The position numbers and the translations under genes were made by a program. This document shows, piece by piece, positions 1 to 64,000 of a stretch of 64,000 bases of DNA (the first letter of the stretch is position 1; the number at the start of each line of letters is the position of its first letter). Source of the DNA: an uncultured Gammaproteobacteria bacterium. GTDB taxonomy: Bacteria; Pseudomonadota; Gammaproteobacteria; Steroidobacterales; Steroidobacteraceae. Under the pieces are notes generated by a model that saw only the letters and a program-made list of their open reading frames with translations, did no database searches and was not told the DNA's origin. The DNA is taken from contig CAVPNV010000009.1 in NCBI GenBank assembly GCA_963706895.1, positions 116,056-180,055 of the forward strand. Direction: 5' to 3'.

Positions 1-22
1 ACCGTCGAGCTGGAGATTTCCG

Positions 23-3000
23 ATGAGCAGCCCGGCCGAGCGGATCGACAAGTTGGCGGCAGCCGAGCGCGGACCCCTGCGCTTCGTAAGCGCGGCCTCG
101 CTCTTCGATGGCCATGACGCGGCCATCAACATCATCCGCCGCATCCTCCAGTCGCATGGAGCCGAAGTCGTGCACCTCGGCCACAACCGGAGCGTCGCCG
201 ACATCGTCCGGGCGGCCATCCAGGAGGACGCCGACGGCATCGCTGTCAGCAGCTACCAGGGCGGCCACAACGAGTACTTCCGTTACATGGTCGACATGCT
301 GAAGGCGGAGGGCGCCGGGCACGTGAGAGTCGTGGTCGGCGGCGGCGGCACGATTGCCCCGCACGAGGTGTCCGAACTCGAGGCCTACGGCATCGAGAAG
401 ATCTATACGCCGGACGACGGGCTCCGGCTGGGCCTCGACGGCATGATCGAGGATGTCTTCCGGCGCGTTCGCGCGACGCCACGGCCTGCATTCGAGGGCA
501 GCGCCGTCGCGGCCGACGACCCGGTCAGGCTCGCTCGCGCGATCACGCTACTGGAGCTCGGCGGCGACGAGACTGCCGTCGCACGGTTGCGCGGCCTCGC
601 TGCGAAGACGCTGAACCGGCCGCCCGTGCTCGGCATTACCGGCACCGGCGGCGCCGGCAAGTCGTCGCTGACCGACGAGCTGCTCAATCGCATCGTGCGC
701 TTCTTCCCCGACCGTCGCGTCGCCGTCGTCGCGATGGACCCGACGCGGCGCCGATCGGGAGGGGCGCTGCTCGGTGACCGGATCCGCATGAACTCGCTGG
801 CGAACGAGCAGATCTTCATGCGCTCGCTCGCGACCCGGCGCCAGCACCTCGCGACTTCCGCGGTGCTTGCCGACACCGTCCAGTTGATGAAGGCCGCAGG
901 CTTCGACCTGATCGTCGTCGAGACTGCGGGCATCGGGCAGAGCGACACCGAGATCGTCGACCTGGTCGACCTTTCGATGTACGTCATGACCGCGGACTAT
1001 GGCGCCGCAAGCCAGCTCGAGAAGATCGACATGCTGGATTTTGCGGACTTCATCGTCCTGAACAAGTTCGAGAAGCGGGGCGCCGAGGACGCGCTGCGCG
1101 ACGTGCGCAAGCAAGTGGCGCGAAACCGCAAGCTGTTCAAGACGCCGCCTGAGCAGCTGCCCGTCTACCCGACGATCGCCAGCCAGTTCAACGACGCGGG
1201 AGTCAATACACTTTTCGGTGCGCTCTGCGCAAAGCTGCAGGAGCAGTGGGGACGCCTGCGGCCGTGGAAGCCGGAGAACCTCACGCCGGTCGGGCCGCCG
1301 ACACGCCAGGCGCTCATCCCTGGCTCGCGGGTCCGCTACCTTGCGGAGATCGCGGGGGAGGGGCGCGGAGCACAGCGCGCCGCGATGGCGGCGGCCGAGG
1401 CAGCGGGGCGCGCGCACGGACTCTATCGCGCACTGGCCGCGCTCGGCGATGCGGGCCTTCCTGCGCCGCTCGAGCGCTGCGGCGATGCCGCGCTTGCGGA
1501 CCGCGACGCGACCGCCACCCGGCTTCGGCGTGAATACAATGCGGCGCTGGACGAGATCGGGGCGGAGGGCATTGCGCTGCTCAGGGACTGGCCGGCGCGG
1601 CGGGAGGCGGCGGCTGCCGATGAGTTCAGCTATCGGGTGCGCGATCGCGAAGTGCGCGGGCCGAACTACAGCGAATCACTCTCGCACCTGCGCTTGCCGA
1701 AGATCGCAACGCCGCGCTTTGACGACTGGGGCGCGCAACTCGCTTTTCTGCTGACGGAAAACCTGCCGGGCGCCTATCCCTACACGGGCGGCATCTACCC
1801 CTATCGGCGCGAAGACGAGGATCCGACGCGCATGTTTGCGGGCGAGGGCATGCCCGAGCGAACCAACCGGCGATTCCACTATCTCGCGCGGGGCCACCAG
1901 GCGACCCGGCTCTCGACGGCCTTCGATTCAACCACGCTCTACGGCGAGGACCCCGACGAGCGTCCCGACATCTACGGCCGCATCGGCAACTCCGGCGTTT
2001 CGATTGCGTCGCTCGACGACATGAAGCGGCTTTACTCCGGGTTCAACCTTTGCGCACCGTCGACATCGGTCTCGATGACGATCAACGGGCCGGCGCCGAT
2101 GATCCTCGCAATGTTCATGAACACCGCCGTGGACCAGCAGGTCGAGAGGCACCTGCGGGATAGCGGTCGCTGGCCCGAGGCCGAGGCGAAGATCGGGAAG
2201 TTGTTCGCCGGGCGCGAACGTCCGCGTCTACCGCGGTGAACTGCCCGCGGGCCACGACGGCAGCGGCCTGGGGCTACTCGGCGTGAGCGGCGATGCGGTG
2301 GTCGACGCCGAGACGTACGCGAAGATCCGGGCAGACGCGCTCGCGCGGGTGCGTGGCACGGTGCAAGCCGACATCCTCAAGGAGGACCAGGCCCAGAACA
2401 CCTGCATCTTCTCGACCGAATTCGCGCTGCGCATGATGGGCGATGTCCAGCAGTTCTTCAGCGACAACCGCGTGCGGAATTTCTACTCGGTCTCGATTTC
2501 CGGCTACCACATCGCGGAAGCGGGGGCGAATCCTGTTTCGCAACTCGCATTCACGCTGGCGAACGGATTCACGATCGTCGAGTACTACCTGTCGCGCGGG
2601 ATGAAGGTCGACGATTTCGCGCCCAAACCTCTCCTTCTTCTTCTCCAACGGAATGGATCCCGAATACGCGGTGATCGGCCGCGTCGCCCGCCGGATCTGG
2701 GCGCGCGCGATGCGCGATCGCTACGCCGCCTCGCCGCGCAGCCAGATGCTCAAGTACCACGTGCAGACGTCCGGTCGGTCGCTGCACGCACGCGAGATCC
2801 AGTTCAACGACATCCGCACGACGCTACAGGCGATGTACGCGCTCTTCGACAGCTGCAACAGCCTGCACACGAATGCCTACGACGAAGCGATCACGACGCC
2901 GACGGAGGAGAGCGTGCGCCGGGCCGTGGCGATCCAGCTCATCATCGCGCGCGAACTCGGGCTCAACCAGAACCAGAATCCCTGGCAGGGATCATTCGCG

Positions 3001-3456
3001 GTCGAGCGGCTGACCGACATGGTCGAGGAGGCGGTCTACGCGGAGTTCGAGAGCCTGTCCGAGCGCGGCGGTGTCCTGGGCGCGATGGAGACGATGTACC
3101 AGCGCGGGAAGATCCAGGAAGAGTCGCTCTACTATGAGCACAAGAAGCACGATGGCAGCCTGCCGATCATCGGCGTGAACACCTTCCTGCCCGAGCGTGG
3201 CGCAGGCGACGAGATCAGGAATGCCGAACTCATCCGCTCGACCGAGGAAGAAAAGGCGGCGCAGGTCATCGCGGTCCGCGCGTACAACGATGCGCACGCC
3301 GCGGTGCAGGAGCCGGCGCTCAGGAAGCTGCAGGTTACGGCCGCTGCCGGTGGCAACGTGTTCGGCGAGCTGATGGAGACCGTGAAGTCCGCGTCGCTTG
3401 GACGTATCTCACGCGCGCTCTACGCCGTCGGGGGCCAGTACCGCCGTAACATGTAG
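23..3456 (+). CDS. icmF: Fused isobutyryl-CoA mutase IcmF (B12-binding domain + MeaB-like GTPase + mutase barrel). The frame is broken twice as given, near 2215-2285 and at the A-run 2625-2627.
   Basis: ORFs 23..2239, 2283..~2640 and 2653..3456 join colinearly. N-terminal cobalamin-binding fold ([28 protein letters not shown]). P-loop [13 protein letters not shown] plus NKFEKRG. Mutase core ([48 protein letters not shown] after removing one A), ending GGQYRRNM*. Confidence 0.85.
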
Positions 3457-3474
3457 CAGACGCCTGAGTCTCTG

Positions 3475-3497
3475 CTGGAGGGGAGCGTCCCCACCAG
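3475..3497. terminator. GC-rich hairpin between the convergent icmF and acyltransferase genes; possible bidirectional terminator.
   Basis: CTGGAGGGGA-gcg-TCCCCACCAG. Nine of 10 stem positions pair (one A.A mismatch) around a 3-nt loop. It lies in the 48-nt gap between two stop codons. No clear U-tract. Confidence 0.3.
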
Positions 3498-3504
3498 CCA
3501 CCTG

Positions 3505-4221
3505 TCAAAGCACCGGCTCATCCAGAGCTGCTCCAATCCTCTGCCGCGCAGAATCGCGCAGTTGCGTCGCGGTATCGCCGCCGCCCGTCCGGGCCGGCAG
3601 CGGCTCGAGCACCTCGACCTCGATGCGGCCCCAGCGCGGCAGGATGCTGCCTTCGCCTAGCACGTGGCGCGTGCCCCGGATCGCAATCGGCGCGACCGGC
3701 ACCCCTGCGCGTGCGGCCGCTGCAAAGGCACCGCCGTGGAAGCGGGCGAGGCCGGGCTCTGGGTTGAACGTGCCTTCGGGAAAAAACGCGATTGCCTGGC
3801 CCTGCTCAACCGAGCGCAGGATGCGCCGCGCGTCACCGCCGCCTTCGTGGCGATTGCGCCGTTCAACGAAGTGATGGCCGAGCCGCTTCAGCATGAAACC
3901 CGCGATTGGCAGCCGCGAAGCTTCCTTCTTGATCACGAACCCGAAGCGTGGCGGCAGGTACGAGAAGAGGAGTGGTCCGTCGAGATAGCTCGCGTGGTTC
4001 GCGACGATGATGCAGGTGGTGGAAGGCAACCGCTCGAGGCCCACGATGCGAACCGGCAGCCCGCCGAGCAGGAAAATGGCCCTGCCGAAGGCTCCCGCGG
4101 CTGCGCGGCGAGACTCCAGCCTCGGCAGGGCGAGGATCGGCAGAGTCACCAGCAGGAGGAGCGCAACGGCCAGCAACAGGACCCAGATCGCCCACAGCAA
4201 CCGGAGCGGATTCCACGTCAT
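3505..4221 (-). CDS. 1-acyl-sn-glycerol-3-phosphate acyltransferase family protein (PlsC-type), intact.
   Basis: 238-aa ORF with an N-terminal TM helix. Acyltransferase motifs IIVANHASYLDG (HX4D) and AFFPEGTF. Confidence 0.8.
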   Translation of the reverse strand: MTWNPLRLLWAIWVLLLAVALLLLVTLPILALPRLESRRAAAGAFGRAIFLLGGLPVRIVGLERLPSTTCIIVANHASYLDGPLLFSYLPPRFGFVIKKEASRLPIAGFMLKRLGHHFVERRNRHEGGGDARRILRSVEQGQAIAFFPEGTFNPEPGLARFHGGAFAAAARAGVPVAPIAIRGTRHVLGEGSILPRWGRIEVEVLEPLPARTGGGDTATQLRDSARQRIGAALDEPVL

Positions 4222-4400
4222 TGCGGACGGCTCCGAAGCGCGAACGGGTACTGTGAACTGGTTCCGGTTATGTTAATGGTCATGGGGGTCTGTGAGACCG
4301 GTCACGTTCGACCGCATCCGGGCCAAACCATACTGCGTCTGCATTCTGTCGCACCAGCCCGCCTTGCGCGATTCCGCGGCGGCGCGGCCGTCCGCGACGG

Positions 4401-5375
4401 TTGCAAGGCAGGTCCATGAGCGCAGCTATGAAGTCTTCGACATCGGTGCGTGCGGCGACACTCGCGACTGCAAGCGGGTCAGACGAAGCCGTCGAGCCGA
4501 TGATCGTGCGTTTTCTCGACGCGGTCTGGATGGAGCGCGGTCTCTCGCCGAATACGCTCGCCGCGTATCGCGCCGACCTGACCGCGCTGTCGCGCTGGCT
4601 GCGCCAGCGAGGCACCGTGCTCGAGCGCACGACGCGCAATGACCTCCTCGGATTCATCGCCTGGCGCGTGGAGACGGGTGCCCGCCCGCGTTCTACGGCA
4701 CGACAGCTCTCGAGCTTCCGCCGCTTCTTCCGGTATCTCGTTCGCGAGAGCGTGGTCAAGGAGGACCCGACCGCGCAGATCGCCATGCCGAAGATCGGCC
4801 GGTCGCTGCCGCGTTCGCTGACGGAGGCGCAGGTCGATTCGTTGCTGGCAGCGCCGCAGACGAGCGACCCGCTTGGCCATCGTGACCGGACGATGCTCGA
4901 AGTGCTGTACGCAACGGGACTGCGCGTCTCCGAGCTCGTGAGCCTCAGGCACAGCCAGGTCAACCTGAACCAGGGCGTGCTCCGCATCGTCGGCAAGGGC
5001 AATCGCGAGCGCCTGATCCCGCTCGGTGAAGAGGCCGTGCGCTGGCTGACGGAATTCATGCGCGGCGCACGAAGCGAGATCCTGCTCGACCGCCAGACCG
5101 ATCACCTGTTTCCGACGCGGCGCGGCGACCGGATGACGCGCCAGGCGTTCTGGCACATCATCAAGCGCTATGCGAAGAAGGGCGGCGTCGAAAAAGAGCT
5201 CTCCCCTCATACGCTGCGGCATGCCTTTGCGACCCATCTCCTGAACCATGGCGCGGACCTGCGCGTCGTGCAGATGCTCCTCGGCCATAGCGACCTGTCC
5301 ACGACGCAGATCTACACGCACGTGGCGCGGGAGCGCATGAAGGAACTCCACGCGCAGCACCACCCGCGCGGCTGA
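4401..5375 (+). CDS. xerD: Tyrosine site-specific recombinase XerD, intact. The start is uncertain; internal Met codons lie at 4416 and 4428.
   Basis: FLDAVWMERGLSPNTLAAYRADL N-terminal core-binding domain. Catalytic C-terminus LRHAFATHLL...LLGHSDLSTTQIYTHV. Followed by dsbC, as in many proteobacteria. Confidence 0.85.
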   Translation: MQGRSMSAAMKSSTSVRAATLATASGSDEAVEPMIVRFLDAVWMERGLSPNTLAAYRADLTALSRWLRQRGTVLERTTRNDLLGFIAWRVETGARPRSTARQLSSFRRFFRYLVRESVVKEDPTAQIAMPKIGRSLPRSLTEAQVDSLLAAPQTSDPLGHRDRTMLEVLYATGLRVSELVSLRHSQVNLNQGVLRIVGKGNRERLIPLGEEAVRWLTEFMRGARSEILLDRQTDHLFPTRRGDRMTRQAFWHIIKRYAKKGGVEKELSPHTLRHAFATHLLNHGADLRVVQMLLGHSDLSTTQIYTHVARERMKELHAQHHPRG

Positions 5376-5451
5376 TAAACTGCCGGCCTGGACCCGAACT
5401 GCGGCCCGGGCGTGGGGTCGAAGCAGGGTCGAACTCACCCGAGGGGCCCGC

Positions 5452-6198
5452 GTGCCGATGATCCGTAGCTTGCTCATTCCAGTCGCTGCCTCGCTTGCGC
5501 TTGCAGGCTCGGGCCAGGCCGCACCGCCGGCGGCGTCACCCGACGTTCGTGCCGAGATTGCGAAAAGGCTCGACATCAAGGTCGAGAACATCCGCCCGTC
5601 GCCGATCGCCGGGCTCTATGAAGTCAGTTCGGGAACCGAGATCGGCTATGTCTCAGCCGATGGCCGCTTCTACGTCGACGGCGACGTTTTCGACATGAGC
5701 TCAAAGCACAACCTGACCGAGGACAAGCGCAAGCAGGGACGGCTCACGCTACTCGCGGGCCTCAAGGACAGTGACGCGATCGTGTTCTCCCCGAAGGGCG
5801 CGGTCGAGCACACGGTCACCGTGTTCACCGACGTCGACTGCGTGTATTGCCGTCAGATGCACCAGGAAATCGACGAGCTCAATCGGCACGGGATCCGCGT
5901 CCGCTATCTGATGTTCCCGCGGGGCGGCCCCGACACCGAGTCCTGGGGCAAGGCCGAATCCGTGTGGTGCAGCGCCGACCGGAAGGATGCGCTGACACGC
6001 GCGAAGCGCGGCGAGAAGCTCGCGCCCGGCCGCTGCGAAACTCCAATCGCCGCCCAGTACGAGCTCGGTCGCCAGCTGGGAGTCAGCGGTACGCCCGGCA
6101 TCATTACGGAGACGGGCGAGTTCCTCGCAGGCTATGCGTCTGCAGCCTATCTCGCAGCCTATCTCGAGGAACCGGCGGCTACGGCCGCGACGAACTGA
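5452..6198 (+). CDS. dsbC: Periplasmic thiol:disulfide interchange protein DsbC, intact.
   Basis: Signal peptide LLIPVAASLALAGSGQA. Thioredoxin-fold CxxC in FTDVDCVYCRQMH. DsbC-like dimerisation N-terminus. GTPGIITETGEF near the C-terminus. Confidence 0.8.
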   Translation: MPMIRSLLIPVAASLALAGSGQAAPPAASPDVRAEIAKRLDIKVENIRPSPIAGLYEVSSGTEIGYVSADGRFYVDGDVFDMSSKHNLTEDKRKQGRLTLLAGLKDSDAIVFSPKGAVEHTVTVFTDVDCVYCRQMHQEIDELNRHGIRVRYLMFPRGGPDTESWGKAESVWCSADRKDALTRAKRGEKLAPGRCETPIAAQYELGRQLGVSGTPGIITETGEFLAGYASAAYLAAYLEEPAATAATN

Positions 6199-6201
6199 TA
6201 C

Positions 6202-6525
6202 TCACCGCTCGAGCAGCGGGAGCTTGTCCGGAACTTCCTTCCACGCGTCGGCATCGGCCGGCGGTTCCTTGCGCTGCGTGATGACTGGCCATTCCTTGGC
6301 GAGCTCCGCGTTGAGCGCCAGGAACTGTTCCTGCCCGGCGGGAACCTCCTCTTCCGAAAAAATCGCGTCGACCGGGCATTCCGGCTCGCAAAGCGTGCAG
6401 TCGATGCACTCCTCGGGGTCGATCACCAGGAAATTGGGTCCTTCGTGGAAACAATCCACGGGACAGACTTCCACGCAATCCATGTACTTGCACTTGATGC
6501 AGGTTTCGGTGACGACGAAGGTCAT
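6202..6525 (-). CDS. fdxA: 7Fe ferredoxin (FdxA type), intact.
   Basis: [29 protein letters not shown]...[16 protein letters not shown], the classic [3Fe-4S][4Fe-4S] ferredoxin cysteine pattern. I chose the start at MTFVV inside ORF 6202..6546. Confidence 0.9.
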
Positions 6526-6592
6526 GCGGCAGTTCCGGCGGCCCACCCGCTTTCGGAGCGGCGCATTGTGCCATAGCGCCGCCGATTCCCGG

Positions 6593-7121
6593 TCAGGCGA
6601 TCGTATGGAAGTGCAGGTTCGCGCGCCCGGCGGCGCGGTCCGCGAAATACCGGTGCAGCGTGTATTCGACGCTGGCGAAGGCGATTTCGGGCCAGGGAAT
6701 CTCCTGCTCGCCGCATAGCTTCGTTTCGAGGCTCTCGTGGCCGACGCCGAACGAGGGTTCTGCGAGCGTCGCGCGGAACATGACGTGCACCTGCTCTGCG
6801 TGCAGCACGTGCACGATCGCGCACAGGCTTCCTATCTCGACACGTGCAAGCGCTTCTTCGAGGCACTCGCGCGCCGCGGCCTGCTGCAGGGTCTCGCCCG
6901 TTTCCATGAACCCGGCCGGAATCGTCCAGTAGCCGCGCCGCGGCTCGATCGCGCGGCGGCAGATCAGGATCTGTCCGCCGTATTCCGGGACGCAACCAGT
7001 CACCACCTTGGGATTGCGGTAGTGGATCGCTCCGCAGGACGTGCAGACCGATCGCGGCAAGTGGTCGCCGTCGGGTGATGCGCAGCGTGACTGGCGCGGC
7101 GCAGGTCGGGCAGAACTTCAT
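6593..7121 (-). CDS. NUDIX hydrolase with an N-terminal zinc ribbon. One frame shift near 7077.
   Basis: Nudix box [21 protein letters not shown]. CxxC pairs [10 protein letters not shown] (frame of ORF 6522..7157) and [11 protein letters not shown] (ORF 6593..7060). Removing one base restores ...[18 protein letters not shown]. Confidence 0.75.
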
Positions 7122-7202
7122 CCGATCGATTGTCGTCGCGCGAGACAACGCTGCCAAGGGCGATTCGCGGGCGTCGGAGCGCCGTATACTCCTGCCCCTG
7201 CG

Positions 7203-7289
7203 GCCCGGATGGCGGAATTGGCAGACGCACCAGACTCAAAATCTGGTATCCGAAAGGATGTGTGGGTTCGACCCCCTCTCCGGGCACCA
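7203..7289 (+). tRNA. tRNA-Leu (anticodon CAA).
   Basis: Acceptor stem GCCCGGA/TCCGGGC followed by A and CCA. Anticodon stem-loop CCAGA-CTCAAAA-TCTGG. Long variable arm ATCC-GAAA-GGAT. T-loop TTCGACC, with one T.T mismatch in the T stem. Confidence 0.9.
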
Positions 7290-7343
7290 GCGATTTTCCT
7301 TCCAGCTGCGACCTTTTCGTGCGCCGGGGCATCTAAGCGATCG

Positions 7344-7928
7344 ATGTCCCGAATTTCCGAGATCGACCTGCCCGCCGCGCTTGTCGCGCGGGCGCGGACC
7401 GGCGAATCGGCAGCGCTGGAGGCGGTCTACACCGCGACATCGGGCGCCATCTACACGTTGCTGCGGCGGCTCGTGCGCCGCCCTGCAATCGCAGAAGAGC
7501 TGCTGCAGGAGACCTTTGTCGACGTGATCGAGCACATCGGCGCGTTCGAATCACGCTGCCCGTTGCCGGCCTGGATCCGCGCCATTGCCGTCAATCGCGC
7601 CCTCATGTACCTGCGCTCTCCCTGGCATCGCAGCCTGGAATGGCTCGACAAGGACCCGGGCGGCGCCGACCGCCTCCCGGCGTCCGGCTGCGATCCGGCC
7701 CCGCTCGACGCCGGTCTCGAAAAGGCGCTGATGACGCTGCCGGCCTTGTCCCGCGCCGTCGTCTGGCTGCACGACGTCGAGGGATTCACGCATGCCGACA
7801 TCGGGTTCGCTCTCGGGCGGACACCCAGTTTCTCGAAGTCCCAGCTTTCCCGTGCCCATCGGCGACTGCGCGAACTGATCGGCCCGGACGATATCCTTGC
7901 GGAGGGAACGCCATGCACTCCGACATGA
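7344..7928 (+). CDS. ECF-type RNA polymerase sigma-70 factor, intact.
   Basis: Start at MSRISEIDL inside ORF 7041..7928. Region 2 ELLQETFVDVIEHIGAF...WIRAIAVNRAL. Region 4 HTH VVWLHDVEGFTHADIGFALGRTPSFSKSQLSRAHRRLRE. Confidence 0.85.
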   Translation: MSRISEIDLPAALVARARTGESAALEAVYTATSGAIYTLLRRLVRRPAIAEELLQETFVDVIEHIGAFESRCPLPAWIRAIAVNRALMYLRSPWHRSLEWLDKDPGGADRLPASGCDPAPLDAGLEKALMTLPALSRAVVWLHDVEGFTHADIGFALGRTPSFSKSQLSRAHRRLRELIGPDDILAEGTPCTPT

Positions 7929-8422
7929 GCGAATGGGGCAGGCGTCTCGCGTCGCTCGCGGACTTCGAACCGCCGGCGCCGGGTTGGCGTGCGGTGGTCG
8001 AGGCGCGCGAGGCGCGCGAGGCCCGAATCGACAGGCGCCTGCCGCTCGCGCTTGCGGCAGCCGTGCTGGTCACGGCGACCGGCCTCGCGCTGGTGGCTGA
8101 ATTCGGCTCAACACGCGCTGACCGGCGACACGGACGCCCCGGCGCAGGTCGGCGTGCCCATCGCGGCCGAGGTACGCGCGGAGAACGAACGGCTCGAATC
8201 GATCCTCGCCGCCTTGCCCGAGCAGCACGCCATGCGGGGCAGCACGGCCTTCACCGTGGCGGAGCTCGAGGACCGGCTCGCCTCACTGGACGATCGCCTG
8301 AGCTGTCGTCACGCTCGAGCCGAACGCGCCCGAACGCGCCGATCGCCTGTGGCGGGAGCGCGTCGAGCGTGATGCATTCGCTGGTCCAGGTCCGCTATGC
8401 GGACGCGGCCGGCAACTATTGA
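7913..8422 (+). CDS. Putative single-pass anti-sigma factor (non-ZAS). About 2 frame shifts.
   Basis: The ATG overlaps the sigma-factor stop. MHSDMSEWGRRL... then TM helix LPLALAAAVLVTATGLALVA. The periplasmic part continues in the frame of ORF 7989..8372 (ENERLESILAALPEQHAMRG...ELEDRLASLDDRL) and returns to end ...VQVRYADAAGNY*. The call rests mainly on position and topology. Confidence 0.5.
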   Translation: MHSDMSEWGRRLASLADFEPPAPGWRAVVEAREAREARIDRRLPLALAAAVLVTATGLALVAEFGSTRADRRHGRPGAGRRAHRGRGTRGERTARIDPRRLARAARHAGQHGLHRGGARGPARLTGRSPELSSRSSRTRPNAPIACGGSASSVMHSLVQVRYADAAGNY

Positions 8423-8438
8423 TTCGATGGAGGTCACG

Positions 8439-9395
8439 ATGAATCGCTGGATGGTTGCAATTGTCGCGACGGCGGCATTCGCCGCAGTCTCGGCACCCGC
8501 TTTCTCGCAAGGCGACGACGAGGCATCGGCGGACAAGCGGCTGGCCGATGCACAGCGGCGCCTCGAGGACGCGGCGCGCGAAATCGCGGAGCTGAGTCGC
8601 GAGGCCGCGGGGCCCGGTGCATTCGGGGAATTCAATTACTTCATTCCGAATCCGCGCCGCGCGATGCTCGGCGTGAACCTCGGTGGCACCGTTCCAAACG
8701 GCGGTGGCGTGCGTGTCGAGGGCGTGAGCCCCGGCGGGCCCGCGGCCGAGGCGGGCGTGAAGTCGGGCGACGTGATCGTCGCGATCGAAGCGAAGCCGGT
8801 AACGACCGGACGTGAACTCGTTCGCGCGATGGAGGCCGTCGAGCCCGGTGACAAGGTCGAGCTCGACCTGAAGCGCGATGGAAAGCCGCTCAACGCTCTC
8901 CGTCGAGGCGCGGCCGCTTGACCGTGTGTTCCTCGCGCCTGCCGGCGCGGCGCCGGGCGTACGCGCCGCTCCCGCCGATGCCGCAACTCGCCGGGCTGCC
9001 CTTCGAAGTCGAGGGGCACTGGCTGCTCGAATCCTGGGGCGATGCCGAGTTCGTCACGCTGACGCCGGATCTCGGACGATACTTCGGCGCCGAGAAGGGC
9101 GTGCTCGTCGCGCGCGCGCCGGAGGACGCTGCACTGGGCCTCAAGGACGGCGACGTTATCGTCTCGATCGGCGGGCGGGAACCGCAGAATGGCCGTCACG
9201 CGATGCGCATCCTGCGCTCCTATCAGCCGGGAGAGGCGGTCGAGTTCAGGATCCTGCGCGACCGCCGCACGCAGACGCTTTCTGCGAAAATTCCGGAGCG
9301 TGCGGCCGCACGATGTCCTGCGCCGCTTGGCGCCGCCCCGGCCGCCGGCTCCGCCGGTTGCGCCGCCGCCAGGCGAGGACGCTGCCGCGACCTGA
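8439..9395 (+). CDS. Secreted tandem-PDZ protein with no protease domain. About 2-3 frame shifts; the 3' end is inferred.
   Basis: Signal peptide MNRWMVAIVATAAFAAVSAPAFS. PDZ 1 GVRVEGVSPGGPAAEAGVKSGDVIVAI. PDZ 2 GVLVARAPEDAALGLKDGDVIVSIGG (ORF 8918..9604). The Pro-rich tail and stop at 9395 lie in the frame of ORF 9189..9395. Confidence 0.6.
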
Positions 9396-9428
9396 CTGCG
9401 TCGGGCCCTGTGCTAGTCTGCGCGGCCC

Positions 9429-10483
9429 ATGCGCCGCGCCGACTTTTCCTATCCGCTCCCGCAAGATTTGATCGCCGACCGGCCGCTGCCGCACCGCGGC
9501 GCGAGCCGGCTGCTTGCCCTCGACGGATCGACCGGCGCCGATCAGCGACCTGGAATTCCACGACCTCCGGTCCCTGCTTCGGCCCGGCGACCTCATGGTG
9601 CTGAACGACACGCGAGTGCTGCCGGCGCGCCTGCATGGCCACAAGGAGAGTGGAGGGGCCTGCGAACTCTTGCTTGAGCGAATCCTGGACGGAAACCGGA
9701 TCCTCGCGCAGGCGCGCTCCAGCAAGGGCCTGCGGCCGGGGACGACGGTCACGCTTCCCGCAGGCGCGGTCGCGGTCGCGATCGCCCGCCATGGCGACCT
9801 GTGGGAGCTTGCGCTCGATCGCGACGCACTTCCGTACTTCGAGGAGCACGGCAGCATTCCCTTGCCGCCCTATGTGGCGCGCGCGGCGGATGACGACGGA
9901 CCGCGAGCGTTACCAGACTGTCTACGCGACGGAACCGGGTGCCGTTGCGGCGCCGACTGCCGGACTGCACTTCGATTGCGAGGCGCTCGCTGACCTCGCC
10001 CGCGCCGGAATCATCGATCGAACGGCTGACGCTTCATGTCGGTGCCGGCACCTTTACGCCCTTGCGCGCGGACGACATCGACGCAGCATCGGATGCATGC
10101 CGAGCGCATTCGACGTGCCGGCGGCCGTCGTGTCCGCCGTCGAGTCGGCACGGCGGCGCGGTGGGCGTGTCGTCGCGGTTGGCACGACAGTGGTGCGTGC
10201 CCTCGAAGCCGCCGCCGCCGGCGGCCGGCTCGAAGCCTGCGAAGGCGAGACGGACATCTTCATACGGCCGGGCCATCGATTCCGGGTCGTCGACGCGTTG
10301 CTCACGAACTTCCACTTGCCGGAATCGACGCTGCTGGTCCTGGTCGCCGCCTTCGCGGGGCGCGAGCACGTGTTGGCCGCTTATCATCATGCGATCGCCG
10401 GTCGTTACCGGTTCTTCAGCTACGGAGATGCGATGTTCGTGACGCCGGACCGTGCCGCGCTCGCGGATCGCGCGAACTCTCGC

Positions 10484-10487
<4 letters not shown>
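9429..10487 (+). CDS. queA: S-adenosylmethionine:tRNA ribosyltransferase-isomerase QueA. At least 4 frame shifts. The stop is inferred as a TGA overlapping the tgt ATG.
   Basis: Colinear pieces across three frames: [99 protein letters not shown]. Confidence 0.85.
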
Positions 10488-12216
<1,729 letters not shown>

Positions 12217-12227
<11 letters not shown>

Positions 12228-15200
12228 ACAGCCGGGCCTGATTGGCATACTGCACGAATGTCGGTCTGGCCAGGCGTCTTCCAGTACAGCTTGGCGACGG
12301 CGGTGCCGGCGTTGTCGTAGAACTCCATCGTGATCGGAGTAACGCTGGTTCTGCGTGAGCGCGATCGTGGCGCGTCACGTTCGTCGGTCGTGCCGTGTGA
12401 CTGGTCCAGTTGTCGATCACGAGCGCGCCGTTGATCCACAGGCGCACGCCGTCGTTGGAGCGCGTCTGGAAGCTGGAAGTTGCCGGTAGCGGTCGCTTCG
12501 ACAAGTCCGGTCCAGCGCGCCGAGAACTGGTTGCGCATTGACGCCGGTGCCCGGCGAGCCGGTCCAGCTTGAAGTTCACCGCTTCGATGCGCTGCGAGCA
12601 CATGCGCTGCCGGAAAGCGTCATGTTGTTGAAGTAGCGACCGGCGAGGCCGGTTCCGGTGCTCGGCGTCGCTGCCGCCGGGCGCGGTCGTCTCCTGGCTG
12701 CCGATCTGCGAGACGTATGCGACCAGGTTGGCGAGTTCCGCGGCAGTCACGGCTGACGCCGCTGTGTGCCTGGATGGCGTCGCCGAGCGTCGCCGCCGAG
12801 CCGCGGTGCAGGTAAGGTGCCGTCGCCCAGACGTCCCGCAACGTCGGGATGTCGATGCCCGTCAGCGGACCGCCGAGGCGATTGCCGCTGTCTGCGTTGA
12901 TCGTGCCGATGTCCTGCGGGTTGTTGCCGGCGCTCGTCGTGAAGGCGGTGCCACCGTGGCAGCTCGAGCAGTTCTTCGCGATGAAGACATTGCGACCGGC
13001 GCTGGCTGCGGCAGTCATCGAGCCGTCGGCGTTCCGCAGCGGGCTCGGCGAAAATGCCGTCGAGCGACTTCACGTAGGCGGCAAGCGCGTCGAGGTCCGG
13101 CGCTCACGCCGGCTTTCGGGTCGCCCAGCGGCTGGCTGCGCGTGCCGGTATTGAACTGGGCGTTGGTCATGAGGCCGTTGCCGCCGGCAAGGGTCCGGAT
13201 CTGCCCTTCGAAGTCCTGGACTTCGTCGAAGTTGTTGCGTCCAGTGCAGGAATCCCTGGCCGCCTGCACGGCCGTTCAGGTTCGCGGTGTTGCGCAGCCC
13301 CTCGCCGAAGCCCGTCAGGTCCCACACGCGGCCGTCCTGACCGCCATCGTTGTGGCAGGAGGCGCAGCTGAGGTAGGCGTCGCGAGCGAGCCGCGTGTCG
13401 ACGGCGTCATAGAAGAGCCGCTTGCCCTGCAGCACAGTGGCGCTCAGCTTCTCGGAAGCGAGTGTCGCCGCGTTGGTGATGAGCGGCAGGCCCGCGATGC
13501 CTTCGGTCTGGAGCTGCGTCGAGGTCGAACACGCCGACCGTGCGCTCCATGAAATTGTTGACGTACAAGCGGTCGCCGCTGGCCGAGACGCGCGAGGCCC
13601 TGCGGTGCGCGACCGACGTTGATGCGGACCGACCTGGAAGCCGGCGTGCGCGTCGATGACCGCCACCTGGCGGCTCGTCTCGAGCGCAACGAACATGTAG
13701 ACGCCGAGCCGGTCGAACGCGATCGCGCTCGCGACGCCGGAATTGTCGTGATCGATGCGCCGCGGGTAATCCTCGGAGCCCGCGTCGAGATCGACACGGG
13801 AGCTGATGGCCCGGACGGTGTTCTGGAAGTTGAGCGGCTGATCCATCGCGGCGCATGCCGCGCTTGACGTTGTCCTGCTTCGACGGAACCCAGGCCGAGC
13901 GTCCGTCCGGCGAGATCGCCACGGCGCCCAGGTAGTTTGGAATGCCGCGGCCCTGATTCTCGAAATCCGGCTTGTCGCTGTGGCGCAGCACGATGGTCTG
14001 CAACACGCGCAAGGCCGGCGCCGTCGACGACCACGATTTCGCCGCCAGCATGCTGTCCGCCCGGCTGGGTCTGCACGACGGCCGTGCTCTCGCCCGGCAG
14101 TGGCGGCGTGACGAAACGCGACACGTAGAGCCGGCTGCCGTCACCCGACATCGAGAGGTGGCGGACATTGGGCCCGACATTGATGCTGGCGAGCGTATTC
14201 CCGGTCGCGACGTCGATCTTGAGGACGCGGCCGGTGCCTTCCAGCGCGACGAACATCGCATTGCCCGTGGGCGCCGCGATGATGCCGTACGGCTGCGAGG
14301 CGAACGGCAGGCCGATCGTGCGGCTCACCGCGAGGGTCGTCGGGTTGATCACGCTGATCGACGCCGCACCCTTGTTGGTGACCCAGATCTCGCCGTTCGG
14401 GGCGACGGCAACGGAGCGCGGCGCCGTGCCGACGGTGATGATCGCAAGCCTCGCGTTGGTGCTTGCGTTGAAGACGCTGACCGACTTCTGGTCCTGGTTG
14501 ACGACCCAGAAGCGGTCGACGCCTGCTCGCGCGATCCTCGAAGACGATGTTGCCGGAAATCGCCGGCCGGTTCGGCGTGAGCGGCAGGTGAATTGCCTGC
14601 ACGATGGTCCTCGAATCGATCGCTCCGCCCGCGTCCCGCACATGGACAGTCACGTAGTAGATGCCCGGCTGCGCGAACTGGTGCGTGATCGTCCCCGACG
14701 AGGAGAACGACGTGAGCGGCGTGCCGTCGTCAAAATCCCACTGGTACTGGACGCCGACGCCACCCGTGACGCTCGCCTCGAACGTGACGGTTGAGCCTGC
14801 GACCGCAGGCGGCGGGGGCGGAGGGGTGTTCAGCACGAATGGCGGACCAGCGGCGATGCTCCAGGTAAAGCTCTCGCTGTCGCTGTTGACGCCGTCGCTC
14901 GCAGTCGCGATGACATTGAACGTGCCCGAGGCCGTCGGTGTGCCGCTGATCGCGCCCGTCGAAGGGTTGACAGACACTCCGGAGGGCAGGCCGCTGGCGC
15001 TGAAAATCAGGGTATCGCCATTGGGATCCGTGGCGGACAGCTGCACGATGGCGGCTGTTCCTGCCTGGCCGGACTGGCTTCCGGGATTGGCGAGGTTCGG
15101 TGTGATCGCCGGATTGGGGTTTGCAGCGACTCCCACCTTGGCGATCTTCGCGATCGACGGCGTGCCGGCCGCATTGAGGACGAACAGCAGGTAGTAGCCG

Positions 15201-16593
15201 GGAGGCGCATCGCCGGCCCTGGTCGGCGCCTGGATGTTCAATTGGCCGCCGTTCTGCTGGAAGGTCAGCTCGATGAAGCGCTGCTCGGTGTTCCAGCTGT
15301 GCGAAACCGACGCCGTCTTGATCATTGCGACGCGGCTGATCGCGCCGGTCCCCGCAATGTCGATGCCGAAAGTCTCGCCGATGTCGATCGTTCCCGGTGC
15401 GGTTTCGATGACTGGACGCGTGGCGAACCCGCCGGCGGCGTTGTAAAGGTACGGCGGGTAGTAGATCTCCATGTTGGTGTTGTTCTGCGGCCCGGGCGCG
15501 CCGCCGCCGGCGACCAGGACGCTCGCGTCCGGCATCAGCACGGCCGTCGAGTGGTAGAGGCGCGCCTTCGCCTGCGGCGGGCCGAGCAGCCACTGGCCGG
15601 TCGTCGGGTTCCAGATTTCGGCGTTGTAATTGACGCCGGTCATCTCGTTCCAGACCGTGCTGCCGCCGGTCGCGAGGACCCGGCCGTCGGCGAGCACGGT
15701 CGCCGTGACGAGCCTGCGCTGCGACGAGAGTGAGCCGGTGTTCGTGACGACCGGCGTGCCGCTCGTGATGTCGATCACGCGCGCGGTGCTCGCGTTGCCG
15801 CCGAACTGCAGGATGCGGCCCGGCCGGAACATCGCGGCGCTGGAATCGGATCCCGTGGGGCCGGTGAACTGGCTGGCCAATCGTCAGCGGAGCCTGATGC
15901 CGCTGGTGTCGACGTAGTACATCCGCCCGTCGCTGTCGAAGCCGAACACGCGGCCGTCCGGCGCGACGAAGTTGCGCGGGAACATGAAATCAAGGCCGCT
16001 CGTGTTCGCGCCGGTCAGGAGCCGGAACGCGCCATTGACGCCGCGAACTTCCGGCCGGTCCGTGCCGCCGGAGCCGCCCTGGATGTAGATCTCGCCATTC
16101 GGCAGCGCGATGGACGAGGAGTACCAGCGCGCCCGGTTCATGTTGTTGTTGTCGGATCAGCGTGTTGTTCGTGTAGTTGAACAGTGTTGCTGTTGTTGTT
16201 GCCGGTGTTCGTCGTGCCGGTGCCGGTCCAGTTGTCGCCGCCGGCGATGAATACCTGGTTGCCCTGCGGCACCACGACCTGCGAGCTGCAGAAGATGTCC
16301 GTGCCCGTGTTGTTGGGCAGCGTCGGTGGCCTGCATCGAGGCCGGCCGACGGATCCCAGACGTCGTAGATGAAGATCGCGGTCTGCTGGCCCGATGCCGT
16401 CGTGCCGTAGCTCAGCACGCGCCCGTCCGGCATCAGCACGGCGTGCACCGCGATGAGCGGCCAGGAATGGACCGGTGGACCAGGCGCCGACAGTGTTGTT
16501 TGCGGCAGCGGGGACGGTGGTCGCCAGAAGGGCGGCAGAAAGCGAAACTTGAATCAAAACTTTACGAATGCACCGAACTGCGCTGCTGCGCAC
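12217..16593 (-). CDS. Secreted multidomain protein of about 1450 aa: copper radical oxidase (galactose/glyoxal oxidase type, with a DUF1929-like Ig domain) + Ig-like + PKD + YVTN-type beta-propeller + di-haem cytochrome c peroxidase/MauG-like + PA14. At least 12 frame shifts.
   Basis: GTG start at 16593 with GAGGGG upstream and signal peptide RSSAVRCIRKVLIQVSLSAALLATTVPAAA. Oxidase: DIFCSSQVVVPQGNQVFIAGGD, ARWYSSSIALPNGEIYIQGG, RLYHSTAVLMPDASVLVAGGG, ASVSHSWNTEQRF, PPGYYLLFVLNAAGTPS. PKD: QYQWDFDDGTP...GIYYVTVHVRD. Propeller: FWVVNQDQKSVSVFNAS. Haems: LSCASCHNDGGQDGRVWD and NCSSCHGG...TAPYLHRGSAATL. PA14: NDGVRLWINGALVIDNW, ITMEFYDNAGTAVAKLYWKTPG. Confidence 0.75.
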
Positions 16594-16878
16594 TAACCAT
16601 CCCCTCGATCGTTCTTCGTTTCGAATCGCGCGGCACACGGGCTGCCGGCGTCCTTTGTGCCGCGAGAATATCGCGCACGCCGGATGCGCATTACGCAAGT
16701 TGACATAATGGCCACCCGCGCCCGTAGAATTGTGACGCAGCTATCAACCGGCGCGAAGAGGCCCAGTCGGCCGGCCATGGCGCGCCGCGCAAGCCGCGGC
16801 GGCAGGTCGCGACGGAGCCTGTGCCATAATCGCGCGCCCCAAACGGGCCGGCCCTGCCGGCCCCCTCAGAGGAAGGAC

Positions 16879-17209
16879 ATGGACCTTTTGATCACGCCCG
16901 CCTGGGCCCAGGCCGCCACAGGATCAACGGGCAGCACGCTCACGACCATCCTGCCGCTCCTGCTTATTTTCGTCGTCTTCTATTTCCTGCTCATCCGGCC
17001 GCAGACAAAGCGCGCCAAGGAGCACCGTGAGATGGTCGCCAAGCTGGCCACCGGCGACGAAGTCGTGACGAACGGCGGCGTGCTGGGGCGAATCAGCGAG
17101 GTCGGCGAGCAGCTTCGTCACGCTCCAGGTTTCCTCCGGCGTCGCGATCCAGGTGCAGAAGTTCCAGATCGCGCAATTGATGCCCAAGGGCACGTTCAAG
17201 GGCGCCTGA
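16879..17209 (+). CDS. yajC: Preprotein translocase subunit YajC. One frame shift near 17113.
   Basis: MDLLITPAWA...ILPLLLIFVVFYFLLIRPQTKRAKEHREMVAKLATGDEVVTNGGVLGRISEVGEQ. Removing one base gives FVTLQVSSGVAIQVQKFQIAQLMPKGTFKGA*. Immediately upstream of secD. Confidence 0.85.
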
Positions 17210-17228
17210 GCGCCCACCCAGGCCAGAC

Positions 17229-19076
17229 GTGCAGCGATATCCCCTCTGGAAGGGCGCCTTGCTGGCGGCCCTGATGGTCGCAGCGATCCTGTTCGCCCTG
17301 CCGAACTGGTACGGCGAATCGCCGGCACTGCAGCTTTCGCGCCGCGATCGCGGCGCCTTCGATTCTGCTGCCGCGACGGCTGTCGGCGACGCGTTGAAAG
17401 AGGCCGGGATCCCGGTCGCGGAAGTCTATGTCGACGGTGACAACCGCCTCTGGGCGCGATTTGCGAAAGTCGACGACCAGCTCCGGGCGCGCGACCTCAT
17501 CCAGCGTCAGTTCGAAGGACAGTACGCAATCGCGCTCACGAATGCCTCGCGCGCGCCGGACTGGCTGAACTCGCTCGGGCTCGAGCCCATGAGCCTCGGT
17601 CTCGACCTGCGCGGCGGCATGCTGCTTGTCTACGAGGTGGACACCGAAGGTGCAGTCGCCCAGCTCCTGCAACGGTTGGAGCGCGATTTCCGGAAGGTAC
17701 TCCGTGACGCCCGCATTCCCTACCAGGAGGTCGAGGTGTCCGGGAATTCCGTGCGCGTGACGCTGCGCGAACCGGCGCAAACAGATGCGGCGCGCAAGGC
17801 GCTCCTCGACTACGACCCGCAGCTGACCCTCGCGCCCGAAACGACCCCGGGTACGCTGATCGCGACCCTGACCGAGGCGGCCGTCAAAGATCGCCAGGCG
17901 TTCGCCATACAGCAGAACATCACGGCGCTCGAGAATCGCGTGAACGCGCTCGGCGTGGCGGAAACTGTCGTGCAGCGGCAGGGCCAGAATCGCATCGCGG
18001 TGCAGGTGCCCGGCGTGCAGGACGCCTCCGAGGTCGTGCGGCTCCTCGGCAAGGTGGCGACGCTCGAGTTCCGGCTCGTCGACCCGGTCAACAGTCCGCT
18101 GGAGGCCGCGCGCACCGGCCGGGCACCCCTCGGGACGAAGCTGTTCAAGCAGCGCGACGGCTCGCCGGTGCTGCTGAAGCGGGACGTCATCGCGACCGGC
18201 GAACAGCTGATCGATGCATCCTTCGCACCTTCGCAGGGCGAGCCTTCCGTGAGCGTCAAGCTCGACAGCCGCGGCGGTGACGAGATGCTCCGGACGACGC
18301 GCGAGAACCTGAACAGGCCGATGGCAGTCGTCTTCATCGAAAAGGAGCGCGAGCTCGTCCAGCGCGATGGACAGGAAGTTGCCGTCGACCGGTCGAAGGA
18401 GGAAGTCATCAGCGTCGCGACGATCCGCGGCGTGTTCTCGAACAACTTCCAGATCACCGGGCTCTCTGCGGCGGAGGGTACCGAGCTCGCCAAGCTTCTG
18501 CGCGCGGGCGCGCTGGCGGCGCCGATCATCATCGTCGAGCAGCGCGTGATCGGTCCGAGCGTCGGCGAGGACAACATCAGGGACGGAACGCGGGCACTCG
18601 CCATCGCAGGCGTCTTCCTGTTCGCCTTCATGATCCTCTACTACAAGGTGTTCGGGTTGATCGCCGACATCGTGCTGCTGACCAACGTGATCATCATCAT
18701 CGCCGTCCTGGGCATGTTCGACGCTGCGCTCACGCTGCCGGGTATCGCGGGCATCGTGCTGACGGTCGGTACGGCGGTCGATGCGAACATCCTGATCTAC
18801 GAGCGGATACGCGAGGAAATCGCGGTGGGCGCCTCGCCCTGGGCCGCGATCAACGCCGGATTCGACAAGGCGTTCTCCGCAATCGCGGACTCCAACGTCA
18901 CCATGCTGATGGCCGGTGGCGTGCTGTTCCTGTTTGGCTCCGGTCCCGTGCGCGGCTTCGCGGTGACGCTGTGCATCGGCATCGTGGCCTCGATGTTCAC
19001 GGCGCTGGTCGGCAGCCGGGCGTTGATCTACCTGGCCTACGGGCGTCGCCGCCGCATCGAGCGGCTGGCGATCTGA
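17229..19076 (+). CDS. secD: Protein translocase subunit SecD, intact.
   Basis: Uninterrupted 615-aa ORF. N-terminal TM, large periplasmic domain, C-terminal 5-TM SecD/F block (VIGPSVGEDNIRDG...IAGIVLTVGTAVDANILIYERIREE). Confidence 0.95.
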   Translation: MQRYPLWKGALLAALMVAAILFALPNWYGESPALQLSRRDRGAFDSAAATAVGDALKEAGIPVAEVYVDGDNRLWARFAKVDDQLRARDLIQRQFEGQYAIALTNASRAPDWLNSLGLEPMSLGLDLRGGMLLVYEVDTEGAVAQLLQRLERDFRKVLRDARIPYQEVEVSGNSVRVTLREPAQTDAARKALLDYDPQLTLAPETTPGTLIATLTEAAVKDRQAFAIQQNITALENRVNALGVAETVVQRQGQNRIAVQVPGVQDASEVVRLLGKVATLEFRLVDPVNSPLEAARTGRAPLGTKLFKQRDGSPVLLKRDVIATGEQLIDASFAPSQGEPSVSVKLDSRGGDEMLRTTRENLNRPMAVVFIEKERELVQRDGQEVAVDRSKEEVISVATIRGVFSNNFQITGLSAAEGTELAKLLRAGALAAPIIIVEQRVIGPSVGEDNIRDGTRALAIAGVFLFAFMILYYKVFGLIADIVLLTNVIIIIAVLGMFDAALTLPGIAGIVLTVGTAVDANILIYERIREEIAVGASPWAAINAGFDKAFSAIADSNVTMLMAGGVLFLFGSGPVRGFAVTLCIGIVASMFTALVGSRALIYLAYGRRRRIERLAI

Positions 19077-19083
19077 GGGCCCG

Positions 19084-20017
19084 ATGGAATTCCTCAAGCA
19101 CGTCCCCTCGATCCGCTTCATGGCGCTCCGGCGCTACTGGTACGTCCTGTCGGCGCTCGTCGTGCTCGCATCGATCGTGCTCGTGATGGTGCGCGGCCTC
19201 AACCTGACCGTCGACTTCACCGGCGGACTGGTATTCGAACTCGGGTTTTCGCAGCCGGTCGATCTGGAGCGCGTGCGCTCGGCACTGCGCGACGGCGGCG
19301 TCGAGGACTTCCAGGTCCGGACCTACGGAACGGCGAGCGAGCTCGAGGTGCGCCTGCCTCCCGCGGAAACCGGGAGCCGCCGCGGACGATGCGGACCGCG
19401 TTGTCAAGGCACTCGCGACGATCGACCCGGCGGTGAAGCTCAACCGGACCGAATCGGTGGGGCCGCAGGTCAGTCAGCAGCTCGGCGAGCAGGCGGCGCT
19501 TGCCGTGCTGATGACACTGCTCCTCGTCCTGGTCTACATCGCGCTGCGCTTCCGCTGGAGATTCGGCGTCGGCTCGCTGGTGGCGTCGCTTCATGACCCG
19601 ATCGTCGCAGTCGGGGCCATCGCGCTGCTCGGCATCCCGTTCGACCTCAACGTGGTCGCGGCGCTGCTGACGATCCTCGGTTACTCAGTCAACGACACCG
19701 TCGTGATCTTCGACCGTATCCGCGAGCGATTCAGGACGATGCGCAAGGCGGCGCCGGCGGAAGTGATCGACCGCGCCATCAACGAAACGCTTGGCCGAAC
19801 GATCATCGTCTCGGGCTGTGCGCTGTCCTCGGTGATCTTCCTCGCCGTGCTCGGCGGCGAGACGCTTCGCGGGTTCGCGGTCGCGCTGGCGATCGGCATC
19901 GTGATCGGCACCTACTCGTCGGTCTACGTCGCGGGCGCCATCGCGCTCGACCTCGGCGCATCGGCCCGGGACTTCATGCCGCCGGAGAAGCGCGGCGAAG
20001 TCGACGAGCTGCCCTGA
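19084..20017 (+). CDS. secF: Protein translocase subunit SecF. One frame shift near 19380-19430.
   Basis: ORF 19084..19596 (FMALRRYWYVLSALVVLASI...GLNLTVDFTGG) joins ORF 19433..20017 (ESVGPQVSQQLGEQA...LGYSVNDTVVIFDRIRE). Confidence 0.9.
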
Positions 20018-20038
20018 GGACTGATTGATGGAGCGCCC

Positions 20039-20802
20039 GTGATCGAGCTGCTTTCCGATCCCGCAGTCTGGGTCTCGTTCCTGACGCTGGCCCTCCTCGA
20101 GATCGTGCTCGGCATCGACAACATCATCTTCCTGTCGATCCTGGTCTCGAGGCTTCCAGCGGAACTTCAGCAACGCGGCCGCGTTCTTGGCCTCGCGTTC
20201 GCGATGGTCACGCGCATCGGCCTGCTGTTTTCGATTACCTGGCTGACCCGGCTCACGGCCCCGCTGTTCGCGGTCTTCGGGGAGGAAATTTCCGGGCGCG
20301 ACCTCATCCTGTTCGCCGGCGGCCTGTTCCTCCTGGTCAAGAGCGTCAACGAGATCCACGGCGCGCTCGAGGGCGCGGAATCTCACGGCACGAACGTCAA
20401 GCTGCGGTCGAACATCCTTGCCGTCGTCATCCAGATCGGCCTGATCGACATCGTGTTCTCGCTCGACTCGGTCTTTACGGCCGTCGGACTCGCAGAGCAC
20501 GTCGAGATCATGGTCGCGGCGATCGTCGTGGCAGTGCTGGTCATGATGTTCCTCGCGCGGCCGCTCAATGAGTTCATCGACCGGCATCCGACCATCAAGA
20601 TGCTGGCGCTCTCGTTCCTGATCCTCATCGGCCTCGCGCTGGTCGGCGAATCCCTGGAATTCCACATTCCGAGGGGCTACCTCTACTTCGCGATGGCGTT
20701 CTCGGTCGGAGTCGAGATGATCAACATCCGCCTGCGCAAGCGCGGGCAGCCGGTCGACCTGCGCGGCCCCGAATTCCCGCGCGAGAAACCGACAAGCGTT
20801 GA
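20039..20802 (+). CDS. TerC-family integral membrane protein. The true 3' end is uncertain; as given, the ORF reads on to 21109.
   Basis: LLEIVLGIDNIIFLSILV and multiple TM helices up to YLYFAMAFSVGVEMINIRLRKRG. The remaining ~100 codons are Arg/Ala-rich and antisense to the permease 3' end. A TGA at 20800-20802 becomes in-frame after a one-base shift. Confidence 0.65.
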
Positions 20803-20892
20803 ATTGCCGGCGCACGGTCGTGCCGGGCGGGCTCCGCTCGCGCGCCGGAACTTCGCTCGCTCGCCACCGCCCGTCCGAGCGTGCGAGTCGGT

Positions 20893-20916
20893 CCGCCGCG
20901 CGCGGCAGCGCGGCGG
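20893..20916. terminator. Perfect 9-bp GC hairpin between the convergent TerC-family and permease genes; possible bidirectional terminator.
   Basis: CCGCCGCGC-gcggca-GCGCGGCGG. No U-tract, so a function as an intrinsic terminator is speculative. Confidence 0.3.
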
Positions 20917-20950
20917 GTCCGCGCGAGCGAAGGTCGGCTACCCGAGCGCG

Positions 20951-22458
20951 TTATCGCGCCTGGGCGCAAGCGGATTGCGCGACTCGGCTACGGTTACTGT
21001 TCAGCTTGCTGTGACGGCGGCTGTAGCCGAAGTAGATCGCGAAGCCGATCAGCGAGCCAGACCGATCATCCAGTGCCAGTTGGCCATGAACGCCGGGAAG
21101 AACAGGTAGAGGCAGGCCGCGGCGCCGAGGATGCAGACCACGGGAGCCGCAGGCACGCGGAACGCGCGGTGCAGGTCGGGCCGCGTGCGGCGCAGGATGA
21201 GCACACCGATGCAGACCGTCGCAAACGCCAGCAGCGTGCCCATCGACACCAGGTCGCCGAGCACGCCGATCGGCAAGCAGGCCCGCGAGGATCAGCGGCG
21301 GTCACGCCGACGATTACTGTGCCGACGTGCGGCGTGCGGTATTCAGGATGGATGCGGCCGAACAGCGGCGGGAGCAGACCGTCGCGCGACATCGAATAGA
21401 AGATCCGCGGCTGGCCGAGCGTCATCACGAGGATCACGGAGGTCAGGCCCGCGATCGCGCCGATCTCGACGATGGACTTGAGCCACAGCAGGCTCGGGTA
21501 CATCTCGAGGGCGGTGGCGACCGGGCGCGGCGTGCCGAGCAGCGTGTACGGCATGATGCCCGTCATCACCGCAGACATCGCGATGTAGATGAGCGTGCAG
21601 ATCGAAGAGCGATCCGAGGATTCCGATCGGCATGTCGCGCTGCGGGTTCTTCGCCTCCTGTGCCGCGGTCGAGACCGCGTCGAAGCCGATGTAGGCGAAG
21701 AACACGACGCTCGCGCCGCGCACCACGCCGTCGAAGCCGAAGCGACCCGGGCCTTCCGGCTCCGGGATGAACGGCGTCCAGTTGTCGGGATTCACGTACT
21801 GCAGCGTGACCGCCATGAAGAGCAGGATGACGCCGACCTTGATCAGCACGATGACCGCGTTGACCGTCGCGGATTGCGTGATGCCGCGATAGCAAAGCGC
21901 GGCCACGGCGATGACGATCGCGACCGCCGGCAGGTTGATCAGCGCGCCGGTCGGCACGGGACGCCCGTTGACGACTGTCAACGGCGCATTGGTCAACGCT
22001 TCCGGCAGGGCGAGCGTGACGCCGAAGCGCGCTGCCGATCGATTCGAGCAGCCCGACGAAATAGCCGGACCAGCCGACCGCGACGGTTGCCGCCGCGAAC
22101 GTGTATTCGAGTATCAGCATCCAGCCGATGAACCATGCGACCAGCTTCGCCGAGCGTCGCGTAGGCATAGGAATAGGCGCTGCCCGAGACCGGCAGCATG
22201 GCCGCGAATTCCGCGTAACAGAGACCCGCGAAGGCGCAGGCAGATGCCTGCCATCACGAAGCTGAGGATGATCGCGGGCCCGGCGTAGTTCGCCGCGGCA
22301 TTGCCGGTCATCACGAAGATGCCGGCGCCGATCACCGCGCCGATTCCGAGCATGACGAGGTGACGCGCGGTCAGCACGCGCTTCAGCGTGTGCTCGCCCG
22401 CCATTGCGGTTTCGGCTTCTATTGCGGTCGCGACGTGCTGGGTGCGAAACAGGCTCAT
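20951..22458 (-). CDS. APC-superfamily amino acid permease (cationic amino acid transporter-like). At least 6 frame shifts.
   Basis: N-terminus in ORF 22114..22458 (LVMLGIGAVIGAGIFVMTG). Then MLPVSGSAYSYAYATLGE, KLVAWFIGWMLILEYTFAAATVAVGWSGY, FFAYIGFDAVSTAAQEAKNPQRDMPIGI, MSRDGLLPPLFGRIHPEYRTPH. C-terminus LIGFAIYFGYSRRHSKL read by eye. Confidence 0.8.
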
Positions 22459-22532
22459 GCGGGTTCCCCCGTGCGAAAACCGTGTCGGACTCTAACCCAG
22501 CCCTGCCATGATTGCGAGCAGGGTCCTCTGCG

Positions 22533-23330
22533 TCATTTGCGAAGCTCTTCGTCGAGGAATGGTCCGAACATTTCGGCGAGCGCCGCGAACACGCGCGGCG
22601 TTCCGGCGAGGAGGTTGCCGCCATCGTGGTACTCGCCGCCGGCCAGGTTGCCGATTCGGCCACCCGCTTCGGTGATGAGCAGGTTGCCGGCGGCCGTGTC
22701 CCAGGGCGACAGGCCGACTTCCCAGAATCCGTCGAGACGCCCCGCCGCGACGTACGCGAGATCGAGCGACGCTGCGCCCGGCCGCCGCACGCCGGCGGTG
22801 GCGTCCATCACGCTCTCGAGCATCGCGAGATATGGCTTCAGCCAGCGGCGATTCTCGCGGAACGGGAAGCCCGTGCCGATGAGCGCGCCATCGAGCCCCG
22901 TCCGTTGCGAGACCCGCAGCCGCCTGCCGTCGAGCTGCGTGCCCGCCCCGCGCTCGGCCGTGAACAGTTCGCCGCGCAATGGGTCGAACACGACGGCGAC
23001 TTCGGCGCGGCCGCGATGGCGGCAGGCGACCGAGACGGCAAACTGCGGAAAGCCGTGCAGGAAATTGGTGGTCCCGTCGAGCGGATCGATGACCCAGGTG
23101 TAATCGTCGCCGCGCTGCTCGCCGCTTTCCTCGGCCAGGAAGCCGTGCGCGGGGTAAGCCTTGCGGATGGTCGCGATCAGGACCTGCTCGGCCGCGCGGT
23201 CGACTTCGCTGACGAAGTCATTGCGGCCCTTTTCGCTGACGGTCAGCGCGCCGACGCGATCGAGGCTTCGCACGATGACTTCGCCGGCGCGCCGCGCGGC
23301 GCCGATCGCGATGTTGAGCAATGGATGCAT
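22533..23330 (-). CDS. suhB: Inositol-1-monophosphatase SuhB, intact.
   Basis: 265-aa ORF. MHPLLNIAIGAARRAG, FLAEESG, WVIDPLDGTTNFLHG and WDTAAG motifs. Confidence 0.9.
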   Translation of the reverse strand: MHPLLNIAIGAARRAGEVIVRSLDRVGALTVSEKGRNDFVSEVDRAAEQVLIATIRKAYPAHGFLAEESGEQRGDDYTWVIDPLDGTTNFLHGFPQFAVSVACRHRGRAEVAVVFDPLRGELFTAERGAGTQLDGRRLRVSQRTGLDGALIGTGFPFRENRRWLKPYLAMLESVMDATAGVRRPGAASLDLAYVAAGRLDGFWEVGLSPWDTAAGNLLITEAGGRIGNLAGGEYHDGGNLLAGTPRVFAALAEMFGPFLDEELRK

Positions 23331-23364
23331 GACCTAGAATAGCAGCAACCCTCCCGGAACCGCG

Positions 23365-24092
23365 ATGTCCTCCGCCATCCGAATCGTTCTCGTCGACACC
23401 AGCCATCCCGGAAACATCGGCGCGAGCGCGCGCGCGATGAAGAACATGGGGCTCGAGTCGCTCGTTCTCGTCCGGCCGCAGTCGTACCCGGATCCCGAGG
23501 CGACAGCGCGCGCATCCGGCGCGGCGGATGTCCTCGCGCGGGCACGCGTCGTGGCAACGGTCGACGAGGCAATCGGCGACTGCGGCCTCGTGGTCGGAAC
23601 GACGGCGCGCGCGCGCAGCGCGAACTGGCGCGTGGTCGACTCGCGGGACGGCGCGGGCGAGCTGGCTGCTGCGACGGATTCGCGACCGGCCGCGGTGCTG
23701 TTCGGAGGAGAGAGGAACGGGCTCGCGAACGAGGATCTCGCGCGATGCCAGGCGCTGATCCGCATTCCGTCGTCTGCCGGCTACGAGTCCCTGAATCTCG
23801 CGCAGGCCGTGCAGATCGTCTGCTACGAGGTCCTGCTGGCGACGCGACGCCTGGCGATTGACCCTGCCGGGTCCGCCGAATGCGCGGCGACCGCGGACGA
23901 GATGCTCGCCCTCGAACGCCCATCTCGAGCGCGTGATGCGCGCGACGGGATTCATGCACGAAGGCAATGCCGGGCAGCTCGGCGAGCGCGTGCGGCGCCT
24001 GGTGGCCCGCGCGCTCGCCCGACGACGGCGAAGTACGGATCCTGCGCGGCTGGCTTGCCGCCATCGAACGCCGGCTGCGGCCGGGCAGCTGA
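23365..24092 (+). CDS. trmJ: tRNA (cytidine/uridine-2'-O)-methyltransferase TrmJ (SpoU/TrmH family). About 2 frame shifts in the C-terminal third.
   Basis: IRIVLVDTSHPGNIGASARAMKNMG, FGGERNGL, YESLNLAQAVQIVCYE. The C-terminal extension ...HLERVMRATGFMHEGNAGQL... and the end ...RILRGWLAAIERRLRPGS* lie in other frames. Confidence 0.8.
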
Positions 24093-24097
24093 TCGCG

Positions 24098-25293
24098 ATG
24101 ACAATGCCGCTGCCGATCTACCTCGACTATGCCGCGACCGCGCCGCTGGATGGCCGCGTCGCAGCGATCATGGCCGAATGCCTTGCGGATCCGGCGATGC
24201 AGGCGAACCCGTCCTCCACCCACAGCGCCGGCGCGCGCAGTGGCCGTCGCAGATCGCAGCTTTCTCGCGTCCAGGTCGCCCGCCTCGTCAATGCGCCGCC
24301 CGAGTCGATCGTCTTCACTTCGGGTGCGACCGAGAGCGTCAATCTCGCGATCCTCGGCGCTGCGCGTGCGGCGGGTGCCACGGCGCGTCACATCGTCACC
24401 TCGCGGATCGAGCATCGCGCGGGACTCGACGCCTGTCGTGAGCTCGAGCGCGAGGGCTTTGCACGTGACCTGGCTGCGCGCCGTCGCCCGAGGGGCGAAT
24501 CGATGCGGCAGCAGGTCGCCGAGGCGCTGCGCGCGGATACGGCGCTCGTCTCCCTGATGCACGCGAACAACGAGACCGGCGTGCTGACGGACATCGACGC
24601 GGTAGCGGCGCTGTGCCGCGAGCGCGGGATCCTTTTCCACGCTGACGCCGCGCAGAGCGCGGGCAAGGTTGCCGATCGACGTCGAATCCTCGGGCATCGC
24701 GTTGCTGAGCTTTTGCGCGCACAAGCTCGGCGGACCGAAGGGCGTCGGGGCGCTCTATGTCCGCCGGCGACCGCGGCCCGGCGCTGCATCCGCTCCAGTT
24801 CGGCGGCGGGCACGAGCGCGGGCTGCGCTCCGGCACGCTCGCCCAGCACCAGCTGATCGGTTTCGGCGCTGCCTGCATGCTTGCGAGTGCGGCACTCGGC
24901 GAGGAATCCGCGCGCGTTCGGACGCTTCGCGAACGGTTGTGGGATGCGCTCCAGGCCGCGGCGCCGCTCTGGCGCAACGGCGCAGCCGATCCTTCGGTAC
25001 CCGGGATACTCAATGTCGGCTTCGCCGGTGTCGAGGGCGAAAGCCTCTTGCTTGAGCTGGACGGCAGGATTGCCGTGTCGAGCGGATCCGCCTGCAGCTC
25101 GGCCACGAGCGAGCCCTCGTACGTGCTGCGCGCACTCGGTCGCTCGGACGAAGCCATCCAGGCCTCGCTGCGCCTGAGCCTCGGCCGCGCCACGACGGCC
25201 GATGACGTCGACCGGGCGGCGGAAATCCTGATCCGGGCCGTCGCGCGCCTTCGTGCCGCGCTGCCGGCCGGCGCGCTGGAACGGATCGCATGA
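24098..25293 (+). CDS. iscS: Cysteine desulfurase (IscS/NifS class). About 2 frame shifts, near 24670 and 24760.
   Basis: [47 protein letters not shown] (PLP lysine), catalytic loop [21 protein letters not shown]. Confidence 0.85.
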
Positions 25294-25681
25294 ACGCGGC
25301 GGCCTCGCGCTACTCGGCAAGGGTTCTCGAATTGTTTGCGGAGTTGCCCGGGGCCGGTTCGATGGCAGCCGGCGCCGGCGAGATCGTGGTCGGGGAGGCC
25401 ATGGCTCTCGATCGCGGTGCCTGGGTCCGGTTTGAGGCACGCCTCGACGGACGGCCGAATCGCGGAATGCCGTTTTCGCGCGTGGGGATGCCCGCATACG
25501 CTCGCGGCGGCGGCTCTCGTGGCGACGAAACTGGGGTCACGTCCGCAATCGCGCGCCGCGCGTGATTGACGCCTCGGAGCTCGCCCGGGAACTCGGGGCG
25601 CCGGCCGAAAAAATGGGCCGATTTCTGGTGGTCGAGGATGCGCTTCGCGCACTGTTGGCTCACGAGCGTCGGGTACAATAG
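25290..25681 (+). CDS. IscU/NifU-N-like protein that keeps only one of the three scaffold cysteines. About 2 frame shifts.
   Basis: Its position between the desulfurase gene and iscA. YSARVLELF..., then RIAECRFRAWGCPHTLAAAALV (compare IscU FKTYGCGSAIASSS), then IDASELARELGAPAEKMGRFLVVEDALRALLA... ending with a stop at 25679-25681. Confidence 0.6.
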
Positions 25682-25690
25682 GGGTCCTGA

Positions 25691-26014
25691 ATGGCCATCA
25701 CGCTCACTGCCGCAGCCGCTGACCGCGTACGCCACTTTCTGTCCGAGCGCGGGCACGGGGTCGGGCTCAGGCTCGGCGTGCGCAAGACCGGCTGCTCGGG
25801 TTTCGCGTACGTCGTCAACTACGCGGATGCCGTAGAGCCGGGCGACAAGGTCTTCGACAGCCAGGGAGTGCGCGTGCTCGTTGATGCGCGGCAGCCTTGG
25901 ACTGATCGACGGCACCGAGGTCGATTTCGTGCGCCAGGGGCTCAACGAGGCATTCCGATTCCGGAACCCGAACGTACGCGGCGAGTGCGGCTGCGGCGAA
26001 AGCTTCAGCGTCTG
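25691..26014 (+). CDS. iscA: Iron-sulfur cluster insertion protein, IscA/ErpA family. One frame shift near 25890.
   Basis: [17 protein letters not shown]...[16 protein letters not shown]. After the shift: ...[36 protein letters not shown]. Confidence 0.85.
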
Positions 26015-26123
26015 ATTTTTCCTTTCAGGACGGGCACTTCCGCGTTCGGCGCAATTGCCGGGGAACGTCCGCAAAGGCTAGAATAGGCGGCTTGATTCGC
26101 CGCCCCCGCAGACTGAGGATCCC

Positions 26124-26555
26124 ATGGCGCTCGAGAGAACCCTGTCCATCGTCAAGCCCGACGGCGTGGCCCGAAACCTGGTCGGCAACGTCTATCAACG
26201 CTTCGAAAAGGCCGGACTGTGCATCGTGGGTGCGCGCATGCTGCAACTGACCCAGCGCCAGGCCGAAGGGTTCTATGCCGTTCACCGCGAGAGGCCGTTC
26301 TTCCGCGATCTGTGCGCCTACATGACATCCGGACCGGTCATGGTCCAGGTGCTCGAGGGCGAGTCGGCCGTCGCTCGCCACCGCGAGATCATGGGTGCGA
26401 CGGACCCGAAGAAAGCCGCGCCCGGCACGATCCGCGCGGATCTCGCGACGAGCATCGAGGAAAACGTCGTGCACGGCTCCGACAGCGCCGAGAATGCGGC
26501 GCGCGAGATCGCGTACTTCTTCCCGGAAACTGCGCTTTGCCCGCGCACGCGCTGA
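26124..26555 (+). CDS. ndk: Nucleoside diphosphate kinase, intact.
   Basis: 143-aa [18 protein letters not shown]...GTIRADLA...NVVHGSDS. Confidence 0.95.
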
Positions 26556-26568
26556 TATTCCCAAGAAA

Positions 26569-27692
26569 ATGACTGAAGCCGCCGAACGAACGAACCTGCT
26601 CGGGATGACCCGGGCCGAGCTCGAGGCTTTCGTCGGCGGGTTCGGGGCGAAGCCCTATCGCGCGCGCCAGTTGCTCAAGTGGATCTACCGCCGCGGCGAG
26701 GCCGACTTCTCGCGCATGACCGACCTGGCGAAGGACTTTCGCGCGGAGCTTGCGACGCGCGCCGAGATCCGCGTGCCGGAGATCGTCGCTGCGAAGACCG
26801 CGTCCGACGGCACGCGCAAGTGGCTCCTCAGGATGCCCGGCGCCTCCGGGAACGAGCAGGTCATCGAGACCGTATTCATTCCCGGAGCCCGGCCGCGGAA
26901 CGCTGTGCATCTCGAGCCAGATCGGCTGCGCGCTCGATTGCTCCTTCTGCGCGACCGGCGCCCAGGGTTTCAACCGCAACCTGACGGCGGCGGAGATCAT
27001 CGGGCAGGTCTGGCTCGCGAACCGCGAGATCGGGCTATGACCCGGGCGGCGAGCGCATCGTCACGAATGTCGTCCTGATGGGCATGGGCGAGCCGCTCGC
27101 CAACTACCGGAACGTCCTGCCCGCGATTCAGCTGATGCTGGACGACCTCGGCTACGACCTCTCGCGGAGGCGCGTGACGCTCTCGACCTCGGGACTCGTG
27201 CCGCAGATCTACCGCCTTGCCGAGGAGTGCAATGTCGCGCTGGCAGTGTCGCTGCACGCGCCCAACGATCGACTGCGCAACGAGCTCGTACCGATCAACC
27301 GCAAGCACCCGATCGCGGAGCTGCTCGCCGCGTGCTGGCATTACCTCGAACGGCAGAACGGCCGCAACGTGACGTTCGAGTACACGATGCTGGACGGAGT
27401 CAACGACCGTCCAGAGCAGGCGCGGGAACTCGCGAGGCTGCTGCGGGGCCATCAGGCCAAGGTCAATCTCATTCCGTTCAACACTTTTCCGGGCACCCAG
27501 TACAAGCGCTCACCCGCCGAGTCGATCCGGCGATTTCGCGAATTGCTGGTGCAGGGAGGCGTCATGGCGACAGTGCGCAAGACCCGCGGCGACGACATCG
27601 ATGCGGCCTGCGGCCAGCTTCGGGGGCAGGTGATGGACCGCACGCAGGTGCGCCTCGGCAGCAAGCTCTTCGGCGTCGCGGTGCGGGCATGA
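26569..27692 (+). CDS. rlmN: 23S rRNA/tRNA (adenine-C2)-methyltransferase RlmN (radical SAM). About 2 frame shifts.
   Basis: [21 protein letters not shown]...[11 protein letters not shown]. Radical-SAM [17 protein letters not shown] (ORF 26750..27040). MGMGEPLAN...[11 protein letters not shown] (ORF 27078..27692). Confidence 0.9.
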
Positions 27693-28451
27693 TCTTTCGG
27701 GCAGCCGTACTCGCGCTTGCGCTCGGGTTCGCCGCGCAGGCCGGCGCACAGAGCCAGGCCCCGCCGGACCCGATCCTCGAGGCAGGCAAGATCAATGCGC
27801 GGCTCGCGATGGAGTACCTGAAGCGGGACCAGCTCCAGGTCGCGCAGGAAAAGATCGAGAAAGCCCTGCAGCAGAATCCGAAGGACGTGAACGTCCAGCT
27901 CTCGGCCGGCCTCGTCTACGAGCGCCTGCACGAAATGAAGCTGGCGGAAAAGCATTTCAGGCTGGCGCTGCGTGCAAGTCCGGACAGCCCCGAGGCGCAG
28001 AATGCGCTCGGCGCCTTCTTCTGCCGCAACAAGCAGCAGGCCAAGGGCGAGGAGATGTTCCTGAAGGCCGCGGCCAACCAGCTGTATCGCACGCCGTTCG
28101 TCGCCTACACGAACGCGGGCGTGTGCGCCCGCAGCGCCGGCAACCTCGAGCAGGCGGAGCGCTACCTGCGCCAGGCACTGACCTCGCAGGTCGACTATCC
28201 TGAAACCTACGCGCAGCTTGCGGGCGTCCTGCACGATCGGGGCAATAACCTGCAGGCGCGGGCATTCGTCGAGCCGCTTCCTCGCAGTTGCGCCTGCGAC
28301 GCCCGACATGCTGCTGCTCGGGCACAACATCGAGGTCGCGCTCAAGGACGAGGGCGCCGCGACGGCGTTCAGGGAGCGGCTGACGAAGGAATTCCCGGAT
28401 TCCGAGCAGGCACGCGCCGTCGAAGACCTGGCGAGCCGGAATCGCGGATGA
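27689..28451 (+). CDS. pilW: TPR-repeat protein, PilW/PilF-like (type IV pilus biogenesis/stability). One frame shift near 28270.
   Basis: The ATG overlaps the rlmN stop (ATGA). Signal peptide [20 protein letters not shown], with no lipobox Cys. TPR-like repeats ([38 protein letters not shown]). The conserved position after rlmN supports the call. Confidence 0.6.
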
Positions 28452-28838
28452 GTGCAAGGCCGGGCGGCGCCTCGCCGGGCGTGCGGCTGCGTAGCGCGCG
28501 CGAAGCGCTGCGGCCTTTCGATCGAAGAAGTCGCGGACCGGCTGCGGCTGAACGTGGCGCTCGTGCTGGCAATGGAGGAGGACCGGCTCGGCCTGCTCGG
28601 CGCCCCGGTCTTCGCGCGCGGGCACCTGCAAGAACTATGCGGCTCTCGTCGGCGCACCGGAGCGGGAAATCATGGCCGCTTGCGACGCTCGGCGACGTGC
28701 CGGAGCCGACATTCCTGCCTGCGCTCGATCGCACGCCGATGGCGCGGCCCCGCATGCGACGCGCGTGGATCGCGGGCCTGGCGGTCCGTTGCCGTCGCTG
28801 CCGCCGCCGCGGTCGCATGGTGGATTACCCGCGCCTAG
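28448..28838 (+). CDS. rodZ: Short RodZ-like HTH membrane protein (HTH + TM only). About 2 frame shifts.
   Basis: The ATG overlaps the pilW stop. LRSAREA.. then [39 protein letters not shown] and a C-terminal hydrophobic stretch ...[15 protein letters not shown]. Its position between pilW and hisS matches rodZ. Confidence 0.5.
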
Positions 28839-28841
28839 CCC

Positions 28842-30151
28842 GTGGAACGCGAAACTCCAGGCCATTCGCGGCATGAACGACCTGCTCGCCGACCAGCTGC
28901 CGTACTGGCAGCGGGTCGAGGCTGCGGCGCGCGAACTTTTCGCGGATTACGGTTACCGCGAAATGCGCGTGCCGCTGCTCGAGCACGCCGAACTCTTCCA
29001 GCGCTCGATCGGCGAGCACACCGACATCGTCGAGAAGGAGATGTACAGCTTCGAGGACCGCGGCGGTGACCGGCTGAGCCTGCGCCCGGAGGCGACAGCC
29101 GGCCTCGTCCGTGCCGCGATCGAGCACGGACTGCTGCACAACCAGAAGCAGCGGCTATGGACCGCGGGCGCGATGTTCCGCCACGAGCGGCCCCAGCAGG
29201 GACGCTACCGCCAGTTTCACCAGATCGATTGCGAGGCCTTCGGCTATCCGGGACCGGACATCGACGCCGAGGTCATCCAGATATCGGCACGCCTCTGGCG
29301 CAAGCTCGGCATCCAGGACGTCCGCCTTCACGTGAACTCGCTCGGCACGCCGGAATCCAGGAAGCGCTACCGGGCGGTGCTGGTCGAATATTTTTCCGGC
29401 CGCCGCGCGCGAACTCGACGCCGACAGCTTGCGCAGGCTCGAGTCGAATCCGCTGCGCATCCTGGATTCCAAGAATCCGTCGATGCGCGGGGTGATCGAA
29501 TCGCGCTCCGCGGCTCATCGATCACATGGACGCCGACTCGCGCCGCCATTTCGACAGGTTCCTCGAGCTGCTGGCGGGATCCGGAATCGCGGCGGATGTC
29601 GATCCGCGGCTCGTGCGCGGGCTCGACTACTACACGCGGACGGTCTTCGAGTGGCGGTCACGACCGCGCTCGGCTCGCAGGATGCCGTCTGCTCCGGCGG
29701 CCGCTATGATGACCTTGTCGAGCAGCTGGGCGGGGCGCCGACCCCGGCGATCGGGTGGGCCCTCGGCATCGAGCGCATTGTCAGCCTGATGCAGGCCGCA
29801 GGCCTCGGCGCAGCCGAGGCCGTCCCGGCGGTCTACCTGGTCATGTCGGGAGAGCGCGCGGAGATCGCAGGGCTCGCCCTCGCGGAACGCCTGCGCGATG
29901 CGCTTCCGGGACTGGGCGTTCTCTCGAACATGGAAGGCGGCAGCTTCAAGGCGCAGCTGAAGCGGGCGGACAAGAGCGGCGCCACAATCGCACTCATCCT
30001 CGGTGACGAGGAGGTGGAGCGCGGGGTCGCCGCCGTGAAATGGCTGCGCGCAGAGGCTGCCCAGCAGGAATGTTCCTGGGACGAATTGCCGCGACGGCTT
30101 GCCGCGCACTTGAGTCCAGGAGAGACGTCAGGAAATCACGATGGTCGATGA
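28842..30151 (+). CDS. hisS: Histidine--tRNA ligase HisS. At least 4 frame shifts; the start codon is uncertain.
   Basis: [46 protein letters not shown] (motif 2), [25 protein letters not shown] (motif 3), then the anticodon-binding domain to ...AAHL. A GTG at 28842 lies one frame off the body. Confidence 0.85.
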
Positions 30152-30806
30152 GTATCTGTCGGAACGGGAGCAGGCCGAGCAGCTGAGGAACTGGCTGCGC
30201 GAGAACTGGATCTGGCTGGTTGCCGGTGTCGCATTGACGCTTGGCGGTTACTTTGGCTTTCGCTGGTGGGAGTCGCGGGAGGCATCGCGCTCGATCGAGG
30301 CTGGCGAGCGCTTCGCCGCCATGCTCGATGCGATTGGCGCGAGGCAAGCGCGAGGAAGGTCAGCGCATCGCCGGCGAGTTGACCGGACGAATACGCGGAC
30401 ACGCCGTATGCCGACCAGGCGACGCTCGTGCTCGCCGGATCGAGGTCGATTCGGGCGATCTCGCGAGCGCCGGGACGAGACTCGCAAGGGTCGCGCAGGA
30501 ATCCGAGGACCCGGACCTCGGGTCGTGGCGCGCCTGCGCCTCGCGCGCGTCCAGCTTGCCGCAAGGCCGCTATGACGATGCGCTCAAGTCGCTCGACGCG
30601 GTCTCGACGCCATCCGTCGATGTCCGCGTGCTCGAGTTGCAGCGGCGACGTAGGGCTTGCGCAAGGCAGACAAGGCGGCGGCGCTCGATAACTGGCGCAA
30701 GGCCGCGGCGGCGGCGGCGGCAGACCCCGAAGCCGGGGCGCAGGTCGACGCGGAACTTCTCCAGCTCAAGATCGACGAACTGGGCGCGACTCAGGCGACG
30801 GAGTAG
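30141..30806 (+). CDS. yfgM: YfgM-like membrane-anchored TPR protein. At least 3 frame shifts.
   Basis: [43 protein letters not shown] (N-terminal anchor typical of YfgM). The periplasmic part is spread over three frames and ends ...LQLKIDELGATQATE*. Conserved hisS-yfgM-bamB-der order. Confidence 0.6.
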
Positions 30807-30809
30807 GTC

Positions 30810-31974
30810 ATGGCGATGAAACGAATCATGGCGGCGGCGGCAATCGCGATCCTGGCCACGGCCTGCAGCAAGGAAGACGATGTCGTGCCACCTGCGGAAC
30901 TGGTGGATTTCGATCCGGCCGTGAGCATCGACCGGGTCTGGAGCGCCGGGACCAAGGGCGGCGACGACGTGCTGCGCCTCGGGCTTGCGGCCGGTCGTCG
31001 AGGGCGAGCGCGCCTATGTCGCGGGTCATGGCGGCGACGTCCATGCGATCGAGCTCGCGACGGGGCGGGATCATCTGGCGTGCGTCCACGGAACTCGAGT
31101 TGTCGCGGCGGACCGTCCGTCGGCGAAGGCATCGTCGTCGTCGGCAGCTCGGGTGGCGAACTGATCGCGCTCGATGCGGAGACGGGAGCGAAGCGCTGGC
31201 AGGTCGCCACCGGCGGCGAGGTGCTGACTGCACCGACGGTGGCGAGCGGGATCGTCGTCGTGCGCACGGTGGACGGCCGCCTGCGCGGCCTGCGCGTCGA
31301 GAACGGCAGTCGAGGCCTGGAATTACGAGCAACCGGTGCCCGCGCCTCACGCTGCGCGGGAACGGCGCGCCGGTCGTTGACGGCGACATGGTGATTGCCG
31401 GACTCGACAACGGCAAGGTCGTCGCGCTGTCGCTCGCGACGGGAGAACTGCTCTGGACGACGACCGTCGCGCCATCGCACGGTCGCACCGAGATCGAGCG
31501 CCTGGTAGACATCGATTCGCCCGTGCGCGTCATCGGCGACGACGTTTTCGTCGTCGGGTACCAGGGACGCATCGCCATGCTCGCCCGCGACACGGGCCAG
31601 CTCTGGTGGGGACGCGACCTCTCGAGCCATCGCGGGCTCGCCGTGGACAGCGACACGCTCTACGTGACGGCCGCCGACAGCACGCGTGGTGGCCCTCCGC
31701 AGGCGCGACGGCACGCCGGTGTGGACCCAGGACGCGATGCTGCGCCGCTCGCTCACCGGCCCCGGTACTCGTCAGGCGATACGCTGGTGGTCGGCGACTT
31801 CGAGGGCTACCTGCACTGGCTCGACGTCGCGACCGGCCAGATGCTCGCGCGCGGCAAGACAGGCGGCGGACGGCATGAGCAACGCGCCCGTCGCGGCAGG
31901 CGACCTGCTGCTGCTGCAGACCGATTCCGGCGAAGTCCAGGCCTGGCGCGCCGCAGCCGCGCGGCGCCGGCTGA
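30810..31974 (+). CDS. bamB: Outer membrane protein assembly factor BamB (PQQ-like beta-propeller lipoprotein). At least 5 frame shifts; the 3' end is approximate.
   Basis: Lipobox AILATAC. Repeats such as DGDMVIAGLDNGKVVALSLATGELLW, VFVVGYQGRIAMLARDTGQLWW, TLVVGDFEGYLHWLDVATGQMLA, GDLLLLQTDSGEVQAWR. Confidence 0.8.
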
Positions 31975-31995
31975 TCCCGGACCGGGACGCATGCC

Positions 31996-33399
31996 ATGCT
32001 TCCCGTCGTCGCCCTCGTCGGCCGGCCGAATGTCGGCAAGTCGACGCTGTTCAATGCGCTGACCGGCACGCGCGACGCTCTCGTCGCCGACATTCCCGGG
32101 CCTCACGCGCGACCGCAAGTACGGTTACGGCCGAGAGCGAGCCGCACCAATACATCGTCGTCGACACCGGCGGCCTCGTCGAGACGCCGCGCGGCGTGCT
32201 CGAGCTCATGGCGCGGCAGACGGCGCGCGCCATCGAGGAGGCCGACCGCATCGTGTTCCTGGTCGACGGACAGAACGGCCTCGACGCTGCGGACCGCTTC
32301 GTCGCCGACGTGCTGCGCAGGAGCGGCAAGCCCGTCACGGTCGCGGTCAACAAGAGCGAGGACCGCGACGCGGGCGTCGTCACCGCGGAGTTTCACTGCA
32401 TTCGGCTTCGGCGAACCGCTCGCGATATCCGCGGCCCACCGCCAGGGCATCGACGATCTCATGGAACGCACGTCTGGCGGGCATCGAACCCGCGGCTGTC
32501 GATACTGCCGCAGCAACCGGAGCGCGCGATCCGCGTCTGCGTCATCGGACGGCCGAACGTCGGCAAGTCGACGCTCGATCAATCGCCTGGTCGGCGAGGA
32601 GCGGCGTGATCACTTTCGACGAGCCGGGCACGACGCGCGACGCCGTGCAAGTGCCCGTTCGAGCGCGACGGCGCCGCTACGTGCTGATCGACACGGCGGG
32701 CGTGCGGCGCCGGGCGCGCGTCGAGGAGGAGCTCGAGAAGTGGAGCGTCGTCAAGACGCTGCAGGCGGTCGAGGACGCCCACGTCGTGATCGGCGTCGTC
32801 GATGCGCGTCGAAACCGTCGCCGAGCAGGACGCGACGCTGTTCGGCCTCGCGGCCGAGCGCGGCCGCGCGCTCGTCGTCGCCGTCAACAAGTGGGACCAC
32901 GTCGAGCCCGGCCAGCGCGAGGAGATCCGCGACCAGCTCGCCGCAGCGGCTGCGCTTCCTCGATTTCGCGCCCGTCCACTACATCTCGGCGCTGCACGGC
33001 AGCGGCGTCGGCGAATCTGATGGACGCCGTGCGCGCGGCCTATGCGGCGGCGATGCGCGAGATGCCGACGCCGGAGCTGACGCGCGTCCTCGAGGCGGCG
33101 ATCCGGCAGCACCAGCCGCCGCTCGTGCGAGGCCGGCGGATCCGGCTGCGCTACGCGCACCAGGGCGGTCGCAACCCGCCCGTCATCGTCGATTCACGGG
33201 GCCCAGGCGGAGCGCACGCCGGAGGACTACCGGCGCTACCTGATGAACTGCTTCCGCGAGGCGTTCCGCCTCAAGGGTACGCCCGTGCGCGTCGACTTCC
33301 GCAGCGAGGACAACCCGTTCGCGGGTCGGCGCGACAAGCTGACGCCGCGCCAGCGGCGCACGCGCGCAGCGCGACGACGCGCCGCTCGGGCAGCGCTGA
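31996..33399 (+). CDS. der: Ribosome-associated GTPase Der (EngA), with two G domains and a KH-like domain. At least 7 frame shifts.
   Basis: [32 protein letters not shown]. Second G domain [32 protein letters not shown]-terminus [17 protein letters not shown]...[28 protein letters not shown]. Confidence 0.85.
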
Positions 33400-33400
33400 G

Positions 33401-34790
33401 TCAGGCTTGCCGCCCGAGGACCCGCGCCCGCAGCGCGCCCGCGCGCGAGGCGGGCCTCGATGTCCGTCCCGGGCGGCGCCTCGGCCGGGTCGCGAAGCAC
33501 GGTGCCGTCCGCGGCGCGCGTGACGATCGCATAGCCGCGGCCGAGCGTCGCGAGCGGGCTCGTGGCTTGGAGCGCCCGCGGCGCAGCCTGCAGCGCCCCC
33601 GTGCGAGCGCGAGGCCGTGCCCGACCGACGGGTGCAAGCCGCGCTCGCGGCGTGCGTTTGCGCTGGCGCAGAGCCGCGAGCCGGGACGCCGGCGAGCGGC
33701 CGCGCGAGTTCGGCGGCGCACGCGCAGCAGCCGTTCGCGGCGGCGCGGTGCTTTCCCGACGCATGGCGCGCGAGCGACGCGACCTGCAGCTCGTCGACGC
33801 CGCTGCATGCGCTCGCGCACCGCCTGGGCCGGGTGCAGGCGCGACCCAGCCGGCGGCCGCGTCCCGCGAGCACGTCGCCGCGCCGGCCGAGCGCGCGCAG
33901 TGCCGCCGCCGCAGCAGGCCGGCCGTCAGCGCGCCGAGCGGTCTCGCGCCAGGCCGCAGCGTCCGGGACCGCGAGTTCCGCGGCCGCGGAAGGCGTCGGT
34001 GCGCGCAGGTCCGCGACGAAGTCTGCGATCGTGAAATCGACCTCGTGGCCGATGCCGGTGATCAGCGGCAGGCCGAGCCCGGCGATCGCGCGCGCGAGCG
34101 CCTCGTCATTGAAGGCGAAGAGGTCCTCGAGCGACCCGCCGCCGCGCACCAGGAGCAGGACGTCGACTTCGCGGCGTCGGTCCGCGAGCGCGAGCATCGC
34201 CGCGATTTCGCGCGCGGCGCCCGCGCCCTGCACGGGCACGGGGTAGAGGAGCACCGGAACGCCGAGGAAGCGGCGGCGCAGCACGTGGAGCACGTCCCGG
34301 AGCGCGGCGCCGGTGGCCGACGTCACGATGCCAATGCGGCGCCGGGAAGCGGGGCAGGCGCGCGCTTGCGCGCGGCGTCGAACAGTCCTTCGGCCGCAAG
34401 CTTCTGCTTGAGCGCCTCGAATCGCCGCCGGAGCTCGCCTTCGCCCGCCTCCTCGAGGTGGTCGACGACCAGCTGGAATTCGCCGCGAGCCTCGTAGAGC
34501 CCGACGCGCGCGCGCATCAGCACCTGCATGCCGTCCCGCGGCGCGACCCGGACCGCAAGGTTGCGCTGGCGGAACATGGCGCAGCGCACCTGGGCGTCTT
34601 CGTCCTTGAGCGTGAAGTACCAGTGCCCGGACGCGGGGCGGGACAAGGTTCGAGAGCTCGCCCGGTGATCCACAGCGACGGCAGGCCCGCTTCCAGGAGG
34701 CCGCGCGCTTCGCGGTTCAGCCGGCTCACGCGTATAGATGTCGCGTCGCGGCTCGGCGGCCAGCCCGGATTCCTGCGAAAAGCTGGCCAT
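33401..34790 (-). CDS. xseA: Exodeoxyribonuclease VII large subunit XseA. At least 5 frame shifts.
   Basis: [24 protein letters not shown].., [86 protein letters not shown]. Confidence 0.85.
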
Positions 34791-34893
34791 GGGGCATGCT
34801 AAGCGAGCCGTTTGCAACTTCGCCACTTACAACCGGTGGCGCGGCATCGTACAATGCGCCGCTTCATTCGGACCGCCCCGGGGAATGCCGGAT

Positions 34894-37968
<3,075 letters not shown>

Positions 37969-37972
<4 letters not shown>

Positions 37973-38420
37973 GCCGTGACGAATCCTGGATGCGGCGCGC
38001 GCTCGAGCTCGCGGCGCGCGCCCAAGCCGAGGGCGAAGTGCCCGTCGGCGCGCTCGTCGTACGGGAGGATCCGTGCTGGGCGAAGGCTGGAATCGACCGA
38101 TCGCGGCCCATGATCCGACCGCCCATGCCGAGATCCTTGCGCTTCGCGATGCCGCGGCCGCTGGCGGGCGACTACCGGCTCGGCGGCGCGACACTCTACG
38201 TGACCCTCGAGCCCTGCCCGATGTGCGCGGCTGCCATGGCGCACGCGCGCATCGCGCGACTCGTCTTCGGTGCCTGGGATCCGCGGCAGGGCGCCGCGGG
38301 CAGCGCCTTCAACCTCGTGACCGCGACGCCGAAATGAATCACCGGATCGATTCATTCGGCGGCGTGCTGTCGGAGGAATGCGGGGCGCTACTTCGCGGAT
38401 TCTTCGCCGGGCGGCGCTGA
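37969..38420 (+). CDS. tadA: tRNA-specific adenosine deaminase TadA. About 2 frame shifts.
   Basis: The ATG overlaps the guaA stop. [45 protein letters not shown], end ...[13 protein letters not shown]. Confidence 0.85.
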
Positions 38421-39776
38421 CGCAGGCTCGTCGGCAATCATCCAGCGCAGGAGCTCCGCATAGGTCTGCACGTTGCGGACGAAGCCGACGGGCTCCCAGC
38501 CGCGCGCGTAGCCGCGCTTCAAAGTCGTGAAGTACCGCTCCTGCGCCAGCAGTGGCAGGTTCGCGCGCACGTCGGTCCAGCTGTCGGGATTCTGGCCTCG
38601 ACGCTGCGTCAGGATGCGCGCGTCCTCGAGGTGGCCATAGCCGACGTTGTACGCGGCGAGCGTGAGCCAGGTGCGGTCGGGCTCCGGGATACGCGCCGGG
38701 ATCGTCTTCTCGACCAGCGCTGAAATACGCGCGCCGCCGCAGGATGCTCTCGCGCGGGTCATTGCGGTCGCGAACGCCGACGCGCCGCGCCGTTTCGGCG
38801 GTCAGCATCATGAGGCCCTGCACGCCGGTCGGCGAGATCGCAGCTTCGTCCCAGCGCGACTCCTGGTAGCCGATGGCGGCGAGCAGCCGCCAGTCGATGC
38901 CAGTCTCTGCGGCGGCCTCCTGGAACCACGCCTGGTAGCGTGGCAGTCGTTCGCGCACGCCGGCGACGAAGTTGGCTGCATCGACGCGGTCGAACCGGAC
39001 CAGCGCTCGCCGATTGCGCTCCAGGATATCGGCCAGGCGGCCGTTCGGCTCCGATCTCCGCGAAGAAGCGCTGCGACTTCTGGCAGCAGGTCCTCGCCGT
39101 GCGGGGAGAGCGCCCAGGCGACGGCCTCGGATTCCGCGAGCTTGAATGCCGGGCGCAGGTCCGGGTGAAAATGCCGGCCGAGCGAGAATTCGATCGAGTC
39201 GGCGACCGTGACGTCGGCGTTGCCCTCGCGACGCTGCGCGAGCAGGTCGAGCGTGTCGCCGCCCTTGACCTCGGTCCAGTTCAGAGCCCGGCGCCTGCTG
39301 CGCGAGCCTGGCGAGGGCTGCGTCGCGTGGGCTGAATTGCGCATGCACCACGATGCGCCTGCCGATCAGGTCGGCCGGCGTCTTCGGCAAGTCTGTCCTG
39401 CACGCCGGTAGACGACGTGCTGATCGATGCGCTGGAACACAGGCCCGAAGCGGACGCGATCACTCGCGGTCCCATGCGACAATCAGTCCTGCCGCCGCAA
39501 TGTGCGCGCGGTTATGCGCAACGGCTGCGACGCGGCCGCGGCCGTCCGCACTTGGCGAGCGAGATCTCGAGGCGCACGCCGAGCTGCTCGGCAAATGCCC
39601 TGGCGAGTTCGTATTCCGGGCCTTCGGGTCCCGCCGCTCCTTCGTAGTAGGCGAGGGGACTGTTCCGGGTCGCCACCTTGAGTGACGCCGAGCGCGCGGA
39701 TCTGCTCGAGGCTGCCGGGCATGCGCGAGCACGTGCCGATCATGAGCGCGACGAGCGAGGATTGCGGGAATGCCAA
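38388..39776 (-). CDS. mltF: Membrane-bound lytic murein transglycosylase F-like protein (SBP-like domain + SLT domain). At least 6 frame shifts.
   Basis: Lipoprotein-like N-terminus LVALMIGTC. An amino-acid-binding-protein-like domain. SLT catalytic block IGYQESRWDEAAISPTGVQGLMMLT and AAYNVGYGHLEDAR. Confidence 0.75.
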
Positions 39777-39888
39777 ACCGGCTGCGAAGTCGCCGCCAGG
39801 GCAACCCGGCCGGCGCGGTTTCCGGTTCCATTGATGTAGAATACCGTTCCGGATCAGCCCGCTGTGACGGGTCGCCGGAATCCTGCAC

Positions 39889-39984
<96 letters not shown>

Positions 39985-40005
39985 CTTCCTCGCTACACTG
40001 ATTTC

Positions 40006-42479
40006 ATGGCCGCGACCTGCCGCTGCAGCCCGGCCACCGGAACCGCATCGTCGGCGCGGGAAACCTCGCTGCTGCGCTGGGTCTGGCGACGCTACGTCCG
40101 CAATGCCCTGGTTCCGCTGCTGGTCGTCGAGCTCCTGCTCGTCGCTGTCTACCTGACCAGCCACGCGTGGTCGCTGCGCAGGAACGTCGCCGCCCTGACC
40201 GAGGTCGCGCGCCAGGAATTGTCGCGCATCGCGGAGCGACGAATCGGCCGTCATCGATCAGCAGCTCGGCCAGGTCGCGGCGCTCACTGAGGTGCTGCGC
40301 CGCCAGGCGGGGCTGCGCTTGCATCGCCGGCGCCTCGTGCGCGGGACCGGCCGCGCCTGCGCCTGCAGCCGACCGGCGCATTGACCACGACTGGAGCGAC
40401 GACGGCGGCGCCGCCGTGTACTGGTCTGCCCGGACCGCGAAGGGGCCCGCCGAATTCGAGCGACTCGAGCGGCTGGCCACGGTCGATCCACTGTTGCGCG
40501 ACATCACGCTCGCCAATCCCCTGATCGTCCAGGCTTACCTGAATACGCACGATTCGCTGAACCGGATCTGGCCATGGATCGACTGCGGCCTCGGTGTTAC
40601 GATCCGGGCATGAACATCCCGGAGTTCAATTTCTACTACGAGGCGGACGCCGACCACAACCCGACCCGCGTCGGTCGTCTGGACGGACGCCTACGTCGAT
40701 CCGGCCGGCAAGGGCTGGCTGGTCTCGGCGATCGCGCCCGTCTATCGCGGAGACTTTCTCGAGGCCGTGGTCGGCGCCGACGTTACGGTCGATCGCATCG
40801 TCGCGGACGTGCTTGAGCCAGGACATTCCCTGGCAGGGCTTCCTGCTGCTGATCGGCAAGTCCGGGACGCTGCTCGCGCTGCCGCCGCAGGGCGAGGCGC
40901 CTGTTCAAGCTGCGGGAACTCACCGCGCATGACTACGTCGACGCGATCCGGGCCGATACGTTCAAGCCCGAGGAGTTCAACGTCTATCGGCGCGGCCGAT
41001 TTCGCGGAGATCGGCGAAGCTGATCAAGGCCCAGCCGTCCGGAAGCGGACGGATGGACGGCGTCGGCCGCATCTCGTCGCATGGCAGACCATTCCCGTCC
41101 GTCGGCTGGAAACTGATGAGCCTCGTGCCGGAAGCGGCGGTGTTCGGGCCATCGCGCGCGCTGAACCGCGACCTCGCCAGGCGTCGGCTGGGTGATGCTG
41201 GCGGGCCTCGCCGGCTTCTATCGTGGTTTTCTTCACATTCCTTTACCGCCGTGCGCGCTATCGTGAGCCGGTCGATCGCCGAGCCGCTCGCGCAGATCGA
41301 GCGCATGGCGCATCGCATCGCCGTCGGCGAGTACGAGCAGGCTATCGCCCGAGTTCGGCGTCAGCGAATTCCGCCACACGGTCGGCGAGCTGCAGCAGCA
41401 TGGGCCGCCTGCTCGGCGACTCCAACCGCGCCCGTGAGGACGGCGGAGGCGCGCCTCACCGAGCGCAACGAGGAATTGTCCAGCGATCCTCAGCCTGTCG
41501 CCGGATGGCCTGGTTTCCTTCGACTGCGGCGGGCTGGTGACGGAGACCAATCCGGCGTTCCTCGCGCAGACTGGCTGGACGCGCGACGGCTTGATCGGTC
41601 TGCTCGCGGACCGCATTCTGGGCGCGGCTCGGCGAACTCGGGACAGCAGCCACGGAGCGAACCGCAGCCGGGCTGGCGCCGATCCTGCGGCTTCAGCGTC
41701 CGCGGCCGTCGTGCTGGAGTGCAGGGTGGTCGGCGCGCCGGCCGGCGCGCAAGTCGCGTATTTCCGCGACATCACGCGTGCCGACGAGCTCGACCGCGCC
41801 AAGAGCCGGTTCGTCGCGACCGCCGCCCACGAATTGCGCACGCCGATCGCCGTGATCACGGGCTATGCCGAGTTCCTGCAGTCAAGCGATCCGCCGCGCG
41901 GCCAGCGCGGCGAGATCCTCGCCACGATGCGGCGCCACGGCGACCAGATTGCCGGCATCGTCTCGGAACTGCTGGACCTCGCGCGCATCGAGGCGCGCGC
42001 CGGCCGCGATTTCACCATGATCCGCCAGCCCCTGGCGCCCGCAGTCCGCGCGTTACATCGAGTCGTTCCGAGGATCGGCGAATACGCGCGCGTGCCGACG
42101 CTCGAGGGCGACATCGGCGACGCCGAGGTTTTCGTGGACGCCGACAAGTTCTGCCAGGCGCTCGGCAACGTCATCGCGAACGCCTGCAAGTATTCGCCGC
42201 CGGGAGCGCCCGATTGCGGTGCGCCTGGTTGCCGTGGGCAATGAAGTCGGCGTGCGCGTGGAGGACCGGGGCGAAGGCATGGACGAGGAAACGCAGCGGC
42301 GCATCTTCGAGCGTTTCTTCCGTGCCGAAGGAATGGCCACCGTCGCCGGCACCGGCCTTGGCATGAGCATCGTCAAGGAGATACTGGACATCCATGGCGG
42401 ACGCATTGAGATCGTGAGCGCACCGGGCGTTGGAACGGCCGTGACGCTCTGGCTGCCGCGTGCGGCGCCGCGCGGTTGA
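40006..42479 (+). CDS. Sensor histidine kinase (TM + Cache-like periplasmic domain + HAMP + PAS + HisKA + HATPase). At least 10 frame shifts.
   Basis: TM LVPLLVVELLLVAVYL. Cache-like pieces (PLIVQAYLNTHDSLNRIWPW, NIPEFNFYYEADADHNP, GKGWLVSAIAPVY, VVGADVTVDRIVADVL). H-box FVATAAHELRTPIAVITGY. N/G boxes ALGNVIANACKYSPPG, VEDRGEGMD, GTGLGMSIVKEILDIHGG. Confidence 0.8.
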
Positions 42480-42524
42480 CGCTCTGTGGATGCGACCGTA
42501 CGATGCCCGGCCCCGGTTTTCCAT

Positions 42525-42639
<115 letters not shown>

Positions 42640-42688
42640 AGCCGGCGCGCGGATGCGCGATGATGGCCGGCCGGCCGAAAGGATATCG

Positions 42689-44251
42689 ATGAGCTACCTC
42701 GTCCTCGCCCGCAAGTGGCGTCCCCGCAACTTCGCCGAGCTGGTCGGCCAGGAGCACGTGCGCCAGGCGCTCGTCAACGCGCTGGATTCGGGCCGCGTCC
42801 ACCACGCCTTCCTGTTCACGGGCACGCGCGGCGTCGGCAAGACGACGATCGCGCGCATCCTCGCCAGGGCGCTCAATTGCGAGCGCGGCGTCAGTTCCGC
42901 AGCCTTGCGGCGAATGCGGCGCCTGCCGCGAGATCGACGAGGGCCGCTTCGTCGACCTGATCGAGGTCGACGCCGCCTCCCGCACCAAGGTGGACGACAC
43001 GCGCGAACTGCTCGAGAACGTGCAGTACCTGCCGACGCGCGGCCGCTTCAAGGTCTACCTGATCGACGAAGTGCACATGCTGTCGGCGCATTCCTTCAAC
43101 GCGCTGCTGAAGACGCTCGAAGAACCGCCGCCGCACGTCAAGTTCCTGCTCGCGACCACCGATCCGCAGAAGCTGCCGGTGACCGTGCTGTCGCGCTGCC
43201 TGCAGTTCAACCTGAAGCGGCTGCCGGCGTCGCTGATCGCGGCGCGGCTGCCAGCACATCCTCGGCGCCGAGGGCGTTGCCTTCGAGCCGGCGGCCGTCA
43301 CTGCTGCTCGCGCGCGCGGCCGACGGGAGCCTGCGCGATGCGCTCTCGCTGCTCGACCAGATGCTCGCCTTCGGCGGTGGCCGCGTGACCGAGGCCGACG
43401 CGCGCTCGATGCTCGGCACGGTGGACCGGCAACAGGTCGTGCGGCTCGTCGAGCGCCTTGCGGACCGCGATGCGCCGCGGCCTGTTCGAAGCCGTTGCGG
43501 CCATCGACGAGTACGCGCCGGACTACGGCCAGCTGCTCGACGAAATCGCCGCATTGCTGCAGAAGGTCGCCTTGCGCCAGGCCGTGCCAGGACTCGCAGA
43601 CGACGAGGTCCATCCGGCCGAGACGCTCGCGGCGCTTGGCGAGCGCGATGTCCGCAGAGGACCTGCAGCTCGCATTCCAGATTCGCGATCCTGGGCCGGC
43701 GCGACCTGGACCTTGCGCCCGACCCGCGCAGCGGATTCGAAATGACCCTGCTGCGGATGCTCGCATTCCGTCCCGCAGGCCGTCGGCGGCGGACCGAGGC
43801 GCGGCAGCCGGCAGCCGGCCGGCGACCACGGCCGCGTCATGCCCGTCGCCCGGCCTTGGCCGCGCCGCCTCGACGGAAGGCGACTGGCCGACATTGCTCG
43901 TCCCGCCTCGAGCTCAAGGGTCCTGCGCGGCAGCTCGCGGGAAATTGCCAGCTGCTCGCACGCGAGGGCAACCATTTCCGGTTCCTGCTGGACGACCGCG
44001 CGCGCGCGCTGCACACGCGGCAGCTGGAGGACCGGTTCACGCAGGCGCTGCGGCAGCTTGTCGGCGCGGCAGCGACCGTCGAAATCGAGCAGGGCGGGGC
44101 GGGCGACACGCCCGCGCGCCGCGAGGAACAGGCCCGCGACGAGCGGCTCGAGAAGGCGCGCGCCGCGCTCGAGCGCGATCCCAACGTGCAGTCGCTGCGC
44201 GACCGTTTCGGCGCGGTGCTGCAGCCGGATTCGATCAAGCCGGTCGGGTAG
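42689..44251 (+). CDS. dnaX: DNA polymerase III subunits gamma/tau, DnaX. At least 4 frame shifts.
   Basis: [29 protein letters not shown], zinc module region, [32 protein letters not shown]-terminus ...[18 protein letters not shown]. Confidence 0.9.
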
Positions 44252-44260
44252 AATGAGTGC

Positions 44261-44585
44261 ATGAAACCGGATCTCGGCAAGCTCATGCGCCAGGCGCAGC
44301 AGCTGCAGGCGAACATGCAGAAGGCGCAGGAGCAGCTGCGGCGCCCTCGAAGTCACCGGCGAGTCGGGCGGCGGCATGGTCAAGGTCGTCATGAACGGAC
44401 GTCACGAAGTCAGGCGCGTCCAGATCGACCCGACGGTCGCGAGCGCCGACCGCGAGATGCTCGAGGACCTCGTCGCTGCGGCCTGCAATGATGCAACCCG
44501 GCGGGTCGGCGAGGCCGTCCAGCAGCACATGGCCGGCGCGATGGGCGGCATGCAGTTGCCGCCGGGCATGAAGCTGCCGTTCTGA
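44261..44585 (+). CDS. ybaB: Nucleoid-associated protein YbaB/EbfC. One frame shift near 44340.
   Basis: [26 protein letters not shown], then ORF 44376..44585 ([18 protein letters not shown]...[12 protein letters not shown]...MKLPF*). dnaX-ybaB-recR order. Confidence 0.9.
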
Positions 44586-44595
44586 CGGCGCAGCC

Positions 44596-45196
44596 GTGAA
44601 GTATTCCCCGGGACTCGCCCGCCTCATCGAGGCCCTGCGCGTACTGCCGGGCGTCGGCCCGAAGTCGGCCCAGCGCATGGCGTTTCACCTGCTCGAGCGA
44701 AATCGCGAAGGCGGCCGTGCGCTCGCGCGCGCCCTCGAGGATGCCGCTGCGAACGTGGTGCACTGCCGCCGCTGCCGCATGTTGACGGACGGCGAGCTGT
44801 GCGAAATCTGCTCTGCGCCGCAAGCGCGACGCCTCGGCGCTTTGCATCGTCGAATCGCCCGCCGACGTCGTCGCGGTCGAACAGTCGGGCGGTTACGGCG
44901 GCCGTTACTTTGTCCTGATGGGCCACCTGTCGCCGCTCGACGGCATCGGGCCGGAACAGCTGGGATTCGACCGGCTGGAAGCGCTGCTCGCCGAGGGCGA
45001 GGTCACGGAAGTGATCCTCGCGACCAACCCGACGGTGGAGGGCGAGGCGACCGCGCACTTCATCGGCGAACTGGTCGCGCGCCGTGGCATACGCGCCTCA
45101 CGAATCGCACACGGCGTGCCCGTCGGCGGCGAGCTCGAATACGTGGATGGCGGCACGCTCGCGCACGCGCTCGCCGGGCGCCAGATCATCGCCTGA
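44596..45196 (+). CDS. recR: Recombination protein RecR. About 2 frame shifts.
   Basis: [17 protein letters not shown] (HhH), zinc finger [18 protein letters not shown]. Toprim part in ORF 44918..45196 ([18 protein letters not shown]...[13 protein letters not shown]). Confidence 0.9.
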
Positions 45197-46128
45197 GGCG
45201 GGGCGGGGCGCGCGACGCGAGGTCCTCTGCAAGGTCCAGCAGGCGGCGATAGCTTTCGAGCCGGCGAGTCGAGATGCGTCCAGCCGAGCATGCTTCCGCC
45301 ACCGCGCAGCCTGGCTCGCGGCGGTGCAGGCAATCCCTGAACCGGCAACTCGCCGCGGCACCGCAGATCTCGCGGTAGCCGCCCGCGATCTCGCGCGATG
45401 GCGGCAGCGGCGGCGAGAAATCGCGCACGCCCGGCGAATCGATCAATTCCCCGCCGGAAGGCAGCGCATACAGCGAAGCAGTGCTGGTCGTGTGGCGGCC
45501 GCTTTCGCTCGCGCGCGAGACTTCGTCGACCGTTGCCTCGACGCCGGGAATGAGCCGGTTCGTCAGCGAACTCTTGCCGACACCGGACTGGCCGACGAGA
45601 ACGCTTGTCTCGCCTGCGAGCCGCGCCCGGAGCGCGTCGACGCCATCGGCGAGCCGCTTGCTCGCGCGGAGGATCGTGTAACCGATGCGAACGTAGTCCT
45701 CCAGGGCGGGCGCGAGCGCCCCGGACACATCGTCCAGGTCGGATTTGTTTGCGACGATGCAGGCCGCGAGGCCATTCCATGCGGCCGCTGCGAGATATCG
45801 GTCGCAGAGGCCGAAATCAGGCGCCGGCATCGAGGCGACGACGGCGACGAGTTGTGTGAGGTTGGCGGCGACGGGTTCGGCTGTACCCCGCGAGTCGATG
45901 CGGGCCAGCAGGTTTGTACGCGGCAGCACCTCCACGATGATGTCCGGCGCCTGCCTCGGTGTTTGCGGGTGTCCAGTGCACGTGATCGCCGCAGACGACT
46001 GCGAGGCGGCGTCCCTGCAGCCGGCAATGGATTCGCCGGCCCGCATCGTCCGTGATGCTTGCGTCCCGCCCATGACTCGCGACGACGCGCCCTGCGAGCA
46101 GCGGACCGGACTCCCGACCGGAGTTCAT
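45186..46128 (-). CDS. rsgA: Ribosome small-subunit-dependent GTPase RsgA. One frame shift near 45950.
   Basis: N-terminal OB part [39 protein letters not shown] (frame of ORF 45817..46698). Then ORF 45186..46073: [20 protein letters not shown], zinc knuckle [16 protein letters not shown]. Confidence 0.85.
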
Positions 46129-47377
46129 CCGACGCGTTCCGGAGCGAGCCGCGCAATGCGCGCGAGCGCCGGTGGGTGGGAGGCGTGGAACGCGGTGTAG
46201 AGCGGATCGGGCGTAAGCGTCGTCGCGTTGTCCCGATAGAGCTTGACCAGGGCGTCGGCGAGCGCACCGTGCGTCGGCGTGGGTCGCGGCGTAACGGTCG
46301 GCAGCGAATTCGTGACGTCGCGACAGCCAGGCGAACAGCGGACGCAACGGCAGGAGAAAGACGGGGATTGCCAGAACGAACAGCAGCAGGAGCGTATGCG
46401 GGCCGCCGGACGGCGACTCCGAGCGCGGGCTGGAACCATGCCTGTCGCGCGAGCCACGCGAGAAGGGCAAAGCCGGCGAGCGACGCCGCGAGGGATCCCG
46501 CGAGCCGGAGTGCGACATGGTGCAGCCGGAAATGGCCGAGCTCGTGCGCGAGTACGGCCTGCAATTCCGGGATTGCCAGGGACTCGACCAGGGTGTCGAA
46601 AAATACGATCCGCTTGGTGCGGCCAAACCCCGTGAAGTAGGCGTTGCCATGCGTGCTGCGTTTCGACCCGTCCATGACGAACACGCCGCTCGGCTCAAAG
46701 CCGCAGCGGCGGGCGAGCGACTCGACGGCCTCGCGGAGAGTGCCCGCTTCGAGTTCCCTGAAGCGGTTGAAGAGCGGAGCGATCAGCCGCGGCCAGGCCC
46801 AGCCGAGGACGATCGAGAACGCCGCCCAGGCGCCCCACGCCCAGATCCACCAGGCCGCGCCGGCGCGCGGCATCAGCCACAGCAGCAGGAACGCGAGCGG
46901 AAGCAGGAGCAGGGCGCCGATCGCGAGGCCTTTCAGCGTGTCCACCGCGAACAATGCGGGCGTGGTGCGATTGAACCCGAACCGCGACTCGATGCGGAAC
47001 GTGCGCCAGGCTTCGAATGGCAAGCCTGCAATCGTCGTGACGAGGAACACCACGGCGACTGTCGCCACCTGGGCTGGCAAGCCCGCCGAGTCCGCTCCCC
47101 GTGATCCACGCGTCGATCGATGCAATGCCGCCAGCCGAGCGTCAGGGCGAGCAGCAATGCCGCGCCGGCGACGCGCTCGACGATCGCGAGGCGGGTCTGC
47201 GCAATCGTGTAGTCGGCCGCGCGGGCATGCGCCGCGGCGTCGACTGCCGCGGCGAACGGTGGCGGCACGCGATCGCGGTGCGCGTCGACTGCGCGCGCCT
47301 GCCGGCGGAGCAGCCAGAGTTGCGATGCGAGTCCGCCGGACAAGCGCGACGAGGAAAAGGAGCGTTAAGGAATGCAT
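46125..47377 (-). CDS. M48 family (Ste24-like) zinc metallopeptidase. At least 5 frame shifts.
   Basis: Multi-TM N-terminus. FNRFRELEAGTLREAVESLARRCGF, MDGSKRSTHGNAYFTGFGRTKRIVFFDTL, HExxH in LAHELGHFRLHH. C-terminus ...ALVKLYRDNATTLTPDPLYTAFHASHPPALARI. The stop overlaps the rsgA ATG (ATGA). Confidence 0.8.
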
Positions 47378-47425
47378 GGCGTGCGGGCGAGGGGCACTCT
47401 AGCCTCTGGTAAGATCACCGGCAAC

Positions 47426-47990
47426 ATGGCGCAGCGACGAACGGCTGATCTGGATCGACCTCGAGATGACCGGGCTCGTTCCCGAGCGCGACCGGATCAT
47501 CGAGATCGCGACCGTCGTGACCGACGGCGACCTCGCGGTGATCGCCGAGGGCCCGGTGATCGCCGTGCGACAGGCCGAGGCGACGCTCGCCGCGATGGAC
47601 GAATGGAACACGCGCACGCATGGCGCGAGCGGCCTTCGCGCGCGCGTGCTCGCGAGCCGAGCCGACGAGGCGGCGGCCGAGCGCTCGACACTCGAGTTCC
47701 TCGCGCAGCACGTCGGCTCGAACCGCTCGCCGATGTGCGGCAACAGCGTCTGCCAGGACCGCCGATTCCTCGCGCGCTGGATGCCGGAGCTCGAGCGCTA
47801 CTTCCATTACCGGAACCTCGACGTCAGCACGCTCAAGGAGCTGGCGCGACGCTGGGCACCCGAAGTCGCGGCGGGCGTCGCCAAGGAATCGCGCCACACG
47901 GCGCTCGCGGACGTGCACGAATCGATCGCGGAACTGCGCCATTACCGCGGCGCGCTCCTGGCCGCGCCATGGAACGCGCCGCGGACCTGA
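47426..47990 (+). CDS. orn: Oligoribonuclease Orn. One frame shift within the first ~5 codons.
   Basis: [13 protein letters not shown] read by eye, then ORF 47466..47990: [35 protein letters not shown] (DEDDh exonuclease motifs). Confidence 0.9.
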
Positions 47991-48315
47991 GCGACGCCGC
48001 GCCGCGTCTGGCATGCCGGCGGCTGCCACTGCGGCCGCGTGCGCATCGAGGTGCTCGCGCCGCGCAGAACTCGAGCTGCTCGAGTGCAACTGCTCGATGT
48101 GCGACCGCTCCGGCTTACTTGCACCTGATCGTCGCGCCAGGACGAATTCCGCCTGCTGTCGGGCGCCGACGATCTCGTCGAATACAGCTTCGGCACGGGC
48201 GTCGCGAAACACCGCTTCTGCCGCCACTGCGGCGTCAAGTCGTTCTACGTCCCGCGCTCGCACCCCGACGGCTACAGCGTCAACGCCCGCTGCCTCGATC
48301 CCGTCGACGATCGCT

Positions 48316-50842
<2,527 letters not shown>

Positions 50843-50930
50843 GCGCGATCCTCGCTCGTTCCGCACCTGTTACGATCAGCCGCGCGGCGTCGGGCCGCGA
50901 GGGCCGCGACGGCCAACGGAATCATCCGCC

Positions 50931-51762
50931 ATGAAGCAGCGACGAACCGTCTTCTTCGTGTCCGACCAGACCGGCGTCACCGCCGAGACGATGGGACACA
51001 GCCTGCTGACGCAGTTCGACGGCATGGATTTCAGGCCGGTCACTTTGCCATTCATCTCCACCGTTGACAAGGCGCGCGAAGCGGTCGCGAAGATCGACCA
51101 GGCCGGCCGCGAGGAGGGCAGCGCGCCCGATCGTGTTCGCGACGCTCGTCAACAACGAGGTGCGCGACGCCCTCAAGCAGGCGGGCTGCCTGTTCCTCGA
51201 TTTCTTTGACGCGTTTCTCGGTCCGCTGGAGCAGGAGCTCGAGCCAGCCGTCGGCCCACGTGCTGGGCCGGGCGCACGGCATGGCGGACCTCAATGCGTA
51301 CACGATGCGCATCAATGCGACGAACTTCGCACTTGCCAACGACGACGGCGCCCAGACGCGCGACTACGATCGCGCGGACGTGATCCTCATCGGGGTTTCG
51401 CGCTCGGGCAAGACGCCGACCTGCGTGTACATGGCGCTGCAATACGGCGCTTTTGCCGCCAATTACCCGCTGACCGAGGACGACCTCGAGGGCCTGCCAG
51501 GCTGCCCGCCGTGGTCGAGCCCTACCGCAGGAAGCTGTTCGGCCTCACGATCGAGCCGGCCCGACTGCAGCAGATCCGGCAGGAGCGCCGGCCCGACAGC
51601 CGTTATGCGTCCGCGCAGCAGTGCGCATTCGAGGTGCGCGCCGCCGAGCAGCTGTTGGACCGCCACGGGATCCCGTACCTCGAAACGACGGACACGTCCA
51701 TCGAGGAGATCGCGAGCCGCGTGCTCGAGCGGCTCGCGATCCCGAGGCGCGTGAGGCCGTGA
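50931..51762 (+). CDS. ppsR: PEP synthase regulatory protein PpsR (bifunctional kinase/pyrophosphorylase, DUF299). About 3 frame shifts.
   Basis: Divergent from pps[22 protein letters not shown]-loop [19 protein letters not shown]-terminus ...[21 protein letters not shown]. Confidence 0.85.
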
Positions 51763-51887
51763 TGGTTTCGTGACCAGGCGCACGATTGCATGCGGGATTT
51801 CGGCCGGAATACCCTGTGATATAGTCAAATCCATGTTGTCGGACAGACCTCTGCACGATCTCCTGGCGCGCGCGGCCACGATCGTTC

Positions 51888-52302
51888 GTGAGCCTGATGA
51901 CGCTCTACGAGAGCAACTTCATCCGCCTCGGCTGGCTGGTGCCGGAACTGCAGGCGGCATGCGCGGATCGATGACCTCCGAGGTCGCGGGCGAGCCCGTG
52001 CTCGAGCTCGTCGGTCGTCGAGCAGTGCCGCTACACGACCGCGCTGCACATGACTTACCTGTTCGGCGAGGGCGAGCGCGGTCGAGCGCGAGCCCGGGCT
52101 CGAGATCCGCGTTTACCACGACGCGCGCCTTGCCGAGGCCTGCGGCACGGGCGCTGCGCCCGCGCATCCGCGGCTGCGCAAGGCTCGTCGCCGAGCGTCG
52201 CCGCCGAACCACGGCAAGCGCTGGTCCTGCAACATGCTGCTGAACAAGTGGCTGGAATACTGCGTCGGCAGCGGCCACCGCTTCGCGGTACCCGCTGCCT
52301 GA
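51888..52302 (+). CDS. DUF1249 (YqiB-like) protein. About 3-4 frame shifts. The start is uncertain: GTG 51888, ATG 51897, or ATG 51833 with an extra shift.
   Basis: Read by eye across frames: LMTLYESNFIRLGWLVPEL, VVEQCRYTTALHMTYLF, EPGLEIRVYHDARLAEA, RWSCNMLLNKWLEYCVGSGHRF. The pattern resembles E. coli YqiB (recalled, not searched). Confidence 0.5.
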
Positions 52303-52312
52303 GCGAAGAGCC

Positions 52313-53354
52313 ATGGCCGTCATGCTTCCGGACAAGTGGTCGCAGCTGAAGCTGCCCTCGATCGGCAAGGCCGATCCTGCGGAGCAGGAGCGGCTGCTCA
52401 AGCTGTTCTGGAACCGCGCCGAGCTCAAGAAGGAGCTGCAGAGCCTCGACGACCAGCTTCACAACCTGCGCAACAAGCTCAAGCAGCAGGAGAACGCGAA
52501 CACGCGCCTGCAGCAGCAGCTCGAGCAGCTCGAGGTGCTGCTCGGGAACTCCGAGCGCGGGCTCGACGCGCTGGTGCATTTCGGGCTCAAGGCGCTGTGG
52601 CGGGCCTGCCGCGAGCAGCTCGAGAAGTTCGCCGCGGAGCTCAAGCGCGAGCGCCAGGATGCGCAGCGCAAGCTGCAGCTGGCGGAGTTCCAGCAGGACC
52701 GCGTCGGAGCGGCTGAAGGTCGCGGACGAGCGCCTGCGCCAGGCGCAGGAAGTCGCGGATGCCGAGCGCGGGCGGCTGCGCGAGATTGCGAGCGGCGCCT
52801 CGGGCAGCTGCAGCGCATTCTGGCATTACTTCAAGCGCCGGACACTGGCGGCGGAGATCCTCGGCGCAGCGCGAGCGCTGCGTCGCGGCGGACGCACCAC
52901 CTCGGCGACATGCGCGAGGCGCACCGCACGATCGAGAAGGAGCCCTGGCCGGAGTTCCCGGGCCTGACGATCGACGGGCGCCGGCTGGTCAACCTCGCGG
53001 TGATCGCCTACGCCCAGCACCTGTTCGCGCGGCTCGCGGTGTCGGGCCTCGCGATGGACGCCCGGCTCGCGAACAACCGCAGCGTCGAGAGCGCCAAGCA
53101 CGGCAACCTCGATGCCTGCCTGTCGCGCCTGCGCGAGATCGCGCAGGCCCTTGCGCTCGTGAATGCGCAGGACGGGCTCGCGGCCGAGATCAAGAAGCGC
53201 GGCGAGAAGATGGCGGCGGCGGCGACCTGGCGCAATGCCAACGAGACCGTGCCGCAGCCTGCCTCGCTGCCTCCTGCGGCGACCGGCGGGAGTGCCGGAC
53301 GCCAACGTCCTCGTGGACGACTACTGGGACGTCTACAAGGTCCTGCTGCGCTGA
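52313..53354 (+). CDS. Uncharacterised protein with an N-terminal coiled coil and a C-terminal globular domain. About 3 frame shifts.
   Basis: ORF 52313..53425 carries heptad-like LKKELQSLDDQLHNLRNKLKQQENANTRLQQQLEQLEVLL. The middle lies in the frame of ORF 52659..52967 (ERLKVADERLRQAQEVADAERGRLREI). The end ...DANVLVDDYWDVYKVLLR* is in ORF 53163..53354. I recognise no family. Confidence 0.45.
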
Positions 53355-53374
53355 ACAGCGGCGCAGCCCCGTCT

Positions 53375-56300
53375 TCAACGGTGACGCTGCGTTGCCGCTA
53401 CGCCGCCTCGCGAGATACAGCTTGATGCGCTGGCGCCAGATATTCAGGTCGTCGAGCCAGACGTAAAACAGCGGCACGAAGAACAGCGACGTCACGAGCC
53501 GAAGAGGAGCCCCGACATCAGCGCGCGCGCCATCGGGTAGTACGCGGGGCCATCGCCGCCGATCTGGGTGTCTCCGGCCGCGAGCGGCAGCATCGCGAGC
53601 AGCGTCACCACAGTCGTCATCAGGATCGGCCGCAGCCGGTGGCGCGCCGCCTCGAGGATCGCCTCGTGGCGGTTCATGCCTTCCTTGCGCAGGTCGATCA
53701 CGTGCGCGATCAGCACGATGCCGATGTTCACGATCACGCCGATCAGGATCATGATCCCGAGCATCGCCATGAACGACATCGGCGTCTGCCGTGATCGCGA
53801 GCCCCCAGAACACGCCGACGATCGCGAACACGATCGACGTGATGATCGAGACCGGGATAGAGCAGCGACTCGAACAGCGAGGCCATCACCAGGAAGATCA
53901 GCGCGATCGCGAGCAGGATGTTGGTCTGCATCGTCTTCGCGGTGTCGTCGCTGTCCTCGACGCTGCGGCCGTACTTCCAGCCGACGCCCGGCGGCAGCGG
54001 GAACTGCATCCATCACCGCCTCGACGCCCTTCTTGACCTCGTCGAGCGAAGAGTCGTCGGACACGATGCCCTCGATCACGACAGAAGTCAGCCGGTCGAC
54101 GCGTTCGATCGTGCGCGCGGTCTGGTCGATCCGGAAGCTGGCTACCGCGCCGAGCGTGCTGCGCGTGCCGTCCGGCAGGTAGAGCGGCGTCGCCGCGAGG
54201 TCCTCGAGCGTCTGCCGGTTGTCGGCGCGGAATGCGAGGCGCATCTGGATCTCGCGATCGTCGGCGCGGAATTCCTTCAGCGGGTCGCCGCGCATCGCGA
54301 CGGCGACCGTCTGCGCGACGGCCTGCGGCGACAGGCCGAGGCGCGCGGCGCGATCGCGGTCCACCATCACCTGCACCTCGTGCTCGCCCGCCTTGGCGGT
54401 CGAGCGCACCGAGTCGAGTCCCTTCACGTCGCGCAGGCGCTGGACCACGGCGTGCGAGAGCGCGACCAGTTCCTCGGTCGACTCGCCGGTCAGGCGCATG
54501 CTGAACGCGCCGGTGCTGACCCTGTTCCTCGTCGAAGCGGAAGCTCGGCTTGCCGATGATGATCTCGGGCATGCCCTTCTCGATCTCCTTCATCAGCTCG
54601 CGTGGCTCCATCGGCAGCTCGTCGCGCGGCTTCAGCCGGATCACGCTGGACGCGTCGTCGGGCAGGTAATAGCTGTAGACGAGGTCGATGCCGAAGCGCT
54701 CCTTGTTCGGCTCGAGGTACTGTCTCGACGCGCGTGACGGCCTCCTCGATGCGCGCGAGCGGGTAGGTTCCCTCGATGTGGTACGGCAGGAACAGCCGGT
54801 CGGACGCATCCTGCGGGAACATGTCCATCTTGACGAGGCCGGTCGCGAACAGCGGCACCGGCGACAGTACCGTCAGCACGACGAACAGCGCGGCCCACCA
54901 CTTGTGATCGAACAGCCAGTCGAGCCGGCGCAGGTACCAGTCCTGCATCCGCGCGAAGAGCGAGCCCGACTCTGATCGGCGGGTGGCGGCGGGAACCGCG
55001 CGGTCAGCGTCGGGATGATGGTCTGCGCGACAAGCAGGGACGCCAGCATCGCGACCACGATCGGCACTGCGACGTGCACCATGAAGATCGCAGATCTCGC
55101 TTTCCTCGCCGAAGATGATCGGCAGGAACACGATGACGGTGGACAGCGTGCCGGCGAGCACCGCGAGCCCCACCTCGGTCACGCCGGTCAGCGTCGATGG
55201 CGATCGGCTCGCGCGCCATCCATCTGGCGGTGGCGGAAGATGCTCTCGGTCACGACGACCGCGTTGTCGACCAGCAGGCCGATCGCGAGCAGCATGCCCA
55301 TCATCGTCAGGATGTTGAGCGAGAAGCCGAGGAAGTACATGGCCGCGACGGTGATCAGCAGCGAGAAGGGCACGGCGAGGCCGACGATCAGCGTGGTCGG
55401 CCAGTCGCGCAGGAACAGGAACAGCACGACCAGCGCGAGGCCCGCGCCGATCAGGCCGGCATTCCGGAGCTCGGTGAGCGAGCTGCGGATATTCTCGGCC
55501 TGGTTCTGCAGCACGATGATGTCGATGCCCTGCAGCTGCGGCAGCTTGCGCTGCTCATCGACCACCGCCATCACGCGCTCGGCAACGTCGACGATGTTCG
55601 CGCCGGTCGACTTGAAGACGTCGAGGCCGACGCCAGGCCGGCCGTTCAGGTGGCGCCCGACGGTCAGCTCGGGCGTGACCAGGCTGACGTCCGCGATGTC
55701 GCGCAGCCGCACGTTGCCGGTCACGATGAAGCTGCGCACGTCCTCGATGCGTCTGGAACTCGCCGATCGGCCGCACCAGGAAGCGCTGCGCGCCGCCCGT
55801 GATCTCGCCCGCGCTGACCGAGAAGTTCGCGCCCTCGAGCGAATCGCGCAGTCGCGCGATATCGACGCCATGGGCGGCAAGGCGCACGGGGTCGACGAGG
55901 ATCCTGAGTTCAAGCGGCTCGACGCCCTCGAGCGAGACGCGCGCGACGCCGTCGAGCCGCTCGAGCGGCTTCTTGAGGTAGCGGTCGAGCGTGTCGTACT
56001 GGCGCGTCAGGTCCTCCTGGCTCGAGATGCGCATCGCCACGCACGCGGTCGTCGCCGGCCGCGAACATCTGCGTCAGGATCCGGTTGGCAGCTTGGCGGG
56101 AATTCGTGGCGGATCGACTCGAGCTTCGTGCGCACCTCGAAGCCCGACCGCTGACGGGATCGCGGTCCCACTGGAAGAAGACGACGAGCTCGGCGCCTGT
56201 CTCCGACGACGTCGAGCGGATCTCCTTGATGCCGGACAGCGTCGCGATCGCTTCCTCGGCCGGGCGCGTGATGAGCTGCTCGACTTCCTCGGGCGTCGAG

Positions 56301-56459
56301 CCGGCATAGGGAATCGTGACCTGGATGCCCGGGAAGCGGATGTCCGGGAACAGCTCGAGCGGCAGCAGGCGAATCGCGATGAGGCCGATCAGCGCAATCG
56401 CGATGAAGGTCATCAGCGTCGTGACGGGCCTGCCGCAACGCGAATCGCGTGTGGATCAT
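53375..56459 (-). CDS. RND efflux transporter permease, second of a tandem pair (MdtC-like position). At least 10 frame shifts; the 3' end is uncertain, between 53190 and 53400.
   Basis: MIHTRFALRQ.. then TFIAIALIGLIAIRLLPLELFPDI, PYAGSTPEEVEQLITRPAEEAI. The long periplasmic and TM blocks are spread over all three frames (e.g. FLGFSLNILTMMGMLLAIGLLVDNAVVV, MSFMAMLGIMILIGVIVNIGIVLI, LRPILMTTVVTLLAMLPLA). Confidence 0.8.
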
Positions 56460-56462
56460 GAC

Positions 56463-59400
56463 TCAGCCCCCGCCGTGCTCCGTCGCGACGCGAGGCAGGG
56501 CGCCGGCGCCGGTCGGCTGGAACCGCTTGCGGTCGAGCAGGGAATAGACGACCGGGATCACGAGCAGCGTGAAGAAGCTCGCAACCGCCACGCCGCCGAT
56601 CACGGTGATCGCCATCGGCTTCCTGATCTCCGCGCCCTCGCCGAGCCCGATGGCCATCGGCAGCAGGCCGAGGATCGTGGTGAGCTTGGTGATGACGATC
56701 GGCCGCAGGCGCAGCCGCGCGGCCTCGACGATCGCGTCGTGCTTGCGCCATGCCTCGCTCGCGCAGCCTGGTTGACCGCGTCGATCAGCACGATCGACTG
56801 GTTGACGACGATGCCCGCCAGCATGATGAGGCCGATGTAGGCGACCACGTTGACCGTCGTGCCGGTCAGGAACATGGCCCAGACCGAGCCCACGAGCGCG
56901 AGCGGGATGGTCAGCAGGATCACGAACGGGTGCAGCAGGGATTCGAACTGCGATGCCATGACGAGATAGACGAGGAACACGGCCAGCAGCATCGTGAACT
57001 GCAGCGAGCGGAACGATTCCTTCATGTCGTCGCTCTGTCCGCTGACGGCTGCTGTCGATGCCGACCGGCAGCTCCACGGATGCGACGATCCTGCCGAGTT
57101 CGGCGACGGCGGATCCGAGGTCCCCCGAAGACAGGTTGGCCGACACGATCGCGACGCGCTGCTGGCGCGTCCGGCGGATCTCGGCTGGCCCGGTCGCGAC
57201 TGTGACTTCCGCCACCGCGGACAGCGGCAGCGGGCGATCGCTGCCGGGATTGACGATCAGCGACCGGATCTCATCGACCGAGGACGCGCGCGTATCGATG
57301 CTGCGGACCAGCACGTCGATCTTTTTCTCCCGCAGCTTGTAGCGGGTCGCGACATCGCCGCGCACGCTCGCCACCACGCGGTCTGCGAGCTCGCGCACGG
57401 TGATGCCGAGCTGCGCCGCGCGCTCCTGGTCGAACACGATCTGGATTTCCGGGTTGCCGGATTCCACCGTCGACTTGATGTCGCTGAAAGTCGGAGCTCG
57501 CCTGCATGGCAAGGCGCACCTGCTCCGCGGCCAGGACGCAGCCGGTCGAGGTCGTAGCCCGTGATCGTCACCTCCAGCGGCGAGGCGAAGGTGAACGAGC
57601 GCCGGGCGGCTGAACTGGTACTGCACGCCGGCCAGCGAGTCGAACCTGTCGCGCAGCGCATTGATCGCGGCCTGTTCCTCGTCGCGGACCTGAGCCCGGC
57701 TCGAGCGTGACCGAGAGCCGGCCCGTGTTCTCGCCCGCATCGGTCGGGCTGGCATCGAGGCGATTGCCGGTGCCGGTGACGGCGTAGGACAGGGCGATGT
57801 CCGGCAGCTCCATCGCTTCGGCCTGTGCGGCTGCCATTGCGCGGTCGGTTTGCTCGAGGGGCGTGCCGGGCGCGAGCCGCAGGTCGGCGATGAATTCGCC
57901 CTGCGAGAGCTGCGGAATCAGCTCGCTTCCGAGGCGCGGCACCAGCGCAGCCGTCAGCGAGCAGAATCGCGACGGAGATCAGCGACGACGCGCCCGCGGT
58001 GCTCGAGCGACCAGCGCAGCGCGGGCAGGTAGGCGCGCGCGACCGCCGCGAATCCGGACTGCGTCGGCCGCGCCAGCGAAGCCGAACAGCCATGCCATGA
58101 AGTCGGATACCGTCGCCGTCAGCCGGCGCTTGCCGGCAAGCACGCGCGCGATGCCAGCGGCCGAGCCGTGCCGGGGCTGCGTTCCGGGTCCGGCACCTCG
58201 AACTCCGGCTTGCCGGCGGCGAGCATCGGCACCAGCGTCATCGCGACGATCAGCGAGAACAGGAGCGAGAAGCTCACCGTCAGCGCCTGGTCGCGGAACA
58301 GCTGGCCCGCGATGCCGGTGATGAACACCATCGGGAAGAAGACCGCGACCGACGTCAGCGTCGCGGCCGTGATCGCCGTGCCGACCTCGCTGGTGCCGAG
58401 CGTCGCGGCTTCGATGCGCGAGCGGCCCTTCCTCGCGGTGCCGCACGATGTTCTCGAGCACGACGACCGCGTTGTCGACCAGCATGCCGACCGCGAGCGC
58501 GATGCCGCCGAGCGACATGATGTTGAGCGACAGGTCGAACATGTACATCACCACGAAGGTGCCGATGACCGACACCGGGATCGCGAGGCCGGTAATGAAG
58601 GTCGCGCGCGCGTCGCGCAGGAACAGGTAGAGGACCAGGATCGCGAGCAGGCCGCCGATCAGCGCGGCCTCGCGCACTTCGCCGATCGCCGAGGAGATGA
58701 ACTTCGACTGGTCGTAGACGAGCTTCATCTCGCTGCCGCGGCGGCAGCGCCTTGCCGAGCTCCTCGATGCGCGTGCGGATGCCGGCGGCGAGCTGGACCG
58801 TGTTGGCGTCGCCTTCCTTGTAGATGGCGAGCTCGACCGACTCGCGGCCGTTGACGCGCGTGATCGCCTCGCGGTCCTTGTAGCCGCTCGTGACGGTCGG
58901 CGACGTCGCGCAGGTACACGGGCTTGCCCTCGACGTTCGCGATGATCGAGTCCGCCATCTGCTGCACCGAGCTGAACTCGTTGAGCGTGCGAACCAGGAA
59001 GCGCTGCGTGCCCTGCTCGAGGCGGCCGCCGGAGAGGTTGACGTTCTCCTCGCGCAGGCGCTGCGCGATCTGTGTCGATCGAAAGGTTGAGCTGCGCCAG
59101 CTTCTGCTGGTCCACGAAGATCTGGATCTCGTCCTCGTAGCCGCCGCTGACCTTGACCGCGGCCGATCCGTCCACGGACTCGAGGTCCGGCTTCAGCCGG
59201 TCGTCGGCAAAGCGGCGCAGCCTCTTCAGCCGCTCGACGCCGCCGGACTCGCCGGGGTAGGCCTTGGCGAATTCGTCGGTGTCGACGAAGGCGTAGCGCA
59301 TCACCGGCTCGGTCGACGGGTCGAATCGCAGCAGGATCGGGCGGCTCGCCTCGAGCGGCAGCTGCAGCAGGTCGATCTTTTCGCGCACGTCGATGCCCGC

Positions 59401-59710
59401 GAGGTCCATGTCCGTGCCCCACGCGAACTCGAGGATCACGTCCGCCTGGCCTGCGCGCGACACCGAGCGGACCGACCTGACGTTCCGGATGATGCCCGAC
59501 GGATTCCTCGATCGGGCGCGTGATGAGCGTCTCGAGCTCGAGCGGCGCGGCGCCGGGCAGGTCGGTGCGCACCGTCAGGGTCGGGTAGGAGAGGTCGGGC
59601 AGCAGGTTCAGCTTGAGGCGCGTCAGCGACACGAAGCCGAACAGGACGATGGCGACCGTCACCATCAGGATCGTGACGCGCCGGCGCGTGGCGAACTCGA
59701 CGATTTTCAT
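56463..59710 (-). CDS. RND efflux transporter permease, first of a tandem pair (MdtB-like position). At least 10 frame shifts.
   Basis: MKIVEFATRRRVTILMVTVAIVLFGFVSL, LLPDLSYPTLTV, FDLSLNIMSLGGIALAVGMLVDNAVVVLENI, LGLLPMAIGLGEGAEIRKPMAITVIGGVAVASFFTLLVIPVVY. The ATG overlaps the adaptor gene's stop (ATGA). Confidence 0.85.
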
Positions 59711-60891
59711 CGCTGGCCCGCCGCGCTCAGCCGGTTGCGGCCGCGGGCTGCTTCGCGGCCGCCGGACGTCGCAGGCGAATTCACGACGCGAACCGCCGCG
59801 CCGGGCTTGACCGCGCCCTGGCCGACGACGACGACCTTCTCGCCATCCTTGAGGCCTTCCGTGACCTCGATCCAGGCGCCATTCGAAAGCCCGAGCTTCA
59901 CGGCGCGTTCTGCGGCCTTGCCGTCCTTGATCACGAACACCTTCGGCGGGCCGTCGCCGTCGAGCAGCGCGGTGCGCGGGATCTGCAATGCATCCGGCTT
60001 GCGCTCGTAGACGATCGCGACGCGCGCGAACATGCCGGGGCGCAACAGGCCTTCGGTCTTCGTCACGCGGATGCGCACCGCAGAAAGTCGCCGTATTCGC
60101 GTTGACGTAAGGGCTGATCAGCGCGATCTCGCCCTTGAAAGCGCGATTCGGCACGGCATCGAAAGTGAGTTCAGCCGGCTGGCCGACCGAAAGCTTCGCG
60201 AGTTCGCGCTCCGGGACGTTGACCCGCAGTATCAGCGTATCGAGGTCCTCGACGACGAAGAGCGAGCTGTCGGCGCTCTCGATGACTCCGCCGACCGGGG
60301 TCACCGTGTTGCCGACCTTCACGACGTCGAGACGCTGCGTCACCGTGCCGTCGATCGGCGATCGGATGTCGCAGTAAGAGAGCTGCAGGCGCGCGAGATC
60401 CCAGGACGCCTTCGCGGCCTCGAGCTCGTACTTCAGGTTGTCGAGCGCCGTCGCGCTGACGAGACCCGTCTTCTGCAGCTCGAGATTGCGGTTGTAGTCC
60501 AGCTCGAGCTTGCGCATGGTCGCCTGCGTTGAGGGCGACTTCGAGGCGGAGCTTGTCGCCGTCGAGGCGCGCGAGCGCCTGGCCCGCGCGCACGCGCTGG
60601 CCCTCGTCCGCGAGTACCTGGCGTATCTCACCCTGGACCTTGGGCATCACGAACGCCTTGCGCTCGGATTCGACCGGAGCCGTGCCGCTGTAGAGCGCCG
60701 CCATTTCAGCCCGCTGCGTCGCCGCGACTTCGACCGGCACGGCCGGCACCTTTTCCTTGCTCTTCCTTGGCGCTGTCGCCGTTGGCATTGCCGCAGGCAA
60801 CGAGCGCGATCGCGACCGCCAGGATCATGGCCGCGAGGAAGAATCGATTCAGGTTCGCAAAGACGGTGAGAACTTGGGATTCGTTGCGCAT
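59707..60891 (-). CDS. RND efflux periplasmic adaptor (membrane fusion protein, HlyD/MdtA-like lipoprotein). About 3 frame shifts.
   Basis: Lipobox AIALVAC. VMPKVQGEIRQVLADEGQRVRAGQALARLD (lipoyl-like). Coiled-coil hairpin. IRSPIDGTVTQR. C-terminal barrel PGMFARVAIVYE...VFVIKDGKAAERAVKLG. Confidence 0.85.
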
Positions 60892-60934
60892 CGCAGTCGG
60901 CTCCAGCGGTCAGGTGGCGCTATGTTACGGTCCC

Positions 60935-60962
60935 TTAGTGTTGTAGTCAAGTATAACACTAA
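60935..60962. promoter_or_regulatory. AT-rich inverted repeat in the efflux-operon/prc intergenic region; a candidate operator.
   Basis: TTAGTGTT-gtagtcaagtat-AACACTAA: 8-bp perfect arms with a 12-bp spacer. It lies about 45-70 nt upstream of the adaptor gene start (60891), inside the only markedly AT-rich stretch seen in the window. Confidence 0.3.
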
Positions 60963-61024
60963 AGGCATAGGCAATGGCCTAAGCTGTTGTATTAGCGGGG
61001 TAAAACGAGAGAATCGACGCCGAA

Positions 61025-63159
61025 TCAGCTGAGCTGCGCCGGTTCCTGGCTCTTGGGCAGCTGGGCAGCGTCTGCTGCGATTTCGACCGCTTCGTCCAGG
61101 ACGGCATCCGGTGCCTCGGTATCATCCAGCGCGCCAACATTCGCGAGCGGCTGTAGTCCCCGGGCCGCCCGGCGTGCATTCTCGCGCTTGAGGCGCTCGG
61201 CGTCGATGGCATCGCGCTCTGCGCGGCGCTTCACCAGGTTCAGCGAGACGTCGCGCTGGCTGCGCAGCTGGTCGAGCGCGTCGACGTCGCCTTGCAGGGC
61301 GACGAAATCCGGGTTGTGCGCGATGCGCTCCTCGTGCACCCGCGAGATCATCGATACGACCGGCAGGTCGGCAGGTTCCGGCGTGTAATGGGCCGCATTG
61401 ATTCGATCCCACGGGAGCGCGCTCTCGCGCGTGCTCTCGCCGATGTCATCGGTGTTCAGCAGCGAGGGCAGGGTGATGTCGGGTTCCACGCCGCGATGCT
61501 GCGTGCTGTCGCCGGTGACGCGGTAGTACTTGCCGATGGTCACGGTCAGCTGGCCGAAGCCTGCCTTCGGGTCCGAGCGCGTAGCGATCGAGCGGATAGA
61601 GGTTCTGGACCGAGCCCTTGCCGTAGGTCTGCTGGCCGACCACGAGGCCGCGCTGGTAGTCCTGGATCGCGCCCGCGAAAATTTCCGAGGCAGAGGCGCT
61701 TGCCCGGTTGACCAGGACGACGAGCGGGCCATCCCAGGCAACGCCCGGCTCAGGATCGTCGAGGACCTCGATGCGTCCGTTGGTCTCGCGCAATTGAACG
61801 ACCGGGCCGCGTTCGACGAAGAGGCCGACGAGGCTTGTCGCTTCCGACAGGTGACCGCCGCCATTGTCGCGCAGGTCAATGACCAGCGAATCGATGCCCT
61901 CGGCCTTCAGCTCGTTGACCAGGCGGTGCACGTCGCGGGTCGTGCTGCGGTATTCGGCGTCGCCTTTCATGCGGGCCTGGAAATCCTGGTAGAAGCTTGG
62001 AACTGAGATGACGCCGATGCGAAGGTCACGGTCGCCGCGGTGCAGCGTATGCACTTCCTTCTTGGCAGCCTGCGACTCGAGCGTGATCTTCGCGCGTTTC
62101 AGCGTGAGGTGTGCCTCCTGCGAGCCCGGCGTGGCCGAGGCCGGCAGGATTTGCAGCCGGACGAAGGTGTTTTCCGGGCCGCGAATCAGCTGGACGACGT
62201 CGTCGAGGCGCCATCCCACGACGTCGGTGAGCGCGCCGGCCTCGCCCTGGCCGACAGCCGTGATGCGGTCGCCGACCTTGATGTCCGCCGATGCCGCTGC
62301 CGAGCCGCCCGGCAGCACGTTGAGGATCGTCACGTAGTCGTCGACGAACTGCAGCGTGGCGCCGATGCCCTCGTACGAGAGGCTCATCGCGATGTTGTAT
62401 TCCTCGGAGTTGCGCGGCGACAGGTAATTGGAATGCGGGTCGTAGACGTGCGAGTACGCGTTCATGAACGTCTCGAACACGTCGTCGGCAGTGACCTGCT
62501 CGATGCGCTTCGACACGCGCTCGTAGCGCTTGCGCAGGATGTCGCTGGCCTCAGGCCAGGTCTTGCCGGTGAGGAGCAGCGAAAGCGCCTCGTTCTTGAC
62601 GCGCTTGCGCCACAGCTCATGCAGTTCGTCCACCGACGCGGGCCAGCCCTCGTCCGTGCGGTCGAAGCGGAAGGACTCGTCGAGCGTAAAGTCGGGTTCG
62701 ACGTCGAGGAGGGCAATCGCGTGATGCAGGACTTCGCGGTTGCGTTCCTGGAACCGCGTGAACATCTGGAATGCGGGTCCGGCATCGGCTTTCTGGATCG
62801 CATCGTCGAGCTGGTAGCGCAGTGGCTCGAATTCCGCGATGTCGGATGCGAGCAGGTAGCTCTTGGTCCCATCCAGCGCTTCCAGGTAGCGCTCGATAGA
62901 TTTGCGACGACATCGCGTCGTCGAGCGGCGCCTGGCGGTAGTGCTGCCGTTCGACCACCTCGGAAACGAGCCGCATCACGCGGCGGTGACGTTCGCTCGG
63001 CGCAAGCTCGCCTGAGGATGCAACGGCCGGGGCGATCGCCGGCGCGAGCGATGCGCGCTCCGGGCCGGAGCCCGCAAGCATGAAGATGCCCACCGCGACC
63101 GCGGATGCCACCGCGATTCGCAGACGGGACGAGGTCAATGCTCTGAGCCAGGGTGCCAT
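61025..63159 (-). CDS. prc: Tail-specific (C-terminal processing) protease Prc, family S41. About 3 frame shifts.
   Basis: ORFs 62617..63159, 61446..62765 and 61025..61879 join. Signal/TM IAVASAVAVGIFMLAG. PDZ GIGATLQFVDDYVTILNVLPGGSAAASADIKVGDRI. S41 core IDLRDNGGG, VLVNRASASASEIFAGAIQDY, TYGKGSVQ. Confidence 0.9.
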
Positions 63160-63273
63160 GGGCTGCTAAACTGCTCCTTGCGGCCACTCACGGGCCGTAC
63201 CCGGTCGGGACAGGCTATGGGCGGGCGGGCGCGGTATCAAGTACCGGCGTCACGCCCCGGAGGGGACTTGCGG

Positions 63274-63567
63274 ATGCGGCCATTGGGCTTCCTGACGGGC
63301 GTCGTCCTGGGTTCGGCCGCGTCTATTGCGCTCGTTCTCGTCATGGTCGTCGTGATTTTCGCTTTTTCCGCGCGCGGACAGCCAGCGGTCGGCCAGGAAT
63401 ATCCCGGCCTGCTCGCATCGGCCTTCCTTTTCGGCGTGCTCGCCGCGGCGTCCGGCGCAGCCTTTGTAGGACTGCAGCGCGAGCGGCGCTGGCGCTGGGC
63501 CGCCCAGGCCGGCATGTGGCTCGTCCTGGCCGCGATCGCCTGGTATTACTGGCCTGCGGGCACCTGA
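63274..63567 (+). CDS. Small hypothetical membrane protein (about 97 aa, 3 predicted TM helices).
   Basis: I chose the start at MRPLGFLTGVVLGSAASIALVLVMVVVIFAF inside ORF 63178..63567. Two more hydrophobic stretches follow. I recognise no family, and codon usage looks native. Confidence 0.4.
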   Translation: MRPLGFLTGVVLGSAASIALVLVMVVVIFAFSARGQPAVGQEYPGLLASAFLFGVLAAASGAAFVGLQRERRWRWAAQAGMWLVLAAIAWYYWPAGT

Positions 63568-63581
63568 CACCGAGGGATGAC

Positions 63582-64000
63582 ATGAAGCGTTTCGACAAGG
63601 AATTCCGCCTGCTGTTCATTGGAGCCGCGCTTGCGGCGACGCTTGGCGCGTTCAATGCGGACGACAGGATGCTGAAGAAGGCGCGGCCAGGAGATCAATG
63701 GCGCCGCCTACCGCTCGCACATCGAGGGGCTGGCGTCCGACGAGATGGAAGGCCGCTCTCCCGGCTCGGAGGGCGAGCGCAAGACGATCGAGTACCTCGA
63801 GAAGGAATTCCTCGAGCTCGGCCTGCAGCCGCTCACGGGCGGTGACTTTCGCCAGGACGTCGCGCTCGTCGAGATCACCGGGAGCGACCAGAAACTGTCG
63901 TTCAACAAGGGCGCCGGCGGCATGACGCTCGCCATGGGTGACGACATGGTGCTCGGCACCCGGCGGGTGCCGGCCGGAATCCTCGATCGCGGGCAGCGAG
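63582..64000 (+). CDS. M28-family peptidase (aminopeptidase-like). 5' part only, as it runs off the window. One frame shift near 63690.
   Basis: Signal peptide MKRFDKEFRLLFIGAALAATLGA. After the shift: YRSHIEGLASDEMEGRSPGSEGERKTIEYLEKEFLELGLQP, typical of the N-terminal region of bacterial M28 peptidases. Confidence 0.6.

Follow-up and report, generated by a model that had tools for sequence, protein, structure and literature searches.

The question raised by this locus is whether a series of minus-strand ORF fragments in the window (the whole 64,000-nucleotide stretch of DNA that was analysed) derives from one secreted protein combining a copper radical oxidase with a di-haem cytochrome c module, and, if so, what such a combination might do. 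The first-pass annotation had joined the fragments into a single polypeptide of about 1450 codons, and alignment to the intact orthologous loci L001 and L002 recovers such a gene: after removal of insertions it reads without a stop for 1448 codons from a GTG at 16593 to a TAG at 12217-12219, the coordinates originally proposed. The product of L001 (P0001) is likewise 1448 residues long, collinear with the window and 87% identical in amino-acid sequence. The listed ORFs exist and carry Pfam signals, but the roughly 12 joins envisaged become about 30 frameshifts; similarly, the upper part of ORF 11879..12601 does contribute the PA14 tail, but this frame is chimeric and its remainder belongs to the neighboring SCO1 gene. 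Independent alignments to L001 and L002 place 29-31 indels with lengths that are not multiples of three inside 12217-16593; in 29 of these the window carries one additional base, at identical positions relative to both references. Insertions of the same +1 kind occur in queA (6), tgt, yajC, the PDZ protease gene and SCO1, all within a single region of about 10 kb that is rich in errors, whereas the neighboring secD, xerD and dsbC genes have no frame-breaking indels. The dN/dS ratio is 0.135 for the whole large gene (0.10-0.22 by domain), similar to that of tgt (0.128). Given the insertions shared against two orthologues, the affected neighboring genes and this dN/dS value, the frameshifts in the large gene are an assembly error and not gene decay. 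A real decaying pseudogene with biological frameshifts in the source organism would accommodate some 30 frame-breaking indels within 4.4 kb, and a density above that of secD, xerD and dsbC, but is highly improbable, as the indels are nearly all +1 insertions of the type seen in the other affected genes, the stop codons vanish upon their removal and the selective constraint is on par with that on tgt. Once the insertions are removed, the locus encodes a single Sec-exported protein of 1448 residues, for which more than 120 intact full-length homologues were found.

Profile-HMM searches with the corrected protein matched Glyoxal_oxid_N, GO-like_E_set, He_PIG, PKD, NHL/YVTN, CCP_MauG, RoxA-like_Cyt-c and PA14, thereby recovering the Ig/PKD, beta-propeller and PA14 domains and confirming the structural claims of the first-pass annotation. 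From the N-terminus onwards the protein comprises a copper radical oxidase (kelch and E-set domains), a He_PIG domain, a PKD domain, a YVTN propeller, a di-haem module and a PA14 domain (Table 1). Neither stop codons nor separate starts intervene between the two halves of the corrected sequence, which contains the motifs DIFCSS, ARWYSSS, RLYHST, SVSHSWNTEQR, LSCASCHNDGG, KNCSSCHGG and IPTLRDVWATAPYLHRGSA that had been read from the fragments. The N-terminus, conserved in P0001, P0009 and P0012, has the features of the signal peptide that had been proposed for a secreted protein, and a twin-arginine motif is absent from its residues 1-31, which fits periplasmic attachment of c-type haem. Among family members the PKD domain lies nearly always directly N-terminal to the YVTN propeller. 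The PA14 domain scores 89.8 bits with PF07691 (gathering score 24) and matches the RsgI3 PA14 domain in the PDB with an E-value of 7e-42.

Table 1. Coordinates, in the window, of the large gene, its domains and key residues, and of the downstream gene
Feature	Residues	Position	Strand	Basis
SCO1/SenC copper-chaperone gene, ~200 codons		11627..12230	-	Pfam SCO1-SenC, E 7e-15
Whole large gene, 1448-codon ORF		12217..16593	-	~30 frame-breaking indels; intact orthologues P0001/L001, L002
Predicted Sec-type signal peptide (...LLATTVPAAA/NN)	1-31	16501..16593	-	read from sequence
Copper radical oxidase catalytic domain (predicted), seven-bladed kelch propeller	32-390	15419..16500	-	Pfam Glyoxal_oxid_N/Kelch
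Cys102	102	16288-16290	-	
Tyr157	157	16121-16123	-	
Tyr345-His346	345-346	15551-15556	-	
GO-like E-set	391-485	15134..15418	-	Pfam PF09118, E 2e-21
His430, fourth copper ligand, from E-set	430	15299-15301	-	aligned to GO His581
He_PIG Ig-like domain	497-578	14855..15100	-	Pfam PF05345, E 2e-14
PKD domain	588-662	14603..14827	-	Pfam PF00801, E 1e-17
Seven-bladed YVTN-type beta-propeller	~680-1025	13508..14551	-	Pfam NHL/YNCE/Vgb_lyase
Di-haem c module, CCP/MauG superfamily	~1040-1298	12685..13465	-	Pfam CCP_MauG, Cytochrom_C, RoxA-like_Cyt-c
CxxCH 1		13352-13366	-	
CxxCH 2		12956-12970	-	
Bridging Trp1114	1114	13241-13243	-	
His1272, probable sixth ligand	1272	12764-12766	-	
C-terminal PA14	1306-1448	12220..12662	-	Pfam PF07691, E 2e-25

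The N-terminal half matches Glyoxal_oxid_N with 42.3 bits (cut-off 37.5) and GO-like_E_set with 76.6 bits, and galactose oxidases in the PDB align over residues 32-485 with E-values of 1e-35 to 1e-48. As had been claimed, a residue-by-residue alignment maps all five catalytic positions of Fusarium galactose oxidase, Cys228, Tyr272, Tyr495, His496 and His581, onto C102, Y157, Y345, H346 and H430, respectively. These residues are invariant in 19 close homologues and are kept in 104-106 of 106 diverse representatives, the equivalent of H430 being a histidine in 119 of 120. The half thus has the domains and residues of an AA5-type copper radical oxidase, which is its predicted activity. It shares the kelch propeller, the E-set and the five copper/radical residues with the Fusarium galactose 6-oxidase and other AA5_2 enzymes (PDB 1GOF, 2EIE; 9G8H; 5C86), and an F5/8 type C domain of the kind forming domain 1 of galactose oxidase occurs in relatives of the large protein. 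It differs from the Fusarium enzyme by a conserved tryptophan immediately before the cross-link tyrosine (W156, in 90 of 106 representatives), by about 950 extra residues including the haem cassette, and by deletion of the stacking residue Trp290, the loop GGSW290SGG aligning to GGS--GG. This deletion excludes the strict galactose oxidase type, but not the AA5 superfamily; the residue at this position varies in glyoxal and alcohol oxidases too. The oxidase is nearer to galactose and alcohol oxidases than to GlxA, scoring 139 bits with the GlxA equivalog model against a cut-off of 800.

The propeller, with a pLDDT above 90 in the AF2 model, has the beta subunit of hydrazine synthase as its top PDB fold match (5c2v_B, E 3e-18, TM 0.77), and the top PDB match of the di-haem module is the gamma subunit of the same enzyme (5c2v_C, E 3e-15), with bacterial CCPs next. 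The module also scores 26.8 bits with Pfam CCP_MauG (cut-off 25.6), and weak matches to MauG and MbnH were obtained (6e1c, E 1e-8; TIGR04039). With bacterial CCP and MauG proteins (PDB 1EB7, 1IQC, 3L4M) it shares two CxxCH sites (C1073/C1076/H1077 and C1204/C1207/H1208), the bridging tryptophan (Trp1114, aligned to Trp94 of Pseudomonas aeruginosa (Pa) CCP), an asparagine at the Ca-site position (Asn1098, Pa Asn79; conserved in 142 of 150) and a PTLR...PY.H.G motif, features that assign it by sequence to the bacterial CCP/MauG superfamily. Both CxxCH sites and Trp1114 are kept in 150 of 150 members. In the alignment His1272 occupies the Pa Met275 ligand position in 149 of 150 members, which is at odds with the classical His/Met (CCP) or His/Tyr (MauG) ligation; as in haem II of hydrazine synthase gamma, the second haem is probably bis-His ligated. 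By alignment and family conservation, a distal histidine is absent from the Pa His71 position, where Thr or Ser occurs instead, a distal His switch is lacking, and the distal Gln/Glu pair (Pa Gln104, Glu114) gives way to NNFDEVQDFEGQIR, a motif invariant in the family, with residues D1123, E1125, Q1127 and R1129. Its fusion to a propeller also sets the module apart from bacterial CCP and MauG proteins. The earlier proposal of two c-type haems therefore holds, but their context is not the typical CCP/MauG one: the cassette is closer to hydrazine synthase beta and gamma than to any classical CCP or MauG.

This relationship is nevertheless a distant one. In common with hydrazine synthase (PDB 5C2V), whose beta and gamma subunits are fused in Ca. 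Scalindua, the protein has a seven-bladed propeller followed by a CCP/MauG-like di-haem domain (PMC12758564). In this domain, as in the gamma subunit, the first haem is open and the second is probably bis-His ligated. However, it scores only 33-55 bits against NCBIfam cut-offs of 560-1250 (55 against 1250 for the beta-gamma fusion model), which excludes membership in the beta-gamma family; moreover, tryptophan replaces His144 of the gamma subunit, an alpha subunit is lacking, the hosts are aerobic soil bacteria and a copper oxidase is fused. A peroxidase role for the module is not assured, since it has neither the distal Gln/Glu pair nor His/Met ligation, and since its nearest solved relative, the gamma subunit, has been proposed to convert NO to hydroxylamine and not to handle H2O2 (PMC12758564).

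The combination of oxidase and di-haem module was found at no fewer than 539 loci in species-representative genomes, with the oxidase-to-di-haem core present in several phyla. The suggestion that the architecture is uncharacterised stands, as the PDB, NCBIfam and the searchable literature yielded no characterised member and no NCBIfam model passes its cut-off for the large protein; yet it is common. Of the 149 cluster representatives (50% identity) most similar to the propeller/di-haem cassette, at least 118 also carry the oxidase and most of the others are N-terminally truncated fragments; in one family member the order of oxidase and cassette is permuted. A complete stand-alone cassette was found in the lipoprotein P0180, which has no oxidase neighbor, implying that no copper radical oxidase is needed for the cassette to function. 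Error correction leaves the copper/radical residues and CxxCH sites intact, and more than 100 clusters defined at 50% identity show almost no variation at them. Strong purifying selection thus acts on both metal centres throughout a large family that spans several phyla and in which the oxidase and the cassette are nearly always fused, whereas the lectin-type domains vary, comprising PA14, F5/8-type C, NedA-like galactose-binding, NPCBM, ricin B and legume lectin domains.

The downstream gene starts before the large gene has ended, with an overlap of 11 nt in the intact L001 orthologue. It too is frameshifted in the assembly; its corrected sequence retains HCPNVCP (the CPNVCP motif) and MHST, and the CxxxC motif with a distal histidine marks the product as a predicted SCO1/SenC copper chaperone of thioredoxin-like fold. 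Among 81 related loci, 32 have a SCO1 gene directly downstream, 16 of these 32 being in unrelated genomic contexts; the overlapping arrangement is found in the gammaproteobacterial branch, while an adjacent SCO1 is absent from Burkholderiales-type loci.

Two experimentally studied unfused systems (PMC4736821, PMC9770985), together with the adjacent SCO1 gene, back the idea that an H2O2 producer is here tethered to an H2O2 user, which we infer by analogy. In Streptomyces lividans the secreted radical copper oxidase GlxA operates in an extracellular, glycan-related setting together with the DyP-type haem peroxidase DtpA, which uses the H2O2 made by GlxA, and the chaperone Sco, which provides its copper (PMC4736821). 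Each of the three is a protein of its own, while here a single chain holds the oxidase and its haem partner; furthermore, the partner is a di-haem c protein of CCP/MauG fold and not a b-type DyP, export is predicted to use Sec and Ccm in place of Tat, and a cslA-type glycan synthase neighbor is absent at the locus. In Colletotrichum and Magnaporthe an AA5 oxidase, AlcOx, has its own haem peroxidase, encoded by a paired gene; by taking one electron from AlcOx, this peroxidase activates it to the Cu(II)-radical form (PMC9770985). That pair is eukaryotic, encoded by head-to-head genes, separately secreted and directed at cuticular fatty alcohols with a class II peroxidase, as opposed to a single bacterial chain in which the oxidase is covalently joined to a haem partner of the di-haem c type and which also bears lectin-type domains.

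By analogy with these systems, we assign a probability of about 0.5 to the protein being a glycan-targeted oxidase whose built-in haem partner consumes its own H2O2 and keeps the copper-tyrosyl radical active. Following export, the Ccm system would attach the two haems and SCO1 would supply copper to the oxidase, which would then build its Tyr-Cys cofactor. The PA14 domain, or in relatives the discoidin, NPCBM, ricin or legume-lectin domains, would anchor the enzyme to a glycan or a polymer of the cell surface, and the copper site might then oxidise a primary alcohol (or aldehyde) of this substrate with conversion of O2 to H2O2. The N-terminal haem of the tethered di-haem module, open and five-coordinate, could capture this H2O2, and the oxidising equivalents could be relayed via the conserved tryptophan and the bis-His second haem. 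Such a relay would regenerate the active Cu(II)-tyrosyl radical from inactive Cu(II)-tyrosine and might in addition oxidise a second substrate, while H2O2 uptake would also prevent a damaging build-up. The near-obligate linkage (118/149), the purifying selection and the conserved copper and haem residues count for such coupling, and the lectin-type accessory domains support glycan targeting. Against it count the deletion of Trp290, the four domains (E-set, He_PIG, PKD and propeller) that separate the copper and haem centres, the missing Gln/Glu pair of the haem pocket and its NO-reducing nearest relative as proposed, the stand-alone cassette P0180 and the Burkholderiales-type loci with no SCO1 beside the gene.

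Alternatively, the di-haem domain might act just once, in an O2- or H2O2-driven installation of the oxidase cofactor (Tyr-Cys or another residue), like MauG on pre-methylamine dehydrogenase or MbnH on MbnP, and take no part in steady-state turnover. Its superfamily, its weak MauG/MbnH matches and its MauG-like inter-haem tryptophan and open first haem are consistent with this, as is the finding that GlxA, under copper scarcity, depends on a haem peroxidase for its maturation (PMC4736821). However, a permanent fusion of 600 residues across hundreds of lineages would be costly for a one-time step, and the MauG tyrosine ligand position is occupied by histidine. Moreover, the Tyr-Cys link of galactose oxidase forms autocatalytically with Cu and O2, and we regard an exclusive role in maturation as unlikely.

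A comparably doubtful proposal is that the haems link the enzyme to periplasmic redox partners. Cytochrome electrons might reduce the H2O2 from the oxidase to water purely for protection, as in classical bacterial CCPs, which use electrons from small cytochromes in this way; or substrate electrons might be carried off, making the copper enzyme a dehydrogenase and not an oxidase. The probable bis-His second haem, typical of electron transfer and matching haem gamma-II of hydrazine synthase, would suit either version, and cellobiose dehydrogenase offers a precedent for a cytochrome domain fused to an oxidoreductase. On the other hand, no cytochrome or cupredoxin partner gene was found conserved beside the large gene at this or the related loci, we know of no copper radical oxidase that uses an acceptor other than O2, and the lectin-type domains point to a location outside the cell or on its surface, remote from respiratory carriers.

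Less probable still is that two independent catalysts are merely co-localised on the same polymer, the cassette being an uncoupled RoxA-like oxygenase or a hydrazine-synthase-beta-gamma-like enzyme for small nitrogen/oxygen species (NO, hydroxylamine or similar). The best solved relatives being hydrazine synthase beta (by fold) and gamma (by sequence), the alignment of the NCBIfam beta-gamma fusion model across the domain junction, the RoxA-like_Cyt-c match, the stand-alone P0180 and the reported prevalence, in environmental bacteria, of homologues of the fused beta-gamma subunit (PMC12758564) all point in this direction. But the near-obligate fusion to the oxidase in the closest relatives, the permuted member included, argues for functional coupling, the tryptophan at the gamma His144 position is that of non-anammox homologues, and the genes called at the syntenic locus include no hydrazine synthase alpha gene, leaving no alpha-like partner in the neighborhood.

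In conclusion, the fused oxidase/di-haem design is widespread in soil bacteria. If the proposed mechanism of a glycan-targeted oxidase kept active by its own haem partner is true, it would represent a covalent version of the Streptomyces GlxA/DtpA/Sco system and of the fungal AlcOx-peroxidase pair.

The minus strand of window 12217-16698 contains numerous overlapping ORF fragments spread over all three frames. A fragment-by-fragment Pfam scan recovered matches to Glyoxal_oxid_N, Kelch, GO-like_E_set, He_PIG and PKD, as well as to propeller repeats of the NHL/Vgb_lyase type, CCP_MauG, RoxA-like_Cyt-c and PA14. Searches with a hand-stitched query of 1443 residues retrieved more than 120 intact proteins, ~1445 residues each, with an identical Pfam set; the top homologue (P0001, 1448 aa, 87% identity) is encoded on L001, a 141-kb metagenome contig syntenic with the window. 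Alignment of the window with L001 (86% nucleotide identity across 17.3 kb) revealed frame-disrupting indels both in the large gene and in several of its neighbors (see table), and L002, an orthologous locus from a Steroidobacteraceae MAG used as an independent reference (90% amino-acid identity), gave 29 identical insertion positions. Deletion of the insertions yields a single stop-free frame of 1448 codons, running from GTG at 16593 to TAG at 12217-12219, which bears out the proposal of the first-pass annotation that the fragments form one polypeptide of ~1450 codons; neither true stops nor separate starts appear between the two halves after correction. One of the fragments, the ORF at 11879-12601 (-), is a chimera: upstream it strings together stretches of the PA14 domain read both in and out of frame, and downstream it covers the N-terminal half of a separate SCO1 gene (Pfam match SCO1/SenC).

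The error-rich region extends over window 7000-17300, with ~5 single-base insertions per kb versus the two intact relatives, homopolymer extensions being in the minority. It encompasses the broken nudix, ~168-codon ORF, PDZ protease, queA, tgt, SCO1, large and yajC genes; the flanks at 3500-7000 and 17230-20800 are almost free of such insertions. Judged by the substitutions that separate the window from L001, the large gene is under purifying selection, with a dN/dS of 0.135 (0.10-0.22 per domain); for comparison, tgt gave 0.128 and secD 0.076. Insertion-only errors that reach into housekeeping genes, together with coding substitutions of a conserved kind, mean an assembly error over ~10 kb, and make it very improbable that the broken frame marks a genuine pseudogene. 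Programmed frameshifting was rejected as well, given the insertions seen versus both references and the dN/dS values.

Domains of the corrected large-gene protein, frame-disrupting indels in the syntenic region relative to L001, and RNA genes of the window
Feature	Position	Non-multiple-of-3 indels	Remark
Signal peptide	residues 1-31		
Kelch propeller of copper radical oxidase	residues 32-390		
GO-like E-set	residues 391-485		
He_PIG	residues 497-578		
PKD	residues 588-662		
YVTN/NHL propeller	residues about 680-1025		
Di-haem module	residues about 1040-1298		
PA14	residues 1306-1448		
Large gene	window 12217-16593 (-)	29	nearly all single-base insertions on window side
queA		6	
tgt		6	
SCO1		8	
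PDZ protease gene		3	
Small ORF		3	between sigma factor and PDZ protease genes; ~168 codons
yajC		1	
secF		1	
nudix		1	
secD, xerD, dsbC, ferredoxin, sigma factor		0 each	
tRNA-Leu(CAA)	window 7203-7289		ordinary
tRNA-Ser(CGA)	window 39889-39980		ordinary
Bacterial small SRP RNA	window 42534-42630		ordinary

Fusarium galactose oxidase (GO) aligns to the oxidase half throughout its catalytic part (E about 1e-35), and PDB entries 9G8H/9G43 give a stronger alignment still (1e-47). All five catalytic positions of GO, for which counterparts had already been claimed from the uncorrected sequence, could be aligned one by one and are near-invariant across representatives: Cys228, Tyr272, Tyr495, His496 and His581 correspond to C102, Y157, Y345, H346 and H430. 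The loop bearing GO Trp290 is deleted in this alignment. Immediately N-terminal to the cross-link Tyr, however, lies W156 (RWYSSS; window about 16124-16126); 90 of 106 family representatives have a Trp here, which may be the family's stand-in stacking or second-shell residue.

Alignment of the di-haem module to the P. aeruginosa CCP (1EB7) placed the two CxxCH motifs at C1073/C1076/H1077 and C1204/C1207/H1208, the Ca-site Asn79 at N1098 and the bridging Trp94 at W1114. In the same alignment the distal His71 has no counterpart, its position being taken by T1090, the position of the Met275 ligand is occupied by His1272, and the pocket residues Gln104/Glu114 give way to a family-specific motif; the roles of these residues we take to be those established for the CCP and MauG enzymes. 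On this alignment, the description of the haem context as typical of CCP/MauG holds for the two CxxCH motifs, the bridging Trp and the Ca-site Asn, but not for the Gln104/Glu114 pair and the Met275 ligand. Error correction left the copper ligands and both CxxCH motifs in place. Across the representatives there is practically no variation at the five oxidase residues, at either CxxCH motif or at W1114, H1258 and H1272.

Among solved structures, the closest sequence relative of the haem module is the gamma subunit of hydrazine synthase (5C2V_C, E 3e-15), with all CCPs and MauG ranking below it. In NCBIfam no model scored above its cut-off for the corrected protein; below cut-off, the hydrazine_gamma, hydrazine_beta and beta-gamma fusion models matched, the last spanning the domain junction (residues 985-1212). 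An AF2 model of residues 664-1302 from 52 diverse sequences reached a pLDDT of 88.8 and a pTM of 0.92; with 10 close sequences the propeller was good and the haem domain had a pLDDT of about 30, which the 52-sequence alignment remedied. In Foldseek the AF2 model found its top PDB fold match in the beta subunit of hydrazine synthase (5C2V_B, E 3e-18, TM 0.77), closely followed by other seven-bladed propellers. Seven-bladed propellers dominate the top 50 Foldseek matches listed for both models, among which there are no fold neighbors of the haem domain, so that the haem domain was placed by sequence comparison. A 2025 study describes distant homologues of fused beta-gamma as 'highly prevalent in environmental bacteria', with a Trp, as in CCP and MauG, at the position of gamma His144; it gives haem gamma-II as bis-His and makes no mention of a copper oxidase partner (PMC12758564). 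The prevalence, the Trp and the bis-His haem are all consistent with the large-gene module.

A profile of the propeller/di-haem cassette was run against 1.84 billion cluster representatives and recovered 3522 proteins at E below 1e-30. In 118 of the 149 best representatives the oxidase and E-set lie N-terminal to the PKD-propeller-di-haem unit, the remaining 31 being mostly fragments truncated at the N-terminus. Lengths range from 680 to 3064 residues, with varying numbers of He_PIG and PA14 spacers. P0241 (2552 aa) is permuted: its propeller/di-haem part leads, and the oxidase and E-set make up the C-terminal end. P0180 (L082 8001-10046) is a complete 681-residue lipoprotein comprising the cassette alone; its neighborhood, in which a copper oxidase partner was sought and none found, contains a xanthine-dehydrogenase-type molybdoenzyme, a protocatechuate dioxygenase and a GMC oxidoreductase. 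Some length variants (among L050, L051, L057-L059; L025, L033, L041-L046) stop right after the di-haem module without PA14, and the Burkholderiales C-terminus is 150-200 residues longer. In P0004 (Rivibacter subsaxonicus, 2362 aa) the oxidase is followed by two Ig-PKD-propeller-di-haem-PA14 blocks, identical where compared by eye, which reflects a tandem duplication of very recent date or else an artefact of assembly.

Relatives occur at at least 539 loci in one-genome-per-species collections, the 80 best of which carry full-length genes from Steroidobacteraceae and Burkholderiales. Cultured carriers include Steroidobacter agaridevorans SA29-B, Piscinibacter defluvii SH-1, Rhizobacter sp. Root404, Ideonella lacteola, Rivibacter subsaxonicus and Leucothrix pacifica. 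A query with a distant member recovered the same core, under generic names only, in Leucothrix, Caldilineaceae, Blastocatellia and other Acidobacteria, Nitrospira and Verrucomicrobia. The accessory domains of these relatives (NPCBM, F5/8 type C, NedA-like galactose-binding, ricin B, legume lectin, PA14) are mostly carbohydrate-binding modules. The fusion is not confined to the window and represents a large unstudied multi-phylum bacterial family.

In many gammaproteobacteria queA-tgt-yajC-secD-secF are contiguous; here they are split by the large gene and SCO1, which lie between tgt and yajC on the opposite strand (window 9400-20000). The order on L001 is secF-secD-yajC, the large gene, SCO1 (with an 11-nt overlap with the large-gene end) and tgt-queA-PDZ protease, and the same placement is seen in the closest Steroidobacteraceae-type relatives (L001-L010, L014, L019, L022, L069, L075). 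By direct tblastn, SCO1 is immediately 3' in 32 of 81 related loci, 16 of these having otherwise unrelated neighbors; Burkholderiales-type loci show neither SCO1 nor any other conserved neighbor. The corrected SCO1 of the window retains its CPNVCP motif and His. Neither flanking intergenic region yielded a hit when scanned for promoters and terminators. Several gammaproteobacteria possess two paralogues per genome (L002/L012 from the same MAG, DAIQBB01; L010/L072; L022/L066), and in each pair one copy adjoins SCO1 and the more divergent copy does not.

Copper radical oxidases produce H2O2 and lapse into an inactive non-radical state, from which peroxidases rescue them in vitro; in laboratory use, added peroxidase (and catalase) is required for sustained activity. 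Two recent biological studies found such oxidases naturally paired with dedicated haem peroxidases (PMC4736821, PMC9770985), and in fungi a dedicated peroxidase switches on the paired AlcOx through one-electron oxidation (PMC9770985). Oxidase inactivation, peroxidase rescue and fungal AlcOx activation together favour a built-in haem partner. From the observed architecture, conservation and linkage of the large-gene family we infer, with a probability of about 0.5, a glycan-docked oxidase with its own H2O2-consuming di-haem re-activator, metallated by SCO1. The lectin-type domain would anchor the enzyme on a glycan, and the enzyme's own di-haem module would use up H2O2 and hand an oxidising equivalent back to the Cu-tyrosine site.

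Three features mainly call for caution towards this re-activator model: the haem pocket is atypical, four domains intervene, and the cassette also occurs on its own. It seems unlikely that the di-haem module serves only in maturation, after the kind of MauG/MbnH, and just as unlikely that it is an electron conduit or a pure H2O2 detoxifier. Rather doubtful, too, is a reading that takes up the hydrazine synthase likeness, whereby the cassette would be a channelling unit keeping H2O2 inside the protein and leading it from the copper site to the first haem, as co-substrate for a second reaction, of peroxygenase type, that oxidises or cleaves this same bound polysaccharide. If true, this would be a naturally occurring oxidase-peroxygenase cascade that oxidises glycans within one chain, and a widespread, previously unrecognised bacterial counterpart of H2O2-driven LPMO systems. 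Improbable as well is that oxidase and cassette are two uncoupled catalysts sharing one scaffold.

All parts of the large-gene protein fall into established superfamilies, and unfused systems already display the oxidase/peroxidase/Sco logic. For an oxidase joined to a di-haem peroxidase/MauG-like module the first-pass annotation knew no characterised example; searches of the PDB, NCBIfam and the open-access literature likewise turned up no characterised covalent fusion with a hydrazine-synthase-beta-gamma-like cassette. Across the family the oxidase/haem-peroxidase partnership appears to be hard-wired in one polypeptide, together with exchangeable lectin-type domains and, for one branch, a copper chaperone of its own. 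As cultured carriers exist, the question is directly testable. Characterization of a member would provide a direct test of tethered-haem radical re-activation as a physiological answer to oxidase inactivation, reveal which glycans bacterial copper radical oxidases act on and show what the 'hydrazine-synthase-beta-gamma-like' proteins, reportedly prevalent among environmental bacteria, do; copper radical oxidases being valued biocatalysts, it might also furnish self-activating oxidases for biocatalysis.
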